DNA from: Candidatus Omnitrophota bacterium
Lineage (GTDB): Bacteria; Omnitrophota; Gorgyraeia; 2-01-FULL-45-10
Direction of reading: 5' to 3'
NCBI GenBank assembly: GCA_028699255.1
Contig: JAQVUX010000002.1
Span: forward strand, 107,520-171,519
DNA length: 64,000 nt
In this document: positions 1-64,000 of the stretch, in pieces
Layout: each line of letters starts with the position of its first letter
Numbering within the stretch: the first letter of the stretch is position 1
Program-made: the position numbers and the translations under genes
The notes under the pieces: model-generated
Database searches by the model: none
What the model was told of the DNA's origin: nothing
What the model saw: only the letters and a program-made list of their open reading frames with translations

Positions 1-576
1 CTTCTCGACGGCGAAGGTAAAGTCATAACCGAAGTCTCCGAGATAACTCCTGAGATCGCCAGGCTCGGCGGGAAAAGCCATTGCGACCTGGGAACCGGCG
101 GCATGGCGACGAAGATCGAGGCCGCGCGAAGCGCGGTGCGCGCAGGCGTGGATTGCATGATAGCCAACGGTGCGGCCAAGGATGTTATTCGCAGGATCGT
201 CCGGGGCGACGCAGGTATCGGTACGGCCTTCAGGCACGGCGAGGGGAAGTTTTTAGCGCGGAAGCGGTGGATAGCGTTCTCATCGCGACCTAAGGGCGGC
301 ATACGCGTAGACGCCGGGGCAAAGGCGGCGCTCACTGAGAAAGACTCTTCACTGCTTGCCTCCGGGGTAACCTTGCTCGACGGACAGTTCCGTCGCGGCG
401 ATGTCGTACGCATCGAGGATGAGCTCGGGCGGGAAATAGCCAGAGGCGTTACGAACTATTCAGCCTTGGATCTTGCAAGGATAAAAGGCATGAAGACGAG
501 CAGTTTTAAAACCATACTTGGCGGCGGAAAGATGCCGGACGAAGTGGTGCATAAAGATAATCTGGTGATAACATGA
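1..576 (+). CDS. proB: Glutamate 5-kinase, C-terminal part with PUA domain (5' end outside window)
   Basis: Frame-1 translation from nt 1 gives ...GTGGMATKIEAA... and a PUA-like C-terminus; stop overlaps the proA start (ATGA). Confidence 0.85.
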   Translation, partial: LLDGEGKVITEVSEITPEIARLGGKSHCDLGTGGMATKIEAARSAVRAGVDCMIANGAAKDVIRRIVRGDAGIGTAFRHGEGKFLARKRWIAFSSRPKGGIRVDAGAKAALTEKDSSLLASGVTLLDGQFRRGDVVRIEDELGREIARGVTNYSALDLARIKGMKTSSFKTILGGGKMPDEVVHKDNLVIT

Positions 577-1826
577 ATATCAAAACGATAGAAATTCTTA
601 CGGCCAAAGCTAAAAAAGCGTCCCGCGAACTTGCGCTGGTCGATACCGACACGAAGAACAGGGCGCTTCTGGCGATGGCAGAAGCTCTTAGAAAGAACAC
701 TGGTCAAATAATCCGCGCAAATAAGAAGGACGTAACGCTTGCCGTAAAAAAGAGAATTCCGGAGGCGGTGATAGACCGTCTTACTCTGAACGAAAACAGG
801 ATATTCGCGATGGCCTCTTCGCTATCGCAGATCACGAAGCTTCAGGATCCTGTCGGAAAAGTTCTTGAAACGAGGCAGAGGCCTAACGGGTTATTGATAA
901 AAAAGGTCCGGGTGCCGATAGGCCTTATCCTTATAATATACGAATCGAGGCCTAATGTTACGAGTGATTGCGTTGGGCTGTGCCTGAAATCTTCCAATGC
1001 CGTTATACTGCGGGGCGGAAGTGAAGCGATAAATTCGAATCTGGCGATATTCAGCGTCTTGAACAAGGAAGCCAAAAAACATAATATTCCCGACGGCGCT
1101 ATCTCGATAATAAACGATACAGATAGGCGTATAATCGATGAGCTTCTGAAAAAAGAAGGCGTGATAGACCTTGTAATACCTCGCGGGGGAGAATCACTTA
1201 TAAGGGAAGTGTCTAAAAAGTCAAGAATACCCGTGATACGCCACTATAAAGGCGTGTGCCATACCTATGTCGATGCCGCCGCGGATTTGAAGATGGCCGG
1301 AGATGTATGTTTCAACGCGAAAGTGCAAAGGCCCGGTGTCTGTAACGCGATGGAGACATTGCTTGTAGACAGGCGGATAGCCAAAGTTTTTCTGCCGCCC
1401 ATGATCAGGCGTTATAAGAATGCGGGTGTCGAGATACGCGGGTGTAATAAGACGCGCGCGATAGTTTCAGGCATAGCGGCCGCCACGGAAAAAGACTGGT
1501 ATACGGAGTATCTGGGCCTTGTGCTTTCCGTAAAAGTGGTAAGCGGCGTAGACGAAGCGATAGCCCATATAATGAAATACGGTTCGTATCATTCCGACGC
1601 TATCGTTACCGAAAATAAAGCCGTTGCGGCAAAATTTTTAAAAGAGGTGGATTCGGCGTGTGTATATGTAAATGCTTCTACCAGGTTCACAGACGGCGGG
1701 GAGTTTGGGATGGGCGCCGAGATGGGGATATCTACAGATAAGTTACATGCGCGCGGGCCTATGGGCATAGAGGAACTAACGTCTTATAAGTATATTGTTT
1801 ACGGTAATGGGCAAGTCAGAAAATAA
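573..1826 (+). CDS. proA: Gamma-glutamyl phosphate reductase
   Basis: 417-aa ORF with ProA-like aldehyde dehydrogenase fold; translationally coupled to proB. Confidence 0.9.
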   Translation: MNIKTIEILTAKAKKASRELALVDTDTKNRALLAMAEALRKNTGQIIRANKKDVTLAVKKRIPEAVIDRLTLNENRIFAMASSLSQITKLQDPVGKVLETRQRPNGLLIKKVRVPIGLILIIYESRPNVTSDCVGLCLKSSNAVILRGGSEAINSNLAIFSVLNKEAKKHNIPDGAISIINDTDRRIIDELLKKEGVIDLVIPRGGESLIREVSKKSRIPVIRHYKGVCHTYVDAAADLKMAGDVCFNAKVQRPGVCNAMETLLVDRRIAKVFLPPMIRRYKNAGVEIRGCNKTRAIVSGIAAATEKDWYTEYLGLVLSVKVVSGVDEAIAHIMKYGSYHSDAIVTENKAVAAKFLKEVDSACVYVNASTRFTDGGEFGMGAEMGISTDKLHARGPMGIEELTSYKYIVYGNGQVRK

Positions 1827-1851
1827 TGAAAGTGCAAAAAGAGGTGTTGTG

Positions 1852-2421
1852 ATGAGAATAGGGATACTCGGCGGTACATTCAATCCGATACATATCGGCC
1901 ATTTAATACTGGCTGAAGAGGCCCTGTCCAAGCTGAAATTAGACAAAGTCTTGTTTGTGCCGACATATATACCTCCGCACAAAAACGTCGATCTATCGGT
2001 AAAACCTAAAGACCGGCTTAAGATGGTAGAGCTTGCCATAGCGGATAACAATGCGTTTGAGGTTTCGACGTTCGAGCTCGACTCGAAGAAAAAATCTTAT
2101 TCCATAGAGACATTAAAAGAATTCAGAAATATATACGGCACCGGCGCCCAGCTTTTTTTTATAACCGGATCTGACCTTCTCAAGGATCTCTTTTCCTGGA
2201 AGAACGTGAACGAGATATTTAAAATATCCAAGTTCATCGTGGCTAACCGGCCCGGATATCCGGTCAAGGACGTGCCTGAAGAGGTTGAGACCGTGGTCAT
2301 AACGCCTATAGAGGTCTCTTCGGAGGACATACGCCGCCGCCTCAAAGACGGCAGGTCGATAAGGTATCTGGTTCCGGAGAAGGTAAGGGCCTATATAATC
2401 AAGCGTGATCTTTATAAATGA
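1852..2421 (+). CDS. nadD: Nicotinate-nucleotide adenylyltransferase
   Basis: MRIGILGGTFNPIHIGHL (H/TxGH nucleotidyltransferase motif); RBS AAAGAGG 7 nt upstream of ATG 1852. Confidence 0.85.
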   Translation: MRIGILGGTFNPIHIGHLILAEEALSKLKLDKVLFVPTYIPPHKNVDLSVKPKDRLKMVELAIADNNAFEVSTFELDSKKKSYSIETLKEFRNIYGTGAQLFFITGSDLLKDLFSWKNVNEIFKISKFIVANRPGYPVKDVPEEVETVVITPIEVSSEDIRRRLKDGRSIRYLVPEKVRAYIIKRDLYK

Positions 2422-2428
2422 TGGGCTC

Positions 2429-2457
2429 TTGACCTTAAGGGCAATATAGTGTATAAT
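2429..2457 (+). promoter_or_regulatory. Near-consensus sigma70 promoter (TTGACC-17-TATAAT)
   Basis: -35 at 2429-2434, 17-nt spacer, -10 at 2452-2457; precedes small zinc-ribbon gene. Confidence 0.4.
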
Positions 2458-2483
2458 CTCATTTCATGAAGGGGGTGATATAA

Positions 2484-2627
2484 ATGGCAGAAATAGGATA
2501 TTGCGTAAAATGTAAAGCTAAGAAAGAGATGAAGGACACCCAGAAAGTCATCATGAAGAACAAGAGACAGGCCATGAAAGGCAAATGCACCACTTGTGGC
2601 ACTGGAATGTATAAGATAATGAAGTAA
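2484..2627 (+). CDS. Small zinc-ribbon protein (47 aa, two CxxC pairs)
   Basis: MAEIGYCVKCKAK...CTTCGTGMYKIMK; strong RBS GGGGGTGA; below the 60-aa ORF-track cutoff. Confidence 0.5.
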   Translation: MAEIGYCVKCKAKKEMKDTQKVIMKNKRQAMKGKCTTCGTGMYKIMK

Positions 2628-2666
2628 AAAAGAAGGAATGGGTCTATAAAAGCGAAGAATTTAGCG

Positions 2667-3089
2667 TTGGCTATAGCCGGCGCTGCCTCGGAAAAAAAGG
2701 CGCTCGACATTGTAATCATGAAGATGAGAAAGATGTCGAGCGTCTGTGACTATTTTGTCATAGCAAGCGGCACCTCTACTACTCATGTCAGGGCGCTATC
2801 CGATAATATAATCAGGACGCTTAAAGAGAAGGGCCAGCCTGTTCGCCATTCAGAAGGCGAGAGGGAGGCTTCCTGGATACTATTGGACTTTGGTGAGGCT
2901 GTATGCCACCTTTTCCTGAAAGAGACGAGGGCGTTCTATGACCTGGAAGGCTTATGGGTAAAGGCGCCGCGGGAAGATTTTAAAGAGCGCCGTCCCGGCA
3001 AGCCTTCGAAACGTGTTAAAAAGTTGAAGGTAAAGAAGCCGGGGGCTTTGAAGCGCCCCGCGGCAAAGAAAAAAAGAAGCAAAAGATAG
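2667..3089 (+). CDS. rsfS: Ribosome silencing factor RsfS (Iojap-like) with Lys-rich tail
   Basis: Aligns to RsfS core (DYFVIASGTSTTHVRAL...WILLDFGEAVCHLF); TTG start by elimination. Confidence 0.8.
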   Translation: MAIAGAASEKKALDIVIMKMRKMSSVCDYFVIASGTSTTHVRALSDNIIRTLKEKGQPVRHSEGEREASWILLDFGEAVCHLFLKETRAFYDLEGLWVKAPREDFKERRPGKPSKRVKKLKVKKPGALKRPAAKKKRSKR

Positions 3090-3100
3090 TATAAAAGACA

Positions 3101-4780
3101 ATGCAGTATGGCACAATCGAAAAAAATATCGCCGCTGTTATCGAAAGGTCTGTAAAAGAAGTATTTACGGATCTTGGTCTGCAATCCTCCATACCCTCGG
3201 ACTTCAAAGCAGAGCTGGACATACCTAAGGAAAAAAGCCACGGAGATCTCTCGAGCAATATAGCCATGCGCTCGGCTAAAATAGCCAGGAAAGCGCCTGT
3301 CGAACTGGCAACTCTTATAAAGGCGAAGCTTGACGCTTCGACCGATGAATTTTCAGGCATTGTGAGCAGTATTGAGGTAAAGGCCCCCGGTTTTATAAAT
3401 TTCTTCCTCGCAAAAGATTTCTTATGCAAAATACTCCTACAGATAAAAAGGGAAAAGGATAATTTTGGCCGTTCCGGAGTCGGCCGCGGCACAAAGCTAC
3501 AGGTGGAGTTCGTCAGCGCCAACCCGACGGGCCCGCTTACCATAGCGCATGGCAGGCAAGCGGCTATAGGCGACTCTTTAGCCAATATTCTCAAGTTCCT
3601 GGGATACAATGTAACCCGGGAGTATTATCTAAATGATGAAGGCACCCAGATGGACAATCTGGGTAAGTCCATAATGGCCCGATATAAGGAACTTTTCGGG
3701 TCCACTGAACCATTTCCCGCGGACGGATACAAAGGGGCGTATGTTTCAGATATAGCCAAGGCATTTAAGAAGAAACACGGTAAGAAGCACTTAGATAGCA
3801 AAGACATAACCATATTTCGTGAATTCGGGCTTCGATGGATACTCGACGATATTAAAAAAGACCTTAAGGATTTCGGCGTAAAATTCGATGTTTGGTACAG
3901 CCAGAAAGCTTTGAGGAAGTCCGGCAAGGTGGATAAAGCGATAGCTGTTCTGAAAGAAAAAGGCTATGTCTATGAACAGGACAACGCTGTATGGTTCAAA
4001 TCGACGCTCTTCGGCGACGACAAGGACAGGGTTCTTATTAAATCCGACGGAAGCAAGACGTATCTGGCGCCGGACATCGCTTACCATCTCGAAAAATACA
4101 GGAGAGGTTTTAAAAGGATAACGGATATCTGGGGGCCGGATCACCACGGCTACATCCCGCGCATGAGGGCGGCGATAAAAGCGCTGGGTTTTTCGGAAGA
4201 ATCGCTGACGGTATTGATCGTACAGCTCGCTACGCTTTATAAAGGCGGGCAGGTCGTTTCGATGTCGACGAGGGCAGGGGAGTTCGTTACTCTGCGCGAG
4301 GTCATGGACGAAGTCGGTAAGGACGTTGCCAGATTTGCGTTTCTCATGCGCCGCGTATCGAGCCACCTCGATTTCGACCTCGACCTGGTTAAAAAACAGT
4401 CATCGGAGAACCCCGTATATTACATCCAGTATGCCCACGCGAGGATATGGTCGATACTCGAATACAGCCATCGCGCGCATATAGTTACGGCAAAGTTCGA
4501 CTCACGTCTCCTGAAAGAGCCGGAGGAGCTCGAGCTTTTAAGAGCCTTGCGACAATTTCCCCTGCTTGTAAGTATAAGCGGTAAGGTGCAGGAGCCATAT
4601 GTTATATTGCAATACCTTCAGGATCTTGCCACGCTATTCCATTCCTTCTATAATAAGCACAGGGTCGTAGGCAGTGACGTATCGCTTACGAAATCGCGCC
4701 TGGTGCTGGTCGATTGTACCAGGATAGTCCTCGCGAACGGTTTGCGTCTTTTAGGTGTTTCTCTTCCCAAAAAGATGTAG
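3101..4780 (+). CDS. argS: Arginine--tRNA ligase
   Basis: 559-aa class I aaRS with Arg-tRNA synthetase N-domain and HIGH-like PTGPLTIAHGR. Confidence 0.9.
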   Translation: MQYGTIEKNIAAVIERSVKEVFTDLGLQSSIPSDFKAELDIPKEKSHGDLSSNIAMRSAKIARKAPVELATLIKAKLDASTDEFSGIVSSIEVKAPGFINFFLAKDFLCKILLQIKREKDNFGRSGVGRGTKLQVEFVSANPTGPLTIAHGRQAAIGDSLANILKFLGYNVTREYYLNDEGTQMDNLGKSIMARYKELFGSTEPFPADGYKGAYVSDIAKAFKKKHGKKHLDSKDITIFREFGLRWILDDIKKDLKDFGVKFDVWYSQKALRKSGKVDKAIAVLKEKGYVYEQDNAVWFKSTLFGDDKDRVLIKSDGSKTYLAPDIAYHLEKYRRGFKRITDIWGPDHHGYIPRMRAAIKALGFSEESLTVLIVQLATLYKGGQVVSMSTRAGEFVTLREVMDEVGKDVARFAFLMRRVSSHLDFDLDLVKKQSSENPVYYIQYAHARIWSILEYSHRAHIVTAKFDSRLLKEPEELELLRALRQFPLLVSISGKVQEPYVILQYLQDLATLFHSFYNKHRVVGSDVSLTKSRLVLVDCTRIVLANGLRLLGVSLPKKM

Positions 4781-4875
4781 AGAAGGCGGCGGCCGGGTCG
4801 AGAAGTTTTCGGCTCTCTACTGCTTCGGCTTCGTCCCGCAGTCGTTCGCTCGAACAGCAAACTAACCAATAGCCT

Positions 4876-6765
4876 ATGTTCGATTCCATAAAAATATACT
4901 TAAACGAAGACGTGGACGTTGAAGTTCTTGCGGCGAAGCTTGTCGAGTACGGTTACCGCGCCTGTAAACGCGTTGCCGAGGAGGGCGACTTCTCGCGTCT
5001 CGGCGATACTATTGCCATATACCCCGTTACGTTTGAATACCCTCTAAGGATAGAGCTCCTCCATGATCGCGTAGAAAAAATACGTTCGGTCGATCCTGTC
5101 ACATACGAGCCCGTGCAGGAACACGCAAGCGCCATAATACTTCCGATAAGCGGCATAGCGCGTAAGAAGATACGCCGCAAAGAACTCGGGTTCGTCGAAG
5201 AATCGCCGATAGATAATTTCGTCGATATAGAGCCGGGCGACTACGTCGTGCATATCGAACACGGTATAGGCAGGTATCTCGGGGTCGAAAAGATAAAGGT
5301 CGACAAAAAATATACGGAACATTTCGCGATAGAGTATTCCGGAGCCAACAAGCTTTATGTGCCGTTCGCCGACCTGGACAAACTGCACAAATACCTCGGG
5401 TTCGAGAAGCGCTTGCCGAAATTGAACAAGCTCGGCTCCGCGCTGTGGAAGAGCGCCAAGGAGCGCGCCAGGAAGGGCGTGCAAAAGGTCGCGCTCGAGC
5501 TACTCGAGCTCCAGGCAAAGCGCGCAGGCGCCGGAGGGTACAGCTTTCCGCCGGATACCGAATGGCAGGCCCAGTTGGAGAAAGCGTTCCCGTACAAAGA
5601 AACGCCGGATCAGGTAAAATCGTCCGCCGAGGTCAAGCGCGACATGGAGGCCCCTAAGCCGATGGATCGGCTTCTCTGCGGTGACGTGGGGTACGGCAAG
5701 ACGGAGGTGGCTATCCGCGCCGCGTTCAAGTCCGTCATGGCCGGCAAGCAGGTAGCCATCTTAGTGCCAACGACGATACTCGCCGAACAGCATTTCAACA
5801 CATTCACGACGCGCATGAAGAGTTTTCCCGTCAAGGTCGAGATGCTTTCGCGTTTTCGCACGGCTAAGGAGCAGGACGAAATAGTGAAAGGGATAGAGGG
5901 TGGATCGGTTGATATAATAATAGGCACCCATCGTCTCATATCGGGCGACATAAAATTTAAAGATCTCGGCCTTGTTATAATTGATGAGGAACAGCGTTTC
6001 GGGGTGCGTCACAAAGAACATTTGAAGAAGATGCGCGTCTCGGTCGATGTCCTTACACTTACCGCTACCCCGATACCCAGGACGCTTTACCTGGCGCTTA
6101 TGGGCGGCCGTGACATTTCTGTCATAAATACTCCGCCTTCCGAGCGCCTGCCGGTAGATACGAAGGTCGTGCATTACGACGAGCTCCTGATAAGGGACGC
6201 GATAATGAAAGAGAAACGCAGGGGAGGGCAGGTCTTCTTCGTCCACAACAGGATACGCGGCATAGACAGAGTGGCTCAGACGATCGCGAAACTGGTCCCG
6301 GACGTATCGATAGCCATAGGCCATGGCAGGATGAATGAAAAAGAGCTCGAGGCGACGATGATAAACTTCATCAAAGGCAAAGTCGACTGCCTTGTCTCGA
6401 CGACCATTATAGAATCCGGCATAGACATTCCGAACGCGAACACTATCATAATAAACCATGCAGACAAATTCGGGCTATCCGAGCTCTATCAACTGCGCGG
6501 CAGGGTCGGCCGTTTTACCCGGGCGGCATACGCGTATCTCCTGGTATCGAAGAATCTCGTCTTGAGCTCCGAGTCGCAGAAGCGTCTGGTCGCGATAAAG
6601 AAGTTCCAGGAGCTTGGTTCGGGCTTCAAGCTTGCGATGGAAGATCTGCAGATAAGAGGGGCGGGAAACCTGCTCGGTACCGAACAGCACGGTTTCATTA
6701 ACGCGGTCGGTTTCGATCTCTACTGCCGTCTTCTCAAATCCGCCATCGACAGCATGAAAAAATAG
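4876..6765 (+). CDS. mfd: Transcription-repair coupling factor, short form (RID + translocase; no D7)
   Basis: CarD_TRCF motif DIEPGDYVVHIEHGIGRYLG, Walker A GDVGYGKT, DEEQ, motif VI QLRGRVGR; ends ~87 aa after motif VI. Confidence 0.8.
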   Translation: MFDSIKIYLNEDVDVEVLAAKLVEYGYRACKRVAEEGDFSRLGDTIAIYPVTFEYPLRIELLHDRVEKIRSVDPVTYEPVQEHASAIILPISGIARKKIRRKELGFVEESPIDNFVDIEPGDYVVHIEHGIGRYLGVEKIKVDKKYTEHFAIEYSGANKLYVPFADLDKLHKYLGFEKRLPKLNKLGSALWKSAKERARKGVQKVALELLELQAKRAGAGGYSFPPDTEWQAQLEKAFPYKETPDQVKSSAEVKRDMEAPKPMDRLLCGDVGYGKTEVAIRAAFKSVMAGKQVAILVPTTILAEQHFNTFTTRMKSFPVKVEMLSRFRTAKEQDEIVKGIEGGSVDIIIGTHRLISGDIKFKDLGLVIIDEEQRFGVRHKEHLKKMRVSVDVLTLTATPIPRTLYLALMGGRDISVINTPPSERLPVDTKVVHYDELLIRDAIMKEKRRGGQVFFVHNRIRGIDRVAQTIAKLVPDVSIAIGHGRMNEKELEATMINFIKGKVDCLVSTTIIESGIDIPNANTIIINHADKFGLSELYQLRGRVGRFTRAAYAYLLVSKNLVLSSESQKRLVAIKKFQELGSGFKLAMEDLQIRGAGNLLGTEQHGFINAVGFDLYCRLLKSAIDSMKK

Positions 6766-6800
6766 TGTTGTGTTCGATACTTTATGATATAATTATTCCA

Positions 6801-7664
6801 ATGTTACGCCATAAATCTATAATAGTTCCTGTTGCCGTTATGGTACTGACCGTTTCCGGCTGTGCGAAGACGCAGGGCGCGGATGAAAAGGTGCTCGCGC
6901 GCGTAAGCAGTCATGTAATAACGGCGAAGGATCTTAAGTCAAAGATATCCAGGCTCCCTCCATACTACCAGAGTGTTGTCGCTAAAGACCCCAAACGATA
7001 TGTCGAAGAAATAATAGTCGAAATGCTGTGCTATGAAGAAGGCGTCCGCAAGGGGCTCGATCGGGATAAAGAGGTTAAAGAGCTCGTGAACGAGGCGAAG
7101 AAGAAGATAGTGACGGCGAAGCTCGTGAAGAATGAAGTGGAGGACAAGGTCGTCATCACCGAGGATGAGATAAAGAAATTTTACGACGAGAATAAAGAAA
7201 AATTCAAAACCCCCGAGATGTGGCGTGTGTCGCATATACTGGTACCTGACGAGGCCGCGGCAAAGAAGGCGTTGGACGATATAGCCGCCGGCGCGAAGTT
7301 CGAGGACATAGCCAGGGAGCGTTCGATAGACGCTACGGCGAGCCGCGGCGGCGATGTTGGTTTCTTCCGCTTAGGTCAGCTCGTGCCGGAATTTGAGAGC
7401 GCGTGCCTTAAACTTGAACCGGGTAAAACGAGCGGCATCGTCAAGACGCAATTTGGTTACCATATAATAAAGATGACGGGTAAGAAAGAATCCGGCGTCA
7501 TGACTTATCTCGATGCCAGGAAGGCCATAGAGGCGGAGTTGAAGAAGCAAAAACGCGCGGAACTTTTTGCCGCGCTCGTCCTTAAACTGAAGGACAAGTA
7601 CGGTGTCGAGGTTAACGAGTCCGCGTTCCCGAAAGAGGCGCAGGGTACGGCGCCTGCGAAATGA
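6801..7664 (+). CDS. Parvulin-type peptidyl-prolyl isomerase lipoprotein (PrsA/SurA-like)
   Basis: Signal peptide with lipobox (LTVSGC); parvulin domain (SHILV...GGDVGFF...FGYHIIK). Confidence 0.7.
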   Translation: MLRHKSIIVPVAVMVLTVSGCAKTQGADEKVLARVSSHVITAKDLKSKISRLPPYYQSVVAKDPKRYVEEIIVEMLCYEEGVRKGLDRDKEVKELVNEAKKKIVTAKLVKNEVEDKVVITEDEIKKFYDENKEKFKTPEMWRVSHILVPDEAAAKKALDDIAAGAKFEDIARERSIDATASRGGDVGFFRLGQLVPEFESACLKLEPGKTSGIVKTQFGYHIIKMTGKKESGVMTYLDARKAIEAELKKQKRAELFAALVLKLKDKYGVEVNESAFPKEAQGTAPAK

Positions 7665-8623
7665 CTATGAAAAAAATAATTCTTCAATCGACTATTGCGG
7701 TTTTTATGATCACAGCTTTACCGGTTCTTTCGCGCGGTGAGGTTGTTGACAAGGTTGCCATAGTGGTGAACGATGAGATAGTGACCGATCGGGAAATATC
7801 CCGGGCGTTGGCGCCGATCTACGAAAAATACAAGACGATGTTCAGCGGGCCGAAGCTTGTCGAGAAATTAGAAGAGGCTAAACAGAAGGTGGCGCAACAG
7901 ATGATCGAGGATAGGCTTCTTTACGCCGAAGCGAAGAAGCAGAATATCGAGATAGACGAGAAAGAAGTCGACGCTAAGGTGCAGGATATAATCAACGGGC
8001 TAGGGTCGCGGGAAAATTTCAATCAAGCTCTTCTACAGCAACAGTTGACGGTAAAGGATATAAAAGAGCGCTACAGACAGCAGTTCATGATACGCCGTTT
8101 AGTGGATCGTAAGATCGGGGCCGCGATAGTGGTTACTCCGGTCGACATCGATACATACTTTAACAAAAACACAGAAGATTTTATCCGGCCGGAACGGGTC
8201 AAGCTTAAAAATATACTGATAAGCCTTAGGAAATTTCCGGAGCCTACCAGGGCGCTGGCACAGGCGCGGGATATATCGAAACGCTTGCGCGAGGGGTGCG
8301 ATTTTGACGGATTGGCCAAGCTTTATTCCGACGGTCCGGGTGCTTCCGAAGGCGGCCTCATGGGACATGTAAAGCGCGGCGATCTTCTGCCTGAGATAGA
8401 GAAGGCGGTATTCGCTCTTAAGCCGGGCGAGGTCACGGGGGTAGTTCAGACGAGCCTTGGTTATCACATATTTAAAGTCGAGGATAAGGAGCCCCCGAGG
8501 ACACCGTCGTTGTCCGAAGTCAGGCGCGAAGTCGAAGCGGCGGCTTATAAATCAAAGGTGGACGCGAAGATAAGGGGTTGGCTTGAGAGCCTTAAGAAGA
8601 GCGCATATATCGCGTTCAAATAA
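7661..8623 (+). CDS. surA: SurA-like periplasmic chaperone / parvulin PPIase
   Basis: Signal peptide, SurA N-domain, parvulin domain (GGLMGHV...LGYHIFKV); upstream of pdxA-rsmA as in the E. coli surA-pdxA-ksgA operon. Confidence 0.7.
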   Translation: MTMKKIILQSTIAVFMITALPVLSRGEVVDKVAIVVNDEIVTDREISRALAPIYEKYKTMFSGPKLVEKLEEAKQKVAQQMIEDRLLYAEAKKQNIEIDEKEVDAKVQDIINGLGSRENFNQALLQQQLTVKDIKERYRQQFMIRRLVDRKIGAAIVVTPVDIDTYFNKNTEDFIRPERVKLKNILISLRKFPEPTRALAQARDISKRLREGCDFDGLAKLYSDGPGASEGGLMGHVKRGDLLPEIEKAVFALKPGEVTGVVQTSLGYHIFKVEDKEPPRTPSLSEVRREVEAAAYKSKVDAKIRGWLESLKKSAYIAFK

Positions 8624-9590
8624 AGCGCGGAGAAAGCCCCGTATCGTTATAACTATGGGCGACCCTTCCGGGGTCGGGCCGGAAGTTACATTGAAGGCAT
8701 TGGCAAATCCTGATGTAAAAGGGCTTGCCGATTTTTTTATTATAGGGGACCGTCGGGTATTGGCGGGAGCGTGCCGCCTCGCGCGCTGTAAGCCTTTTAT
8801 AAATATCGTGGATGTTTCCGAAGGACGCAGACAGAGATTTTCTTACGGCAGATTGACCGCCGAAGCCGGCCGGGCTTCGCTCCGGTATATAGATACCGCG
8901 CTCGAAATGATATCCGCAGGCGAAGCGGATGCTTTAGTTACCGCCCCGATAAATAAATCGTCGATAATAAGTTCCGGTATCCCGGAGTTTCAGGGGCATA
9001 CGGAATATCTGGCGGAGAGATTCGCCGTCAAGAAATTCGCTATGATGTTTGTAGGTAAAAAGCTTAAATTAACGCTCGTGACCCGTCATGTTCCCTTCCG
9101 CGATATCCCCCGTATACTGACGACCGAAAAAATATACGACGCTATAATATTGACATGCAAGGCGCTAAAGGAATATTTCCGGATCGCCTCTCCCCGGATA
9201 TGCGTATGCGGCCTCAACCCTCACGCCGGCGAGAACGGCGCCTTTGGAACCGAAGAAAAAAGAATTATCGCCCCGGCCATAAGAAAGGCCGCGCGCTCGG
9301 TGAAGAATATTGTAGGGCCGGTGAGCGCGGATATCGCTTTTTGCGAAGCGCTCGACGGGAAGCACGACGCGGTGATAGCGCTGTACCATGACCAGGGGCT
9401 GATACCGTTCAAGATGCTATATTTTTACAGCGGTGTGAATATGACACTCGGCCTGCCATTCGTCCGGACCTCGCCGGATCATGGAACCGCGTTCGACATA
9501 GCCGGTAAGGGTATCGCGAATCCGGAGTCTATGATCGAGGCTATACGGCTCGCGTGTAAACTTACAAAAAGACCGGGAAAAAATCAATAA
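8583..9590 (+). CDS. pdxA: 4-hydroxythreonine-4-phosphate dehydrogenase
   Basis: PRIVITMGDPSGVGPEV matches the PdxA N-terminus; the only in-frame start upstream of this motif is ATG 8583, overlapping surA by 41 nt. Confidence 0.8.
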   Translation: MRALRRAHISRSNKARRKPRIVITMGDPSGVGPEVTLKALANPDVKGLADFFIIGDRRVLAGACRLARCKPFINIVDVSEGRRQRFSYGRLTAEAGRASLRYIDTALEMISAGEADALVTAPINKSSIISSGIPEFQGHTEYLAERFAVKKFAMMFVGKKLKLTLVTRHVPFRDIPRILTTEKIYDAIILTCKALKEYFRIASPRICVCGLNPHAGENGAFGTEEKRIIAPAIRKAARSVKNIVGPVSADIAFCEALDGKHDAVIALYHDQGLIPFKMLYFYSGVNMTLGLPFVRTSPDHGTAFDIAGKGIANPESMIEAIRLACKLTKRPGKNQ

Positions 9591-9599
9591 TCAAACCTG

Positions 9600-10448
9600 A
9601 TGCTTACAAAAAATCAAATAAGAGAAATTTTTAAGCGATATGATTTCGCGCCGCTGAAACGGCTGGGCGAGAATTATCTTATCGATAGTAATATAAAGGA
9701 TAAAATAATTGCCGCGGCCGGTGTTTCCGCGAATGACACAGTTCTCGAAATAGGGCCTGGGCTCGGGGCGCTGACATCCGACCTTGCCAGCGCCGCAGAT
9801 TCGGTTATAGCCGTGGAGAAGGACGGTAAAGCGGTGGAGATACTCAGCGAAATCGCCGGATCGGAATTCCCGAATCTCAAGATCATAAACGGCGACATAC
9901 TGGAGTTTGATCTGAAATGCGTTGCCGGAAAGAAGTTGACGGTAGTAGGGAATCTGCCGTATTACATAACGACGCCGGTTATAGAATATCTCTTTACCAA
10001 CAAGCGCTTTGTAAAGTCAGCCGTGATCATGGTGCAGAAAGAGGTCGCACTGCGCCTCCTTGCGAAGCCGGGTACCCGGGATTACGGATCCTTAAGCTGT
10101 TTTGTCCAATACCATTCGCGTCCTGAGTATATTTACACCGTAAAACGCACATGCTTCTATCCGGCGCCCAAAGTCGACTCCGCGATATTGCGGCTCGAAA
10201 TACTGGACTCGCCTTCGGTCGATGTGGAGAGCGAGGAATTATTCTTTCGCGTAGTGCGCGGCTCGTTCAACCAGCGCCGCAAGTCGATCATTAACTCGCT
10301 TTCGCGCGAAGCCGTCCTGGATGTTTCCAAAGAAAAGCTGGCGGCCATCCTGAAGCGCGCCGGCATCGATCCTGCCGCCCGCCCCGAAACCCTATCCCTC
10401 GTCGATTTCGCAAAATTGACAAATGCCGCAGTATGTGGTAACTTATAA
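9600..10448 (+). CDS. rsmA: 16S rRNA (adenine1518/1519-N6)-dimethyltransferase
   Basis: LGENYLID, EIGPGLGALT SAM motif, NLPYYITTP. Confidence 0.85.
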   Translation: MLTKNQIREIFKRYDFAPLKRLGENYLIDSNIKDKIIAAAGVSANDTVLEIGPGLGALTSDLASAADSVIAVEKDGKAVEILSEIAGSEFPNLKIINGDILEFDLKCVAGKKLTVVGNLPYYITTPVIEYLFTNKRFVKSAVIMVQKEVALRLLAKPGTRDYGSLSCFVQYHSRPEYIYTVKRTCFYPAPKVDSAILRLEILDSPSVDVESEELFFRVVRGSFNQRRKSIINSLSREAVLDVSKEKLAAILKRAGIDPAARPETLSLVDFAKLTNAAVCGNL

Positions 10449-10465
10449 CAAATAAAGGGATTACA

Positions 10466-10765
10466 ATGAAAACGATAGACGCAAAAGTGGTGAAGCATGT
10501 TGCGCATCTTGGCCGCCTTGAATTGGACGATAAAGAGCTCGAGCTTTACAGCGGGCAACTGGCTTCTATTCTTACATATATAAGCAAATTAAATGAAATA
10601 GATACAAAAGATGTCGTTCCCACAAGCCATGCCCTGGCCACTCTCAAGAATGTATTCCGCAAAGACGTATTGCGACAATCCCTTACGCCTGATGAGGCCC
10701 TGGCTAACGCCCCGTCGCGAGATGACGATTTCTTCAAAGTTCCTCAGATAATAGAGGGCAAATAA
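10466..10765 (+). CDS. gatC: Asp/Glu-tRNA(Asn/Gln) amidotransferase subunit C
   Basis: 99-aa GatC-like protein heading the gatCAB operon. Confidence 0.85.
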   Translation: MKTIDAKVVKHVAHLGRLELDDKELELYSGQLASILTYISKLNEIDTKDVVPTSHALATLKNVFRKDVLRQSLTPDEALANAPSRDDDFFKVPQIIEGK

Positions 10766-12208
10766 GTGGAACAGTTTAATTCCCTCACGGCCCACAAATT
10801 AATCGAACTTATATCCAAAGGCGAAACTGTCCCGGCGGTGATCCTCGACCAGGTATTTTCCAGAATAGATACCGTAGATCCCAAAATCAAAGCGATAGTC
10901 CTTGCGAATAAAGACAAAGCGCGCAAGGCCGCCGCCTCTGCGAAAAAATCAGGACGCCTTGCCGGTATTCCGGTGCTCCTGAAAGATAATATCTGCGTTA
11001 AGGGCGAAGAGACGACATGCGCCTCCCGCATATTGAAAGGGTTTAAGCCGCCGTATAATGCGACGGTCGTAAAGAAGCTGGAGACCGAAGGTGCGGTGCT
11101 GATAGGCAAGGCCAATATGGACGAGTTCGCATTCGGCTCATCGTGCGAGACGTCGTGCTACGGCGCGACGAAGAATCCGTGGGATACCTCGCGCATCCCC
11201 GGCGGCTCCAGCGGCGGGTCCGCGGCCGCAGTCGCGGCAGACGAGACGATACTGGCGCTCGGCTCCGATACCGGCGGATCCATTCGCCAGCCGGCCGCGC
11301 TTTGCGGTGTCGTCGGACTGAAGCCGACTTACGGGAGAGTTTCGCGTTACGGACTCATCGCTTTCGCCTCATCGCTCGATCAGATAGGCCCGATCACCAA
11401 GGATGTCGAGGACGCGGCACTCCTCCTCGGCGCCATCGCCGGACACGACGAGATGGATTCCACCTCTGTTGATTTGCCGGTTCCCGACTACACGCGTTCG
11501 CTCGTAAAAGATGTTAAGGGGCTACGTATCGGCGTGCCCAAAGAATATTTCATCGAAGGGCTCAATAAAGAAGTTGCCGCCGGCGTTAACGCCGCCATAG
11601 AATTGCTTAAATCGCTGGGCGCGAAGATAGAAAAGATAACACTTCCGCACACCGAATACGCCGTCAGCACATACTACATAGTCGCGACCGCCGAGGCGAG
11701 CTCTAACCTCGCCAGGTTCGATGGCGTCCAGTACGGATTACGTTCCGCGGATCACGGCGACATGGTCGATATGTACATAAAGACGCGCTCTCAGGGTTTT
11801 GGCAATGAAGCTAAGAGGCGCATATTGCTCGGCACGTATTGCCTCTCGACCGGATATTACGACGCTTATTACCTTAAGGCGCAGAAAGTCAGGACCAGGA
11901 TACGCGAGGACTTCGACAATGCTTTCCGGACATGCGATTGCATAATCACGCCGACTTCTCCGACGCCGGCATTTAAAATAGGCGAGAAGACGGGCGATCC
12001 TTTGAGCATGTACCTTTCCGACATTTACACGATCCCCGCGAACCTCGCGGGACTGCCTGCGATGTCAGTGCCGTGCGGATTTTCCAAAAATGGTTTGCCG
12101 ATAGGATTACAGATACTCGCAAAGCCGTTTGATGAAGAGACGATATTCAGGACAGCGTATACGTTCGAGCAGAATACCGACTATCACAATCGAAAGCCGA
12201 AAATATGA
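10766..12208 (+). CDS. gatA: Glu-tRNA(Gln) amidotransferase subunit A
   Basis: Amidase signature [24 protein letters not shown]. Confidence 0.9.
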
Positions 12209-13623
12209 GTTACGAGACCGTCATAGGGCTGGAAGTCCATTTACAACTTGCCACGAAGACAAAAGCCTTCTGCGGCTGTTCGACGAAGTTCGGCGCCAGG
12301 GCTAATTCTCAGGTCTGTCCCGTATGTCTCGGCTTTCCGGGAAGCTTGCCCGTCCTGAACGAGGAAGCGTTCCGTTTCGCGATAAAGGTCGCGCTGGCGC
12401 TCAACTGCAAAATACAATCGCTTATAAAATTCGACAGAAAGAATTATTACTATCCCGACCTGCCGAAAAATTTCCAGATATCGCAATATGATATGCCGCT
12501 CTCGTATGATGGATTCATTGATATTGCGGCAAAAAAGATACGAATAAAACGCGTTCATATGGAAGAGGATGCCGGGAAATTGATGCATCCCGAGGGAGAA
12601 TCTTACAGTTTGGTCGACTACAACCGCGGCGGCATGCCGCTTTTGGAAATAGTGACGGAGCCGGATTTAAATTCGCCGCAGGAAGCGTACGATTATCTTA
12701 CAAAACTCAAATCGATACTCGAGTATCTAAGGGTTTCCGATTGCGATATGGAGAAGGGCTCGCTTCGCTGCGACGCGAATATATCGATACGGCCGCAGGG
12801 CGAGACGAAACTTGGGACGAAGGTGGAGCTTAAGAATATGAATTCGTTCAGAGGCGTGCGCTCCGCCCTCGAATACGAGGAGAAGCGCCAGGCGTCGGTT
12901 CTCGACGAGAAAGGCAAACTCATCCAGGAGACGAGATTATGGGATACCGGCAGATGCGTTACCGCGTCGATGAGGGTGAAGGAAGAGGCTGAGGACTACC
13001 GGTATTTTCCCGAGCCCGATCTCGTGCCTTTCGTTGTGGACAGAAATCAGATCGAGGAGGTAAGGAGCGCTCTGCCTGAACTTCCGGAAGCGAGATCGCT
13101 GAGATTCAAAGAAAAATTAGGGCTTTCGGATTACGATGCCGGTGTTTTGACCGGACAGGTCGATGTCGCCGATTATTTCGAAGAATGCCTTAAACTTTAC
13201 CCGAATGCCAAAGTAGCGGCGAACTGGATAATGGGTGACGTTATGGCCGCCGTCAACACTCGCAATATAAATATCAGGGAACTGGCCCTTACGCCCATAG
13301 CGCTCGTCGGGCTCCTTAAGATGATCGACTCGGGAGCTATAAACGGCAAGATGGCCAAGGACGTTTTAATCGAGGCGATCGAAACGAAGGCAAGTCCGGA
13401 CGAGATAGTCCGGAAGAAGGGGCTGTCTCAAATAAGCGATTCGTCCCAGATCGAGGAGGCCGTGAAGAAGGTTTTACAGAAAGAGATAAAATCCGTAGAT
13501 GATTATAAAGCCGGCAAGAAAGCGGCCCTCGGATTCCTCGTTGGACAGGTCATGAAAGAAACTAAGGGCAAAGCAAATCCCGCGATGGTGAATGCGACAT
13601 TAAAGAAGATTCTTGGAGAATAG
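12205..13623 (+). CDS. gatB: Asp/Glu-tRNA amidotransferase subunit B
   Basis: GatB N-terminus [15 protein letters not shown] and C-terminal YqeY-like domain. Confidence 0.9.
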
Positions 13624-13627
13624 CGAG

Positions 13628-14860
13628 ATGAAGTGTCTGCGTAAAATAATTTTCGGTTCCATTCTTCTCCTCGCGATAGCGTCTACGGCGATAGCGGCCT
13701 CCGGGGATAAAACTCAGGAAGGAGACCTGTACAAGGAGCTTGAGTTGTTTGCCGACGCGGTCAGTTTCGTGAAAAGCGATTACGCCGAGGAGGTGGATTC
13801 AAAAAAGCTCATGTATGGGGCCATGCGGGGCATGCTTGCCAGCCTCGATGATTACAGCGAATTCATGGATCCGGAGGAATATGCGGAGCTAAAGTCCGAG
13901 ACGAAAGGCGAGTTCTGCGGCATCGGTATCGAGATATCGATGAAAGAAGGTATCGTTACCGTGATAACGCCGATACCGGGTACGCCTGCTGAAGCGGCAG
14001 GTATAAAGCCGGGCGACAAGGTGGTTAAAATAGACGGCAAGATAACCAAAGACATGACGCTGGACGAGTCCGTAAAGAAGATGCGCGGTAAACCCGGCAC
14101 TATTATAAAACTCACCATATGGCGCGAGAAGGACCGGAAGATATTGGATATATCGATTAAACGCGCTACGATAAAGATACAAAGTATACGGGAAGCCGAT
14201 TTTATCGACGGAAAGATCGGTTATATAAAACTTACGGATTTTCAGGATAATACGATTCGCGACCTGGATAAAACTCTTAAGAAATTTGAGACCAGCGGTA
14301 TGGATTCATTGATCCTCGACTTAAGGTATAACCCGGGCGGCACTCTCGATAGCGCCTTCGATGTCGCCGAAAGATTTCTTGCTAAAGACAAGGTTATCGT
14401 ATCGACTAAGTCCAGGGTGCCGGACCAGAATGAGACGTTTAAATCGAGCGGCAAGCATACGCATGCCGAGTACCCGCTCATCGTATTGGTGAATGAAGGC
14501 TCCGCGAGCGGCTCCGAGATCGTTGCCGGCGCCGTGCAGGACAATAAACGCGGCCTGATCCTGGGCGTGAGGACATACGGGAAGGCGTCCGTCCAGACGG
14601 TAATACCTATGAGGGACGGCTCGGCATTGAGGCTTACGACGGCTTCGTATTTAACGCCGTCGGGGAAAATGATAAAAGGACAGGGGATAACGCCGGATGT
14701 TGTTATAGAAGACCGCGAGGATAATAAAAAAGATCCGGATGCGGCGGAAGACCTGTTCTACGAAAAGCTCCCGGCCAAAGATCGGCTCAGAAAAGACGAT
14801 CAGCTTTTTGCGGCGGTCGGCCTGATGAAGGGTATAAAAGTTTATAATGGAGTTAAGTAA
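13628..14860 (+). CDS. ctpA: Carboxyl-terminal processing protease (S41) with PDZ
   Basis: Signal peptide, PDZ (GIKPGDKVVKIDG), S41 catalytic region (NEGSASGSEI..K). Confidence 0.85.
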   Translation: MKCLRKIIFGSILLLAIASTAIAASGDKTQEGDLYKELELFADAVSFVKSDYAEEVDSKKLMYGAMRGMLASLDDYSEFMDPEEYAELKSETKGEFCGIGIEISMKEGIVTVITPIPGTPAEAAGIKPGDKVVKIDGKITKDMTLDESVKKMRGKPGTIIKLTIWREKDRKILDISIKRATIKIQSIREADFIDGKIGYIKLTDFQDNTIRDLDKTLKKFETSGMDSLILDLRYNPGGTLDSAFDVAERFLAKDKVIVSTKSRVPDQNETFKSSGKHTHAEYPLIVLVNEGSASGSEIVAGAVQDNKRGLILGVRTYGKASVQTVIPMRDGSALRLTTASYLTPSGKMIKGQGITPDVVIEDREDNKKDPDAAEDLFYEKLPAKDRLRKDDQLFAAVGLMKGIKVYNGVK

Positions 14861-15727
14861 GTGAAACGCGAAAAGGTCATTTTAATATTATCGGTCGCTA
14901 TTCTGATCCTCGCGGCATTTTTTTTAGGGCAGAAGACGCAGATTTCCCGCGCGAAGAAATCCAGGGTTAAAGAGCGCCCGGCATATAACACTCAGCGCAC
15001 CGCAAAGAAAAAAGCGGCCGCGCCCGCGCAAGCGCTCCCGCCGGTGCCTGTAAAAAAATCATCGCGTCCCGCGAAGGTGGCCATAGTCATAGACGACTTT
15101 GGATATAATACGAATAACCTCGAAACGCTCTACTCTATAAAGCTACCGCTGACTTTCTCGATATTACCAGGTTTGCGCTGTTCGCGTGAAATAGCCGAAA
15201 GCGCCGCATCTCACGGTTACGAGACAATACTGCACCTGCCGCTGGCTTCTCACAGGAAGGATGTTAAAGAAGAGTCGGAGACGATCCGGCCGGGCGAGAA
15301 TAAGAAAGAAATTGCGGAGCGCCTGTCTAAGGACATAGATTCGGTTCCGGGGATATGCGGCGTATCGAATCATATGGGTTCGCTCGCTACCGAAGACAAA
15401 GTGTTAATGTCGGAGATATTTTATTATCTGAAGAAGAGTGGGTTTTATTATTTTGACAGCCTGACATCGGAGAAATCGGTATGCCGCGAAGCGGCCGCCG
15501 GTATACATATACGTTTTGCCAGACGGGATATGTTTCTCGATAATGAAAGCAGTGCGGAATACATAGAAAAACAGCTCGACATCCTGGAAAAACTTGCTTT
15601 TAAAAGAGGACGCGCCATAGCCATATGCCACGACAGGAAGAGTACAGCCGTTGTGCTGGCGAAAGTGATGCCGCGCATGGCCAGGGATGGAATAGAGTTC
15701 GTTTATCTTTCGGATATGGTGGACTGA
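14861..15727 (+). CDS. Divergent polysaccharide deacetylase family protein (YibQ-like)
   Basis: N-terminal TM, then VAIVIDDFGYN...NHMGS motif. Confidence 0.7.
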   Translation: MKREKVILILSVAILILAAFFLGQKTQISRAKKSRVKERPAYNTQRTAKKKAAAPAQALPPVPVKKSSRPAKVAIVIDDFGYNTNNLETLYSIKLPLTFSILPGLRCSREIAESAASHGYETILHLPLASHRKDVKEESETIRPGENKKEIAERLSKDIDSVPGICGVSNHMGSLATEDKVLMSEIFYYLKKSGFYYFDSLTSEKSVCREAAAGIHIRFARRDMFLDNESSAEYIEKQLDILEKLAFKRGRAIAICHDRKSTAVVLAKVMPRMARDGIEFVYLSDMVD

Positions 15728-15728
15728 T

Positions 15729-16754
15729 ATGCTTACCATGGGTTTTGAAACATCCTGCGACGAGACGAGCGTATCCGTTACCGAGGGCCACAGGGTTCTT
15801 TCTAATATAGTGTCGTCGAGCGTGCATATCCATAAAAAATATGGAGGCGTTATTCCCGAGATAGCTTCCAGATTTCATGTGGAGTATATAAACGAGGTTA
15901 TCAGGAAGGCTCTGGCGGATTCGGGCAAAAGCATGAAAGACATAAAGCTCATAGCGGTTACGAACGGGCCCGGGCTTGTAGGAGCGCTTTTGATCGGTAT
16001 ATCGATGGCCAAGGCCATAAGTTACGCGCTCAATAAGCCGATCGTGGGCGTCAATCATATCCTCGCCCATCTATACAGTTCGTTTTTGAATGAGAAGGAC
16101 AGGCCGCAGTTCCCGTTTATAGGGCTTGTGGTTTCGGGTGGGCATACGAATTTATTCTATTGCGAAGATATCGGCGTCCAGCGGCTTCTCGGGTCGACGC
16201 AGGATGATGCTGTGGGCGAGGCGTACGATAAAGTTGCGAAGATGCTCGGCCTTGGATATCCCGGAGGTCCGGCGATAGACCGGATGGCACGGCGATCGCG
16301 CCGGGGCGCCGCGATCTCGTTCCCGAGGAGCTATCTCGGAAAAGATTCGCTGGATTTCAGCTTTAGCGGCGTCAAGACGGCGGTTCTGTATTACGTAAAT
16401 AAGAAAAAGGCGGCAGACGGCGTTTTGCGCGATAAAGACGTGGCCGATATTTCTTACGCGTTTCAGGAAGCGGCGCTCGACTCTCTGGTCGAGAAAGTGG
16501 GCCGCGCGGCCGAAATTACCGGCGCCAGGCGCGTAGTTATCGGCGGAGGGGTTTCGGCCAATTCCCGGTTGAGAGAGAAGATGAAAGAGCTATCGGCATT
16601 TTCTTCTATGAAAATACACTTTCCTGAGTTAAAATATTGTATGGATAACGCGGCTATGATCGGTTATCTGGGCGAGGCCCTTTACAAAAGAGGCGTGCGC
16701 TCCGACCTTTACCTTTCGGCCGAACCCAACCTCGAGGTGGTCGATGTTAAATGA
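15729..16754 (+). CDS. tsaD: tRNA N6-adenosine threonylcarbamoyltransferase
   Basis: MGFETSCDETSVSV, HIxAH, Kae1/YgjD family. Confidence 0.9.
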   Translation: MLTMGFETSCDETSVSVTEGHRVLSNIVSSSVHIHKKYGGVIPEIASRFHVEYINEVIRKALADSGKSMKDIKLIAVTNGPGLVGALLIGISMAKAISYALNKPIVGVNHILAHLYSSFLNEKDRPQFPFIGLVVSGGHTNLFYCEDIGVQRLLGSTQDDAVGEAYDKVAKMLGLGYPGGPAIDRMARRSRRGAAISFPRSYLGKDSLDFSFSGVKTAVLYYVNKKKAADGVLRDKDVADISYAFQEAALDSLVEKVGRAAEITGARRVVIGGGVSANSRLREKMKELSAFSSMKIHFPELKYCMDNAAMIGYLGEALYKRGVRSDLYLSAEPNLEVVDVK

Positions 16755-17415
16755 GTGGAGCATACTTTTCCGTTTGGTGTTGGCCGCGATCTTAAGTGGT
16801 ATCATAGGTTTTGAACGCGAATTCCACGGTCGCGCCGCAGGTTTCCGGACGCACATACTTCTCTGTGTCGGTTCCACGCTTATAATGCTTACCTCGATGC
16901 ACATATTCGACATATATTCCGCCAAGACTGCCATCGATCCCGCGCGAATAGCCGCCGGTGTTATTACAGGTATCGGATTTCTCGGCGCCGGCACGATAAT
17001 GCATTCCAGATCCGCCGTCAGAGGGCTTACTACCGCCGCGAGCCTGTGGGTCGTGGCCGGGATAGGACTCGCGGTCGGCTCGGGTTTTTACTACGGCTCC
17101 ATTATCACCACCATCCTGACGATAGTTACGCTTATGTTCTTCTCGCGCCTGGAACACGCCATGATCCGCAAAGATTGGTACAGGACTATCACTATTGAAA
17201 CTAAAGACGGCGTCGAGCAATTAAAGGCGATCCGGGAAATAATTGCCGGCTGTAGATCGGAGATAACTGACTTCGAAGTCGAACGTGCGCCGGACAATGC
17301 CGGCATGATATTACAGATAGGCCTGAAACTTTATCAGCCGAGGCTCGCCGACCAGATAATCGAAGACCTTGGGCACTTGGACGGCGTAAAGCATGTGAAG
17401 TGGGAGTTGGAATAA
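16744..17415 (+). CDS. MgtC/SapB family membrane protein
   Basis: 4-5 TM helices followed by a MgtC C-terminal ACT-like domain. Confidence 0.75.
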   Translation: MLNEWSILFRLVLAAILSGIIGFEREFHGRAAGFRTHILLCVGSTLIMLTSMHIFDIYSAKTAIDPARIAAGVITGIGFLGAGTIMHSRSAVRGLTTAASLWVVAGIGLAVGSGFYYGSIITTILTIVTLMFFSRLEHAMIRKDWYRTITIETKDGVEQLKAIREIIAGCRSEITDFEVERAPDNAGMILQIGLKLYQPRLADQIIEDLGHLDGVKHVKWELE

Positions 17416-17431
17416 AAACAGGGGGTGGGGT

Positions 17432-17974
17432 ATGATGGGAAAGAGGGATAAGAAGCAGGAGGTCGAAAGGGTTTTGGATGTAGATGCCTCTATGCAGGGT
17501 TCGCTCTCCTTTAATGACCCTGTCAATCTGCGCATCAATGGAAAGTTCGACGGTCTGCTCAATACGAAGGGCAACCTGATGATAGGCGAGCACGCGTCGG
17601 TGAATGCCGATATAACGGGCGAGTCGATCATAGTGGCGGGCAAGGTTTCAGGGACTGTGCGGGCGCTGAAAGAGTTGAAGCTGATTTCCCCCGCATGCGT
17701 TACGGGTGAGATATCCACTCCGGTCTTAAGCATAGCCGAGGGCGCTATATTCGACGGTACCTGCAGGATGCTCGGCCGCGCACCGGCCGACGCGGCGGGC
17801 GCATATGGGGTTATGATGACGCCGGACGAGTTGGCGAAATATCTCGAGGTCGAGGTCGGAGTTATATCCGAGTGGGTTAATTCCGGTAAGATCCCCGGCA
17901 TGAAAGAGGGGGACACCTGGAGATTCGACCGCAACCGTATCGATGAGTGGGTCGCGGAAGGGAAGATAAAATAA
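17432..17974 (+). CDS. Bactofilin domain fused to C-terminal excisionase-type HTH (HTH_17)
   Basis: Bactofilin beta-helix repeats (INGKFDGLL..GNLMIGEHASV..) then ...LAKYLEVEVGVISEWVNSGKIPGMKEGDTWRFDRNRIDEWV. Confidence 0.7.
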   Translation: MMGKRDKKQEVERVLDVDASMQGSLSFNDPVNLRINGKFDGLLNTKGNLMIGEHASVNADITGESIIVAGKVSGTVRALKELKLISPACVTGEISTPVLSIAEGAIFDGTCRMLGRAPADAAGAYGVMMTPDELAKYLEVEVGVISEWVNSGKIPGMKEGDTWRFDRNRIDEWVAEGKIK

Positions 17975-17977
17975 ACT

Positions 17978-18379
17978 ATGCCTGAAAAATTACTGAGCAT
18001 TAAAGAAGTCTCGGATTATCTGAAGATACCCGAGGAAGAGGTGAAGCGTCTCGTCGATATCGGGGAGATACCCGCTTATCGTATAGGCGATACGTTCTTA
18101 CGATTCAGGAAAGAGCAGATAGACGCGATAAAATCCGATATCTCCGAGATCGAAGAGAAGGAGCCGGAGCACGTAAAGCCTGTTCTGGACGTAAAGGGTA
18201 AGCCCGCGCACACCTATACCCGGATGGAGCAGGAGATAAAACGCAAAGAGCCCTCTACCCGTCAATATGATTATACGTTTGTGGAAAGGGTTAGGGATTT
18301 TTTCTATTTCAACGATTTCTATATTATCTCATTCCTGTTGATAGCTTTTTTGATGTATCTTATCTTTAAAAAGGCCTAA
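17978..18379 (+). CDS. HTH_17 DNA-binding protein with C-terminal transmembrane anchor
   Basis: LLSIKEVSDYLKIPEEEVKRLVDIGEIPAYRIGDTFLRFRKEQIDA, then charged linker and TM (FYIISFLLIAFLMYLIF). Confidence 0.6.
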   Translation: MPEKLLSIKEVSDYLKIPEEEVKRLVDIGEIPAYRIGDTFLRFRKEQIDAIKSDISEIEEKEPEHVKPVLDVKGKPAHTYTRMEQEIKRKEPSTRQYDYTFVERVRDFFYFNDFYIISFLLIAFLMYLIFKKA

Positions 18380-18387
18380 GCCCTAAC

Positions 18388-19128
18388 ATGACAGACGATA
18401 TCTCGACGATGCTCAAGGCTTTTAAGGCGAACCGTATTTCGCATTCCAAAGTCCGTAAGGTATTAAAGGATCTACCTTATAAGGATATCGGTTTTGCCAA
18501 GATTGATAACCACCGGTGTTTGCGCAGAGGATTCCCGGAGGTCGTATTTGGTAAAGGCAAGACGGTTGCGCAGGTGGTCGCGATATCGCGTAAAATAATA
18601 GCGCACGACGGCATTCTTTTAGTAACACGCGCCGATGAAAAGGCGTTCCGGATACTTAAAAGATCATACCCCGGTATTAAATACGACGCTTCGGCGCGGA
18701 TAATAAGTTACAGGCGCGACAGGGCTGTGTTAAAAAATGGCACAGTACTTATAGTAACCGCCGGCACTGCCGACCTGCCTGTGGCCGCGGAAGCGAAGGC
18801 GACGCTCGAGATCATGGGCAACAGGACGGAGCTTCTCTGCGATGTGGGCGTTGCGGGTATTCATCGTATTTTAGGCAAGCAGGATATTTTACGAAAGGCG
18901 AACGTCATTATAGTGATAGCGGGTATGGAAGGGGCGCTGGCGAGTGTGGTTAGCGGGCTCGTAGCGCGGCCTGTTATCGCGGTACCGACGAGCGTCGGTT
19001 ACGGCGCTTCCTTCGAAGGGATAGCGCCTCTTTTAACGATGATGAATAGCTGTTCTCCGGGGGTCGCGGTCGTTAATATCGATAATGGTTTCGGCGCGGC
19101 GTATTTCGCGTCGCTGATAAATAATTAA
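18388..19128 (+). CDS. larB: Nickel-pincer nucleotide cofactor biosynthesis protein LarB (PurE-like carboxylase/hydrolase)
   Basis: PurE-like fold with LarB-type N-extension; adjacent to larC. Confidence 0.8.
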   Translation: MTDDISTMLKAFKANRISHSKVRKVLKDLPYKDIGFAKIDNHRCLRRGFPEVVFGKGKTVAQVVAISRKIIAHDGILLVTRADEKAFRILKRSYPGIKYDASARIISYRRDRAVLKNGTVLIVTAGTADLPVAAEAKATLEIMGNRTELLCDVGVAGIHRILGKQDILRKANVIIVIAGMEGALASVVSGLVARPVIAVPTSVGYGASFEGIAPLLTMMNSCSPGVAVVNIDNGFGAAYFASLINN

Positions 19129-19140
19129 AAAGATAATCTT

Positions 19141-21276
19141 ATGCGCATAGCGTACTTCGACTGTTTTTGTGGCATATCCGGCGACATGACGCTCGGAGCG
19201 TTTTTGGACGCGGGCCTTAGCGTTAAAAAACTTTCGAGTGAGCTCGCGAAGCTTAAAGTCGGCGGATACAGGTTGAAAAAGTCGAAGGTTTTGCGCGGTA
19301 GTATAGCCGGCACAAAGTTCGAATGCGTCGCGGACGGTTCCGCGCATGGTCATCGCTCTCTCAAAAGTATTAATGCGCTTATCGACGGAAGCTCGCTTAG
19401 CGGCCGCGTCAAAACGATGGCGAAGCGGATATTCGGCGTTATCGCCGCGGCGGAGACGAAGGTTCACGGCAAAGCGCGCGCCAAAGACGTGATATTTCAT
19501 GAGCTCGGCGATATTGATTCGATCGTTGATATAGTTGGAACGGCTATCGCGATGGAAGAGATGAGTATCGACGCTGTCTACTCGTCCTGTGTAAATATGG
19601 GGCGCGACATAGTCATGACCAGACACGGCAATATCCCGGTACCGTCTCCGGCGAGCATAGAGATATTAAAAGGCGTACCTGTGTCGATAACCGGTATAAA
19701 TGCGGAGATCGTTACGCCGACCGGCGCGGGGATACTGAAAGCGCTCTCGAAAAGCTTTGGCCCGGTCCCGAGCATGGAAATATCCGGTATAGGATATGGC
19801 GCCGGTTCTAAAGATTTTAGCGAGCGCCCGAATCTTTTGCGGGTTATCATAGGCGAGTCGAAGAGTTCATTTAAAGAAGATACAGTGTATGTGGTCGAGA
19901 CGAATATCGACGATATGAATCCCCAGCATGCCGGATATGTCATCGAGAAGGCGATGACTGCGGGTGCCGTCGACGCGTACATCGCAAATATACAGATGAA
20001 GAAGGCGCGTCCGGCGTTTAAATTAACGGCGATAACGCCTGCGGGAAAATTGCGGAGCGTAGCCGATGTCATTTTTGCCGAAACATCCGCGATCGGCCTG
20101 AGGTTTTACGAAGTAAACAGAATGAAGCTCGACAGGAAGGTTGCCATCGTGAATACCAATTACGGAAAAATAAGCGTGAAGATAAGCAAAGGGCCGGGTG
20201 GGATTGCTACTGTGTCGCCGGAACATGACGAATGCGTCGAGGCGGCGCGGCGCAGGAATGTGCCGCTACGGAAAATATATGACGCGGCGAAATCGGCCGC
20301 CAGGACAGCGCTATTGGCGGCATCTTTTGTGCTATTTACCGCCGCCTGTCAACTATCGGTTTCCTGCGCAGATACCATCGATACGAACGAAGGGCAGGAG
20401 TTGAAAGGTATTGTCGTAGAGGACTATAAAGACCGCATTATAATGTCGACCGTGGACGGTGAAAAGACGATAATGAAATCGGATATCAAAGAACTTTATT
20501 ACGACGAAGAAGAAGATAACCTTATAAAACTTGGCGACCAGGCCAAAGAAAAACGCGATTATATAAAAGCCCTTACATATTATGACATGGCGTTTAAAAA
20601 GAACCCCAATTCCAAAGCGGCCAAGGACGGGCTCGTTTTTCTGGAAGGGTATTTATTCAGGAAAGAGCAGGCGCAGAAGGAAGAGGACGTAAGGCGGCGC
20701 GAAGATCTGGAGCGCCAGGGCGTAACGGCCACCGTACAGACGGAGCTTGATACTAAGCAGAAAGTCACTGCGCTGAGAAAAGCCGTCGGCATTACGCTTG
20801 CCGTGAAAGACGGATTTCCGGTGGCGGAGAGCGTTCAGCCGAATTCACCGGCGGACGAGGCCGGGATAGAAAGAGGCGATAGGCTCGTCGCTATATGGGC
20901 GCGCCTTACCGGATATATGAGCCTGGATGAGGTTTTAGGCGCCCTCTTAGATAAGCCATCGTTGGAATTGAAATGTACTATTGAGAAGACGGTAGATGTT
21001 GCGATAAATCCGTACAGGCTGGTGGCGCCCGGGCCCAACGAACTCATAGGAGCGTCTCTTGCGATGAGATTCGATGGGCTTACCATCGACTCAGTACGCC
21101 GGGACGGCGCGGTAGTTAAGGCCGGACTTAAAGCCGGCGACCTTATCACCGCGATAGACGGCAAATCGACCCGTTATATGCCGATGAAGAAAGCCGTAAG
21201 CATGATACGGGATTCTAAAGAGAAGACGGCGATCTTAACCGTGCGAAGAGAAATATTACTCTGGAGGAGAGATTAA
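19141..21276 (+). CDS. larC: LarC (nickel insertion, DUF111) fused to lipoprotein-like TM + 2x PDZ C-terminal module
   Basis: MRIAYFDCFCGISGDMTLGAFLDAG and LarC C-domain to ~aa 385; then ...ALLAASFVLFTAAC (lipobox-like), TPR-like region and two PDZ motifs (GIERGDRLVAI; GLKAGDLITAIDG). Confidence 0.7.
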   Translation: MRIAYFDCFCGISGDMTLGAFLDAGLSVKKLSSELAKLKVGGYRLKKSKVLRGSIAGTKFECVADGSAHGHRSLKSINALIDGSSLSGRVKTMAKRIFGVIAAAETKVHGKARAKDVIFHELGDIDSIVDIVGTAIAMEEMSIDAVYSSCVNMGRDIVMTRHGNIPVPSPASIEILKGVPVSITGINAEIVTPTGAGILKALSKSFGPVPSMEISGIGYGAGSKDFSERPNLLRVIIGESKSSFKEDTVYVVETNIDDMNPQHAGYVIEKAMTAGAVDAYIANIQMKKARPAFKLTAITPAGKLRSVADVIFAETSAIGLRFYEVNRMKLDRKVAIVNTNYGKISVKISKGPGGIATVSPEHDECVEAARRRNVPLRKIYDAAKSAARTALLAASFVLFTAACQLSVSCADTIDTNEGQELKGIVVEDYKDRIIMSTVDGEKTIMKSDIKELYYDEEEDNLIKLGDQAKEKRDYIKALTYYDMAFKKNPNSKAAKDGLVFLEGYLFRKEQAQKEEDVRRREDLERQGVTATVQTELDTKQKVTALRKAVGITLAVKDGFPVAESVQPNSPADEAGIERGDRLVAIWARLTGYMSLDEVLGALLDKPSLELKCTIEKTVDVAINPYRLVAPGPNELIGASLAMRFDGLTIDSVRRDGAVVKAGLKAGDLITAIDGKSTRYMPMKKAVSMIRDSKEKTAILTVRREILLWRRD

Positions 21277-21277
21277 C

Positions 21278-21886
21278 ATGCTCAAAAATGCAGTGAGGCC
21301 GAGATTTAAACGAAAGCAGTACATCGTAGCAAGGCAATTCCAGCTAAAGTACGCGGGCATGATACTTTTGCTCATGTTCCTCACCGCCGGTTTTTGCGCA
21401 TACGCCATTTATTACACGACGATGATATTATTCGGAGAGAAGCTCGCCAACGTATATCCGCAGGGCCAACTCGTATCTATCGTAAATACGGTTAACTTTC
21501 GCATACTTATCAGCATGCTCGTAATATCTCCGATAGTCGGATTTTTGGGAATATACTTATCCCACAAGATCGCGGGCCCTATCTATAGGATAGAGAAATT
21601 TCTCGGTACGATGGTATCGGGCGACCTTTCAACCCGTATTACATTAAGGAAAGGCGACGAAATGGTTTCTCTGGCGGATGGGATAAACCGCCTTACGGAC
21701 AGCCTGTCCTCGACCATTGCCGCGGAGAAGGCCCAGGTGGAGAATGCCTTGAAGGATCTCTATGCCCTGAGAGAACTCGTTTCTTCCATCCCGCCGAAAG
21801 ATCGCGAACGCGCCGATATCGTTATTGATCGGCTCGATGCCGCGATCCGCGCCATAAATAAGGAGATGGATAAGTACACGGTATAG
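21278..21886 (+). CDS. Membrane protein: 2 TM + HAMP + coiled coil, no output domain
   Basis: Two hydrophobic helices then HAMP-like IAGPIYRIEKFLGTMVSGDLSTRI. Confidence 0.6.
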   Translation: MLKNAVRPRFKRKQYIVARQFQLKYAGMILLLMFLTAGFCAYAIYYTTMILFGEKLANVYPQGQLVSIVNTVNFRILISMLVISPIVGFLGIYLSHKIAGPIYRIEKFLGTMVSGDLSTRITLRKGDEMVSLADGINRLTDSLSSTIAAEKAQVENALKDLYALRELVSSIPPKDRERADIVIDRLDAAIRAINKEMDKYTV

Positions 21887-21915
21887 CACCCGAGATATAA
21901 TTGTAGAACATTCCT
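21883..21915. repeat. Direct repeat copy A (33 bp, begins at stop codon of upstream gene)
   Basis: ATAGCACCCGAGATATAATTGTAGAACATTCCT; 29/33 identical to copy B at 23235-23267. Confidence 0.7.
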
Positions 21916-21957
21916 GACGCTTTATATAGAAAATGAGGGACTTGGGTCCAGTAGTTT

Positions 21958-21990
21958 CAAAAGGGGACGCTACGTCCTTTTTTCTTTTGG
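21958..21990 (+). terminator. Putative rho-independent terminator
   Basis: aaaaGGGGACGctaCGTCCttttttctttt; short GC stem followed by a T-run. Confidence 0.4.
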
Positions 21991-21997
21991 ATCGATA

Positions 21998-22052
21998 TTG
22001 ACTATTTCACTAAAATAGAGTATACTCCAATTTAGTAGCACTAAATTGGAGG
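21998..22052 (+). promoter_or_regulatory. Consensus promoter TTGACT-17-TATACT plus 9-bp palindromic operator overlapping the SD
   Basis: -35 at 21998-22003, -10 at 22021-22026; IR CAATTTAGT agc ACTAAATTG at 22028-22048, abutting GGAGG. Confidence 0.45.
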
Positions 22053-22061
22053 ACGATATAT

Positions 22062-23222
22062 ATGAAAAAGATCAAAAGAATTTTAGACATGAAGCTACCT
22101 GCCGGCCAGTCCGCCTTTTTATGGGGTGCCCGTAAAACCGGCAAAACCACGTATCTGAAAGAAAGGTTTCCCGACAGTAAAGTGTATGATTTTTTAAAAA
22201 CGGACCTGTTTTTGGAGATATCGAAAAACCCGGCGCTTTTACGCGAACGGATACTCGCGCTGGACAATGCGGCACTCAGGAAACCGATAATATTGGATGA
22301 GGTGCAAAAAGTCCCGCAGGCGTTGGACGAAGTACACTGGCTAATAGAAAACAAGGGGTTGGGGTTTGTGCTCTGCGGCTCAAGCGCGAGAAAACTTAAG
22401 AAAGGCCACGCCAATCTTTTAGGCGGCAGAGCCTGGAGATATGAACTGTTCCCGTTTGTGAGCAAGGAGTTGGATAGCATCGATCTTTTGCATGTATTAA
22501 ATCATGGCATGATACCGCTCCACTATTTACAGAATGACGCAGATTGCAGGAGATCTTTAGAGGCTTATGTGCAGGATTACCTACGCGAGGAAGTATTCGC
22601 TGAAGGTTTGACTCGTAATATTCCGGCATTTTCGCGATTTTTTGACGCTTTTGGATATTCGCACGGCGAGATAACCAATTACAGCAATATCGCCAGCGAG
22701 TGCGGAGTAGACTCCAAAACAGTTAAAGAATATTATAATATTCTAATCGATACGTTGTTGGCAATCAGAGTCGAACCTTTTAAAAAGAGACAATCGCGGG
22801 ATGTTATAACCAAGGCATCAAAATATTATATGTTCGATGTAGGTGTCGCCGGATACCTGACAAAAAGGCATCTGGTTGAACAGCGTGGCGCGGAGTTCGG
22901 TAAGGCATTCGAACATTTTATACTTATGGAAATTGCGGCATACAAATCTTATCGCAAGAAAGAGTTCGCGATAAATTTTTGGAGAACAAAGTCGGGTCTT
23001 GAAGTGGATTTTGTGCTCGGCGGCGAGATTGCTATTGAGGTAAAAACGGGCGCGCCGCTTGGTAAAAGGGATATGAATGGATTAAGCGCGTTTACCGATA
23101 CATATTCGCCGAAAAGAAGCATTGTGGTTTGCAACGAAAAAGAGAAAAGGATGCACAATAAAATAGAGATACTTCCATGGGAGAGATTTCTGCGCGAGCT
23201 TTGGGCTGGTAGTATTCTTTAA
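22062..23222 (+). CDS. AAA+ ATPase (COG1373; AAA_14 + DUF4143)
   Basis: Walker A GARKTGKTT, hhhDE Walker B (ILDEVQKV); typical stand-alone COG1373 architecture. Confidence 0.8.
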   Translation: MKKIKRILDMKLPAGQSAFLWGARKTGKTTYLKERFPDSKVYDFLKTDLFLEISKNPALLRERILALDNAALRKPIILDEVQKVPQALDEVHWLIENKGLGFVLCGSSARKLKKGHANLLGGRAWRYELFPFVSKELDSIDLLHVLNHGMIPLHYLQNDADCRRSLEAYVQDYLREEVFAEGLTRNIPAFSRFFDAFGYSHGEITNYSNIASECGVDSKTVKEYYNILIDTLLAIRVEPFKKRQSRDVITKASKYYMFDVGVAGYLTKRHLVEQRGAEFGKAFEHFILMEIAAYKSYRKKEFAINFWRTKSGLEVDFVLGGEIAIEVKTGAPLGKRDMNGLSAFTDTYSPKRSIVVCNEKEKRMHNKIEILPWERFLRELWAGSIL

Positions 23223-23234
23223 TATACAAATAGC

Positions 23235-23267
23235 ATAGCACCCGCAATATACTTGTACAACATTCCT
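23235..23267. repeat. Direct repeat copy B (33 bp, 13 nt after ATPase stop)
   Basis: ATAGCACCCGCAATATACTTGTACAACATTCCT; downstream CGCTTTATA element is also shared with copy A. Confidence 0.7.
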
Positions 23268-23280
23268 TAAACTTGCCCCC

Positions 23281-23346
23281 TTGACAATGCCGCTTTATAG
23301 GGTATACTTTAGGTTACTGCGTATCAGTGTATACTAAAAGAGTATA
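23281..23346 (+). promoter_or_regulatory. Consensus promoter TTGACA-16-TATACT followed by a TATACT/AGTATA palindrome
   Basis: -35 at 23281-23286, -10 at 23303-23308; IR TATACTaaaagAGTATA at 23330-23346. Confidence 0.45.
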
Positions 23347-23378
23347 ACCGATACCAATAATTTAGAGGTGGTGTTCTT

Positions 23379-23573
23379 ATGCCCGAAGACGTTGTCTTCA
23401 CGGTTCAGGAAGTAGCCACATATCTGCGGATGCAACCCGTTACCATCTATAAGCACGCAAAGGCCGGGAAGCTTCCGTGTTTCAAGGTTGGGGCTAACTG
23501 GCGATTTAAGAAGTCAACTATAGATCGCTGGATATCTGAACAGGAAGAGAAAGAAAACGGTTTTTCAAGCTGA
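23379..23573 (+). CDS. Small excisionase-family HTH (HTH_17) DNA-binding protein
   Basis: FTVQEVATYLRMQPVTIYKHAKAGKLPCFKVGANWRFKKSTIDRWI; third HTH_17 paralog in the window. Confidence 0.65.
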   Translation: MPEDVVFTVQEVATYLRMQPVTIYKHAKAGKLPCFKVGANWRFKKSTIDRWISEQEEKENGFSS

Positions 23574-23630
23574 TGTCCAATCTCATATTTTGAGGTTGGC
23601 ATTTTTGTTTGGAGCCGAGATAAGGTAAGT

Positions 23631-24872
23631 TTGAAAAAGCGTATAGTGATTACAGGCATCGGTGTGCTGGCGTCCAACGGGATCGGTAAAAAAGATTTCT
23701 GGAAAGCGATTCTCGATGGCACCTCCGGCATAAAACCCGTGACCCTTTTTGATACGGCAAATATGAAAACGAAGCTTGCCGGCGAGATAAAGGACTTTAA
23801 CCCGGAGGCGATACTCGGATTGAAGGGGCTGAGAAATCTGGATCGTTCGACTAAGCTTGCGCTCGCCGCCTCTAAGATGGCACTCGACGACGCCGCCTTG
23901 GCCGGCCCGGTCGCGGAAGAGGAGACGGACTCCTACGGCGTAGCGCTCGGCACGACGATGGGCTCGGTCTGGTCGATCAGCGAATTCGACAAGGAGGCGC
24001 TGAAAGAAGGGCCGCGGAGCGTCAATCCTGCGCTATTCCCCAATACGGTTATAAACTCTCCGGCGAGCCAGGTCTCGATACGTTTTAACATACAGGGCTT
24101 CAACGGCACGATCTCTACCGGATTTTGCGCGAGTTCCGACGCGATATATTACGCGATGAGCATGATGTCGCTGTACGATTACAAGGTTGTGCTCGCCGGC
24201 GGTGTCGAGGAGCTCTGCGAGCAGACGTATAAAGGTTTCTACAAGATAGGCCATCTCGCCGGATCCCGGACGGGCAAGGATGAGATCGACTGCCCGTTCG
24301 ATAAACGTCGTAACGGTATCATCTTCGGCGAGGGCGCGGCGATATTCGCGCTCGAGGAGCTGGAGCACGCGAAAAAGCGCGGTGCGGCCATATACGCGGA
24401 ACTGCTCGGTTACGGGACGTCGTTCGATCCGGACAGCAAAAATATATACAGCCCGAAGGCAAAAGGCGCAATCCGTGCCATGCTCTCATGCCTCAAAGAT
24501 GCCGGTCTTACAGCGGACGACATCGGATATATATGTGCGGCCGCGAATTCTACGCTCGATTGTGACGCGATGGAGGTTTTGGCCGTAAAAAGCGTATTCG
24601 CAGGCGCGGGGCGCGACGTGCCGATAAGCTCGATAAAGTCTATGATAGGCGAGACGTATTCGGCGGCAGGGGCTATGGGGCTTGCCGCGGCGATAGGCGC
24701 TATCGAGGAGGACGCGATCCCCCCGACGATAAATTACGCCAAGCCGGACAGGCGCTGTGCCGTCGATTGCGTGCCGAACGAAGCGCGCAATCTTAAAATT
24801 AAGAATATACTCGTCGATACTTTCAGCCCGACGGGCGCCAACTCGGTACTGGCCGTGGGAAGGTACGCATGA
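23631..24872 (+). CDS. Beta-ketoacyl-ACP synthase paralog with active-site Cys but lacking both catalytic His
   Basis: KS fold; Cys in GFCASS, but HGTGT is replaced by AAANST and GHxxG by GETYS; TTG start. Confidence 0.75.
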   Translation: MKKRIVITGIGVLASNGIGKKDFWKAILDGTSGIKPVTLFDTANMKTKLAGEIKDFNPEAILGLKGLRNLDRSTKLALAASKMALDDAALAGPVAEEETDSYGVALGTTMGSVWSISEFDKEALKEGPRSVNPALFPNTVINSPASQVSIRFNIQGFNGTISTGFCASSDAIYYAMSMMSLYDYKVVLAGGVEELCEQTYKGFYKIGHLAGSRTGKDEIDCPFDKRRNGIIFGEGAAIFALEELEHAKKRGAAIYAELLGYGTSFDPDSKNIYSPKAKGAIRAMLSCLKDAGLTADDIGYICAAANSTLDCDAMEVLAVKSVFAGAGRDVPISSIKSMIGETYSAAGAMGLAAAIGAIEEDAIPPTINYAKPDRRCAVDCVPNEARNLKIKNILVDTFSPTGANSVLAVGRYA

Positions 24873-25624
24873 GCATGCAAAGGACAGACCTTTTAAAGAA
24901 TAGAGTGGCGATAGTTACCGGCGGGACGCGCGGTATCGGCCGCGCCATCGTATTTGAGCTGATACATAATGGGGCGAAGGTCATATTTACGTATCTGCAG
25001 AGCGTCCAGTCCGCCTCGATAATTTTAGACGAGGTAAAAGAGCTGGGCGGGGAAGCTGTAGCCATCAGGGCGGACGTCAAGGATTACGAAGAGGCAAAGA
25101 AGGTTGTCAAAGAAGCGATGGAAAAATTCGGCGCGCTCGATATTCTCGTGAATAACGCCGGCATAATAAAAGACAAAGCGCTCATGTTTATGGAACCGTC
25201 CGAATGGCAGGATGTTATCGATACGAACCTCACCGGTTACTTTAATATGGCGAAGGCGTGCATCGTTACGATGATGAAACAAAAGAGCGGAAATATTGTG
25301 AATATTTCTTCGGTGTCCGGAGTGGTGGGGATAGCGAAACAGGTGAATTATTCGAGCGCGAAGGCCGGTATCGTGGGACTGACCAAGGCGCTCGCCAAAG
25401 AAGTCGCGCATTACGGTATCAGGGTCAACGCCGTCGCGCCCGGCTTCATAGATACGGACATGACGCGCCAGCTTAAAGCGCGCGATGAACTTATGAAGAT
25501 GATACCCGCCGGGCGGTTCGGCTCGCCTGACGAGGTTGCGAAAGCCGTGTCGTTTTTACTGAGCGACAGGGCGGGATATATAACGGGCCAGGTGATAAAG
25601 GTGGACGGCGGTTTGACCATGTAA
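24869..25624 (+). CDS. fabG: 3-oxoacyl-ACP reductase (SDR)
   Basis: TGGTRGIGRA Rossmann motif, NNAG, YxxxK (YSSAKAG). Confidence 0.85.
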   Translation: MSMQRTDLLKNRVAIVTGGTRGIGRAIVFELIHNGAKVIFTYLQSVQSASIILDEVKELGGEAVAIRADVKDYEEAKKVVKEAMEKFGALDILVNNAGIIKDKALMFMEPSEWQDVIDTNLTGYFNMAKACIVTMMKQKSGNIVNISSVSGVVGIAKQVNYSSAKAGIVGLTKALAKEVAHYGIRVNAVAPGFIDTDMTRQLKARDELMKMIPAGRFGSPDEVAKAVSFLLSDRAGYITGQVIKVDGGLTM

Positions 25625-25628
25625 CCAT

Positions 25629-25663
25629 ATTCGACCTCCGAGGTGCGACCTCGGAGGTCGAAT
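25629..25663. promoter_or_regulatory. Perfect 16-bp inverted repeat (hairpin, 3-nt loop) between fabG and the ACP gene
   Basis: ATTCGACCTCCGAGGT gcg ACCTCGGAGGTCGAAT; no following U-tract. Confidence 0.5.
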
Positions 25664-25702
25664 CAATCGAATCAAGGTAAAGTTAATAGAAGGGGGGAAT
25701 AT

Positions 25703-25951
25703 ATGCCACAGGTAGATGATGTAACGCTGGAAAAAGAGTTGCGCGAAATAATAGCGAAGGTTACGGAGATCGAAACCAAAGAGATCGGGCTCGAATCCAA
25801 GTTCGTAGAGGATCTGGGCATGGATTCGATGATGGCGCTCGAGATACTCGCCGCCATAGAGAAGAAGTACAAGATACAGGTTCCCGAGGAGAAATTGGGC
25901 CGCCTTACCAATTTAAAAGAAGCGGTGAAGCTTACGAAAGAATATCTTTAA
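25703..25951 (+). CDS. acpP: Acyl carrier protein
   Basis: 82 aa with phosphopantetheine attachment motif LGMDSM; RBS AGGGGGG. Confidence 0.85.
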   Translation: MPQVDDVTLEKELREIIAKVTEIETKEIGLESKFVEDLGMDSMMALEILAAIEKKYKIQVPEEKLGRLTNLKEAVKLTKEYL

Positions 25952-25962
25952 GAAAGAGCGCG

Positions 25963-26385
25963 ATGCTTAATGTCGAAGAGATAAAAAGCCTGATCCCCCA
26001 GCGGTACCCGTTTCTGATGATCGACCGGGTTATCGAAATAAAAGAGGGGGAGTTTATAAAGGCGTATAAGAATATCAGCCGGAACGAGGAATGCTTTAAT
26101 GGACACTTCCCGGATTCGGCCGTATTTCCCGGAGCGTTCATCGCGGAGGCGATGGCGCAGGCGGCGTGCATCCTGCTCAAAAAAAGCATTCTCGACCTGA
26201 AGGCCACGCTATTTTACGTTACAAATGTAAAAATACGGTTTTTCAAGACGGTGATTCCCGGCGACCAACTGCATATCACCATAAAAACGATAAAGATGAC
26301 GCGCATCGGCGGGATATTCGAGACCGAGGCGTCTGTAGATAATAATATTGTGTCGAAAGGAGAGATGACCTTTGCCTGCAAATAA
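25963..26385 (+). CDS. fabZ: 3-hydroxyacyl-ACP dehydratase (hot-dog fold)
   Basis: LIPQRYPFLMIDRV..FNGHFP..PG FabZ-like motifs. Confidence 0.85.
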   Translation: MLNVEEIKSLIPQRYPFLMIDRVIEIKEGEFIKAYKNISRNEECFNGHFPDSAVFPGAFIAEAMAQAACILLKKSILDLKATLFYVTNVKIRFFKTVIPGDQLHITIKTIKMTRIGGIFETEASVDNNIVSKGEMTFACK

Positions 26386-27595
26386 GAGAGTTGTTATAAC
26401 CGGCATGGGCGTGGTCTCTTCCATAGGGATAGGGAAGGACGAGTTCTGGAGGAACCTTATCGCCGGGCGGTCCGGTATAAGTGAGGTTAGCCGTTTCGAT
26501 ACGTCCGGTTTTCCCACTCACCGCGCGGGCGAGGTGAAGGACTTTGCCGCCGAGGATTTTATCCCGAAAACGATATGCAAGCGCATCGGCAGAGGCTCGC
26601 AACTCGCGATCTCCGCCGCGCGTCTTGCGCTCGAGGACGCGGCCTTCGATATGAAGAAAGATGCCGGAGACTCTTTTGGTGTAATAATCGGCACGACGAT
26701 GGGCGAGGCGCCGTCGATCGAGATGATAGACAGGTTCTGGACGAGTAAGGGCGAGGACGATGTATATCCGTCCAACGTGAAAAATTTCCCCGTAAACAAT
26801 CTGTCGGACAATGTCGCCGCCGTCCTGGGTTTCACGGGATACAATTATGTCATACCGACCGCATGCGCGGCCGGTAACTATTCTATAGGTTTTGCCTCCG
26901 ATCTTATACGGACGGGGCGCGCGGATTCTCTCCTTGCCGGCGGGGCAGACCCGCTGTCACGGCTCGCGTTCACCGGGTTCAACCGGCTCTTTGCCATGTC
27001 GCCGGATATGTGCCGGCCCTTCGACAAGGATCGTAAAGGAATATTGCTGGGCGAGGGCGGCGCGTTGCTTTTGGTCGAGGCTCTCGAACACGCAAAAGCC
27101 CGTGGCGCCAAGATCTACGCGGAAGTTTTAGGCTACGGGCTTAGCTGTGACGCGCATAACATGACGATACCGAGCCAGAAGGGCGTAATGAAGGTGATGG
27201 AGAAAGCCATACGAAATAGCGGCATAGCAAAAAAAGATGTCGGCTACATATCGGCTCATGGTACGGGCACAGGTTTAAACGACAAGACCGAGTCCGCGGC
27301 GATACGCGAAGTTTTCGGCGACCTGGCCAAAGATATACCCGTGAGCTCGATAAAGTCGATGCTCGGCCATACGATGGGTACGGCGAGCGCTCTCGAGGCG
27401 ATGGCCTGCTGTCTGGCGATACGCGACGGCGTCATTCCGCCGACGATCAATTTCGCGACGCCTGATCCTGAATGCGCTATCGACTGTGTCCCGAACAAAT
27501 CGCGCAAGAAGGATGTCCGGGTCGCGCTCAACAACTCATTCGCTTTCGGCGGCAACAACGCCTGCCTCGCCCTGGCGAGATACGGGGATAATTGA
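26372..27595 (+). CDS. fabF: Beta-ketoacyl-ACP synthase II (canonical Cys-His-His)
   Basis: TACAAGNYS (Cys), SAHGTGTGLND (His), LGHTMGTAS (His); TTG start. Confidence 0.85.
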   Translation: MPANKRVVITGMGVVSSIGIGKDEFWRNLIAGRSGISEVSRFDTSGFPTHRAGEVKDFAAEDFIPKTICKRIGRGSQLAISAARLALEDAAFDMKKDAGDSFGVIIGTTMGEAPSIEMIDRFWTSKGEDDVYPSNVKNFPVNNLSDNVAAVLGFTGYNYVIPTACAAGNYSIGFASDLIRTGRADSLLAGGADPLSRLAFTGFNRLFAMSPDMCRPFDKDRKGILLGEGGALLLVEALEHAKARGAKIYAEVLGYGLSCDAHNMTIPSQKGVMKVMEKAIRNSGIAKKDVGYISAHGTGTGLNDKTESAAIREVFGDLAKDIPVSSIKSMLGHTMGTASALEAMACCLAIRDGVIPPTINFATPDPECAIDCVPNKSRKKDVRVALNNSFAFGGNNACLALARYGDN

Positions 27596-27633
27596 TCTAT
27601 GCCTTTTAAACCTAAATACGTGCATAGAAAAAA

Positions 27634-27665
27634 TATAGGACATTATAGGACATCGATATAGGACA
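27634..27665. promoter_or_regulatory. Three direct repeats of TATAGGACA (spacing 10 and 13 bp)
   Basis: Copies at 27634-27642, 27644-27652 and 27657-27665 in the KS/CrtI-like intergenic region. Confidence 0.4.
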
Positions 27666-27722
27666 AGTGTATCGGCCGGTGCGTTATGACAGTCGTTCTG
27701 GCGAGATACGGGAATTAAAGGA

Positions 27723-29192
27723 ATGAATAAAAAATACGATGTGATAATAATCGGTTCCGGGATAGGCGGATTGGCTGTCGCCGGACTTCTGGCGGAGAAA
27801 AAGAAAGTTCTTGTGCTGGAGAAGAATCGTCCTTTGGGCGGATATTGCGCAAGCTTCAAAAGAGGCGACTATCTTTTTGAGTCGGCGGTCCAGGCGATAA
27901 ACGGTCTTTATAAAGGCAGTCCGATATATGATATTCTGAAAAGAACGAGCGCTCTTTCAGCCACGGAGATCGAAAGCCCCAAAGAGTTGTACAGGAGTAT
28001 ATTCCCGGATTACGACATAACTATTCCGCAAAAAGATCTGGCGAAGTATAAAAAGATGCTTTTTTCGTTTTTCCCGAGGGAGAAAGAGAATATCGAATCA
28101 CTTTTCAGCGTAATGGAGTCGCTATATATGGAGATGAGGAGATTTTATCTGGGCGAAGCGCCTAAGAAAAGCCCCTTTATCCTCCGTTATTATAAAAGGT
28201 CCCTCAGAGACCTGCTCGATGAATTCATAAAGGACGATAAGCTTAAGGCCATCATCTCGCAGTACTGGATGTACCGAGGCCTTCCGCCCAGCAAGCTCTC
28301 CGCGATCACTTTCTCATACATATGGTATGACTATACGGCGAACGGCAGTTATTTCCCGCGCGGGGGAATGGAAGACATTATAAAGAGCATGACAGATTTC
28401 ATCAGGAAGAGCGGCGGAGATGTGATGATTGGTTGCGAAGTCGCAAAGATACATGTCGAAAAGGGTGAGGCCTCAGGCGTGGAGCTTAAGAATGGGGATA
28501 GGTTTTCCGCGGATAGCGTTGTTTCGGGCATAGATGTTTTTGGGACATTCGCCATGATCGACGGCGCGGAGAAGACGGCCATCGCCCCATTTTTGAAAAA
28601 GCTTAAGGAGAATGCGATATCGATATCGGCTTTTAAAGTTTATCTTGGCCTTGATGTGGATGTCAGGAGCTTGGGCGTGAAAGATTATGAGATATTCGTA
28701 AATCCTTCATATGACATGGAGTCGATGTACCGATCGTCCGTAGATAATGATTTCCAGGACGCCCCGTATTCGATAACGATATACTCCAACCTGTCCGGCG
28801 CTTTCTGCGGCAAAGGCAAATCCGCTGTTTCCATAGGCATGTTGTCGGGTTACGATTTTTGGAAGGGCTTGTCCCGCACAGAATATAAAAAGAACAAGGA
28901 AGAGGCGCTCGAGACTCTGCTCGGCCGCGCGGAAAAAATAATCCCCGGCTTAAGAAAGCATATAAAAGTCAAAATAGCCGGTACGCCGCTTACAATGGAA
29001 AGATATACCGGCAACAGCCAGGGGTCGATCTACGGCTGGAATAGAAAAAACCTTGCCGACGAAATGCAGTTTATCAATCCCACTACGCCTATAAAAAATC
29101 TTATGCTTGCCAGCCACTGGACAAAGATGGGCGGAGGGATAGGTGGGGTGCTGTTATCGTCGGATCGTGTGAGTAATCTGTTAAAAGGATAA
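27723..29192 (+). CDS. FAD-dependent oxidoreductase, phytoene-desaturase (CrtI) family
   Basis: N-terminal dinucleotide-binding VIIIGSGIGGLAVAGLLAE..LVLEKNRPLGG; COG1233-like length. Confidence 0.8.
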   Translation: MNKKYDVIIIGSGIGGLAVAGLLAEKKKVLVLEKNRPLGGYCASFKRGDYLFESAVQAINGLYKGSPIYDILKRTSALSATEIESPKELYRSIFPDYDITIPQKDLAKYKKMLFSFFPREKENIESLFSVMESLYMEMRRFYLGEAPKKSPFILRYYKRSLRDLLDEFIKDDKLKAIISQYWMYRGLPPSKLSAITFSYIWYDYTANGSYFPRGGMEDIIKSMTDFIRKSGGDVMIGCEVAKIHVEKGEASGVELKNGDRFSADSVVSGIDVFGTFAMIDGAEKTAIAPFLKKLKENAISISAFKVYLGLDVDVRSLGVKDYEIFVNPSYDMESMYRSSVDNDFQDAPYSITIYSNLSGAFCGKGKSAVSIGMLSGYDFWKGLSRTEYKKNKEEALETLLGRAEKIIPGLRKHIKVKIAGTPLTMERYTGNSQGSIYGWNRKNLADEMQFINPTTPIKNLMLASHWTKMGGGIGGVLLSSDRVSNLLKG

Positions 29193-29193
29193 T

Positions 29194-30483
29194 ATGAAAA
29201 GAGTTGTTATTACAGGTATAGGCCCGATGTCTTCCCTGGGCACCGGATGCAAAGAGACGTGGGATTCGATCTTAAGCTCAAGATTGAATCTCGTCAAAGA
29301 GCATTATTCCGTAGGCGGCGAGGAGTGGGGAGAGTTTTATCTGCACAAACTGCGCGATTTTAGCATAGATAAGTTTGACCTGCCGAAGGAAAACTTCAAA
29401 TTTGTAAAAGGATTAAGGACGGTAAAAAAAGAGGATACGGATCTTTATTATCTGCTGGCTGTCATCAAGCTTGCTATAGAGGACAGCAAACTTAAGTACG
29501 ATCTGGAAAATAACGCCATGGGCCTTATCCTGTCGCACGAAAATCCGGGCGTGGAGATATTTTTTGAGGAGCTTATCGATTCACTTTACGATATATTCAA
29601 GACGAATCAGGGCAAAGACGCGACGAAGTTGGAACTCGCGAAAGCCGTATATAACGGCGGATGCGAAGAGCGCGGCTACAATCTGCAGTCATTTTCCTAT
29701 CTATTCTCCGCCGCGAAAGTCTTCGACCTGCACGGATATTCGCTCTTTATCAATAACGCGTGCGCGTCGGGACTATTCGCCATAGAATCGGCGGCGCGGC
29801 AGATAAAGTCCGGTGTTTCGCCGGCCGTTATCGTGGCCGCCGTGGATAATCCGACGAAGATATACAAATATTTGTGGTTTAAGAAGAAAGGCCTTTATGC
29901 CGAGGATGGCATCACGCGTCCGTTTTCAGACGAAGCCAATGGCATTGTTTTCGGAGACGGCGGCGCGGCGCTGGTGTTGGAGGATCTCGAACACGCGAAA
30001 GCGCGTAGCGCGCATATATATGCCGAGTACTTAGGCGGCGGCTTTTCGCTCGAGGGTTGGAAGATAACGGTGCCGGACGTAACAGGCGATTTTTACGCGC
30101 GCTCATTCAGGCAGGCGCTGGAAACCGCCAGGATCAAGCCGGACGATGTCGACTTTGTCAACCCTCACGGGGTCGGCATGAAGATAACCGATATATATGA
30201 GGCGAGGACCATCAACGATGTATTTAAAGGGAAGAAGCCGCTCGTAAGTGCGTTCAAACCGCTGGTCGGGCATAATCTGGGCGGTAGCGCGCTTTTGGAG
30301 AGTGCGATAGCGCTTTTAGCAATGGAAAACAGCCTCGTTCCGGCAACATTGAATTACAAGAGCGGAGCCAATGGCCTGAAAATCGTCAGCAAAAATCAAA
30401 AAGCGGATATAAACGTCATGGCAAAAATGTCATGCGGCTTCGCGGGGTTTAACGGGGTATCGATATTCGGGAAGGTAACATGA
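29194..30483 (+). CDS. Divergent beta-ketoacyl synthase paralog
   Basis: NNACASGL (Cys), NPHGVG and VGHNLGGS (His); long insertions relative to FabF. Confidence 0.75.
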   Translation: MKRVVITGIGPMSSLGTGCKETWDSILSSRLNLVKEHYSVGGEEWGEFYLHKLRDFSIDKFDLPKENFKFVKGLRTVKKEDTDLYYLLAVIKLAIEDSKLKYDLENNAMGLILSHENPGVEIFFEELIDSLYDIFKTNQGKDATKLELAKAVYNGGCEERGYNLQSFSYLFSAAKVFDLHGYSLFINNACASGLFAIESAARQIKSGVSPAVIVAAVDNPTKIYKYLWFKKKGLYAEDGITRPFSDEANGIVFGDGGAALVLEDLEHAKARSAHIYAEYLGGGFSLEGWKITVPDVTGDFYARSFRQALETARIKPDDVDFVNPHGVGMKITDIYEARTINDVFKGKKPLVSAFKPLVGHNLGGSALLESAIALLAMENSLVPATLNYKSGANGLKIVSKNQKADINVMAKMSCGFAGFNGVSIFGKVT

Positions 30484-31046
30484 GAGCATTGATATTGGAT
30501 GGATCGAGAAAAGAAGATAAGGTGCTTGAGAAGGCCCATAATATAATAAAAGAGCGCTTAGAAAAAGATAATTGGGAAGTAAAATCCTTTATCCTGCGAG
30601 ATATTCAGGTGGCACCATGTTTGGGATGTTTTGGTTGTTGGATAAAGACGCCCGGCGTATGCGTCATAAATGACCTCGGGCGGGAAGTGGCTCGTTTGGC
30701 ATCACAAAGCGATATGTGGGTTCTTATTACTCCGGTGATTTTTGGGGGGTATTCCTCGGAATTAAAAAAAGCTATTGATCGAATGATCTGTATCGGGTTG
30801 CCGTTTTTTAATACAGTAAAAAATGAGGTTCGCCATATTCCTAGATATTTGAAGCGTCCTATTCTTGTAGGGTTTGGGTTGCTCGGTGAAGATAATGTGA
30901 GTAGCGCGCCAATATTTAAAGCGCTCGTTGAAAGGAATAGTAATAATTTTCAAAGTGCTTTTAGCCGCAGTGAGATTTTTTTATCAGATGATGATGGGAA
31001 AAACATAGCAAATAAAATTGATAATACGTTATCAGGGGTAATTTAA
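30480..31046 (+). CDS. Iron-sulfur flavoprotein-like NAD(P)H-dependent FMN reductase family protein
   Basis: Flavodoxin-like fold with CLGCFGCWIKTPGVC (Cx2Cx2Cx7C); AT-rich gene. Confidence 0.6.
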   Translation: MRALILDGSRKEDKVLEKAHNIIKERLEKDNWEVKSFILRDIQVAPCLGCFGCWIKTPGVCVINDLGREVARLASQSDMWVLITPVIFGGYSSELKKAIDRMICIGLPFFNTVKNEVRHIPRYLKRPILVGFGLLGEDNVSSAPIFKALVERNSNNFQSAFSRSEIFLSDDDGKNIANKIDNTLSGVI

Positions 31047-31711
31047 TGAATTCATCAAAAAGCGTGCTAATTTTAAATGGTAGTCCAAAGCAAGACGGAG
31101 GAGTTTCGGGTAATATCGGTAATCGTATTTTGAGTTCTTTAGCCGTAAAAGGTATGCGGGGCGTAATGATTCGTATTATTGATGTTGCGGGTTCTAAAGA
31201 AAGATTGGATGTTTTAGTCGATCAGATAAATAATTCGGAAGCCATTATATTATCCTGTCCTTTATATATCGATAGCATACCATCTTATGTTATTCGCGCA
31301 ATAGAGCATATTGGCGAGTCCAGAAAAAAAACAGGTGGAGCTAATGTGCGATTGGCCGTAATTATGCACTGTGGCTTTCCGGAGGCTTTTCATAATGATG
31401 TTGCTATCCGTATATTTCGGCAATTTGCGATAGAGTCAAGATTTGAATGGATTGGCGGTATGGCATTTGGGATGGCACCGATAATTAATAATAAATTAAT
31501 AACTTTTCAGTGTAAAAATATAGATAAAGCGATTAAGTCGATGACCGATGCTATTTACTCAGGTACAGCGATTCCTGAAAAAGCTATTACTCTGATAGCA
31601 AGACCTTTTATGCCAACAATGCTTTATACATGCGTTGGTAATATTCTTTGGCGCATGATAGCTTTTAAGAATAAAGCATTAAAAATTAATGCGACTCCTT
31701 ACGCCAGTTAA
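31046..31711 (+). CDS. Flavodoxin-like NAD(P)H-dependent oxidoreductase family protein
   Basis: VLILNGSPK...ILSCPLY pattern of the FMN-reductase fold. Confidence 0.55.
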   Translation: MNSSKSVLILNGSPKQDGGVSGNIGNRILSSLAVKGMRGVMIRIIDVAGSKERLDVLVDQINNSEAIILSCPLYIDSIPSYVIRAIEHIGESRKKTGGANVRLAVIMHCGFPEAFHNDVAIRIFRQFAIESRFEWIGGMAFGMAPIINNKLITFQCKNIDKAIKSMTDAIYSGTAIPEKAITLIARPFMPTMLYTCVGNILWRMIAFKNKALKINATPYAS

Positions 31712-31752
31712 AAAATGTATTTTCTATAATGTGTAAATAGGGGATTGACAGT

Positions 31753-33918
31753 ATGAATTTATTTTCAATTTTCGGTTTAGTAATAGGGCTTACAACTCTT
31801 TTTTTGGCGGTGCTACTTTTAAGATTTGGAAATATGCGGAACGATTTGCACCGTTCGCTATTCTTACTAAATATAGCTTTGGTAATATGGGGCTTTGGAT
31901 GCATGATGGTTGGAATGTCGGCCGATGCGGCGTCAGCGCTTTTTTGGTGGAAGATAGCGCATATAGGCGGTGTTTTTACCGTTTGTTTTATTTTGGAAAA
32001 TGTATTAGCAGTTACTGAGAGTAAGAAGAGGTGGTTTTTGATTTTTGCATACACAGAAGCATCTCTTTTTCAAGTCTTCTCGTTCTTTGATCTTTTGCAA
32101 GTAAAAATGACGTATGTTTTTAATTCTTTTTACTACATCACTCCAAACGGTATTGTATATCCGATATTCACTTTTTGTTTTCTTTTAGTCTGTTACTATT
32201 CCGCTATTATTTTAGTTACCGCTCTTTGGCATTCGCAAGGTCAAAAACGTTTACAGCTTAAATATCATCTATTTGCATTTTTATTTGGCATAGTTGGTGG
32301 AACGACGCACTTTTTCACAGTTTATTTTCCGAATGTTTTTCCTTACGGGTCATTATTACTTCCCGGATTTCCATTATTGACGACCTATGCAATCCTGAAA
32401 CACAAGTTTTTAAATATCGAAGTAATCATAAAAAAGACTCTCGTTTTTGCAGGGTTATTTGCGTCTGTCTTTGCCATGGTCATTCTGCCGACGCTGATTT
32501 TGCAGGAATATATATTCCGAAGCGCGAGTTTTGGCGGTAAGATACTGGGATTTGCGATAAGCGGCGCTATTATTATCCTGACGATGCGGCGCATCGAGTC
32601 CTTCCTTATAAGCATTACCGATAAATACCTATTCCAGAAGAAATACGATTACAAGGAATTGCTCAAGACATTTACGACTGAGGTATTGACGGTACTGGAT
32701 CTCGACCGGCTCGTGAACCTGACGGTTGATAAGATCGGTGACATCATGAAGATATCTTCCGCATCGGTTCTTCTATTGGATGCGGACAAGGTGCAGTTCG
32801 ATGTCGCGGCATCGCAAGGCATAAAAGATCCGTCAGTCGCTTTATTGAAGTCGGACGCTATAGTAACATTTATGGAGAAGACGCACGGGCACATACTGCT
32901 TTCTGACATGAAAAAGAATAAGATAATAATACCTGCCGCGGTGCAGGCTACCATGGACAGGTTAAACACAGAGCTCATGATCCCTATGATCATGCGCGAA
33001 GAAGTGACGGGCATCCTGTCGCTCGGCAAGAAGAAGTCCGATGAGGAATACACACAGGACGACCTCGACATACTTTTGCCGCTGGCGCGCACTCTCGCCA
33101 TCGCCATATCGAACGCCAAGTTCTTCGACGAGCTCAGCAAAACGCAGGCCGAAGCCGCGCAGAAAGAAAAGATGGCGGTTATCGGTACGCTTTCGGCCGG
33201 GATAAACCATGAGATATGCAATCCTCTCGGCATAGCGCGCGGCCAGTGCGAGGCGTTCCTGCTGAATTTGAAAGACGGCCTCTATAAGTTGAAGACCAAC
33301 GAAGAGCTACTCACTAAAGCCAAAGATATCATGGCGAAGGTCATCCATGAAACCGACCGGGCGACGGCCATCACGAAGAAGCTGTCGCAATTTGCCAAGC
33401 CGGCTAAAGGCGACCTGGAGATAGTCGGTATTGATAAAGAGATTGACGATGTCCTGGGGCTGGTGGATTATGAGCTAAAGCTTGAGAAGATCGAGATAGA
33501 GAAACGGCTTCAGGAAAACCTGCCGAATATCTTTGTCGACAAGAAGCAGTTTCAGGAGGTTTTATTCAACCTGATACGAAACGCAGGGCAGGCGATAGGC
33601 GAGAAGGGCCGGATAATAGTTACCGCCAGGCGTGAGAAGGGAAAAGTATATATCGATATAAAGGATTCGGGCGCAGGTATTCCGCCCGATAAGATAAAAC
33701 AACTGTTCAATCCGTTCTTTACTACCAAGGATCCGGGCAAAGGCACCGGCCTCGGACTTTTCATAGTCCGCCAGGTCATAGAGAAGAACGGCGGCCGCAT
33801 TCGCCTTAAAGAGACTAAGGTCGGCGAAGGCACGACGTTTACTCTGGAATTCCCGGAAGCGAGCCAGGAAGATTATGCAAGCGCAAAGAAAGGAAAAACA
33901 GTTAATGGCAAAACCTAA
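31753..33918 (+). CDS. Sensor histidine kinase: polytopic membrane N-domain, GAF, HisKA, HATPase
   Basis: ~7 TM helices, GAF, H-box INHEICNPLG, then N/G1/G2 boxes (NAGQA, DSGAGIP, GTGLGL). Confidence 0.85.
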   Translation: MNLFSIFGLVIGLTTLFLAVLLLRFGNMRNDLHRSLFLLNIALVIWGFGCMMVGMSADAASALFWWKIAHIGGVFTVCFILENVLAVTESKKRWFLIFAYTEASLFQVFSFFDLLQVKMTYVFNSFYYITPNGIVYPIFTFCFLLVCYYSAIILVTALWHSQGQKRLQLKYHLFAFLFGIVGGTTHFFTVYFPNVFPYGSLLLPGFPLLTTYAILKHKFLNIEVIIKKTLVFAGLFASVFAMVILPTLILQEYIFRSASFGGKILGFAISGAIIILTMRRIESFLISITDKYLFQKKYDYKELLKTFTTEVLTVLDLDRLVNLTVDKIGDIMKISSASVLLLDADKVQFDVAASQGIKDPSVALLKSDAIVTFMEKTHGHILLSDMKKNKIIIPAAVQATMDRLNTELMIPMIMREEVTGILSLGKKKSDEEYTQDDLDILLPLARTLAIAISNAKFFDELSKTQAEAAQKEKMAVIGTLSAGINHEICNPLGIARGQCEAFLLNLKDGLYKLKTNEELLTKAKDIMAKVIHETDRATAITKKLSQFAKPAKGDLEIVGIDKEIDDVLGLVDYELKLEKIEIEKRLQENLPNIFVDKKQFQEVLFNLIRNAGQAIGEKGRIIVTARREKGKVYIDIKDSGAGIPPDKIKQLFNPFFTTKDPGKGTGLGLFIVRQVIEKNGGRIRLKETKVGEGTTFTLEFPEASQEDYASAKKGKTVNGKT

Positions 33919-34288
33919 AATAGTCGCGATAGACGACGAGGCTGATTTCATACAAATGTTGAGGGATTACTTCGAACCACGGGAGTACGAAATAAATGTC
34001 GCGATCCGTGGGGCGCGGGGGATCGAACTGGTTAAAGAGAAACAGCCGGATGTCGTCCTGATGGACCTGAAGATGCCGGGTATCGACGGCGACGAGGTGC
34101 TTAAGCTCATGGCGTCGATGAGCCACGCGCCGAAGATAATATTCATAACGGCGTACGACGACGGCGGTAAGACGAAGGCGCGCCTTCTGGAACTGGGGGC
34201 GTTCGCGTGTCTCGACAAACCGATAGCCTCGTTAAAAGGTCTGGAGGAGATGATTATCCGCGCGGCGGGTAATGTGGTAAATAAGTAG
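33905..34288 (+). CDS. Single-domain response regulator (receiver only)
   Basis: IVAIDDE...LMDLKMPGIDG...K; overlaps the kinase stop by 14 nt; RBS AAGGA. Confidence 0.8.
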   Translation: MAKPKIVAIDDEADFIQMLRDYFEPREYEINVAIRGARGIELVKEKQPDVVLMDLKMPGIDGDEVLKLMASMSHAPKIIFITAYDDGGKTKARLLELGAFACLDKPIASLKGLEEMIIRAAGNVVNK

Positions 34289-34311
34289 CGGTAAGCAGTA
34301 AGGAGGTAGTA

Positions 34312-34668
34312 ATGAAGAAGATACTCGTAGTTGACGATGAGCACGACATATGCGATTTTCTCCAGAGCTTCTTTCAGGAGAGAGGGTATGCCGTGCGGTT
34401 CGCCACGAGCGGAGACTCCGCGCTCGCAATGGTAAAAGAGGAGAGGCCCGACCTGATGCTCCTCGATGTAAAGATGCAGGGTATGGACGGTATCGCGGTG
34501 CTCAAGCACGTCAAGGATATCGATAAACAGATAAAAGTGGTCATGGTTACGGCTCTCGAAGACCAGGATAGGATAGATGAAGCGTGCCGCCTCGGCGCGT
34601 CCGAGTATATCACAAAGCCGCTTGTTCTCGAAAATCTCGAACGCGCGGTTGAGAATAATTTAAAATAA
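34312..34668 (+). CDS. Single-domain response regulator (receiver only)
   Basis: ILVVDDE...LLDVKMQGMDG...KP. Confidence 0.85.
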   Translation: MKKILVVDDEHDICDFLQSFFQERGYAVRFATSGDSALAMVKEERPDLMLLDVKMQGMDGIAVLKHVKDIDKQIKVVMVTALEDQDRIDEACRLGASEYITKPLVLENLERAVENNLK

Positions 34669-34680
34669 CAAAAGGAGAAT

Positions 34681-36051
34681 GTGGTAATGGATAAACCGAA
34701 AAAAGCGCCGAGTTGGGACAAGCTCAATAATCTCTTCGTCGAGAATACCGCGGGCCGCGGCGCCAACCGCATAAATCCGCAAAGCGATCAACAGGACGGC
34801 TCGCCACCGGAGGGCGTTATGCCAAAATACGATTACCAGGCGTTTTTGGAGAAGGCGTCCAGGACGATGATACGCTTCAAAAAGCCCGAACATCTTATAA
34901 AGATGATCGTCCGGACGATCGACGAACAGCTTAAGGTAACGCACACCGCCGTGCTTTTATTTAAAGAACATAAGCATTCCTATATTCTGATAGATTCGAA
35001 GGGCGCGCACGGTGTAAAACTGCCGATAGGTTTTATAAAGCTGGCCGCGGATAATCCTCTCATCAGCGTATTTACCGGGAAGGAAAGTTATCTTATATCC
35101 GAGACGGGTATATTGCGCTCCGACGATGTTATCACCGGCCTGCGAAACCGCGAGATACTCGAGCGCCAGCCGGCGCTTTATGACAAACTGCTTCTCATAA
35201 AGAAGCAGATGGATCTGATAAAGGCGAAGCTGTGCGTACCGTGTTATTTTAAGCGCGAACTCTTGGGCATACTCGTCCTGGGCGAGAAGATATCGGGCGA
35301 GAGTTTCAGCCGCGAGGAGATGGGATTTTTCGTTACGCTTGCCAACGACGCCGCAATGGCCATAGCGAACGCGCTACTTATCGAAAACTTACAGCAAAAG
35401 ATCGACGAGATAAAGGAGCTCTACGTCCGCGAGCACCGCATATTCATACATACGGCGATAGCGATGGCCGCGGCCATAGACGCGCGCGATCCGTACACGC
35501 ACGGACACACGGAGCGCGTTACGACCTACTGTCTGGCGATAGCCAGGGAGCTCGAGGGCATCCCCGAGATGTCGGCATACAAGAATTTCAGGGAGACTCT
35601 GCAGATATCGGCGCTCCTGCATGATATCGGCAAGATCGGCATTCCCGACCACATCCTAAATAAGCACGGCAAGCTTTCGCCGGAGGAGTTCGAGGAGATA
35701 AAGAAGCACTCGATAATCGGCGCGACTATACTGCATCCGATCAAGGAATTGAGCGACGTTGCGAGGGAAGTGCGCCACCATCAGGAGTGTTACGACGGTT
35801 CGGGTTATCCGGACGGGGTGAAGGGCGCGGATATCCCGCTCATCGCCAGGATAATAGCGGTGGCCGATGCTTTCGACGCCATAACTACCGACCGGCCGTA
35901 TAAACGCAGAAAGAGGATCGAGGACGCCCTGCAGGAATTGAAGCGCTGTTCCGGTTCGCAATTTGATCCGGTTATCGTGAGCGCGTTTTTATTGGCTTAT
36001 GAGAAAGGTAATATAATCACAAGTAGTGACCAAACCCCAAGGCTGGGATAA
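34681..36051 (+). CDS. GAF + HD-GYP domain phosphodiesterase (c-di-GMP)
   Basis: HTERVTTY, HDIGKIGIPD, GYP (YDGSGYPDG); GTG 34681 or ATG 34687. Confidence 0.85.
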   Translation: MVMDKPKKAPSWDKLNNLFVENTAGRGANRINPQSDQQDGSPPEGVMPKYDYQAFLEKASRTMIRFKKPEHLIKMIVRTIDEQLKVTHTAVLLFKEHKHSYILIDSKGAHGVKLPIGFIKLAADNPLISVFTGKESYLISETGILRSDDVITGLRNREILERQPALYDKLLLIKKQMDLIKAKLCVPCYFKRELLGILVLGEKISGESFSREEMGFFVTLANDAAMAIANALLIENLQQKIDEIKELYVREHRIFIHTAIAMAAAIDARDPYTHGHTERVTTYCLAIARELEGIPEMSAYKNFRETLQISALLHDIGKIGIPDHILNKHGKLSPEEFEEIKKHSIIGATILHPIKELSDVAREVRHHQECYDGSGYPDGVKGADIPLIARIIAVADAFDAITTDRPYKRRKRIEDALQELKRCSGSQFDPVIVSAFLLAYEKGNIITSSDQTPRLG

Positions 36052-36056
36052 AAGCG

Positions 36057-36608
36057 TTAAGCCGCGGGCGGACAGGATACAGAGACGATCTTCACCTCGC
36101 TATTTCCAAGATTCTTAAAATAGTGAGGTGCGGATGAGTCGAAGTATATAGTGTCGCCCGAACCCAATACGTATTTTTCCTCGCCTATAGCCGCTTCGAT
36201 CCGTCCTTCAATGACGTAAATGAACTTTTCGACGCCGCGCGCATCTTCTTCCGCGCCGGTGCGGCCGTGCTTTGCTATTGTAATGAGGATGGGGAGCATA
36301 TTCTTGTCGCGGACATTTGTCGCGAGTATAATTGACGCGGATTTCTTGTCGTGTATCGAGACCTTAGGCCCGGTTTCTTTTGTTTTTACCTCGACGGTCT
36401 TCTTTGCGGAGGGCAGATCTTTATAGAGATCGGTTATGGTAATGCCTAACGCGTCGCATATATTTATGTGCGATTTTAATGTACCCGTCATCTTGCCGTT
36501 CTCGACCCTGCTCAACGTGGCGAGCGCGACGCCGGATTTCTGCGACAGCTCCGAGAGCGTCATCTTTTCTTCTTTCCTGTATTTATTTATTATCTCTCCG
36601 ACATGCAT
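36057..36608 (-). CDS. XRE-family HTH regulator with C-terminal cupin domain
   Basis: HTH_3 (LSELSQKSGVALATLSRVENG) + cupin_2; the only convincing minus-strand gene. Confidence 0.8.
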   Translation of the reverse strand: MHVGEIINKYRKEEKMTLSELSQKSGVALATLSRVENGKMTGTLKSHINICDALGITITDLYKDLPSAKKTVEVKTKETGPKVSIHDKKSASIILATNVRDKNMLPILITIAKHGRTGAEEDARGVEKFIYVIEGRIEAAIGEEKYVLGSGDTIYFDSSAPHYFKNLGNSEVKIVSVSCPPAA

Positions 36609-36704
36609 ATATTATAGCTCCTATTTTTATGAACCAATTATACTACTCTTTTGTGGATTTGTCAAGTCATGAAACAATCAAACTTGATAAAAAGTAAAAA
36701 AGAT

Positions 36705-36733
36705 TTGACAAAATCGGAATTGCATGATATATT
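36705..36733 (+). promoter_or_regulatory. Promoter AAAGATTTGACAA-17-TATATT for the giant repeat-protein gene
   Basis: -35 at 36705-36710, -10 at 36728-36733; a TCAAGT/ACTTGA palindrome lies upstream at 36663-36687. Confidence 0.4.
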
Positions 36734-36765
36734 TCTTATGCTTGGTAGCGAGGATGGTCAAAATC

Positions 36766-39759
36766 ATGAGAAGAATAAATTTCCTAATCGTTTGTGCGCT
36801 TACCTGTATTGTTATTGCCGGAGTTACGGAGCTCTGCTTTGCTTCTATCCCGCCTACTACTATAATAACTGCTAAACTGGATGCTAATCCCGCCGAAGAC
36901 ATTATCATTAACTTCGGTTCTCAACACGGTCTTTGGGTATATTCCAATAACTCTGTCTGGTTTCACCTTCACCCTATAAGTCCTAAGTCAATTACCAGAG
37001 CTGATCTTGATGGCAATGGCATCGATGATCTCGTGATCGACTTCGGTTCTCAGTACGGCGTCTATGTGTATAGCGATACCGGTGCATGGACTCAGCTTCA
37101 TATTTTTACCGCAAGCTCCATTACCGCCGCCGATCTTGACGGCAACGGTAAGGACGACATTATAATCGACTTTGGTCCCCAGTACGGCATCTATGTGTAT
37201 AGCGATACCGGTGCATGGATTCAGCTTCATACTTTAACCGCAAAGTCAATCACCGCCGCCGATCTTGACGGCAATGGTAAGGATGATATCATCGTAGACT
37301 TTGGTTCACAGTACGGCATCTATGTGTATAGCGATACCGGTGCATGGAATCAGCTACATAACTTCACCACAAAGTCTATCACCGCCGCCGATCTTGACGG
37401 CAACGGTAAGGATGATATCATCGTAGACTTTGGTTCAGAGTACGGCATCTATGTGTATAGCGATACCGGTGCATGGAATCAGCTACATAACTTCACCACA
37501 AAGTCTATCACCGCCGCCGATCTTGACGGCAACGGTATTGACGACATTATAATCGACTTTGGTTCTCAGTACGGCATTTGGATATATTACAACAACTCTA
37601 CATGGCAAAAATTACATGATCTTAGCCCATGGGCAGTGAATGTACCGCCGCCGCAATTCACGAATCTAACCGATAAGACCGTGGTCATAGGTAATTTATT
37701 ACAATTTACGTTAGAAGCTGACGGCTCCTATGTTCCTGCGGGTGAGCTTGCGTATTCGGTTGCAGGCCTGCCTCCGGATGCTTCGTTTGATGCCGCAAGC
37801 CGCACTATTTCATGGACGCCAACCCTATCCGATAAAGGGACCTACGACGTTACCTTTACCGTAACCAATGGCGCTACATCATCCACCAAATCTATCATTC
37901 TCTCGACTGTATATATAGAGGAAGCCTTGCTCACAAATGACGCAAGCATTGTGGGTAAACCGTCTATTTATGACGATAAAGTTATCTGGTCAGATAATAG
38001 AAATTCAAGCTACGATCTTTACCTGTATGATATCTCAGGCCATAGCGAATCGCTCCTAAATATTGATACCGCGGCAAAATTTAAACCTGCGATATATGGA
38101 GATAATATTGTATATATCGATCAGGACTTCAACCTTTATATGTACGATCTCTCCACAACCCAGAAGACTGAAGTAACAACGCTTTCTACAGCCGATAACG
38201 GACCGGCTATTTATAAAAATAAAATAGCATATGTAGCTGACCCCGTGAATATCTGTATATATGATATACCAACCGGACAAGTAACTGCGATAAGCGACGC
38301 AAGCTCAAGCCATGGATCTCTGAATATGGATGAAAATTCTCTCTTTTGGGAAAGTAGTCGATTGGATTCCGGCCAGAATGTTTATGATATATACACCTAC
38401 GACCTTCAAGCCGGAACTAAATCTATGGTATTAAATAATCTTGCTTTATGCGGATTTGCCGCATATGGAGATAAGATATCCTGGGCTCAATCAACCGGAC
38501 TATGGATATACAATATCTCTACAAAAGAGGGGATGCAGTTAACGCAAAATTCAGGCTCTATCAATCTTGCCATGTATGAGTATAGGATCGTATGGGCGGG
38601 AGATGATAGCCAAATCCACCTTACGGCCATGACTTTCTCGCCTCGTATTATCTCTGCCGATTGTGAGTGCGGCTACACAGGCTATAATGTCAATATAACC
38701 GGCACAAACCTTGGGTATAGCCAGGGTTCTTCAAATATTGAGTTAGGTGGTAGTGTTGTAAATGCGGCCATAACATCCTGGTCAGACACTTCCATTGTCT
38801 GCGTAATACCGTTTAATACTGATTTATCAGGTAATCAGACGCTGAAAGTAAATACTCCAGGGGGTAAGAGTAATGGTGTTGAGATAACCTTGCAGGATTT
38901 ATCAAAGCTTCCCACAAAACCGACTCTTAACACTTTTTCTACTCCTACCAGTAATACGGTGCAGACATTGTCAGGAACTAAAGATATTAATACCTCTATA
39001 TGGATGAACGGAGTTGAAAAAGTCCCCATAGATAGCTTTACTACATGGTCTGTCTCTATAACGTTGGCAGAGGGTCAAAACAATATAAACGTCACAGCGA
39101 AAAACTCCACAGGCGGAGAGAGTCAATCCGCTCTCGCGAGCATCTTACTTGATACAACCCCTCCCACAACCCCAGTAATGATAGATGATGGAGCTACTAC
39201 TAATTATATAAGCACTTTTCATGCTGTTTGGTCGGCTCAAGATGCGGAGTCTGGAATTATCGAGTATCGATATCGCATAACGGATGGCACTAATGGCGGA
39301 TCGGTAATTCGTGATTGGACATCAACGGGTGTAGTGCCGGAGGTGACGGCTACGGAATTATCTCTATCCAAAGGTCATACGTATTATTTCAGCGTCCAGG
39401 CCCGGAATGGCGCGGGGTTGTGGAGCTGTATAAGTTCGAGCGGCGGCGGTACATTAATACAGGCCGCGCCGGATATAATATCGATCAGCCCGGTTGCGGG
39501 AAGTATTCTGGACTCTGAGAATACGGTGGATTTTAATATAAACGCTATCGACCAGGAAGGGGACGCCATCCAGTATAGGATATTGGTTGACGGCGAGATT
39601 GTAAGCGATTGGAATAGCGCTCCAAATTTTAGCTGGCAGATGACGTCGCCCGAATCCGGCGCAAGGCAGGCTACGGTTTATGTTAAAGATACATGGGGCA
39701 ATGAAAACTCCGGTTGTGTATCGATATACCTGGCCAGAAAGGCATTGGAATTACCATGA
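36766..39759 (+). CDS. Giant secreted surface protein: 6x FG-GAP-like 42-aa repeats, beta-propeller (YD-type) repeats, IPT/Ig-like domains
   Basis: Signal peptide MRRINFLIVCALTCIVIAG; ADLDGNGKDDIIIDFGSQYGIYVYSDTGAW x6; IPT-like GYTGYNVNITGTNLG. Confidence 0.75.
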   Translation: MRRINFLIVCALTCIVIAGVTELCFASIPPTTIITAKLDANPAEDIIINFGSQHGLWVYSNNSVWFHLHPISPKSITRADLDGNGIDDLVIDFGSQYGVYVYSDTGAWTQLHIFTASSITAADLDGNGKDDIIIDFGPQYGIYVYSDTGAWIQLHTLTAKSITAADLDGNGKDDIIVDFGSQYGIYVYSDTGAWNQLHNFTTKSITAADLDGNGKDDIIVDFGSEYGIYVYSDTGAWNQLHNFTTKSITAADLDGNGIDDIIIDFGSQYGIWIYYNNSTWQKLHDLSPWAVNVPPPQFTNLTDKTVVIGNLLQFTLEADGSYVPAGELAYSVAGLPPDASFDAASRTISWTPTLSDKGTYDVTFTVTNGATSSTKSIILSTVYIEEALLTNDASIVGKPSIYDDKVIWSDNRNSSYDLYLYDISGHSESLLNIDTAAKFKPAIYGDNIVYIDQDFNLYMYDLSTTQKTEVTTLSTADNGPAIYKNKIAYVADPVNICIYDIPTGQVTAISDASSSHGSLNMDENSLFWESSRLDSGQNVYDIYTYDLQAGTKSMVLNNLALCGFAAYGDKISWAQSTGLWIYNISTKEGMQLTQNSGSINLAMYEYRIVWAGDDSQIHLTAMTFSPRIISADCECGYTGYNVNITGTNLGYSQGSSNIELGGSVVNAAITSWSDTSIVCVIPFNTDLSGNQTLKVNTPGGKSNGVEITLQDLSKLPTKPTLNTFSTPTSNTVQTLSGTKDINTSIWMNGVEKVPIDSFTTWSVSITLAEGQNNINVTAKNSTGGESQSALASILLDTTPPTTPVMIDDGATTNYISTFHAVWSAQDAESGIIEYRYRITDGTNGGSVIRDWTSTGVVPEVTATELSLSKGHTYYFSVQARNGAGLWSCISSSGGGTLIQAAPDIISISPVAGSILDSENTVDFNINAIDQEGDAIQYRILVDGEIVSDWNSAPNFSWQMTSPESGARQATVYVKDTWGNENSGCVSIYLARKALELP
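36990..37620 (+). repeat. Tandem 126-bp coding repeats (5-6 units, up to ~95% identical)
   Basis: e.g. 37321-37440 versus 37441-37560 nearly identical; encode the FG-GAP-like units. Confidence 0.8.
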
Positions 39760-40829
39760 GTAATAAAATATTTGCCATAATTATAGTTATAGCTTTATCG
39801 TTAACTCCACGTGTTTTTTGTGCTGAGGAAACTGTAAAAACCGAAGATGTATCGGCGACCATCGAAACGAATACGGAAGAAGTCGTTTCCAAAAAGAGCG
39901 CGGCGGCTATGGTCAAATCCTCGGCCTCGGCGGTGGCGTCTATGGCGGCGGGCGAAGACGTAAGTTCCGGCTCCGTCGGAGGAGGCGCTTCGCTGTCACC
40001 GCTTTTGAGCGAATCATTTCAGACGGATCTTGCCACCGGCAGTGCGACTGCCAATATTCCGATAGTCGTGCCGCCCGGTAGAAAGAATATGCAACCGTCG
40101 ATAGCGATCTCCTATTCCAGCAATAACCCCAATGGAGTGTGCGGCGTCGGCTGGGGGCTTACAACCTCCAGCATTCAGCGCTCGACCAAGAATGGAACTC
40201 CAAAATACGATAGCACGGATACATTTGTTTTTGCTTCAAGCGGATCGAGCGGCGACCTCGCCCTGATCGATGCCGAGAATAATGAATATCGTCAGAAGAT
40301 AGAGACGGGTTTTATGAAGTATGTCTTTGATCCTGCCGGCTTAAAATGGACGGTATGGGATAAAGCCGGCACTAAATATGTATTTGGCACTTCCGTCGAT
40401 TCGAGGATCGTGGGTGACGACGCTACGAAAATATTCGCGTGGTTTCTGGACAGGGTCGAAGACGTATATGGCAATACGGTGTTATTTACTTATGAAAAGG
40501 ATAGCGGGCAGATATATCTGGCCGGAGCTATTTATACCTCCAACTCTACTGTGACTCCGGCGCTCGCCGCGGATAAAGCGGTGAGCCTTGTTTACGAAAC
40601 CGGCAGGGCCGATATTGCCTATAATAACAGAGCCGGGTGGCAGATAGCTACCGCCAAACGATTAAAAGAGGTACAGGTTAAAGTCGATGGCGTTCTCGTG
40701 TGGCGGTATGCGTTCAGTTACTCGACGAGCGCGGATACGACACGCTCGCTCCTGACGCAGGTTACGCTTTTCGACGCGGCCGGCAACAGTCTGCCTCCGA
40801 AGAAATTTACGTATCAAACGATCGAGTAG
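39756..40829 (+). CDS. Stand-alone SpvB / TcB-N-terminal domain protein (secreted)
   Basis: Signal peptide; ANIPIVVPPGRKNMQPSIAISYSSNNPNGVCGVGWGLTTSSIQRSTKNGTPKYD matches the SpvB hallmark; ATGA overlap with upstream gene. Confidence 0.8.
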   Translation: MSNKIFAIIIVIALSLTPRVFCAEETVKTEDVSATIETNTEEVVSKKSAAAMVKSSASAVASMAAGEDVSSGSVGGGASLSPLLSESFQTDLATGSATANIPIVVPPGRKNMQPSIAISYSSNNPNGVCGVGWGLTTSSIQRSTKNGTPKYDSTDTFVFASSGSSGDLALIDAENNEYRQKIETGFMKYVFDPAGLKWTVWDKAGTKYVFGTSVDSRIVGDDATKIFAWFLDRVEDVYGNTVLFTYEKDSGQIYLAGAIYTSNSTVTPALAADKAVSLVYETGRADIAYNNRAGWQIATAKRLKEVQVKVDGVLVWRYAFSYSTSADTTRSLLTQVTLFDAAGNSLPPKKFTYQTIE

Positions 40830-40835
40830 ACAAAA

Positions 40836-43800
40836 ATGCGAAAATTTATTTCCATAATCCTGGTATTTGCCCACGTTGCGCTTATACTGCCTCTTCCCGA
40901 GGCGCACGCGATGGAGAGCGCCAATTTTAAGGTAACGGAGAGCGCCGTATCCTCCGGAGGCGGCTCAAACGGCGGTATTGGGGCGGATATCGCTTATTCA
41001 AATGCCGCGGAACCGGCTACGGGTAATGCGGAGAGTTCAAATTATAAGGCCTCGCTCGGCTACATAAATGTTATCGCCTCGAACCCGCCGATATTCAAAT
41101 CATTGATACCGGACGCGAATATGAGAGCGGTGTGGGATAAGGCTCAGCCATGCGCGACGACGATATCCCTCGATGGGTATTTTTCCAGCCCCGATAATTT
41201 GCCCCTTACATATATAGTAGAAGGTAACTCGCGGATATCTGCGGTTGTTAATCCCGTAACGCACGTCGTCAATTTTTCGCAGGGCGATGATTTTTCCGGT
41301 GCCGAGGCCGTCAGGTTCGTTGCTGTAGATGCCTCAGGCAATAGAACCGTGAGTAATTTTGTGATGCTTGTGGTGAAAGGGGCCGGTAATAATCCTCCGG
41401 TGATCCATCCGATCAGCGACATTACGGTGCGCGAGAACGAACTCGTTCAGGTCGCGCCGACGGTATTCGATCCGGATGGCGATGCTCTGACTATAACTTA
41501 CAGCGCGCCCTTAAACGATACGGGAAGCTGGCAGACGTCCTACAAAGACTCTGGTGCATATAAAATAACGGCTACCGTTTCGGACGGGACGCTAAAAGCT
41601 TCTTCCGCTTTTAATATAACCGTAAAAAATGTGAACAGGCCTCCGGTTATCGATACGATTGCCGGCGTAACGGTCAACGAAGGTGATGTCGTCAAATTAA
41701 ACGTTACAGCCCGCGATCCTGATGGCGATAATGTCACCATAGATTATCCGAATCCTCTGGATAGCGACGGAAGCTGGCAGACGACGTACAAAGATGCCGG
41801 GTCATACAGTTTTACGGTTACCGCATCGGACGGCGATTTGAGCTCGACGAGCGAAGCCAATGTTACCGTAAATCCCATCAACGCGGCGCCTCTGGTCCGG
41901 CTTTACTCCGATAAGACCAGCCTATCTGCGAATGAAGAATTCACGGTTTATCTGCTTGCGCAGGATCCCGACGGCGACCAATTGACGCTGACACTCAAAA
42001 AGGATGGGAGCGCGATATCCGGTTGCGAAAACATTGTTCTCGACGCCCAGACTTTTACAAAAACTATATCCATATCGAACGCGGGAAGTCACACCATCGA
42101 CGCTGTAGTTACGGAAACCGGCGTTTCGGGCGACGCGAATACCGCCTCGGCTACGCTTAAGATAAACGTCGATGAAAATTCCTCGTCGGACGTATATTTC
42201 CCGATATCCGGAGATTTTAACGGTGACGGCTTAACGGATCTCGGCTATTTTAACAGGGCGCTCGGGATATGGAAGGTTCAGTTGTCCAAGGGTGACGGTA
42301 CATTTGGGTCTGTCGAATACTGGATAGCGAGCGGATTCGGTAATAACGACAGCTATTGCTATCCTATGACGGGTGATTTTAACGGTGACGGTAAGACTGA
42401 CGCGGGTTTTATACGCGTGCCTACTTCAGACGGTGCCGGCTCGTATGTTCGGCTTGCGTTATCAAGCGGTACGGCCTTCAGCGCCCAAACAACCGACTGG
42501 CGCAGTACGAGTGCCGGGACACTGATGAGCGACTGGCATTACACGACGTTTACCGGCGATTTTAACGGCGACGGCATAAGCGATACCGGCCAGGTTCATT
42601 ACGAGGAGGCGAACTATCGTTACGTTGGGCTTACCGGCGCGAATGGCGCGGTATCGGCGATGGAAAATTGGATAAAAGGCGGAAGCCATGTTTCGACAGG
42701 TGAAATATCGCCCATCGCGGCCGATTTTAACGGCGATGGATTAACGGACGCGTGTTTTTTCAGGAAGGCATACGGCACATGGACTGTATGCCTCTCGAAG
42801 GGCGACAGGTTTGGCGATACGACTACCTGGCTAACGGTATTTGGCACGGATAAAGATCCCGTCCTGGCCGATTTTAACTGCGATGGCCTGACGGACATCG
42901 GTTATATGGTAAAGGAAGATTCGCAGTGGTCGGTAAAATATGCCATATCGGACGGAACGAAGTTTAATCTTAAGAACGGCGAAGCGTATACCTACAAGAC
43001 GCTTATATCCGATTCTGTAAGCGGTACATTCATATCCGGCGATTTTAACGGCGACGGCCTTTTTGATATAGCGGTATTTAATAAGGATACGCGTGAATGG
43101 ACGGTTAAACTACACCATTCGAAATATCCGGATCTGCTCATCGGAATAGATAACGGTATGAGCGGTACGACCACGATAACTTACAAGGATTCGGCCGTAT
43201 TCGATAATACCGGCGACGACGGACTGCCGACCCTGCCATTCTCGATACGCGTCGTGACGAGCGTGACCCAGTCGGACGGTCTCGGAAGTAATTACACGGC
43301 GAATTATTTTTACCGCGACGGCGCCTTCGACTCCGTCCAGCGCGAGTTCCGCGGGTTCGGTTACGTTAAAGTAATAGACGCCGAAGGAAGCTACAAAGAG
43401 ACGTATTTTAACCAGGATGACATATATAAAGGAAGGCCGTCGAAAGAAGTGGTGCGTGATAAGTATAACAATATTTACTCGCAGGTTTTGTATAACTGGC
43501 AGGATCGTAAATTATTCAGCGACGCGGTTGATTATCCATACCTTCTGGACAAAACCTCAAATGCTTATGATCCGGTTACCGGCGCGACTAAAAGCGCGAA
43601 AACTATATACACCTATGACGACTATGGCAATGCGGTAAATGTCAGGGAAGAGGGTTTCCTCGATACGGCAGGAGATGAGCAGGAGGCGCAGATCACGTAT
43701 TATTACGACACCGCAAACTGGATACTCTCAAAGCCGGTTGAGAGCAGGGTGAAGGACGCCGCGGGCAATGTGGCCGCGGCGACGAAATACGAATACTATT

Positions 43801-46800
43801 CGGACGGCGCCCTGAAGAAAGAGGAGCGATGGCTCGGGCGCGCGGGCGGCGCTCCGTCGTGGGGATCAGGCGACAACCCGACGGCCGAGTTTACTTACAG
43901 CGCTGTCGGAAACGTCGAGACGGTTAAGGACGCCCGCGGCAGTGTTACCGCTACCGCATACGATGCCACAATGACGTTCCCGGTAATAGTTACCAATGCG
44001 CTCGGCCATACCCAGCAATTTACCTATAATAAAGCCACCGGCAAGATACTTACTTCCACCGACCCGAATGGCCAGGTGTCGTCTTCGCAATACGACGGAT
44101 TCGGCCGGTTATATCATGTAGCCGGGCCGGGCAATATCTCCGAGGTTGCGTATACTTACGATCTGGCCTCAACCCCGACCAGGATAATATCCGCTACAAA
44201 AACGGCGGACGGAAGCTACGCGAAGGCTTTTAGCTTTATCGACGGCCTTGGCCGACAGATACTCTCGCGCTCCGAAGCCGAATATAGCGGCGCCGCGAAA
44301 CACATCGTTTCGGGCGAGGTGCGTTACAATTCGCGCGGTCAGGTTGTGCGTAAATACCTGCCTTATTATATCTCTGTCCCAGCCCCCGAAGACTTGTATA
44401 TGCCGCCGCAGAACGCGACGTGTTATGTCGCGTATGAGTATGACGCCATGGGACGTCTGGTCAAGACGATCCGTCCGGATAATAAGGTGAGTTACACCAT
44501 ATATGGCGTGAATAAGCTGGAAGCGGTAAACGAGAACGGCCAGCGCGCCGCGCAGACGAAAGACGCTTATGGCAGGATAGTCGAGGTTCAGGAAGACATG
44601 GGCGATATCACGAATTACGTTTATGATATGCTCGGCAATCTTACCGATACTTACGACAGCGCCTCAACGCGCAATCACGTCCATATGGAATACGATACTT
44701 TAGGGCGAAAAATATTGATGACCGATCCCGATATGGGCGGATTCGCCGGCAAGAGCTGGCAATATTATTACGACAGGGCAGGCAACCTCGTCAACCAGGT
44801 GGACGCAAAAGGGCAGAGCATAACTTTTCAGTATGATGTCATTAACCGACTGGTTAAAAAATGGGGACTGTCCCCGCAGGGGGCTGTCCCCATTTTTTCC
44901 GTTGATTATTTCTACGACGACTCCTCTAAGCCGAACTGCATCGGAAGGCTGTCGAGCGTTACAGATCCAAGCGGTTCGACGGAATTCTTTTACGATATTC
45001 TTGGCCGTGAGATAAAGACCACAAAAAATATAGGCACTTCTTCATATTCCGTGGAGCGCTCCTATGATTCGCTCGACAGGCTCGTTACCGTTAAATACCC
45101 CGACAGTACTGTTATTGCCTACGTATACAACAAGCAGGGCGGGATCGCTACAGTTACGGGCGAGCAGGGGGCTTCTTATGTTTCCTCGGTAAGTTATAAT
45201 GCGAACGGCCAGATAGAGCATATAGTGTATGGCAACGGTACCTCGACCGATTATGCTTATGATCCTTATAATTTCCGGCTCGATCAGCTGAAAACTTTCG
45301 ATCCGCAAAAAACGGCTATACAAAATCTTGCTTATAATTTTGATCCTATCGGAAATGTAACCTCGATCCAGGATAGCGTAAATACCAATACGCAATCTTT
45401 TCAATATGACAATCTGAACCGTTTGATACAGGCGACAGGCAATAGTTACGGGCAGATAAATTATACTTATGACTCTATCGGCAATATTCTTACTAAAGGC
45501 GCCATCAGAATGGAATACGGCGCCAACGCCGGAGCGCACGCGGTTACCGCGTATACATTAAACGACGTACGAAAAACCATAGTTTACGATCATAACGGCA
45601 ATATGACTGCGAAAGGCAACAGTAGTTTCGAGTATGATATAGAGAATAGGCTTAATAAAGTAATGGTCGAAAAAGGCGGCGAGCTCTTCGATCTTTCCCT
45701 CAATCTTGCCGTCGGATGGAATTTCTTCTCGCTTCCCGGATTTATCCCGAACACAGCCGGCAAGATCAAAGATGTGCTCGCTTCGATAGACGGGAAATAC
45801 GACCAGGTTTCGACGTACGATCCGGTTACGGGTAAGTGGCTCCACTACGTCGGAGATGAAAAATTCAACCAGTTCGACAAGTTCGAGATCGGCATTGGAT
45901 ACCTCATATATGTAAAAGAGGCGTGCACTTTAAGTTTGAGCGGATCGTTCCCGGCTACCGCCCAGGTCAGCCAGTTAAAGACCGGTTGGAACCTGGTGTC
46001 CGCGCCCACGACGTCCGAGATCGAGCCTTCCGAAGCGTTCCGTAACATAACCTACGATTCTATCGTCGAATATAACGGCACGGAATATATCCATGATCCG
46101 GCGACGCTCAAGAAAGGCAATGCCTACTGGCTGCATGTAACGAGTGACCAGGCGTGGACTGTGCCTCTGTCGCAGGTCGAAACTACCTACTCTTACGACG
46201 GCGATGGTGGAAGAGTTTTACGAACTTCCCCGTCATTGATTACAGATAACCTCGGAGGTTGCGCCGCAGCAGATAACCTCGGAGGTTGCGCCGCAGGCGC
46301 ATCCTCCGAGGTTGGCAAAGGTCAAGTCACCGTCTATGTCGGCTCCTCTTACGAAGCCGAAGGCCCTGCCGGCCAGTCACCCGACAAGATCACAAAGTAC
46401 ATCTACATGGGCTCGACACGCATCTGCTCGGTCGAGACGTCGTTGCGAGCCGCCGAAGGGGGCTCCTCGGGGGTGGTTAAGGCTTACTACTACCACGCCG
46501 ACCATATCGGCTCATCCAACGTCGTTACCGACGAAACCGGTAGCGTCGTGAATATTCTCGAATATTCGCCTTTCGGCGAAGTATCTCGCAACACCGGTAA
46601 TTACTCGACAGATAAGCGCTTCACTGGTAAGATATACGACGAAGGTTCCGCTCTTTACTATTACGGGGCACGTTATTACGACCCCGAACTCGGACGATTC
46701 ATCACGGCTGATACAGTTATTGCTTATCCATATGATCCCCAGTGTTTCAATAGATATTCCTACGCTCGAAATAATCCCATAGTCTACATCGACCCATCGG

Positions 46801-47699
46801 GACACTTCTGGTGGTTTATAATATGGGCTATATGTCAGGTCATATCGGCTATAGCTGCCGTTGTATCTGCGGTATGTACAGTCGCAAGTATGATTAGTAG
46901 CGCGGCGGGTAATCAGGCGTTAGCTAATACGTTTAGTTCCATTGCCCAAATAGCTGGTTGGGTTAGCATAGGGGCTGGGTTGACTGCCATAGGTGCGGCT
47001 ACCGCCGCCGAATCTGCCGCAGCCGGTGTAGCGGCCAACACATCGCAAAAGGTTGTTAGTGAAACGACTATATATGTAGTGAGAAAAAGTTCCGAAAATT
47101 CAGTCGAGATGGGTTTATTTTATGTGTCACATGAAGTGCCAGCGGCTATTCAAAGCAGTGCAGTAAGCGCGGTTGGGTCACTCGTTGCATCAGGAGTAGG
47201 GGCGGGGAGCGCCGTGATAAATAGTGCTATGTCAGGAGGGTCAACAGCAGGAAACGCTTTTGGTAATGCAAATGCACCCGGTTTTTATAAAGACCTTTAT
47301 CCAGGCCAATATCGAACACAACTAAGTGCAGGGGAGATTGGAATCGGATACAAAGGGGCTGGAATTTTTTATCATACAGGACTAGAAGCAAAAAGCATAT
47401 CAGGCGAAAGCGCCATAATAGATTTTAATAGAGCACCGGGTGCAAATAATCTGGACACATTATTAGGTAAAGACGTTCCTGGCAAATTCGGTGGCTCCGA
47501 AAATTATCAATTTTATTTAGTTGTAGATAATAATTCAACCAAAGTTAATGCATTTTTTGACATAGCTGCAAAACTTCATAATACGGATCATTCATACAAT
47601 TTATATGGCACAGGGAAACCATTTAATTGCTATGAAGGTCGTGATTGGGTTTTGGAGCAGTTGAAAATTAAGAATAATGTAAGGTGGCGGAATCAATGA
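40836..47699 (+). CDS. Tc-toxin BC-like Rhs polymorphic toxin: cadherin-like domains, FG-GAP propeller, TcdB mid-N, YD/Rhs repeats, Rhs core (DPxG), novel C-terminal toxin domain
   Basis: Own signal peptide; GDFNGDGLTD x7; REFRGFGYV (mid-N); YxYDxxGN repeats; YYYHADHIGSSNVVTDETG...ARYYDPELGRFITADTV...NPIVYIDPSGHF; then ~300-aa hydrophobic/Gly-Ala-rich + unknown domain. Confidence 0.85.
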   Translation: MRKFISIILVFAHVALILPLPEAHAMESANFKVTESAVSSGGGSNGGIGADIAYSNAAEPATGNAESSNYKASLGYINVIASNPPIFKSLIPDANMRAVWDKAQPCATTISLDGYFSSPDNLPLTYIVEGNSRISAVVNPVTHVVNFSQGDDFSGAEAVRFVAVDASGNRTVSNFVMLVVKGAGNNPPVIHPISDITVRENELVQVAPTVFDPDGDALTITYSAPLNDTGSWQTSYKDSGAYKITATVSDGTLKASSAFNITVKNVNRPPVIDTIAGVTVNEGDVVKLNVTARDPDGDNVTIDYPNPLDSDGSWQTTYKDAGSYSFTVTASDGDLSSTSEANVTVNPINAAPLVRLYSDKTSLSANEEFTVYLLAQDPDGDQLTLTLKKDGSAISGCENIVLDAQTFTKTISISNAGSHTIDAVVTETGVSGDANTASATLKINVDENSSSDVYFPISGDFNGDGLTDLGYFNRALGIWKVQLSKGDGTFGSVEYWIASGFGNNDSYCYPMTGDFNGDGKTDAGFIRVPTSDGAGSYVRLALSSGTAFSAQTTDWRSTSAGTLMSDWHYTTFTGDFNGDGISDTGQVHYEEANYRYVGLTGANGAVSAMENWIKGGSHVSTGEISPIAADFNGDGLTDACFFRKAYGTWTVCLSKGDRFGDTTTWLTVFGTDKDPVLADFNCDGLTDIGYMVKEDSQWSVKYAISDGTKFNLKNGEAYTYKTLISDSVSGTFISGDFNGDGLFDIAVFNKDTREWTVKLHHSKYPDLLIGIDNGMSGTTTITYKDSAVFDNTGDDGLPTLPFSIRVVTSVTQSDGLGSNYTANYFYRDGAFDSVQREFRGFGYVKVIDAEGSYKETYFNQDDIYKGRPSKEVVRDKYNNIYSQVLYNWQDRKLFSDAVDYPYLLDKTSNAYDPVTGATKSAKTIYTYDDYGNAVNVREEGFLDTAGDEQEAQITYYYDTANWILSKPVESRVKDAAGNVAAATKYEYYSDGALKKEERWLGRAGGAPSWGSGDNPTAEFTYSAVGNVETVKDARGSVTATAYDATMTFPVIVTNALGHTQQFTYNKATGKILTSTDPNGQVSSSQYDGFGRLYHVAGPGNISEVAYTYDLASTPTRIISATKTADGSYAKAFSFIDGLGRQILSRSEAEYSGAAKHIVSGEVRYNSRGQVVRKYLPYYISVPAPEDLYMPPQNATCYVAYEYDAMGRLVKTIRPDNKVSYTIYGVNKLEAVNENGQRAAQTKDAYGRIVEVQEDMGDITNYVYDMLGNLTDTYDSASTRNHVHMEYDTLGRKILMTDPDMGGFAGKSWQYYYDRAGNLVNQVDAKGQSITFQYDVINRLVKKWGLSPQGAVPIFSVDYFYDDSSKPNCIGRLSSVTDPSGSTEFFYDILGREIKTTKNIGTSSYSVERSYDSLDRLVTVKYPDSTVIAYVYNKQGGIATVTGEQGASYVSSVSYNANGQIEHIVYGNGTSTDYAYDPYNFRLDQLKTFDPQKTAIQNLAYNFDPIGNVTSIQDSVNTNTQSFQYDNLNRLIQATGNSYGQINYTYDSIGNILTKGAIRMEYGANAGAHAVTAYTLNDVRKTIVYDHNGNMTAKGNSSFEYDIENRLNKVMVEKGGELFDLSLNLAVGWNFFSLPGFIPNTAGKIKDVLASIDGKYDQVSTYDPVTGKWLHYVGDEKFNQFDKFEIGIGYLIYVKEACTLSLSGSFPATAQVSQLKTGWNLVSAPTTSEIEPSEAFRNITYDSIVEYNGTEYIHDPATLKKGNAYWLHVTSDQAWTVPLSQVETTYSYDGDGGRVLRTSPSLITDNLGGCAAADNLGGCAAGASSEVGKGQVTVYVGSSYEAEGPAGQSPDKITKYIYMGSTRICSVETSLRAAEGGSSGVVKAYYYHADHIGSSNVVTDETGSVVNILEYSPFGEVSRNTGNYSTDKRFTGKIYDEGSALYYYGARYYDPELGRFITADTVIAYPYDPQCFNRYSYARNNPIVYIDPSGHFWWFIIWAICQVISAIAAVVSAVCTVASMISSAAGNQALANTFSSIAQIAGWVSIGAGLTAIGAATAAESAAAGVAANTSQKVVSETTIYVVRKSSENSVEMGLFYVSHEVPAAIQSSAVSAVGSLVASGVGAGSAVINSAMSGGSTAGNAFGNANAPGFYKDLYPGQYRTQLSAGEIGIGYKGAGIFYHTGLEAKSISGESAIIDFNRAPGANNLDTLLGKDVPGKFGGSENYQFYLVVDNNSTKVNAFFDIAAKLHNTDHSYNLYGTGKPFNCYEGRDWVLEQLKIKNNVRWRNQ
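46243..46313 (+). repeat. Exact 27-bp tandem duplication followed by a 17-bp-stem hairpin, inside the Rhs ORF
   Basis: CAGATAACCTCGGAGGTTGCGCCGCAG x2 (46243-69, 46270-96); AACCTCGGAGGTTGCGC cgcag GCGCATCCTCCGAGGTT pairs at 16/17 positions. Confidence 0.7.
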
Positions 47700-48103
47700 T
47701 TCCTTATGACTCTTGGATAAATAAAAAGCGATTTGGACGATTTACACTTTTATTGAGCCCTGTTTATTTTATAACCGCTACCTATCAAGTGTCTATGTAT
47801 ATTATATCAGCTGAAATTCGTAAATATGGAATTAGTCTATTAGTTTTTCCATTTGCACTTTTTCTTGTGCTGGTTGGAGTTGTCCGGGTATATTTAAGTT
47901 ATTTACTTCTTAGAAATGCTTGCGAAGAATGGATGATTAAATTAATTTTTGTTTTTCTTTGCGCTATTGAAATTTTTTTTGGATTTTTTGCAGGATTGAT
48001 TCTTATTGCTGAACTTGGGTTAATTGGCAATATAATAGTTATGCTATTTGTGATTTATTATGTATATGCATTATTGTTTTTTAGGAATAAAATAGAGAAT
48101 TAG
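47696..48103 (+). CDS. Putative immunity protein (4-TM membrane protein) for the Rhs C-terminal toxin
   Basis: Overlaps the toxin stop (ATGA at 47696); RBS AAGGTGG; ~4 hydrophobic helices; AT-rich. GTG 47684 is an alternative start. Confidence 0.5.
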   Translation: MIPYDSWINKKRFGRFTLLLSPVYFITATYQVSMYIISAEIRKYGISLLVFPFALFLVLVGVVRVYLSYLLLRNACEEWMIKLIFVFLCAIEIFFGFFAGLILIAELGLIGNIIVMLFVIYYVYALLFFRNKIEN

Positions 48104-48109
48104 ATTTTG

Positions 48110-48142
48110 TAGACACTTTACATAATGCCATACATCAAAAAG
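48110..48142 (+). promoter_or_regulatory. 33-bp conserved upstream motif (copy 1)
   Basis: TAGACACTTTACATAATGCCATACATCAAAAAG; 28/33 identical to the copy at 50238-50270. Confidence 0.5.
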
Positions 48143-48153
48143 GAGACGTTGCC

Positions 48154-49443
48154 ATGAAAACCAGGTTTAGCTTGATAGCAGTATTTTTATCTGCCGCGAT
48201 TTTGCTGTTTGCTTCCACAGCCTCTGCCGCGATCCCGCATCTCATGAACTTTCAGGGCAAGGCAACGGATAAGGCGGGAGCGCCGTTAAGTGGCACATAT
48301 AATCTCACGTTCAGGATATACGATGCCGAAACCGGAGGCGCCGCGAAATGGTCCGAGACCCAAACCGGCGTTCAGATAACGAATGGTATCTTCCAGGTTC
48401 AATTAGGCAGTGTTACCGCACTAACCCTGTCTTTCGATGTGCCATACTGGATATCGCTCGAGATCAACACAGACGGCGAGATGTCTCCCCGGACGCGTCT
48501 TGCATCGGTACCGTATGCGTATGCGGCTCAATCTCTATCTGAAGCACCAGTCATCCCATTCTACAGAAAGGGCTTCGATATTGTCTCTATAGATTTTAAC
48601 TCAATTAAAATCTCAGCCGGTGTTATGGACCTGGTGGGCAAAATGTTTGCGTCTACTATATATTCGGATCCGTTGCGACTTGAATGCCTGACAGAGCCTA
48701 AAAACCAGGACTGGATTCACGGATCAAAAACCCCCAACTCTGTGGCTTACGTTTATGCATTTAATAATGCCGGCCAGATAGCATTTAAATTTTCGGATGA
48801 GGCCCCTACTCTATCCGATTATTATGGGAATACCGCACAACAGCCTTTTTTGTACAAGCGATACCCCGAAACGAGCGAAGGAGTATATTATCGATATATT
48901 GGCCAAATACAGTTGGATGATGCAGGTAATCCGGGGCTTATTAGTAACATCGAGCAGATTGCGTCCACTGTGCGGCATCCGACATCTTATTATGTTTATG
49001 GAACAGCGAGTATATATCACAAAAACGATTCATTGGTATCCGGTGCGATCGGGTCTGTTCATCCGATCTATACAAAAAAGAAAGAGACGAAGATCCTTGC
49101 GCCGCTTTCTAATGTTACCATTAATGTGTCGTTCAAAATCACAGCATCATCTAACAATGGGCCAATGTATCATCAGCTATATAAAAACGGCACGGCTATT
49201 CCTGGAACTGAAGTTTTGTCTGAATCCGGTTTTAACGGGGTTTATGCATATGATGTTACTGGCGTGAATCAGGGTGATTTGATTCAGGTATATTTGGCTG
49301 CAAAATGGAACTCGGCCATCAATCCTACGGTAAGCGAGCTTCGGATAAATGGCGCGGCGATCAACTATGACAACTTTCCCAACATGGGAGCCGAAACGAA
49401 GTTTTATATAGATTCGGGCAGTTTCGGGCAGAGTAATTTATAA
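48154..49443 (+). CDS. Secreted protein with conserved N-terminal domain (IPHLMNFQGKATD...) of unknown function
   Basis: Signal peptide ending ASA; no recognisable catalytic motifs. Confidence 0.6.
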   Translation: MKTRFSLIAVFLSAAILLFASTASAAIPHLMNFQGKATDKAGAPLSGTYNLTFRIYDAETGGAAKWSETQTGVQITNGIFQVQLGSVTALTLSFDVPYWISLEINTDGEMSPRTRLASVPYAYAAQSLSEAPVIPFYRKGFDIVSIDFNSIKISAGVMDLVGKMFASTIYSDPLRLECLTEPKNQDWIHGSKTPNSVAYVYAFNNAGQIAFKFSDEAPTLSDYYGNTAQQPFLYKRYPETSEGVYYRYIGQIQLDDAGNPGLISNIEQIASTVRHPTSYYVYGTASIYHKNDSLVSGAIGSVHPIYTKKKETKILAPLSNVTINVSFKITASSNNGPMYHQLYKNGTAIPGTEVLSESGFNGVYAYDVTGVNQGDLIQVYLAAKWNSAINPTVSELRINGAAINYDNFPNMGAETKFYIDSGSFGQSNL

Positions 49444-49531
49444 TTCGAATGGTGATAGGGGGGGCGAAAGATATGGTTTTAGTGAAATAAAAACTATCTA
49501 TAATACCAACTTACGGAGAAGGGGCAAGCGT

Positions 49532-50221
49532 ATGTGTCATGAATCTTGCATTAATTTTGGAAAAAGAATTATTAAAAAAGAATATGTTGAGAATAAATTT
49601 GTGCTGGAAGTAGGCTCTATGGATATCAATGGTTCTCTGAGATCTTTCATAGAATCGTTTGCCCCTGTTGAATATATTGGGGTTGACATGCAAAAAGGAC
49701 CCGGGGTTGACCTGGTGTGCGCCGCCGAAGATATTGTAAACAAATTTGGACGAAACAAATTCGATTTAGTAATTTGCACAGAAGTCTTGGAACATGTGAA
49801 AAATTGGAAAAAAGTTATTTGGAATTTGAAGCATGTTGTAAAGCCAGGAGGAATAGTGGTCGTAACTACCAGATCAAAAGGGTTCCCGAATCATAGCTAT
49901 CCTTTTGATTTTTGGAGATATGAGATTTCTGACATAGAACATATATTCGCTGATTTTGATATTAAGGTCTTGGAAAAAGATACCGGTGCGCCAGGAGTCT
50001 TTCTTTTAGCTAAAAAAACTATTTTTTTAACTAATGGCAAGGCTGTCAGCATTGACCTTTACTCAATGCTGTTGGGAAAAAGATGCTCGATAGCGGCAAT
50101 CTATTTTTACACTTTTCCTATGCAAATGAAGGTTTATTTTAGGCATCCTTTGAAGTTTTTTACGATGATATGGTGTAGTTGTGTAAAATTATTTGTTGCG
50201 GCAAGCCGTTTTTTTAAATAA
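49532..50221 (+). CDS. Class I SAM-dependent methyltransferase
   Basis: VLEVGSMDINGS (motif I), DLVICTEVLEHV (motif II/III). Confidence 0.7.
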   Translation: MCHESCINFGKRIIKKEYVENKFVLEVGSMDINGSLRSFIESFAPVEYIGVDMQKGPGVDLVCAAEDIVNKFGRNKFDLVICTEVLEHVKNWKKVIWNLKHVVKPGGIVVVTTRSKGFPNHSYPFDFWRYEISDIEHIFADFDIKVLEKDTGAPGVFLLAKKTIFLTNGKAVSIDLYSMLLGKRCSIAAIYFYTFPMQMKVYFRHPLKFFTMIWCSCVKLFVAASRFFK

Positions 50222-50237
50222 ACAAAATAAATAAAAG

Positions 50238-50270
50238 TAGACACTTTATATAACACCATACAGCTAAAAG
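50238..50270 (+). promoter_or_regulatory. 33-bp conserved upstream motif (copy 2)
   Basis: TAGACACTTTATATAACACCATACAGCTAAAAG, upstream of the lipoprotein gene. Confidence 0.5.
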
Positions 50271-50291
50271 CGATGGTCGAGAAAGCGTAAT

Positions 50292-50924
50292 ATGAAAAGA
50301 GCGTTATTTCTAATCTTATCAATCCTTATGCTATCAGGATGTGCAAGCACCTTAAGTAATGTTAAAGAAAATGAGCCATTAATCGTATCATCAGATAAAA
50401 GCGTTGTTTTTGGCAAGGTCTCATTCTATATGCCCTCTGGCGCCGAATGTAAAGCCATGTTCATAAATGTGAAGACCAATAAATTTTATGAAATTCAAGC
50501 AAATGACGGGCCTTTTATAAGATATACGTTCTTTGAGAAGAATAAAAATTTTAAAGGCTATGTCGAAAAGACTTTTTATATTGCGCTTCCTCCAGGAGAC
50601 TATCGCTTCACTACGCTACGCTTCATGGAATATAATCAAAATGTCAGCGATGTTTATCCAAAGATAGACTTTTCTGTTTCGCCAAACGCAATCGTGTATA
50701 TTGGAACTCTTAAGCTTACACCTAAAGATATGCATAACTATATTCTATTTAGCGCAGGTCATGTAAATATAGCGATATATGATGAGAAAGATAACGCAAT
50801 TAAAGAATTAAAAGAAAAATATCCTAGCTTGAATGGCGAGGTCGTTACCAGTTTAATGAAGATACTTAGTAATAAAAAAGATAAAGGCGGCACAACAACA
50901 CAAGAGAACAAAGGGGCGGAGTGA
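50292..50924 (+). CDS. Lipoprotein, unknown function
   Basis: Signal peptide + lipobox LSGCAST; AT-rich. Confidence 0.6.
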   Translation: MKRALFLILSILMLSGCASTLSNVKENEPLIVSSDKSVVFGKVSFYMPSGAECKAMFINVKTNKFYEIQANDGPFIRYTFFEKNKNFKGYVEKTFYIALPPGDYRFTTLRFMEYNQNVSDVYPKIDFSVSPNAIVYIGTLKLTPKDMHNYILFSAGHVNIAIYDEKDNAIKELKEKYPSLNGEVVTSLMKILSNKKDKGGTTTQENKGAE

Positions 50925-51496
50925 AAAAAGTCGCTTATTTATTTACTGCAATACTATTTATTAGCGGGTGTGCGTGGCAAAGGATCCCGGCAATGCCCAC
51001 TTACAATGTTTCAAAAACAATTCCTATAAAGGTTGGCGTAGTATTGGGAGACACTTCCGCGTCTTTCGAGAATGGTTACGGTGTGGTAAAAAATTTGAAA
51101 GAAATGAGAGTGTTTGATGAAATTATTTTTCCGTATGAGAAAAACAATCAAGTTGATGGTATTCTCAAAATGGATATAAATGGCGGTTGGAACTCATCCG
51201 CGCTGTTCGAGTCTGCAAAAGGTACTCTTATCGGTCTTTCTATGGGTACTTTGGGTATGGCGATAGGTTCAAGCGGGACAGGTACCCACGATGCGATTAT
51301 TACACTTAATAAAGGTTCGATAGAAGTGGCGAGATATTCAGTGCATATTAAAACTACTGTGGAGTGTGGGATAAAAGCAGATTTAAGTGACGTTGACTAT
51401 AAAGCTAAAGGTCTCCAACACCGCAAACTGGCCGTTGAGATTGCCAAGCATATAAGCGACGATTATTCACGTATCGTAGAAGAATTTAAAAAATAG
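50921..51496 (+). CDS. Lipoprotein, unknown function
   Basis: Signal peptide + lipobox ISGCAWQ; overlaps upstream gene by 4 nt. Confidence 0.6.
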   Translation: MKKVAYLFTAILFISGCAWQRIPAMPTYNVSKTIPIKVGVVLGDTSASFENGYGVVKNLKEMRVFDEIIFPYEKNNQVDGILKMDINGGWNSSALFESAKGTLIGLSMGTLGMAIGSSGTGTHDAIITLNKGSIEVARYSVHIKTTVECGIKADLSDVDYKAKGLQHRKLAVEIAKHISDDYSRIVEEFKK

Positions 51497-51529
51497 AGAC
51501 TATCTATATTGCGCCAGTAGGGGGGCAAG

Positions 51530-52549
51530 ATGAATAAAGTTATAGTCAGGATTTCAATAATACTGACAGCGGTATTTTTATTGCGTGCTACGTGTAGTGC
51601 CACTGAGATTACAAAAATACCTAGTGATCCAAATTATATCAAGTTTTTAGAATATGGCTCACAAGGAAAATTTGAAGATGCGGAAAAAGAATTAAAACTA
51701 ATAAAGGCAAAACAATATGAAATGTTAATACATATTAATCTTAATGTGATTAAGAGCATATTTGATAAAAAAATCACAGAACAGACTGCAATGCATCTAT
51801 TTAATGGGTCTTATTATCTTGAAAAAGGTGAAACAAAAAAAGCAATCGCAGAACTTAACGAAGCTATTGCAGCTAATCCCAACTATTCAGAAACTTATCG
51901 CAAAATGGGCATTGCTTATTCTGCTGATGGTAAATTTGGGAAGGCAATATCTGAATTAACCAAAGCTATAAAAATCGATCCTATGAATGAATATCTTTAT
52001 TTTACTCGCGGAAGTATTTATTTTAAAGATGGTTATTATAGTAAAGCAAGCGATGACCATACTAAAGCGATAGAGATAGCACCAAATAACGCCAAATTTT
52101 ATGAACAAAGAGCTGTTTGTTATTATATGAAAGGGAAGTATGATAAAGTAATAGATGATTTTAGTAAGGCAATATCAATCGACCATAGTGATCCCAATGT
52201 CTATATACAGCGAGGTGTTGCGTATAGCATGAAAAAGCAATACAACAAAGCTAAAGATGATTTTGAGAAGGCGATGAAAATAGATCCTATTAATAGTTTC
52301 GCATATTTAAACCGCGGGATTTTAAATTTTGTGGCATTAAATGATGATGCTGCATGCACAGATTTTAAAACTGCCATAAAATTAAAGCTTGATAATATTT
52401 TGGCATATTTGTGGTTGGCAGATACATATTATCGACAACATGATTACGATAAAACATGGGAAACTGTTAACAAGATATTGGAATTGAAGGGGAAAGTTAA
52501 TCCCAGTTTTCTTGATAAATTGAAAAAGGAATCCGGTAGAGAAAAATAA
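51530..52549 (+). CDS. Secreted TPR-repeat protein
   Basis: Signal peptide; >=7 TPR units (AxxxxxKAIxxxPxxxxxYxxRG pattern). Confidence 0.75.
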   Translation: MNKVIVRISIILTAVFLLRATCSATEITKIPSDPNYIKFLEYGSQGKFEDAEKELKLIKAKQYEMLIHINLNVIKSIFDKKITEQTAMHLFNGSYYLEKGETKKAIAELNEAIAANPNYSETYRKMGIAYSADGKFGKAISELTKAIKIDPMNEYLYFTRGSIYFKDGYYSKASDDHTKAIEIAPNNAKFYEQRAVCYYMKGKYDKVIDDFSKAISIDHSDPNVYIQRGVAYSMKKQYNKAKDDFEKAMKIDPINSFAYLNRGILNFVALNDDAACTDFKTAIKLKLDNILAYLWLADTYYRQHDYDKTWETVNKILELKGKVNPSFLDKLKKESGREK

Positions 52550-52617
52550 AAGGTGATATTTCCGAACATTGGCAGGGGACACGCTACTTAATTAGTTTCA
52601 TAACGATGGTATGATAC

Positions 52618-53802
52618 ATGGACACAGATAATATAAAAAATAGGAAGCCCAGGATAGGAATCGACGCGAGGATACTTTCTCAGCCAATGAACGGCGTGGC
52701 GAGGTATGCTGTCAATCTCCTGAAGGGCCTTCAGCGGTACGATAAATACGAGATATGCCTCTTTACCGATACGCCCATCCTCGACGAATACAAACCCTGC
52801 ATATCCGGCCACAGGGTGATACTCTTCAGTAATAAAATATTTAAAAAATACTGGAAGAATTGGGTGTTGCCCGTCCAGCTTTTAAAGCATAAGATACAGC
52901 TGTACCATGCTTTGTGGGATAAGGGCGTGCCGCTCATCTCAGCTGTTCCGTCTATTATGACTATACATGACCTATATGCTATCTCCCGCGACAATAGTAC
53001 CATCAAAAGAAAAAAGAAGATCGCCAGATACGTCAATTATTTTCTTGAAGCCTTGGTTTCGAAAAAGATATTCACCGTATCCGAATATTCAAAAAAAGAG
53101 ATAGTTACGAAATTGCATGTTAGGCCCGGGAAGGTGTTGGTGGCTTATCCGGACTGCGATAGGGAATATATAGAGAAGGCCGCCGCATTAAAGGCCGCCG
53201 GTATGGAAGAGCCATATTTTATAAGTATCGCGGGAAGACTGGACGATGTAAGAAAGAACGTGCTCTTTCTTATAAGGTCTTTTTGCAAGTTTACGGCTAA
53301 TGGCGATCCGAAGAGGGCGCGTTATAAGCTGGTGGTGGTCGGCCATTGCGATAAAGAGGGCGAAGCGTTTAAGAGACTGACTAAGCTTATAGATTCCTGC
53401 GGTCTTAACGACAGGGTCATATTGACGGGATACCTCGACGATGCGGCTCTCTATTCGATGATTAAGCGGGCAAGGGCCATGATATTTACTTCTCTATTCG
53501 AGGGGTTTGGCATACCGATACTGGAGGCGTTCTTTCTGGGTACTCCCGTTATAACCTCCAATACTTCGGCTCTGCTCGAGGTCGCGGCGTCTAATAGCGC
53601 TCTACTGGTAAATCCGCTGTCGGAGGACGAACTGTCCGCGGCGATGACTGCCTTGAGCGAAGACGATAGCCTGCGGAACAAGCTTGCCGCAAATGGGAGG
53701 AGGCGGTTGGCGGATTTTGACTGGAAACTCACTATGGAACGGATAACCGCGGCGTATGACGAGATATTGCCTCCGACGCCTTGCATTATCCGGAAGATAT
53801 GA
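52618..53802 (+). CDS. Glycosyltransferase family 4 (GT-B, group 1)
   Basis: C-terminal GT1 motif EGFGIPILEA..G.PVITSN. Confidence 0.8.
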   Translation: MDTDNIKNRKPRIGIDARILSQPMNGVARYAVNLLKGLQRYDKYEICLFTDTPILDEYKPCISGHRVILFSNKIFKKYWKNWVLPVQLLKHKIQLYHALWDKGVPLISAVPSIMTIHDLYAISRDNSTIKRKKKIARYVNYFLEALVSKKIFTVSEYSKKEIVTKLHVRPGKVLVAYPDCDREYIEKAAALKAAGMEEPYFISIAGRLDDVRKNVLFLIRSFCKFTANGDPKRARYKLVVVGHCDKEGEAFKRLTKLIDSCGLNDRVILTGYLDDAALYSMIKRARAMIFTSLFEGFGIPILEAFFLGTPVITSNTSALLEVAASNSALLVNPLSEDELSAAMTALSEDDSLRNKLAANGRRRLADFDWKLTMERITAAYDEILPPTPCIIRKI

Positions 53803-53835
53803 TATACTTTCACTGCCGACGGTACAGGAGACCCG

Positions 53836-54261
53836 ATGGAAGTGAACACACTGCAAGAAAAACGCCGCTATGAACGCTATCCTATATATTGTCCTATTGA
53901 ATATAAGTCCGAAGATCATTACCCAAAAGAGCCGTCAGTAACGCTCAATATATCGGAGGCGGGCGCGCTGATAACGGTAGGGCGCGAGTTTCCGCTTTTA
54001 TCCAACCTGATAATAAAATTAATGCTTAAAGACGAGGTATTGTTTGTTATAAGCCAGATCCGGCATATCCGGCAGAAGCAGAACGAAGAGGCGTACGAGG
54101 CCGGTATCGAGTTTTGGGACAAGCCCAGAGATTTTGGCAAGAAATTCCACAGCGAGCTTAAGGCTATCAAAGAATACCAGCGAAAATACAGGGAGAATCA
54201 GGGTTCCGATATTTCTCTATCTGAGGCCTCGCTCAACTGGTATAAGGACGCGGAATACTGA
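53836..54261 (+). CDS. PilZ domain protein (c-di-GMP receptor-like)
   Basis: RRYERYPI...NISEAGALI (RxxxR ... D/NxSxxG). Confidence 0.65.
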   Translation: MEVNTLQEKRRYERYPIYCPIEYKSEDHYPKEPSVTLNISEAGALITVGREFPLLSNLIIKLMLKDEVLFVISQIRHIRQKQNEEAYEAGIEFWDKPRDFGKKFHSELKAIKEYQRKYRENQGSDISLSEASLNWYKDAEY

Positions 54262-54275
54262 ACCGTCCGTAAATC

Positions 54276-54360
54276 AACCGCGTAGGTTATCCGGCGTCGT
54301 TAACTGCCTAACCTACGCGGTTGTCATATACGGTTGTTATATATGCGCGGTTGTCATTTA
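54276..54360. promoter_or_regulatory. 14-bp perfect IR hairpin followed by three 13-bp direct repeats (CGGTTGTYATWTA)
   Basis: AACCGCGTAGGTTA-19nt-TAACCTACGCGGTT (54276-54322); repeats at 54318-30, 54331-43, 54348-60. Confidence 0.55.
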
Positions 54361-54392
54361 ACCCCACCCCGTAATAAAAATACAGGAATATA

Positions 54393-54453
54393 TTGACAAG
54401 GATGTTGTGTGATGATATGATTAACAGCATTGATATTTAACATAGTTAAATAT
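54393..54453 (+). promoter_or_regulatory. marR promoter TTGACA-17-TATGAT with 9-bp palindromic operator
   Basis: -35 at 54393-98, -10 at 54416-21; IR ATATTTAAC ata GTTAAATAT at 54433-53; SD GAGGAGG. Confidence 0.5.
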
Positions 54454-54467
54454 CGAGGAGGTTAATC

Positions 54468-54941
54468 ATGTCGGAAATGTCGCTTTCGGAATTTGCGGAT
54501 AAAGTATCCGGGATGATGCCGGAATTTATGAGGGAGCTTTACCGGAAAGATCCCTGTGATCTTCATAAGATGCGCATTACGCTTCCTCAGCTCGCGATAA
54601 TGATAATACTCGAGCGTGGAGGGAGCCAAAACATGACGGACCTTGCGCGCACCATGAACGTGACTACTGCCGCCATGACCGGCATAGTGGAGCGGCTCGT
54701 CCGTGAAGGTTATGTGAAGCGCGAGCGCGACCCGGAAGACAGGCGTATAATAAAAGTAATAGCTACAACTAAGGGCATCAATGCCGCTCGGGGCGCCGAA
54801 CAGAGCAAGAAGAAGATGCTTGCGAGGGTCTTCGGCGTCATCTCAGCGAAGGAGCGCGCAGAGTATCTGAGGATATTAACCATCGTAAGAGACCGCCTCC
54901 GCGAGAAGAGGGCGGATGAGGAAAAGAAGGGGAAAGAATAA
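54468..54941 (+). CDS. MarR-family transcriptional regulator
   Basis: Winged-helix MarR core (ITLPQLAIMIIL...TDLARTMNVTTAAMTGIVERL). Confidence 0.85.
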   Translation: MSEMSLSEFADKVSGMMPEFMRELYRKDPCDLHKMRITLPQLAIMIILERGGSQNMTDLARTMNVTTAAMTGIVERLVREGYVKRERDPEDRRIIKVIATTKGINAARGAEQSKKKMLARVFGVISAKERAEYLRILTIVRDRLREKRADEEKKGKE

Positions 54942-54943
54942 GA

Positions 54944-56380
54944 GTGAAGAGATTTGTAGCGATTTTATTATTATTTTTTATTTTATTGAGTTTAGGCCCG
55001 GCGGATGTCCTGAGCGAAGGGACGGCCGTTTCCGCAAAAGAGCGTAAAAAGGCCGCGCAGGAACAAGCCTCCTACAGTGTGCCCGCGAAGGCTGAACCAA
55101 CGTCTAAAGCGATTTCTGATAACCCTGCATCCGCTCCCGCGGAGAAAACTCCGATTTGTTCAATAGCATTTACATTACCGGATTGCTACCAGATGGCCCT
55201 TATACAGAGCGAAATAATCGCTATAAACGCCGATCTTATAAAAGAAGCGGATGCGCACTTTCTGGTGGCTTTGTCTGAGATACTGCCGCACGCATCGTTT
55301 ATATCCGAAGACTATCAGGAGACAAAGCCTGCCGATAAAGGCACGACCTTCGGTACTTTAAAACCAGCCAAGAGCTCGACCAGATATTTTAACGTTACAC
55401 AGACGCTTTTTAACGGTTTCAAAGCCATAGCCGCGATACGTGGCGCCAAATACGAGAAGAACCAGCGTATCGATGAAAAGATACGCGCCGAACAGCTCCT
55501 CCTCGTCGACGTAGCGGACGCTTTTTATCTTTTGAAAGAGAGACGGGACGATCTTAAAGTTTTGAAAAAGACTCGGAAAGCGCTCGCGGATCGCGTTAAG
55601 GAACTGATAGCCCGCGAAAAATTGGGACGTTCGAAGCCAAGCGAAGTGGTAAACGTTAAAGCCCAGCTTTATAACGTCGAGGCGTCTATAGAACTGGCGA
55701 AGAGTAGAGAGATAACGGCGCGCCAGCTTTTGGAATTTCTCGTGGGACAGCCGGTCGGCGAAATATCGGATTCGTACCCATTTCCCATAAAACTAAACAT
55801 AGAAGAGTATTATGTTTTAAAAGCTTCCGACAGGCCCGACGTGAAGGCCGCGAAGTTTGCCTGGGAATTGTCGAAAGAAAATATCAGGGTGGTGGATAGC
55901 GGTTTCCTGCCCGAAGCCGATTTGTCGGGCAATTATTACGTCCAGCGTACGGGTTTTTATGAAAATACCGACTGGGATGTAATGCTTACCGTAAATGTGC
56001 CGATATTCGAAGGAACCGAAGTTTTGGGCAATTCCAAAGTGGCCAACCTGGAGGCGGATGAGCGAAAGCAGGAATATCATCGCGCGAAACGCAAAGCGCC
56101 TTACGATATTAAGGATTCTTACGCAAACCTCGTTGGAGCTATGGCCGTATATGAAGCGTTAAGGAAGGCGTATTCGGCGGCAAAGCTGAATTATCATTTG
56201 CAGAAGAAAGATTACGAGCGCAGTCTGGTCAGCAACCTTGATGTTTTGACGTCTATCCAGACGCTGGAAGACGCCGAGAGAGATTATATAAGCGCTTTGT
56301 ATGCGGCTAAGCGCCAGTACTGGCAGTTGCGCGTTGCGGTCGGGCAGAGCGGAACGGAGAGCTTGAATGACACTTTCTGA
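54944..56380 (+). CDS. Outer-membrane efflux protein (TolC/OEP family)
   Basis: Signal peptide; two OEP repeats (QTLFNGF; NLDVLTSIQTLEDAERDYISALYAAKRQYWQLRVAVG); GTG start. Confidence 0.8.
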   Translation: MKRFVAILLLFFILLSLGPADVLSEGTAVSAKERKKAAQEQASYSVPAKAEPTSKAISDNPASAPAEKTPICSIAFTLPDCYQMALIQSEIIAINADLIKEADAHFLVALSEILPHASFISEDYQETKPADKGTTFGTLKPAKSSTRYFNVTQTLFNGFKAIAAIRGAKYEKNQRIDEKIRAEQLLLVDVADAFYLLKERRDDLKVLKKTRKALADRVKELIAREKLGRSKPSEVVNVKAQLYNVEASIELAKSREITARQLLEFLVGQPVGEISDSYPFPIKLNIEEYYVLKASDRPDVKAAKFAWELSKENIRVVDSGFLPEADLSGNYYVQRTGFYENTDWDVMLTVNVPIFEGTEVLGNSKVANLEADERKQEYHRAKRKAPYDIKDSYANLVGAMAVYEALRKAYSAAKLNYHLQKKDYERSLVSNLDVLTSIQTLEDAERDYISALYAAKRQYWQLRVAVGQSGTESLNDTF

Positions 56381-59300
56381 CCTTTCGATAAAAAATCCGG
56401 TATTTGCGTGGATGATGATGGCCGCGCTTATTATATTCGGCATTATAAGCTACACACGCCTGGGTGTCGGGCAATTGCCTGACGTCGACTTCCCGATGGT
56501 TTCGATAAACCTTACGTGGGAAGGCGCGGCTCCCGAGGTAATGGAGACGGACGTCGTAGATATAGCTGAAGATTCCCTGATGAGCATACAGGGGGTGCGC
56601 GAAATATCGTCTTCCATACGCCAGGGGTCGGCAACTATAAGCGTAGAATTTGATCTGAATAAAAACATAGATGTCGCCGTCCAGGATGTCCAGTCGAAGA
56701 TCGACCAGGCGCAGAGGACACTGCCGAAAGAGCTCGATCCTGCCGTTGTAACAAAGGTTAACTCCGAAGACCATCCGATATTGATGCTGGCCGTTTCGTC
56801 CGATGGCAGGCCGTTACGCGACATAATGACCTATGTGCAGGATCATCTCAAGAATCAGTTCGCCACTATAAACGGCGTCGGTGACATATTCCTCGGAGGA
56901 TTCGTCGACAGGAATCTCAGGGTATGGGTTGACGCCAATAAGCTCGAGGCCTACCAGCTTACCGTGCAGGACGTAATAGATGCCGTAAAATCGGAACATG
57001 AGGAATTGCCCGCCGGTAGAATTGAAACGCCGATAAAAGAATTTAACGTAAGGGTAATGGGGGAGGCGGCTACCACAAAAGAATTTGAAAACCTCCTTAT
57101 ACCTAAAAGGTCGGGCCAGCCGGTATTCCGGCCGATATATTTAAAGGAAGTCGCGACTATCGAAGACGGACTTGCCGACGTCAGGCGCATAGCGCGATCG
57201 AACAAGCGTCAGACGGTGGCGCTCGGCATCCGCAAACAACGCGGCGCCAACGAGGTCGAAGTCGCGCACAAGATAATGGAACGGCTGGCGGAGATAAAAA
57301 AATACGCGCCTAAAGATATCGATATAGGTATCCGCTACAATAAAACGAAATTCAGCGAGGACTCGATACAGGAATTGATATTCACGCTGATACTCTCGGC
57401 TATAGTTACGTCGCTCGTTTGCTGGTTCTTTCTGGGTTCATGGAGCGCTACACTCAATATATTGCTCGCCATCCCGACGTCGGTGCTTGGAACCTTCATA
57501 GTCATATACTTTTTAGGTTTTACGCTGAACACGTTTACCGTCTTGGGACTGTCGCTCGCGATAGGTATAGTCGTCGACGACGCCATAATGGTGCTCGAAA
57601 ATATCGTGCGCTACAGGGAGAGAGGTGTCGAAAAAGTAGAAGCCGCGCGCAGGGGCGCCCGGCAGATAACATTCGCGGCCATCGCCGCGACGATAGCTCT
57701 GATCGCCATATTCCTGCCGGTCGCGTTCATGTACGGTATTATCGGAAAGTTCTTTTTCCAATACGGCGTTACAATATCGGTCGCGGTAGCGCTCTCGCTT
57801 CTGGAAGCGCTGACTCTGGCGCCAATGAGATGCTCGCAATTCCTGGAGGTCGGGTCGCGCCGCACCTTTATAGGTAAGGGCGTGGATTCCGGGTTCAAAT
57901 GGCTGGCTTCGACTTACCATTTTTTGCTGGAGAAGGCGCTTAGGGCAAGGATACTCGTTGTGATATTGGCGCTTGCCTTTTTCGCGGCGTCAATATTTTT
58001 CGTCGGCATTATGCGCAAAGAGTTTTTGCCGTCACAGGATATGAGCATGCTCATGTGCCGTCTTCAGACGCCGGTCGGCTCGTCGATCACATTAACCGAC
58101 GAGCGTTCCAAACTGGCCGAAGATTTTCTTATGAGCAGGCCCGAGGTTAGCGATTACTTTTCGCTCGTCGGTGGTTTCGGCAGTGGCGAGGTTAATTCAA
58201 GCGTTATGTTCGTAACGCTGAAAGATCCCAAGAAGAGGCCCATCGTACCGCCTAATAAAAAACCGCTTACCCAGGGCGAGTTGATGACGGTATTCCGTAA
58301 GGAATTGAACAAAATACCGGATACTAAGGCTACCATACAGGATCTGTCGCTGTCAGGTTTCTCGGCGCAGAGAGGTTTTCCCGTTGAATTTACCGTCAGA
58401 GGGCCGGACTGGGAGAAGCTGTCGGCGTATTCCGACGAGATACGCGCGAAGATGGAAGAGTCGAAGCTTATGCTCGACGTCGACACCGATTTTCTTGCCA
58501 AGATACCGGAGATACGCGTCGTACCGAACAGGCAAAAGGCCGACGACATGGGTGTGAGTGTTTCCGCTATCGGAAGCGCGGTGAACGCTTTGATAGGCGG
58601 CGAGCGTATCGCGAAATATACCAAGGATGGGCGGCGCTACGACGTTAGGGTGCGGCTTATGCCGTCCCAGCGCACCGAGGAAGAGGATATAGAGAAGCTG
58701 TGGGTGTGGAACAACCGCAACGAGCTCGTCCAGCTGAAGAATGTCGTAACTATAAGTTCGAAACCGACGCCGATGACTATAACCCGGCGCAATAGAGAGC
58801 GGGCCATTACGATATACGCGAACGTTGCGCCCGGAAAATCGCAGACGGACGCTTTTAAAGAGGTTGAGCGCATAACAAAAAGCGTTCTCCCCGAAGGTTA
58901 CAAGGCGGTATTCTCGGGTAGCGCTCAAACCGCTATCGAATCTTTGGTTAGCCTATTGATCGCTTTTATACTTGGTATACTTATCGCGTACATGGTGCTC
59001 GCGTCGCAATTCAATAGTTACCTGCATCCGCTGTCGGTATTATTCGCTCTGCCGTTCAGTATCTCGGGAGCGTTCATAAGCCTGTGGGTGTTTAACCAGT
59101 CGCTCAATATCTACAGTATGATCGGCCTTATCCTGCTGATGGGTATAGTAAAGAAGAACTCGATCCTCCTTGTAGACTTTACCAACCAGCATAGGGAGGC
59201 GGGACTCGAGGTTAAACCTGCGCTACTCAAGGCGTGCCCGATACGTCTGCGGCCGATACTCATGACGTCGATCGCTACCATATCCGCGGCGGTGCCGCCG

Positions 59301-59510
59301 GCGCTTGCCATAGGCCCGGGCGCTGAGACGCGCATCCCGATGTCCATAACCATTATAGGCGGCGTTATCGTCTCGACGCTATTTACGCTCTTCGTCGTGC
59401 CGTGTGTTTACAGTCTCTTTTCGAAATTAGAGCGCCGCCGCTACGACATCAAATTTGAGGACCTCGACGATAAAAATGACAGCGCGGTTGCCATGGAAGG
59501 CGATATTTAA
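56367..59510 (+). CDS. RND efflux transporter permease (AcrB/HAE-type)
   Basis: 1047 aa, 12 TM with two large periplasmic loops; AcrB-like N-terminus. Confidence 0.9.
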   Translation: MTLSDLSIKNPVFAWMMMAALIIFGIISYTRLGVGQLPDVDFPMVSINLTWEGAAPEVMETDVVDIAEDSLMSIQGVREISSSIRQGSATISVEFDLNKNIDVAVQDVQSKIDQAQRTLPKELDPAVVTKVNSEDHPILMLAVSSDGRPLRDIMTYVQDHLKNQFATINGVGDIFLGGFVDRNLRVWVDANKLEAYQLTVQDVIDAVKSEHEELPAGRIETPIKEFNVRVMGEAATTKEFENLLIPKRSGQPVFRPIYLKEVATIEDGLADVRRIARSNKRQTVALGIRKQRGANEVEVAHKIMERLAEIKKYAPKDIDIGIRYNKTKFSEDSIQELIFTLILSAIVTSLVCWFFLGSWSATLNILLAIPTSVLGTFIVIYFLGFTLNTFTVLGLSLAIGIVVDDAIMVLENIVRYRERGVEKVEAARRGARQITFAAIAATIALIAIFLPVAFMYGIIGKFFFQYGVTISVAVALSLLEALTLAPMRCSQFLEVGSRRTFIGKGVDSGFKWLASTYHFLLEKALRARILVVILALAFFAASIFFVGIMRKEFLPSQDMSMLMCRLQTPVGSSITLTDERSKLAEDFLMSRPEVSDYFSLVGGFGSGEVNSSVMFVTLKDPKKRPIVPPNKKPLTQGELMTVFRKELNKIPDTKATIQDLSLSGFSAQRGFPVEFTVRGPDWEKLSAYSDEIRAKMEESKLMLDVDTDFLAKIPEIRVVPNRQKADDMGVSVSAIGSAVNALIGGERIAKYTKDGRRYDVRVRLMPSQRTEEEDIEKLWVWNNRNELVQLKNVVTISSKPTPMTITRRNRERAITIYANVAPGKSQTDAFKEVERITKSVLPEGYKAVFSGSAQTAIESLVSLLIAFILGILIAYMVLASQFNSYLHPLSVLFALPFSISGAFISLWVFNQSLNIYSMIGLILLMGIVKKNSILLVDFTNQHREAGLEVKPALLKACPIRLRPILMTSIATISAAVPPALAIGPGAETRIPMSITIIGGVIVSTLFTLFVVPCVYSLFSKLERRRYDIKFEDLDDKNDSAVAMEGDI

Positions 59511-59526
59511 ATAAAATCAAAAAGAT

Positions 59527-59580
59527 TTGACAAATAATTAAATAAGTGCTATACTCATCCTCCAAAAATAAGGAGGATGA
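59527..59580 (+). promoter_or_regulatory. Consensus promoter AAAGATTTGACA-17-TATACT immediately followed by a 9-bp IR that includes the SD
   Basis: -35 at 59527-32, -10 at 59550-55; TCATCCTCC aaaaataa GGAGGATGA at 59555-80. Confidence 0.45.
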
Positions 59581-59581
59581 G

Positions 59582-61237
59582 ATGTTCCGCAAGACCAAAA
59601 TATTCGTAATTTTCTGTCTGGTGTTTACCGCAATACAAGCTCGCGCCCAGGAAATCTATCCCGGCAAAGACGGCAGTATAAAAAATATCGAAACGCGCGC
59701 CATGGTGGCCGATAACGGCCTCGCATATCTGGCTACACGTACCGCGCTCTACAGGACGCACGACGTGGCGCAGGGCGACAAATGGCAGGAGGTATTTTCG
59801 CTTCCACCCGGAGAGAACGAAGTCAATTCGCTTAATGCCCGCGGCAAGAATATCCTGCTCGGTACAAAACGCGGACTTTTCAGATCGGAAGATGGCGGCA
59901 GAACGTGGCAAAATGTCTTCAGGACGGTAATCCGCGAGAAGAGCAACATCCTGTCCATCGAGATATCCAGATATGATCCGCGGCGAGTGGCCATCTGTAC
60001 CATGAAAGGGCTGTATTTGAGCGAAGACTTCGGCTCGCATTGGTCGGATATCAGCGCAAATCTCAGGAATAAACGGATATCGTCCGCGGCCCTGAATAAG
60101 GACGCGATATACGCCGCGGGCGAGGACGGGCTGTACGCCAGGCGGGGCGGTCAGACGGCGTGGGAGCGCATCTACGTCGGCGGCGGGAGCGGTGGCGCGG
60201 GAGACGCCGCGGGAGGAGGCGCGGAGGCGGGTGCTGACTCTGAGGCGGGGGATGAGGCGGTGAGCGCGGCTGAGTACGAGGAGGCGGGCGGGGCGGGTGA
60301 ACTGGGCGCCGTCAGCTGTGTTACGGCCAGGGGTTCGCGTGTCTACGCTGGCGTCGGTAAGTCTGTCATGTACTCGGACGACGCAGGCGCGTCGTGGAAG
60401 AGCGTTGCCGGTAGCGGGCTGGGCGGGGCGGTCAATTACATCCTGCCGTCAAAAAACCCCGCGACATTATATTGCGCAACCACCAAAGGCGTATTCGAAT
60501 TCACTAATGAGAAGAGCGGTTGGGCGGAGCTTTACAAGGGCACGGAAAAGACTCTTAACGCTTCGCGGATATTATTCTGCGCTGAGGACGAGAAAGCGTT
60601 ATGGGCCGTTACGGAAAGAGGGCTCTACAAGTTAGAGACGGGCAGGTACTCGGCCGATCAATATGTGGACATCGAGCGTAACCTGAAATCGTTCAAGATA
60701 GCATTCGATAACGAGCCATCTTTCAGGGATCTACAGGACGCGGCGATAAAGTTCTGCGATGTGAGCCCGCAGAAAATACAGAGTTGGCATAGGGATTCTA
60801 AATTAAAGGCGCTTGTGCCGAAAGTTTCTGTGGGGCTCGGCAACAACCAGTCATCCAACACCGAGATATATACAAGCGCTACGCGTGATTATGCCGTGGT
60901 AGGCCCTGACGATTATTCCAATAACCTCGACTTTAGCGTATCCTGGGACCTTGGCAACCTCATCTGGAGCGATAACCAAACGAGCATCGACGTCCGCTCG
61001 CGGCTCAATACCCAGCTCAGGAACGACATCCTCGATAATTTGCGGAGGATCTATTATGAGAGGAAGCGCCTGCAGTTCGATCTGGTCTTCACCCCGCCAA
61101 AGGACATGCGTACGCGTTTCGAGCGGGAACTCCGCATCCAGGAACTGACCCAGGCGATCGACGACCTCACCGGCAACTACCTCTCGGATCATATTAAGGA
61201 AAGAAGTGATAAAGGGGAGGCAAAAAGTGGGATATAA
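59582..61237 (+). CDS. Secreted BNR/Asp-box beta-propeller protein with Gly/Ala/Glu/Asp low-complexity linker
   Basis: Signal peptide; SxDxGxTW boxes (SEDGGRTW, SEDFGSHW, SDDAGASW); acidic G/A-rich linker; start moved to ATG 59582 (the ORF-track start lies inside the promoter). Confidence 0.65.
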   Translation: MFRKTKIFVIFCLVFTAIQARAQEIYPGKDGSIKNIETRAMVADNGLAYLATRTALYRTHDVAQGDKWQEVFSLPPGENEVNSLNARGKNILLGTKRGLFRSEDGGRTWQNVFRTVIREKSNILSIEISRYDPRRVAICTMKGLYLSEDFGSHWSDISANLRNKRISSAALNKDAIYAAGEDGLYARRGGQTAWERIYVGGGSGGAGDAAGGGAEAGADSEAGDEAVSAAEYEEAGGAGELGAVSCVTARGSRVYAGVGKSVMYSDDAGASWKSVAGSGLGGAVNYILPSKNPATLYCATTKGVFEFTNEKSGWAELYKGTEKTLNASRILFCAEDEKALWAVTERGLYKLETGRYSADQYVDIERNLKSFKIAFDNEPSFRDLQDAAIKFCDVSPQKIQSWHRDSKLKALVPKVSVGLGNNQSSNTEIYTSATRDYAVVGPDDYSNNLDFSVSWDLGNLIWSDNQTSIDVRSRLNTQLRNDILDNLRRIYYERKRLQFDLVFTPPKDMRTRFERELRIQELTQAIDDLTGNYLSDHIKERSDKGEAKSGI

Positions 61238-61404
61238 GGGGTAAGCGAGGCAAAATCCCATCCCTGCTTAACTCTTTCATCCTTTAATTATCAAGACGGC
61301 ACTTGTGTTAAAAATCTCCATGGGGGGCGCGGTAATTATCAATCATTCGACGCTGTGAAATATATACACGCGCACTGTAGCGCAGAATAAAAATAAAAAA
61401 AGAT

Positions 61405-61433
61405 TTGACAAGTATACGCCAATGACGTATACT
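61405..61433 (+). promoter_or_regulatory. TA-module promoter AAAGATTTGACA-17-TATACT with GTATACG/CGTATAC operator
   Basis: -35 at 61405-10, -10 at 61428-33; IR at 61412-18 / 61426-32 overlapping the -10. Confidence 0.5.
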
Positions 61434-61452
61434 TATACCGTAAGGATATAGT

Positions 61453-61770
61453 ATGGAACTTATCGAAACCCCGATTTTTACAAAGAAAATAGTTGATCTT
61501 TTAAGTGATGATGAGTATCGGGAACTTCAATGGTTTTTGGCGATTAATCCCGAAGCGGGGCCGGTCATTCCAGGTGGCGGTGGCATAAGAAAATTACGTT
61601 GGAGTAGTAGTGGTAAAGGCAAAAGCGGAGGCATACGAGTTATTTACTACGTATATGCGAGAGGCGCAAAGATATATCTCCTGCTTCCGTATAAGAAATC
61701 AAGGCAAGAGGATTTAACAAAAGAGCAGTTAAAGATACTGTATGATTACATAAAAGGCGGTGTGCTATGA
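61453..61770 (+). CDS. higB: HigB-2 family (RelE/ParE superfamily) toxin
   Basis: GGGIRKLRWSSSGKGKSGGIRVIYY matches V. cholerae HigB-2 (GTGGLRKIRVASKGKGKRGGSRIIYY, recalled from memory). Confidence 0.75.
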   Translation: MELIETPIFTKKIVDLLSDDEYRELQWFLAINPEAGPVIPGGGGIRKLRWSSSGKGKSGGIRVIYYVYARGAKIYLLLPYKKSRQEDLTKEQLKILYDYIKGGVL

Positions 61771-62063
61771 AGAACAAAGACTTCGGAGATCTGTTAAGGA
61801 GTATCGACCAGGCGAGAAAGATACACGCCGGTAAGATGAAGGCTGGCAGGGTTACGAAATTTAATCCTGTTATGGTTAGGGCTATACGCTTAAAGCTTCA
61901 CGCTTCTCAGGCCGTCTTTGCCCATATGATTGGCGTGAGTATCGATACGCTTCAGAATTGGGAACAAGGGCGCAGACGGCCGGAGGGTCCGGCTTTGGCA
62001 TTACTCAGGATTGCCGAGATAAACCCTCGTATCGTCATAAAAGCTCTGCACGGAGCAAATTAA
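61767..62063 (+). CDS. higA: HigA-2-like XRE-family HTH antitoxin
   Basis: QAVFAHMIGVSIDTLQNWEQGRRRPEGPALALL; 4-nt overlap with the toxin gene. Confidence 0.75.
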   Translation: MKNKDFGDLLRSIDQARKIHAGKMKAGRVTKFNPVMVRAIRLKLHASQAVFAHMIGVSIDTLQNWEQGRRRPEGPALALLRIAEINPRIVIKALHGAN

Positions 62064-62080
62064 GAGGGGGGTTATTTTTT

Positions 62081-62203
62081 ATGCTGAATTCTATTAAAAT
62101 TGACCGCGTATCGGTGATAGCCATGTTGTTCGGCGCACTGATCGCCGAGATTAAGCCTAACAGTATAAGTGTTACTGATTCTGAAAGTCAGCATAGTTCT
62201 TGA
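62081..62203 (+). CDS. Possible 40-aa small protein downstream of the TA pair
   Basis: RBS GAGGGGGG 6 nt upstream of the ATG; MLNSIKIDRVSVIAMLFGALIAEIKP...; no homology evidence. Confidence 0.25.
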   Translation: MLNSIKIDRVSVIAMLFGALIAEIKPNSISVTDSESQHSS

Positions 62204-62225
62204 CAGTATGGGATAATTTTTTCTA

Positions 62226-62253
62226 TTGACAAAATGCGATATATTGGTATACT
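62226..62253 (+). promoter_or_regulatory. Promoter TTGACA-16-TATACT upstream of polA
   Basis: -35 at 62226-31, -10 at 62248-53. Confidence 0.4.
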
Positions 62254-62344
62254 TATACACGGTAATTGACAATTCTAATTTCTAATTTCCTTTCGAAAGA
62301 GTAGATAAATCCCAAAAACATAAGATGCCTGCAAAGTCCGTTTA

Positions 62345-64000
62345 ATGTCCAATAAAAAGCTATATTTAATCGATGGTAATTCATTCTGCTACAGGGCATT
62401 CTATGCCATACGGGCCCTCACGAATTCAAAGGGCCAGCCGACGAACGCCATATACGGGTTCGTTACTATGCTCAATAAGATCGTTAAGGAAAAGAAACCC
62501 GACATGCTGGCCGTGGCTTTTGATATGAAAGGGCCTACGTTCAGACACAAGAAGTACGAAGATTACAAGATACAGCGTAAACCTATGCCGGACGACCTGG
62601 TCGGCCAGATGCCGCATATAAAGGATACAGTCGCCGCTTACAACATACCGATATTCCAGCTGGAAGGCTACGAAGCCGATGATGTATTGGCTACCATAGC
62701 GAAGCGCGCGGAAGGAAAAGGCATAGATACATTTATAGTTACGGGTGACAAGGACGCTCTCCAGATAGTCGGAGCCCACATCAAGGTTTACAATCCGCAT
62801 AAAGAGGATATTATATACGACGCCGCGAAGGTTAAGGAGAAATACGGTGTTGGGCCGGAGCACGTGGTGGACATAATGGCGCTCATGGGCGACGCGAGCG
62901 ACAATATACCCGGTGTTAAAGGGATAGGCGAGAAGACGGCGATGGAGTTGATCGCGGAATTCGGTTCGCTTGATGAATTGTACAAGAATATCGATAAGGT
63001 GAAGGGCGACGCGAAGAAGCGGATACTGGGTGAGAATAAGGACGTGGCGTACATGAGTAGAGAGCTGGCGGTTCTCGAGGAGAACGCGCCTATAAAGATA
63101 GATTTCAAGGAGCTTGAATTAAAGGAGCCGGACGAGGGCAGGCTCCTGGAACTCTTCAGGGAGTTTGAGTTCAAGTCGCTTATGAAGAGCGTGACGCCTA
63201 AGGGCACGCTCGATTCGCTTTACGAGACTATAGACAGCGACAAGGCTTTTAAAGAATTGGTCGACGAGCTTAAAGCGCTGGACGAGTTCGCGTTCGATTT
63301 CGAGACGACCAGTGAAGATCCGATGCTGGCCGAGCCCGTCGGAGTTTCATTCTCGTGGAAGATAGGCAAGGCGTGCTACGTGCCTATGAATAAACACTTT
63401 ACCGTCTCCGGTGTTTTCGAAGCGCTCAAGCCGGTCTTTGAAAATGAAAAAATAAAGAAGATAGGCCAGAATATAAAATACGAATATATTATTCTTGCCA
63501 ACCAGGGTATAGAGTTAAAAGGCATATCTTTCGATACGATGGTTGCGTCCTACGTCCTAAATCCGTCGAAGTTGAACCACAACCTCGACGATATCGCGCT
63601 CGAATATCTAAGCCATAAACTGACGACACCTATCGAGGAACTTTTGGGTAAAGGCAAGACAGCTATAACCATGGATAAGGTCGATGTGGCGAAAGTATCG
63701 GCTTATTGCTGTGAGGATAGCGACGTAACGCTCCGCCTTAAAAAGATATTAGAAAAGGATATCGCGGATAAAGGATTGGATAGGCTTTTCTACGACGTCG
63801 AGATACCGCTCATAAAAGTTTTGGCGATAATGGAGATAAACGGCGTCGCTATCGACAAGAATTATCTGGCGAAACTCTCGACGGAGATAGGGCATAAACT
63901 TGATAAGTTGACCAAGGAGATATATGATCTCGCCGGGGAGGAGTTCAATATAAACTCCCCGAAACAACTTTCGCGCATCCTCTTCGAAAAACTTAAACTA
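62345..64000 (+). CDS. polA: DNA polymerase I, N-terminal part (5'-3' exonuclease and start of 3'-5' exo/polymerase; 3' end outside window)
   Basis: MSNKKLYLIDGNSFCYRAFYA...; frame stays open to nt 64000. Confidence 0.9.
   Translation, partial: MSNKKLYLIDGNSFCYRAFYAIRALTNSKGQPTNAIYGFVTMLNKIVKEKKPDMLAVAFDMKGPTFRHKKYEDYKIQRKPMPDDLVGQMPHIKDTVAAYNIPIFQLEGYEADDVLATIAKRAEGKGIDTFIVTGDKDALQIVGAHIKVYNPHKEDIIYDAAKVKEKYGVGPEHVVDIMALMGDASDNIPGVKGIGEKTAMELIAEFGSLDELYKNIDKVKGDAKKRILGENKDVAYMSRELAVLEENAPIKIDFKELELKEPDEGRLLELFREFEFKSLMKSVTPKGTLDSLYETIDSDKAFKELVDELKALDEFAFDFETTSEDPMLAEPVGVSFSWKIGKACYVPMNKHFTVSGVFEALKPVFENEKIKKIGQNIKYEYIILANQGIELKGISFDTMVASYVLNPSKLNHNLDDIALEYLSHKLTTPIEELLGKGKTAITMDKVDVAKVSAYCCEDSDVTLRLKKILEKDIADKGLDRLFYDVEIPLIKVLAIMEINGVAIDKNYLAKLSTEIGHKLDKLTKEIYDLAGEEFNINSPKQLSRILFEKLKL

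Follow-up and report, generated by a model that had tools for sequence, protein, structure and literature searches.

The tandem duplication and hairpin at 46243-46313, within an Rhs/Tc toxin gene of the 64,000-nucleotide stretch of DNA analysed here (the window), are probably best explained as a REP/REPIN-like palindromic element carried in frame in a tolerant loop of the encoded protein, to which a recent local duplication was added. Most likely, events of this kind are already known, and no new mechanism is involved. The copy in the ORF probably has no function of its own and, we infer, is neutral: its effect is probably confined to 28 residues of a disordered loop. The family to which the element points is of wider interest. 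ACCTCSGAGGT double palindromes, of which we found no description in the searched literature, form a multi-phylum family tied to one clade of genes resembling RAYTs (REP-associated tyrosine transposases), and their frequent in-frame copies in housekeeping genes affect gene calling and protein annotation in MAGs.

The duplicated hairpin and the loop that carries it

An exact 27-bp unit (CAGATAACCTCGGAGGTTGCGCCGCAG) occurs twice in tandem at 46243-46296, as the initial annotation had reported, and direct reading and TRF agree on it (period 27, 2.0 copies, 100% matches, score 108). Both units are on the + strand (46243-46269 and 46270-46296) and consist of CAGAT, a left arm and GCAG, with the final base of the second unit serving also as the first base of the right arm. 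An inverted-repeat search places the left arm (AACCTCGGAGGTTGCGCC) at 46248-46265 and again at 46275-46292, and the inverted right arm (GGCGCATCCTCCGAGGTT) at 46296-46313, all on the + strand. The right arm is 18 nt long and is 17/18 (94%) complementary to each left arm; the hairpin described earlier therefore stands, but its stem is one base longer than the 17 bp (16/17 paired) first given. The loop between the second left arm and the right arm is 3 nt, and the first left arm, which is separated from the right arm by 30 nt, pairs with it in the MFE folds. The in-ORF copy has an extra inner stem (TGCGCC/GGCGCA) and folds stably both as RNA (-49.8 kcal/mol, z = -6.55 vs shuffles) and as DNA (z = -7.2 for the + strand and -7.5 for the - strand). 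On direct reading, no microhomology is present at the duplication junction, the right breakpoint of which coincides with the hairpin apex. The peptide over the duplication, in the frame of the ORF, is T-DNLGGCAAA-DNLGGCAAG-ASSEVGK. An Rfam scan of the entire window at gathering thresholds found no family.

The host ORF (40836-47699, + strand, 2287 aa) encodes a Tc-toxin-like TcB/TcC (Rhs) fusion with PKD/Big, FG-GAP, TcdB_toxin_midN, RHS repeats, an RHS core and a further C-terminal domain (Pfam: RHS_repeat 3e-42, TcdB_toxin_midN 3e-21, and FG-GAP). The marks of an Rhs/Tc-toxin BC component are all found here, namely TcdB_toxin_midN, YD/RHS repeats, an RHS core with a ...DPxG... end, and an upstream gene that matches SpvB. 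Its homologs are Omnitrophota proteins annotated as RHS repeat-associated core proteins. The hairpin had been placed just upstream of the Rhs core; it actually belongs to the YD/Rhs shell, some 35 aa ahead of the YYYHADHIGSS with which the core begins.

Of 32 homologs, 15 have a loop of 9 aa between YDGDGGRV and xY[IV]GS, whereas that of the host ORF measures 37 aa. Compared with this modal length, the host carries 28 extra codons (SPSLITDNLGGCAAADNLGGCAAGASSEV) at 46227-46310 on the + strand, the boundaries being approximate as they are drawn from the homolog comparison. Neither the host loop sequence nor its peptide is present in any of the 32 homolog loops. AlphaFold2 assigns residues 1802-1827 a pLDDT below 50 and no secondary structure, with strands on either side; in this model, the repeat encodes an unstructured 37-aa loop joining two YD-shell strands. 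Other short repeats occupy the equivalent loop in five homologs, for four of which the DNA was read: a CGTC-type repeat (CGTCATTGCGAGG...GAAGCAATCTC) in homologs L122 and L124, an NTS-like repeat (GTCATTCCCGCGGAAGCGGGAATCCAG) in L125, and a repeat of the GGGACTGTCCC type (GGGACTGTCCC...GGGGACTGTCCC) in L123. The presence of other repeats at the same place in five homologs indicates that the loop tolerates insertions. The stretch CCGTCATTG at 46230-46238 (+ strand) also opens the CGTC-type repeat that L122/P0005 has in the equivalent loop, as a comparison of homolog DNA shows, and is on sequence grounds probably the remnant of an earlier CGTC-tagged repeat.

A double-palindrome family associated with RAYT-like genes

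The 11-nt core of the in-ORF hairpin, ACCTCGGAGGT, is indeed shared, as had been proposed, with an intergenic palindrome at 25629-25663 (ATTCGACCTCCGAGGT-GCG-ACCTCGGAGGTCGAAT). The arms of this second hairpin are perfect, again as first described (16 nt, 16/16), its loop is 3 nt, and its folds are stable (z = -6.3 as RNA, -8.1 as DNA). It begins 4 nt past the stop codon of a fabG-like gene and lies upstream of a co-directional acpP-like gene. In the 64-kb window the core is present only at these two loci; when at most one mismatch is allowed, it gives 10 strand-matches at 4 places in the window versus 0.69 expected, and none of 100 shuffles reached 10.

A scan for the pattern ACCTCSGAGGT-N1-30-CCTCSGAGGT found matches at at least 120 genome loci in many phyla, with Chloroflexota, Desulfobacterales, Thiotrichaceae, cyanobacteria, Bacteroidota, CPR phyla and one Omnitrophica among the matches listed, and at 36 loci of a viral collection. 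The small dispersed palindromic family suspected in the initial annotation thus exists, and palindromes centred on ACCTCSGAGGT are widespread across phyla. Sixty-seven copies yield a sharply bounded 33-nt consensus (ARACCTCSGAGGTYTTNAARACCTCSGAGGTYT), outside which the flanks are random. Several contigs of one MAG hold copies, and at one locus (L145) there are 7 copies in 10.9 kb. Copies are also found inside genes: 34 of 122 lie within stop-free frames of at least 200 aa, and Pfam confirms MnmE, PurL, peptidase M1 (pepN), NACHT and hybrid kinase genes around in-frame copies. PDB alignments show extra residues where family copies sit in proteins, and the family core is read as TSEV, DLGG or PRRS peptides in unrelated proteins. 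Literature searches with the 11-mer and its neighbours returned solely irrelevant primer/oligo matches, and those with the other repeat strings returned the Ssn/NTS paper (PMC11893778) alone.

RAYT-like genes (NCBIfam NF047646, E 2e-9 to 4e-24, with Pfam Y1_Tnp for two) are present at 5 of the 120 listed loci, and the canonical ACCTCSGAGGT form flanks such genes in L014, L031, L177, L180 and L207. In L014 and L031, a hairpin stands on both sides of the gene, within 10-30 bp. In 61 metagenomic homologs of such a RAYT and in 90 control windows, we counted hairpins of 12 bp or more lying no farther than 100 bp away: a hairpin is found upstream of 41/61, downstream of 43/61 and on both sides of 34/61, versus 1/90 for the controls. 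Within 150 bp of RAYT gene ends there are 13 exact CCTCSGAGG cores, as against 0 in the 118.7 kb beyond. The flanking cores co-vary with the divergence of the transposase, and the variants ACTTCSGAAGT and AACTCSGAGTT keep the palindrome and lose GGAGG. This flanking of RAYT genes, the in-frame family copies in real genes and the insertion relative to homologs together support the earlier suggestion that the feature is an embedded miniature palindromic element.

The window copies match the canonical element (ARACCTCSGAGGTYTTNAARACCTCSGAGGTYT) only in the 11-nt core and in the double-palindrome architecture, and not over the full 33 nt. Their spacers are 3 nt (intergenic) and 15-16 nt with an inner stem (ORF), and their flank bases also differ from the canonical form. 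As only the 11-nt cores match, the window copies are at best a divergent subfamily; given these differences outside the core, we consider it likely rather than certain that they belong to the same family. An Omnitrophica locus (L093) shows the same layout of core and inner stem (ACCTCCGAGGT-CCGCAATCTTGCGG-ACCTCGGAGGT).

The mechanism that we propose starts from a double palindrome made of two inverted arms, each with a self-complementary core ACCTC-S-GAGGT. Elements with this core are partnered with a clade of Y1 (HUH) tyrosine transposases of the RAYT/TIRYT type, enzymes that act on ssDNA hairpins, and the window copies may have been mobilised by such a transposase. In the host gene, the element would have landed in frame in a permissive beta-hairpin loop of the YD/Rhs shell. 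Stop codons are absent from every frame of the core, so copies in permissive loops would survive as extra peptide. Once the element was in place, its left half (5 nt, left arm and loop) would have been recopied once to give the exact 27-bp tandem repeat, probably through a replication/repair error at the stalled hairpin or through transposase-mediated strand transfer; simple slippage is not an obvious fit, given a junction without microhomology. The palindrome at 25629-25663 would be an ordinary extragenic member of the family, just past a stop codon.

Alternative origins and functions

A local de novo origin, in which, within a hypervariable loop, the inverted arm was copied from the left arm by fold-back or template switching and a tandem duplication followed, and in which the shared 11-mer is coincidence or convergence, is unlikely. 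The breakpoint at the hairpin apex and the near-perfect inverted arm do resemble template switching, and outside the core the window copies mismatch the canonical element. Moreover, the exact ORF-type hairpin (ACCTCGGAGGTTGCGCC-N-GGCGCAWCCTCCGAGGT) has 0 matches in the metagenome collection, with no second allele or site, and the scan of this collection found no empty-site or 1x allele. However, chance sharing of the 11-mer is very unlikely in view of its excess over expectation in the window, and a core of the ACCTCGGAGGT type characterises a large mobile family. The matching core and inner stem of L093, as well as the recognisable dispersed repeats held by the equivalent loop of homologs, also argue against a local origin.

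Is the hairpin then retained for a function in cis? The hairpins of Rhs genes could delimit the exchange of C-terminal toxin cassettes, in the way that Neisseria NTS/dRS3 repeats do at polymorphic toxin loci, or could pause translation or transcription before the toxin domain; we regard a selected function of this kind as quite improbable. It would be in keeping with the density of repeats in the host gene, which holds three repeat-derived segments in 6.9 kb versus one in the remaining 57 kb of the window. One of these is a second in-frame double palindrome at 44856-44898 (AAAAAATGGGGACTGTCCCC-GCA-GGGGGCTGTCCCCATTTTTT, encoding KKWGLSPQGAVPIFS), identified by inverted-repeat search, folding and homolog comparison, and another is a degenerate CGTC-type repeat (CGTCGTTGCGAGCCGCCGAAGG) at 46438-46459 on the + strand, in the following loop (SLRAAEGG...), at a site occupied by CGTCATTGCGAGG...GACGAAGCAATCTC in homologs. 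The double palindrome conforms to GGGGWSAS, the motif of TIRYT-flanking repeats (PMC3733652), and A6/T6 tracts are found only at this separate hairpin, not at 46243-46313 or 25629-25663. It is identical at 42 of its 43 nt in a homolog with 45% protein identity, against about 62-70% in the flanks. The homologous Rhs genes L125 and L124 are likewise repeat-dense, five homologs have repeats in the very same loop, and cutting at NTS hairpins by the GIY-YIG nuclease SsnA is known to modulate recombination in Neisseria (PMC11893778). Against this, the in-ORF element is unique among the 32 homolog loops, which fits a recent accident, and the window holds no SRM consensus match and, among its ORFs, no match to RAYT or GIY-YIG queries. 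There is also no T-run at the in-ORF or intergenic hairpin and no slippery site, and insertions in unrelated housekeeping genes elsewhere point to neutrality (PMC3733652).

A bolder form of this idea, which we consider similarly doubtful, is that C-terminal YD-shell loops of Omnitrophota Tc/Rhs toxins are hot spots for unrelated hairpin families (the ACCTCSGAGGT type, the GGGACTGTCCC type, the CGTC-type and the NTS-like type), kept as ssDNA nuclease or transposase landmarks that set the end-points of toxin-cassette recombination. On this view, selection or repeated site-specific re-insertion, rather than shared ancestry, would account for the 42/43-nt near-identity of the palindrome at the same site of the two genes. 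It is apparent that Omnitrophota Rhs toxin genes collect hairpin repeats at recurrent loops. If these loops were targeted or functional, repeat-processing enzymes would be linked to the diversification of polymorphic toxins.

Selection at the level of the protein, with the Cys-containing DNLGGCAA(A/G) as the selected loop and the DNA palindrome incidental to it, is very improbable. The ORF is intact and the duplication is in frame, the latter because a unit of 27 bp is a multiple of 3. The peptide, however, occurs in no homolog and is predicted to be disordered; the perfect nucleotide identity of the units and the near-perfect inverted arm indicate events at the level of DNA, and in unrelated proteins the family core is read as TSEV, DLGG or PRRS. 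Finally, short tandem repeats beside hairpins are prone to mis-assembly, but the artefact of collapsed or expanded repeats that the initial annotation had allowed for is scarcely credible, as a public Logan contig from run SRR22315503 (L001, 16,303 bp) is identical to window positions 37508-53810 with 0 mismatches, so that a different assembler arrived at the same 2x state. All 71 bp of the structure also fit within one short read, and the ORF stays in frame.

Two translational roles were also considered and set aside. A reading of 46230-46330 reveals neither an X XXY YYZ motif nor a suitably spaced ATG/GTG, and the sole start-type codon near the SD-like GGAGGT is a TTG overlapping its T; with neither a slippery site nor a start codon to accompany GGAGGT, a frameshift or internal-start element is not favoured. 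An SD/anti-SD function of the core is unlikely, given that the RAYT-flanking variants retain the palindrome and lose GGAGG.

Comparison with known repeat systems

Intrinsic terminators resemble the window hairpins in being stable GC-rich stem-loops. This candidate was rejected, as a terminator scan finds none and no T-run follows the stem at either 46243-46313 or 25629-25663.

The NTS/dRS3 and SRM repeats are similar in that hairpin repeats cluster around variable or polymorphic loci (PMC11893778). An NTS-like hairpin (TGTCATTCCCGCGGAAGCGGGAATCCAG) occupies the equivalent loop of homolog L125, and the window retains CGTCATT just upstream of the hairpin. However, the in-ORF hairpin has another core. 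The SRM consensus HGTCWYN(0-2)YYVSBRHN(0-5)WNVSBRGN(0-2)RNCYNB has 0 matches on both strands of the window, and an approximate YhbQ-like query for a GIY-YIG gene has no match among the window ORFs.

Rickettsia palindromic elements (RPEs), reportedly described by Ogata and colleagues in 2000 (via PMC3733652), are selfish palindromic DNA lying in frame in protein-coding genes. They are about 100-150 bp long, belong to Rickettsia lineages and are CGTC-tagged. The host gene shows the pattern of an RPE-type insertion, with an intact ORF, the repeat in frame and the segment missing from homologs, and the likeness extends to a peptide added in a tolerant surface region that leaves the gene intact. 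The window element differs in its sequence and in its size of about 57 bp before duplication, and at this size the RPE offers an analogy and not a membership.

REP/REPIN elements and their RAYTs (Bertels & Rainey 2011, PMC3116915), together with TIRtrons, in which a TIRYT gene stands between double palindromic repeats (Di Nocera et al. 2013, PMC3733652), provide the model for the reading that we favour. The differences are threefold. No GTAG or CGTC abuts either window hairpin (a CGTC inside CCGTCATTG, 13 nt before the stem in the ORF, seems part of the older CGTC-type repeat); the ACCTCSGAGGT element (canonical 33 nt) is far shorter than classical REPINs; and no transposase lies within the window, a RAYT query against all window ORFs giving no match. 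The likenesses lie in the short stem-loop palindrome, in the range of the ~20-40 bp REP unit with arms of 18 and 16 nt, in the doublet architecture with arms that are themselves palindromic, and in the canonical form flanking RAYT-like genes on both sides in other genomes. The copy at 25629-25663 also sits where REPs do, within about 20 bp downstream of an ORF and among co-directional or convergent genes. Double palindromic TIR repeats of TIRYT genes occur without GTAG/CGTC tags as well (PMC3733652). Intragenic REPs, including grouped inserts encoding 20-30 aa, have already been described, and the ORF copy would be an intragenic exception of this type (PMC3733652).

The duplicated hairpin and its host gene

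The initial annotation described an exact 27-bp tandem duplication, followed by its near-perfect inverse, inside the Rhs coding sequence. Both sequence reading and TRF (period 27, 2.0 copies, 100% identity) confirm the duplication, in which the unit CAGATAACCTCGGAGGTTGCGCCGCAG occurs twice, back to back (46243–46296). The inverse, GGCGCATCCTCCGAGGTT at 46296–46313, also stands, although it is complementary to each unit's left arm over 17/18 and not the 16/17 bp first noted. The region folds as a hairpin at −49.8 kcal/mol as RNA (z = −6.55 versus shuffled sequence), and as DNA it reaches z = −7.2 on the plus strand and −7.5 on the minus strand against shuffles. Since the unit runs from 5 nt ahead of the left arm, through that whole arm and the loop GCA, to the right arm's first base, the right breakpoint of the duplication falls at the hairpin apex; on reading the sequence, microhomology is absent from the junction between units (..GCAG/CAGAT..). 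A scan of the metagenome collection recovered neither a 1x allele nor an empty site.

The host ORF (40836–47699, 2287 aa; PKD/Big, FG-GAP, TcdB_toxin_midN, RHS repeats, and RHS core) is preceded by an SpvB-family gene and is a Tc-toxin-like TcB/TcC fusion, with its closest relatives, RHS proteins of Candidatus Omnitrophota MAGs, at an identity of at most ~60%. The repeat encodes T-DNLGGCAAA-DNLGGCAAG-ASSEVGK (aa 1803–1828), a stretch of the YD shell flanked by YDGDGGRV and TVYVGSSYE and situated ~35 aa ahead of YYYHADHIGSS. Relative to homologs, this segment is an insertion: the loop measures 37 aa here versus 9 aa in 15 of 32 homologs. An AlphaFold2 model of aa 1561–1960 places aa 1802–1827 between two strands, devoid of secondary structure and with a pLDDT below 50, which is also expected where a segment has no alignment counterpart.

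Just upstream in the YD shell, the predicted structure contains a ~165-aa beta-rich domain (window ~45690–46190, aa ~1620–1785; pLDDT 80–96), common to the Omnitrophota homologs and with no Pfam match. The Rhs C-terminal domain after DPxG (aa 1960–2287), likewise unmatched in Pfam, and a small ORF overlapping the Rhs stop codon (47684–48103) make up a candidate toxin–immunity pair. A 129-bp tandem repeat (37036–37577; 4.2 copies, 90% identity) occupies part of the gene that precedes the SpvB-like gene; an independent Logan public assembly contig (run SRR22315503) begins inside it, at 37508, presumably owing to a break in that assembly.

The palindrome family and RAYT-like transposases

The intergenic hairpin, a perfect palindrome (25629–25663; 16-nt arms, 3-nt loop), begins 4 nt past a fabG-like stop codon, ahead of an acpP-like gene. 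The 11-nt core said to be common to both hairpins is indeed in excess: with at most one mismatch allowed, the window has four places that match ACCTCGGAGGT, amounting to 10 strand-matches where 0.69 would be expected. No T-run follows the intergenic hairpin, and a terminator reading found support for neither hairpin; frameshift, internal-start, and SD-based readings of the ORF hairpin were each tested and found no support. Two more intergenic inverted repeats, unrelated in sequence to the ORF hairpin, lie at 54275–54323 and 54414–54472 (the first a perfect pair of 15-nt arms separated by 19 nt, the second a pair of 28-nt arms that are 82% complementary).

We scanned one genome per species in a 596-Gb collection for the pattern ACCTCSGAGGT-N(1–30)-CCTCSGAGGT and found it at no fewer than 120 genome loci; by our own arithmetic, ~30 would be expected by chance across the whole collection under uniform composition. 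Among the matches listed, the taxa comprise Chloroflexota, Desulfobacterales, Thiotrichaceae/Thiomargarita, cyanobacteria, Bacteroidota, CPR phyla, and one Omnitrophica; copies are often found on several contigs of a single MAG, 75 of 130 pattern matches share one spacing, and 67 copies yield the 33-nt consensus ARACCTCSGAGGTYTTNAARACCTCSGAGGTYT, with random flanking sequence right outside. Such sharp limits are characteristic of a discrete unit that has inserted. Palindromes centered on this core make up a family found in many phyla. Copies also survive in frame within genes: among the matches listed, 34 of 122 fall in frames that run for 200 aa or more without a stop, the Pfam-confirmed genes around them being MnmE, PurL, Peptidase M1, an NACHT NTPase, and a hybrid histidine kinase. 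In PDB alignments, the proteins have additional residues at the insertion sites, and the core has stop codons in none of its six frames. The IMG/VR collection holds 36 loci with such double palindromes; one 10.9-kb contig (L145) has seven copies, with a palindrome behind nearly every gene of a co-directional row, as in another locus (L132), showing how dense the family can become.

Clustering of the ORFs neighboring these loci picked out a small protein family that NCBIfam assigns to REP-associated tyrosine transposases (RAYTs; NF047646, E 2e-9 to 4e-24, with the curated cut-off exceeded by one member only). Two members match Pfam Y1_Tnp, and a RAYT-like gene occurs in 5 of 120 loci among the matches listed. 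At two of them (L014 and L031), the 33-nt palindrome lies on both sides of the gene, within 10–30 bp. We fetched 80 metagenomic relatives and analyzed the 61 whose flanks extend 100 bp or more on each side: a hairpin with 12 or more paired bases lies within 100 bp upstream in 41, downstream in 43, and on both sides in 34, versus 1 of 90 control windows 400–500 bp away. Close to the RAYT gene ends (150 bp or less) there are 13 exact CCTCSGAGG cores, versus 0 in the 118.7 kb beyond. All flanking core variants are double palindromes, and they co-vary with transposase divergence (AGACTTCSGAAGTCT; AGACCTCCGAGTTCT / AGAACTCGGAGGTCT; AGACCTCSGAGGTCT), with GGTGCAATGCACYT and AACCTTGWCAAGGTT beside relatives at 39–43% identity. 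This is a REP–RAYT–REP (REPtron/TIRtron) layout. Three RAYT-like genes (L014, 3884–4546; L031, 24–739; L100, 7631–8000) contain an in-frame copy of the palindrome that flanks them (TSEVFKTSEV), at a shared position after the HUH motif and before the C-terminal half. No transposase gene was found among the window ORFs.

Origin of the hairpin and other repeats in the Rhs gene

The best-supported reading is that the ORF hairpin is an intragenic REP/REPIN-like double palindrome, which would have inserted in a permissive loop of the Rhs gene, its left half being duplicated later and recently. A Y1 transposase probably placed the ORF copy, and the insert, like its duplication, may be neutral. The window copies are likely members of the ACCTCSGAGGT family, judging from the 11-nt core and the architecture that they have in common with it, and from their likeness to a copy of similar core-plus-inner-stem layout in an Omnitrophica genome (L093); however, outside the core they differ from the 33-nt consensus, which counts against membership. 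The absence of a transposase gene from the window ORFs, and of a 1x allele or empty site from the metagenome scan, also weakens the main reading. A local de novo origin, through template switching, is the alternative that survives best, and we regard it as unlikely.

The same loop carries other repeats in the four homologs whose DNA we read: CCGTCATTGCGAGGAACCGAAGGCGACGAAGCAATCTCC in L122/P0005, a shorter copy of it in L124/P0014, TGTCATTCCCGCGGAAGCGGGAATCCAG in L125/P0006, which differs from the Neisseria NTS consensus CGTCATTCCCGCGMAVGCGGGAATCYRG (PMC11893778) by one or two bases, and AAAAATAGGGACTGTCCCC...GGGGACTGTCCCAATTTTT in L123/P0001. In P0028, at the peptide level only, KGLSPQGTVP is the signature of the GGGACTGTCCC type. 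The window loop has CCGTCATTG in common with L122 before the two sequences part, which suggests overwriting of an older CGTC-type repeat. Besides the ORF hairpin, the window Rhs ORF holds two further repeat segments, the 57 kb outside the gene hold the intergenic hairpin only, and homologous Rhs genes are likewise dense in such repeats. One segment is a 43-nt in-frame double palindrome with A6/T6 tracts (AAAAAATGGGGACTGTCCCC-GCA-GGGGGCTGTCCCCATTTTTT, 44856–44898), which resembles a bidirectional terminator. Its conservation far exceeds that of the host gene, with 42 of 43 nt identical at the same position in L125 (1820–1862), where protein identity is 45% and the nucleotide flanks are ~62–70% identical. 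The other, at 46438–46459 in the loop before YYYHADHIGSS, is a half-decayed CGTC-type repeat, CGTCGTTGCGAGCCGCCGAAGG, found intact in several homologs as CGTCATTGCGAGG...GACGAAGCAATCTC (peptide SLRG..DEAIS; loop counterparts at L124 169–205 and L125 3350–3380). This conservation of the second hairpin, and the recurrence of four repeat families in one loop, hint at a selected cis function, for instance in marking recombination sites or inducing pausing, which we nonetheless consider quite improbable for the ORF hairpin. A protein-level role is very doubtful indeed, and an assembly artefact scarcely credible, as the Logan contig is identical to window 37508–53810 (0 mismatches), making an assembler-specific error unlikely.

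The L125 Rhs gene is split into two ORFs (2332–2470) exactly at a CGTC-type repeat, GTCATTGCGAGGAGGCACCGAAGG...GAAGCAATCTC (2466–2507), whose insertion seems to have broken the reading frame. L093 carries CGTC-type units, GTCATTGCGAGGAGC...GACGAAGCAATC, as inverted dimers in intergenic DNA (130–215; 7021–7165), several per 8 kb, and Omnitrophota genomes appear rich in this repeat. The hot-spot behavior of the Rhs loops and the over-conserved second hairpin deserve a further look.

Comparison with known repeat systems

Intragenic REPs/RPEs, and double palindromes flanking RAYT/TIRYT genes, are already known. REPs usually lie close behind an ORF; intragenic ones occur in several species, often as dimers or groups encoding 20–30 aa (Di Nocera et al. 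2013, PMC3733652). The same study describes RAYT-like "TIRYT" genes with flanking repeats, of which some are "double palindromic" and some carry the motif GGGGWSAS; GGGGACAGTCCCC, the reverse complement of the second hairpin (44856–44898), fits this motif. The literature searched contained no relevant paper on the core family, and the host here is an Omnitrophota Rhs toxin.
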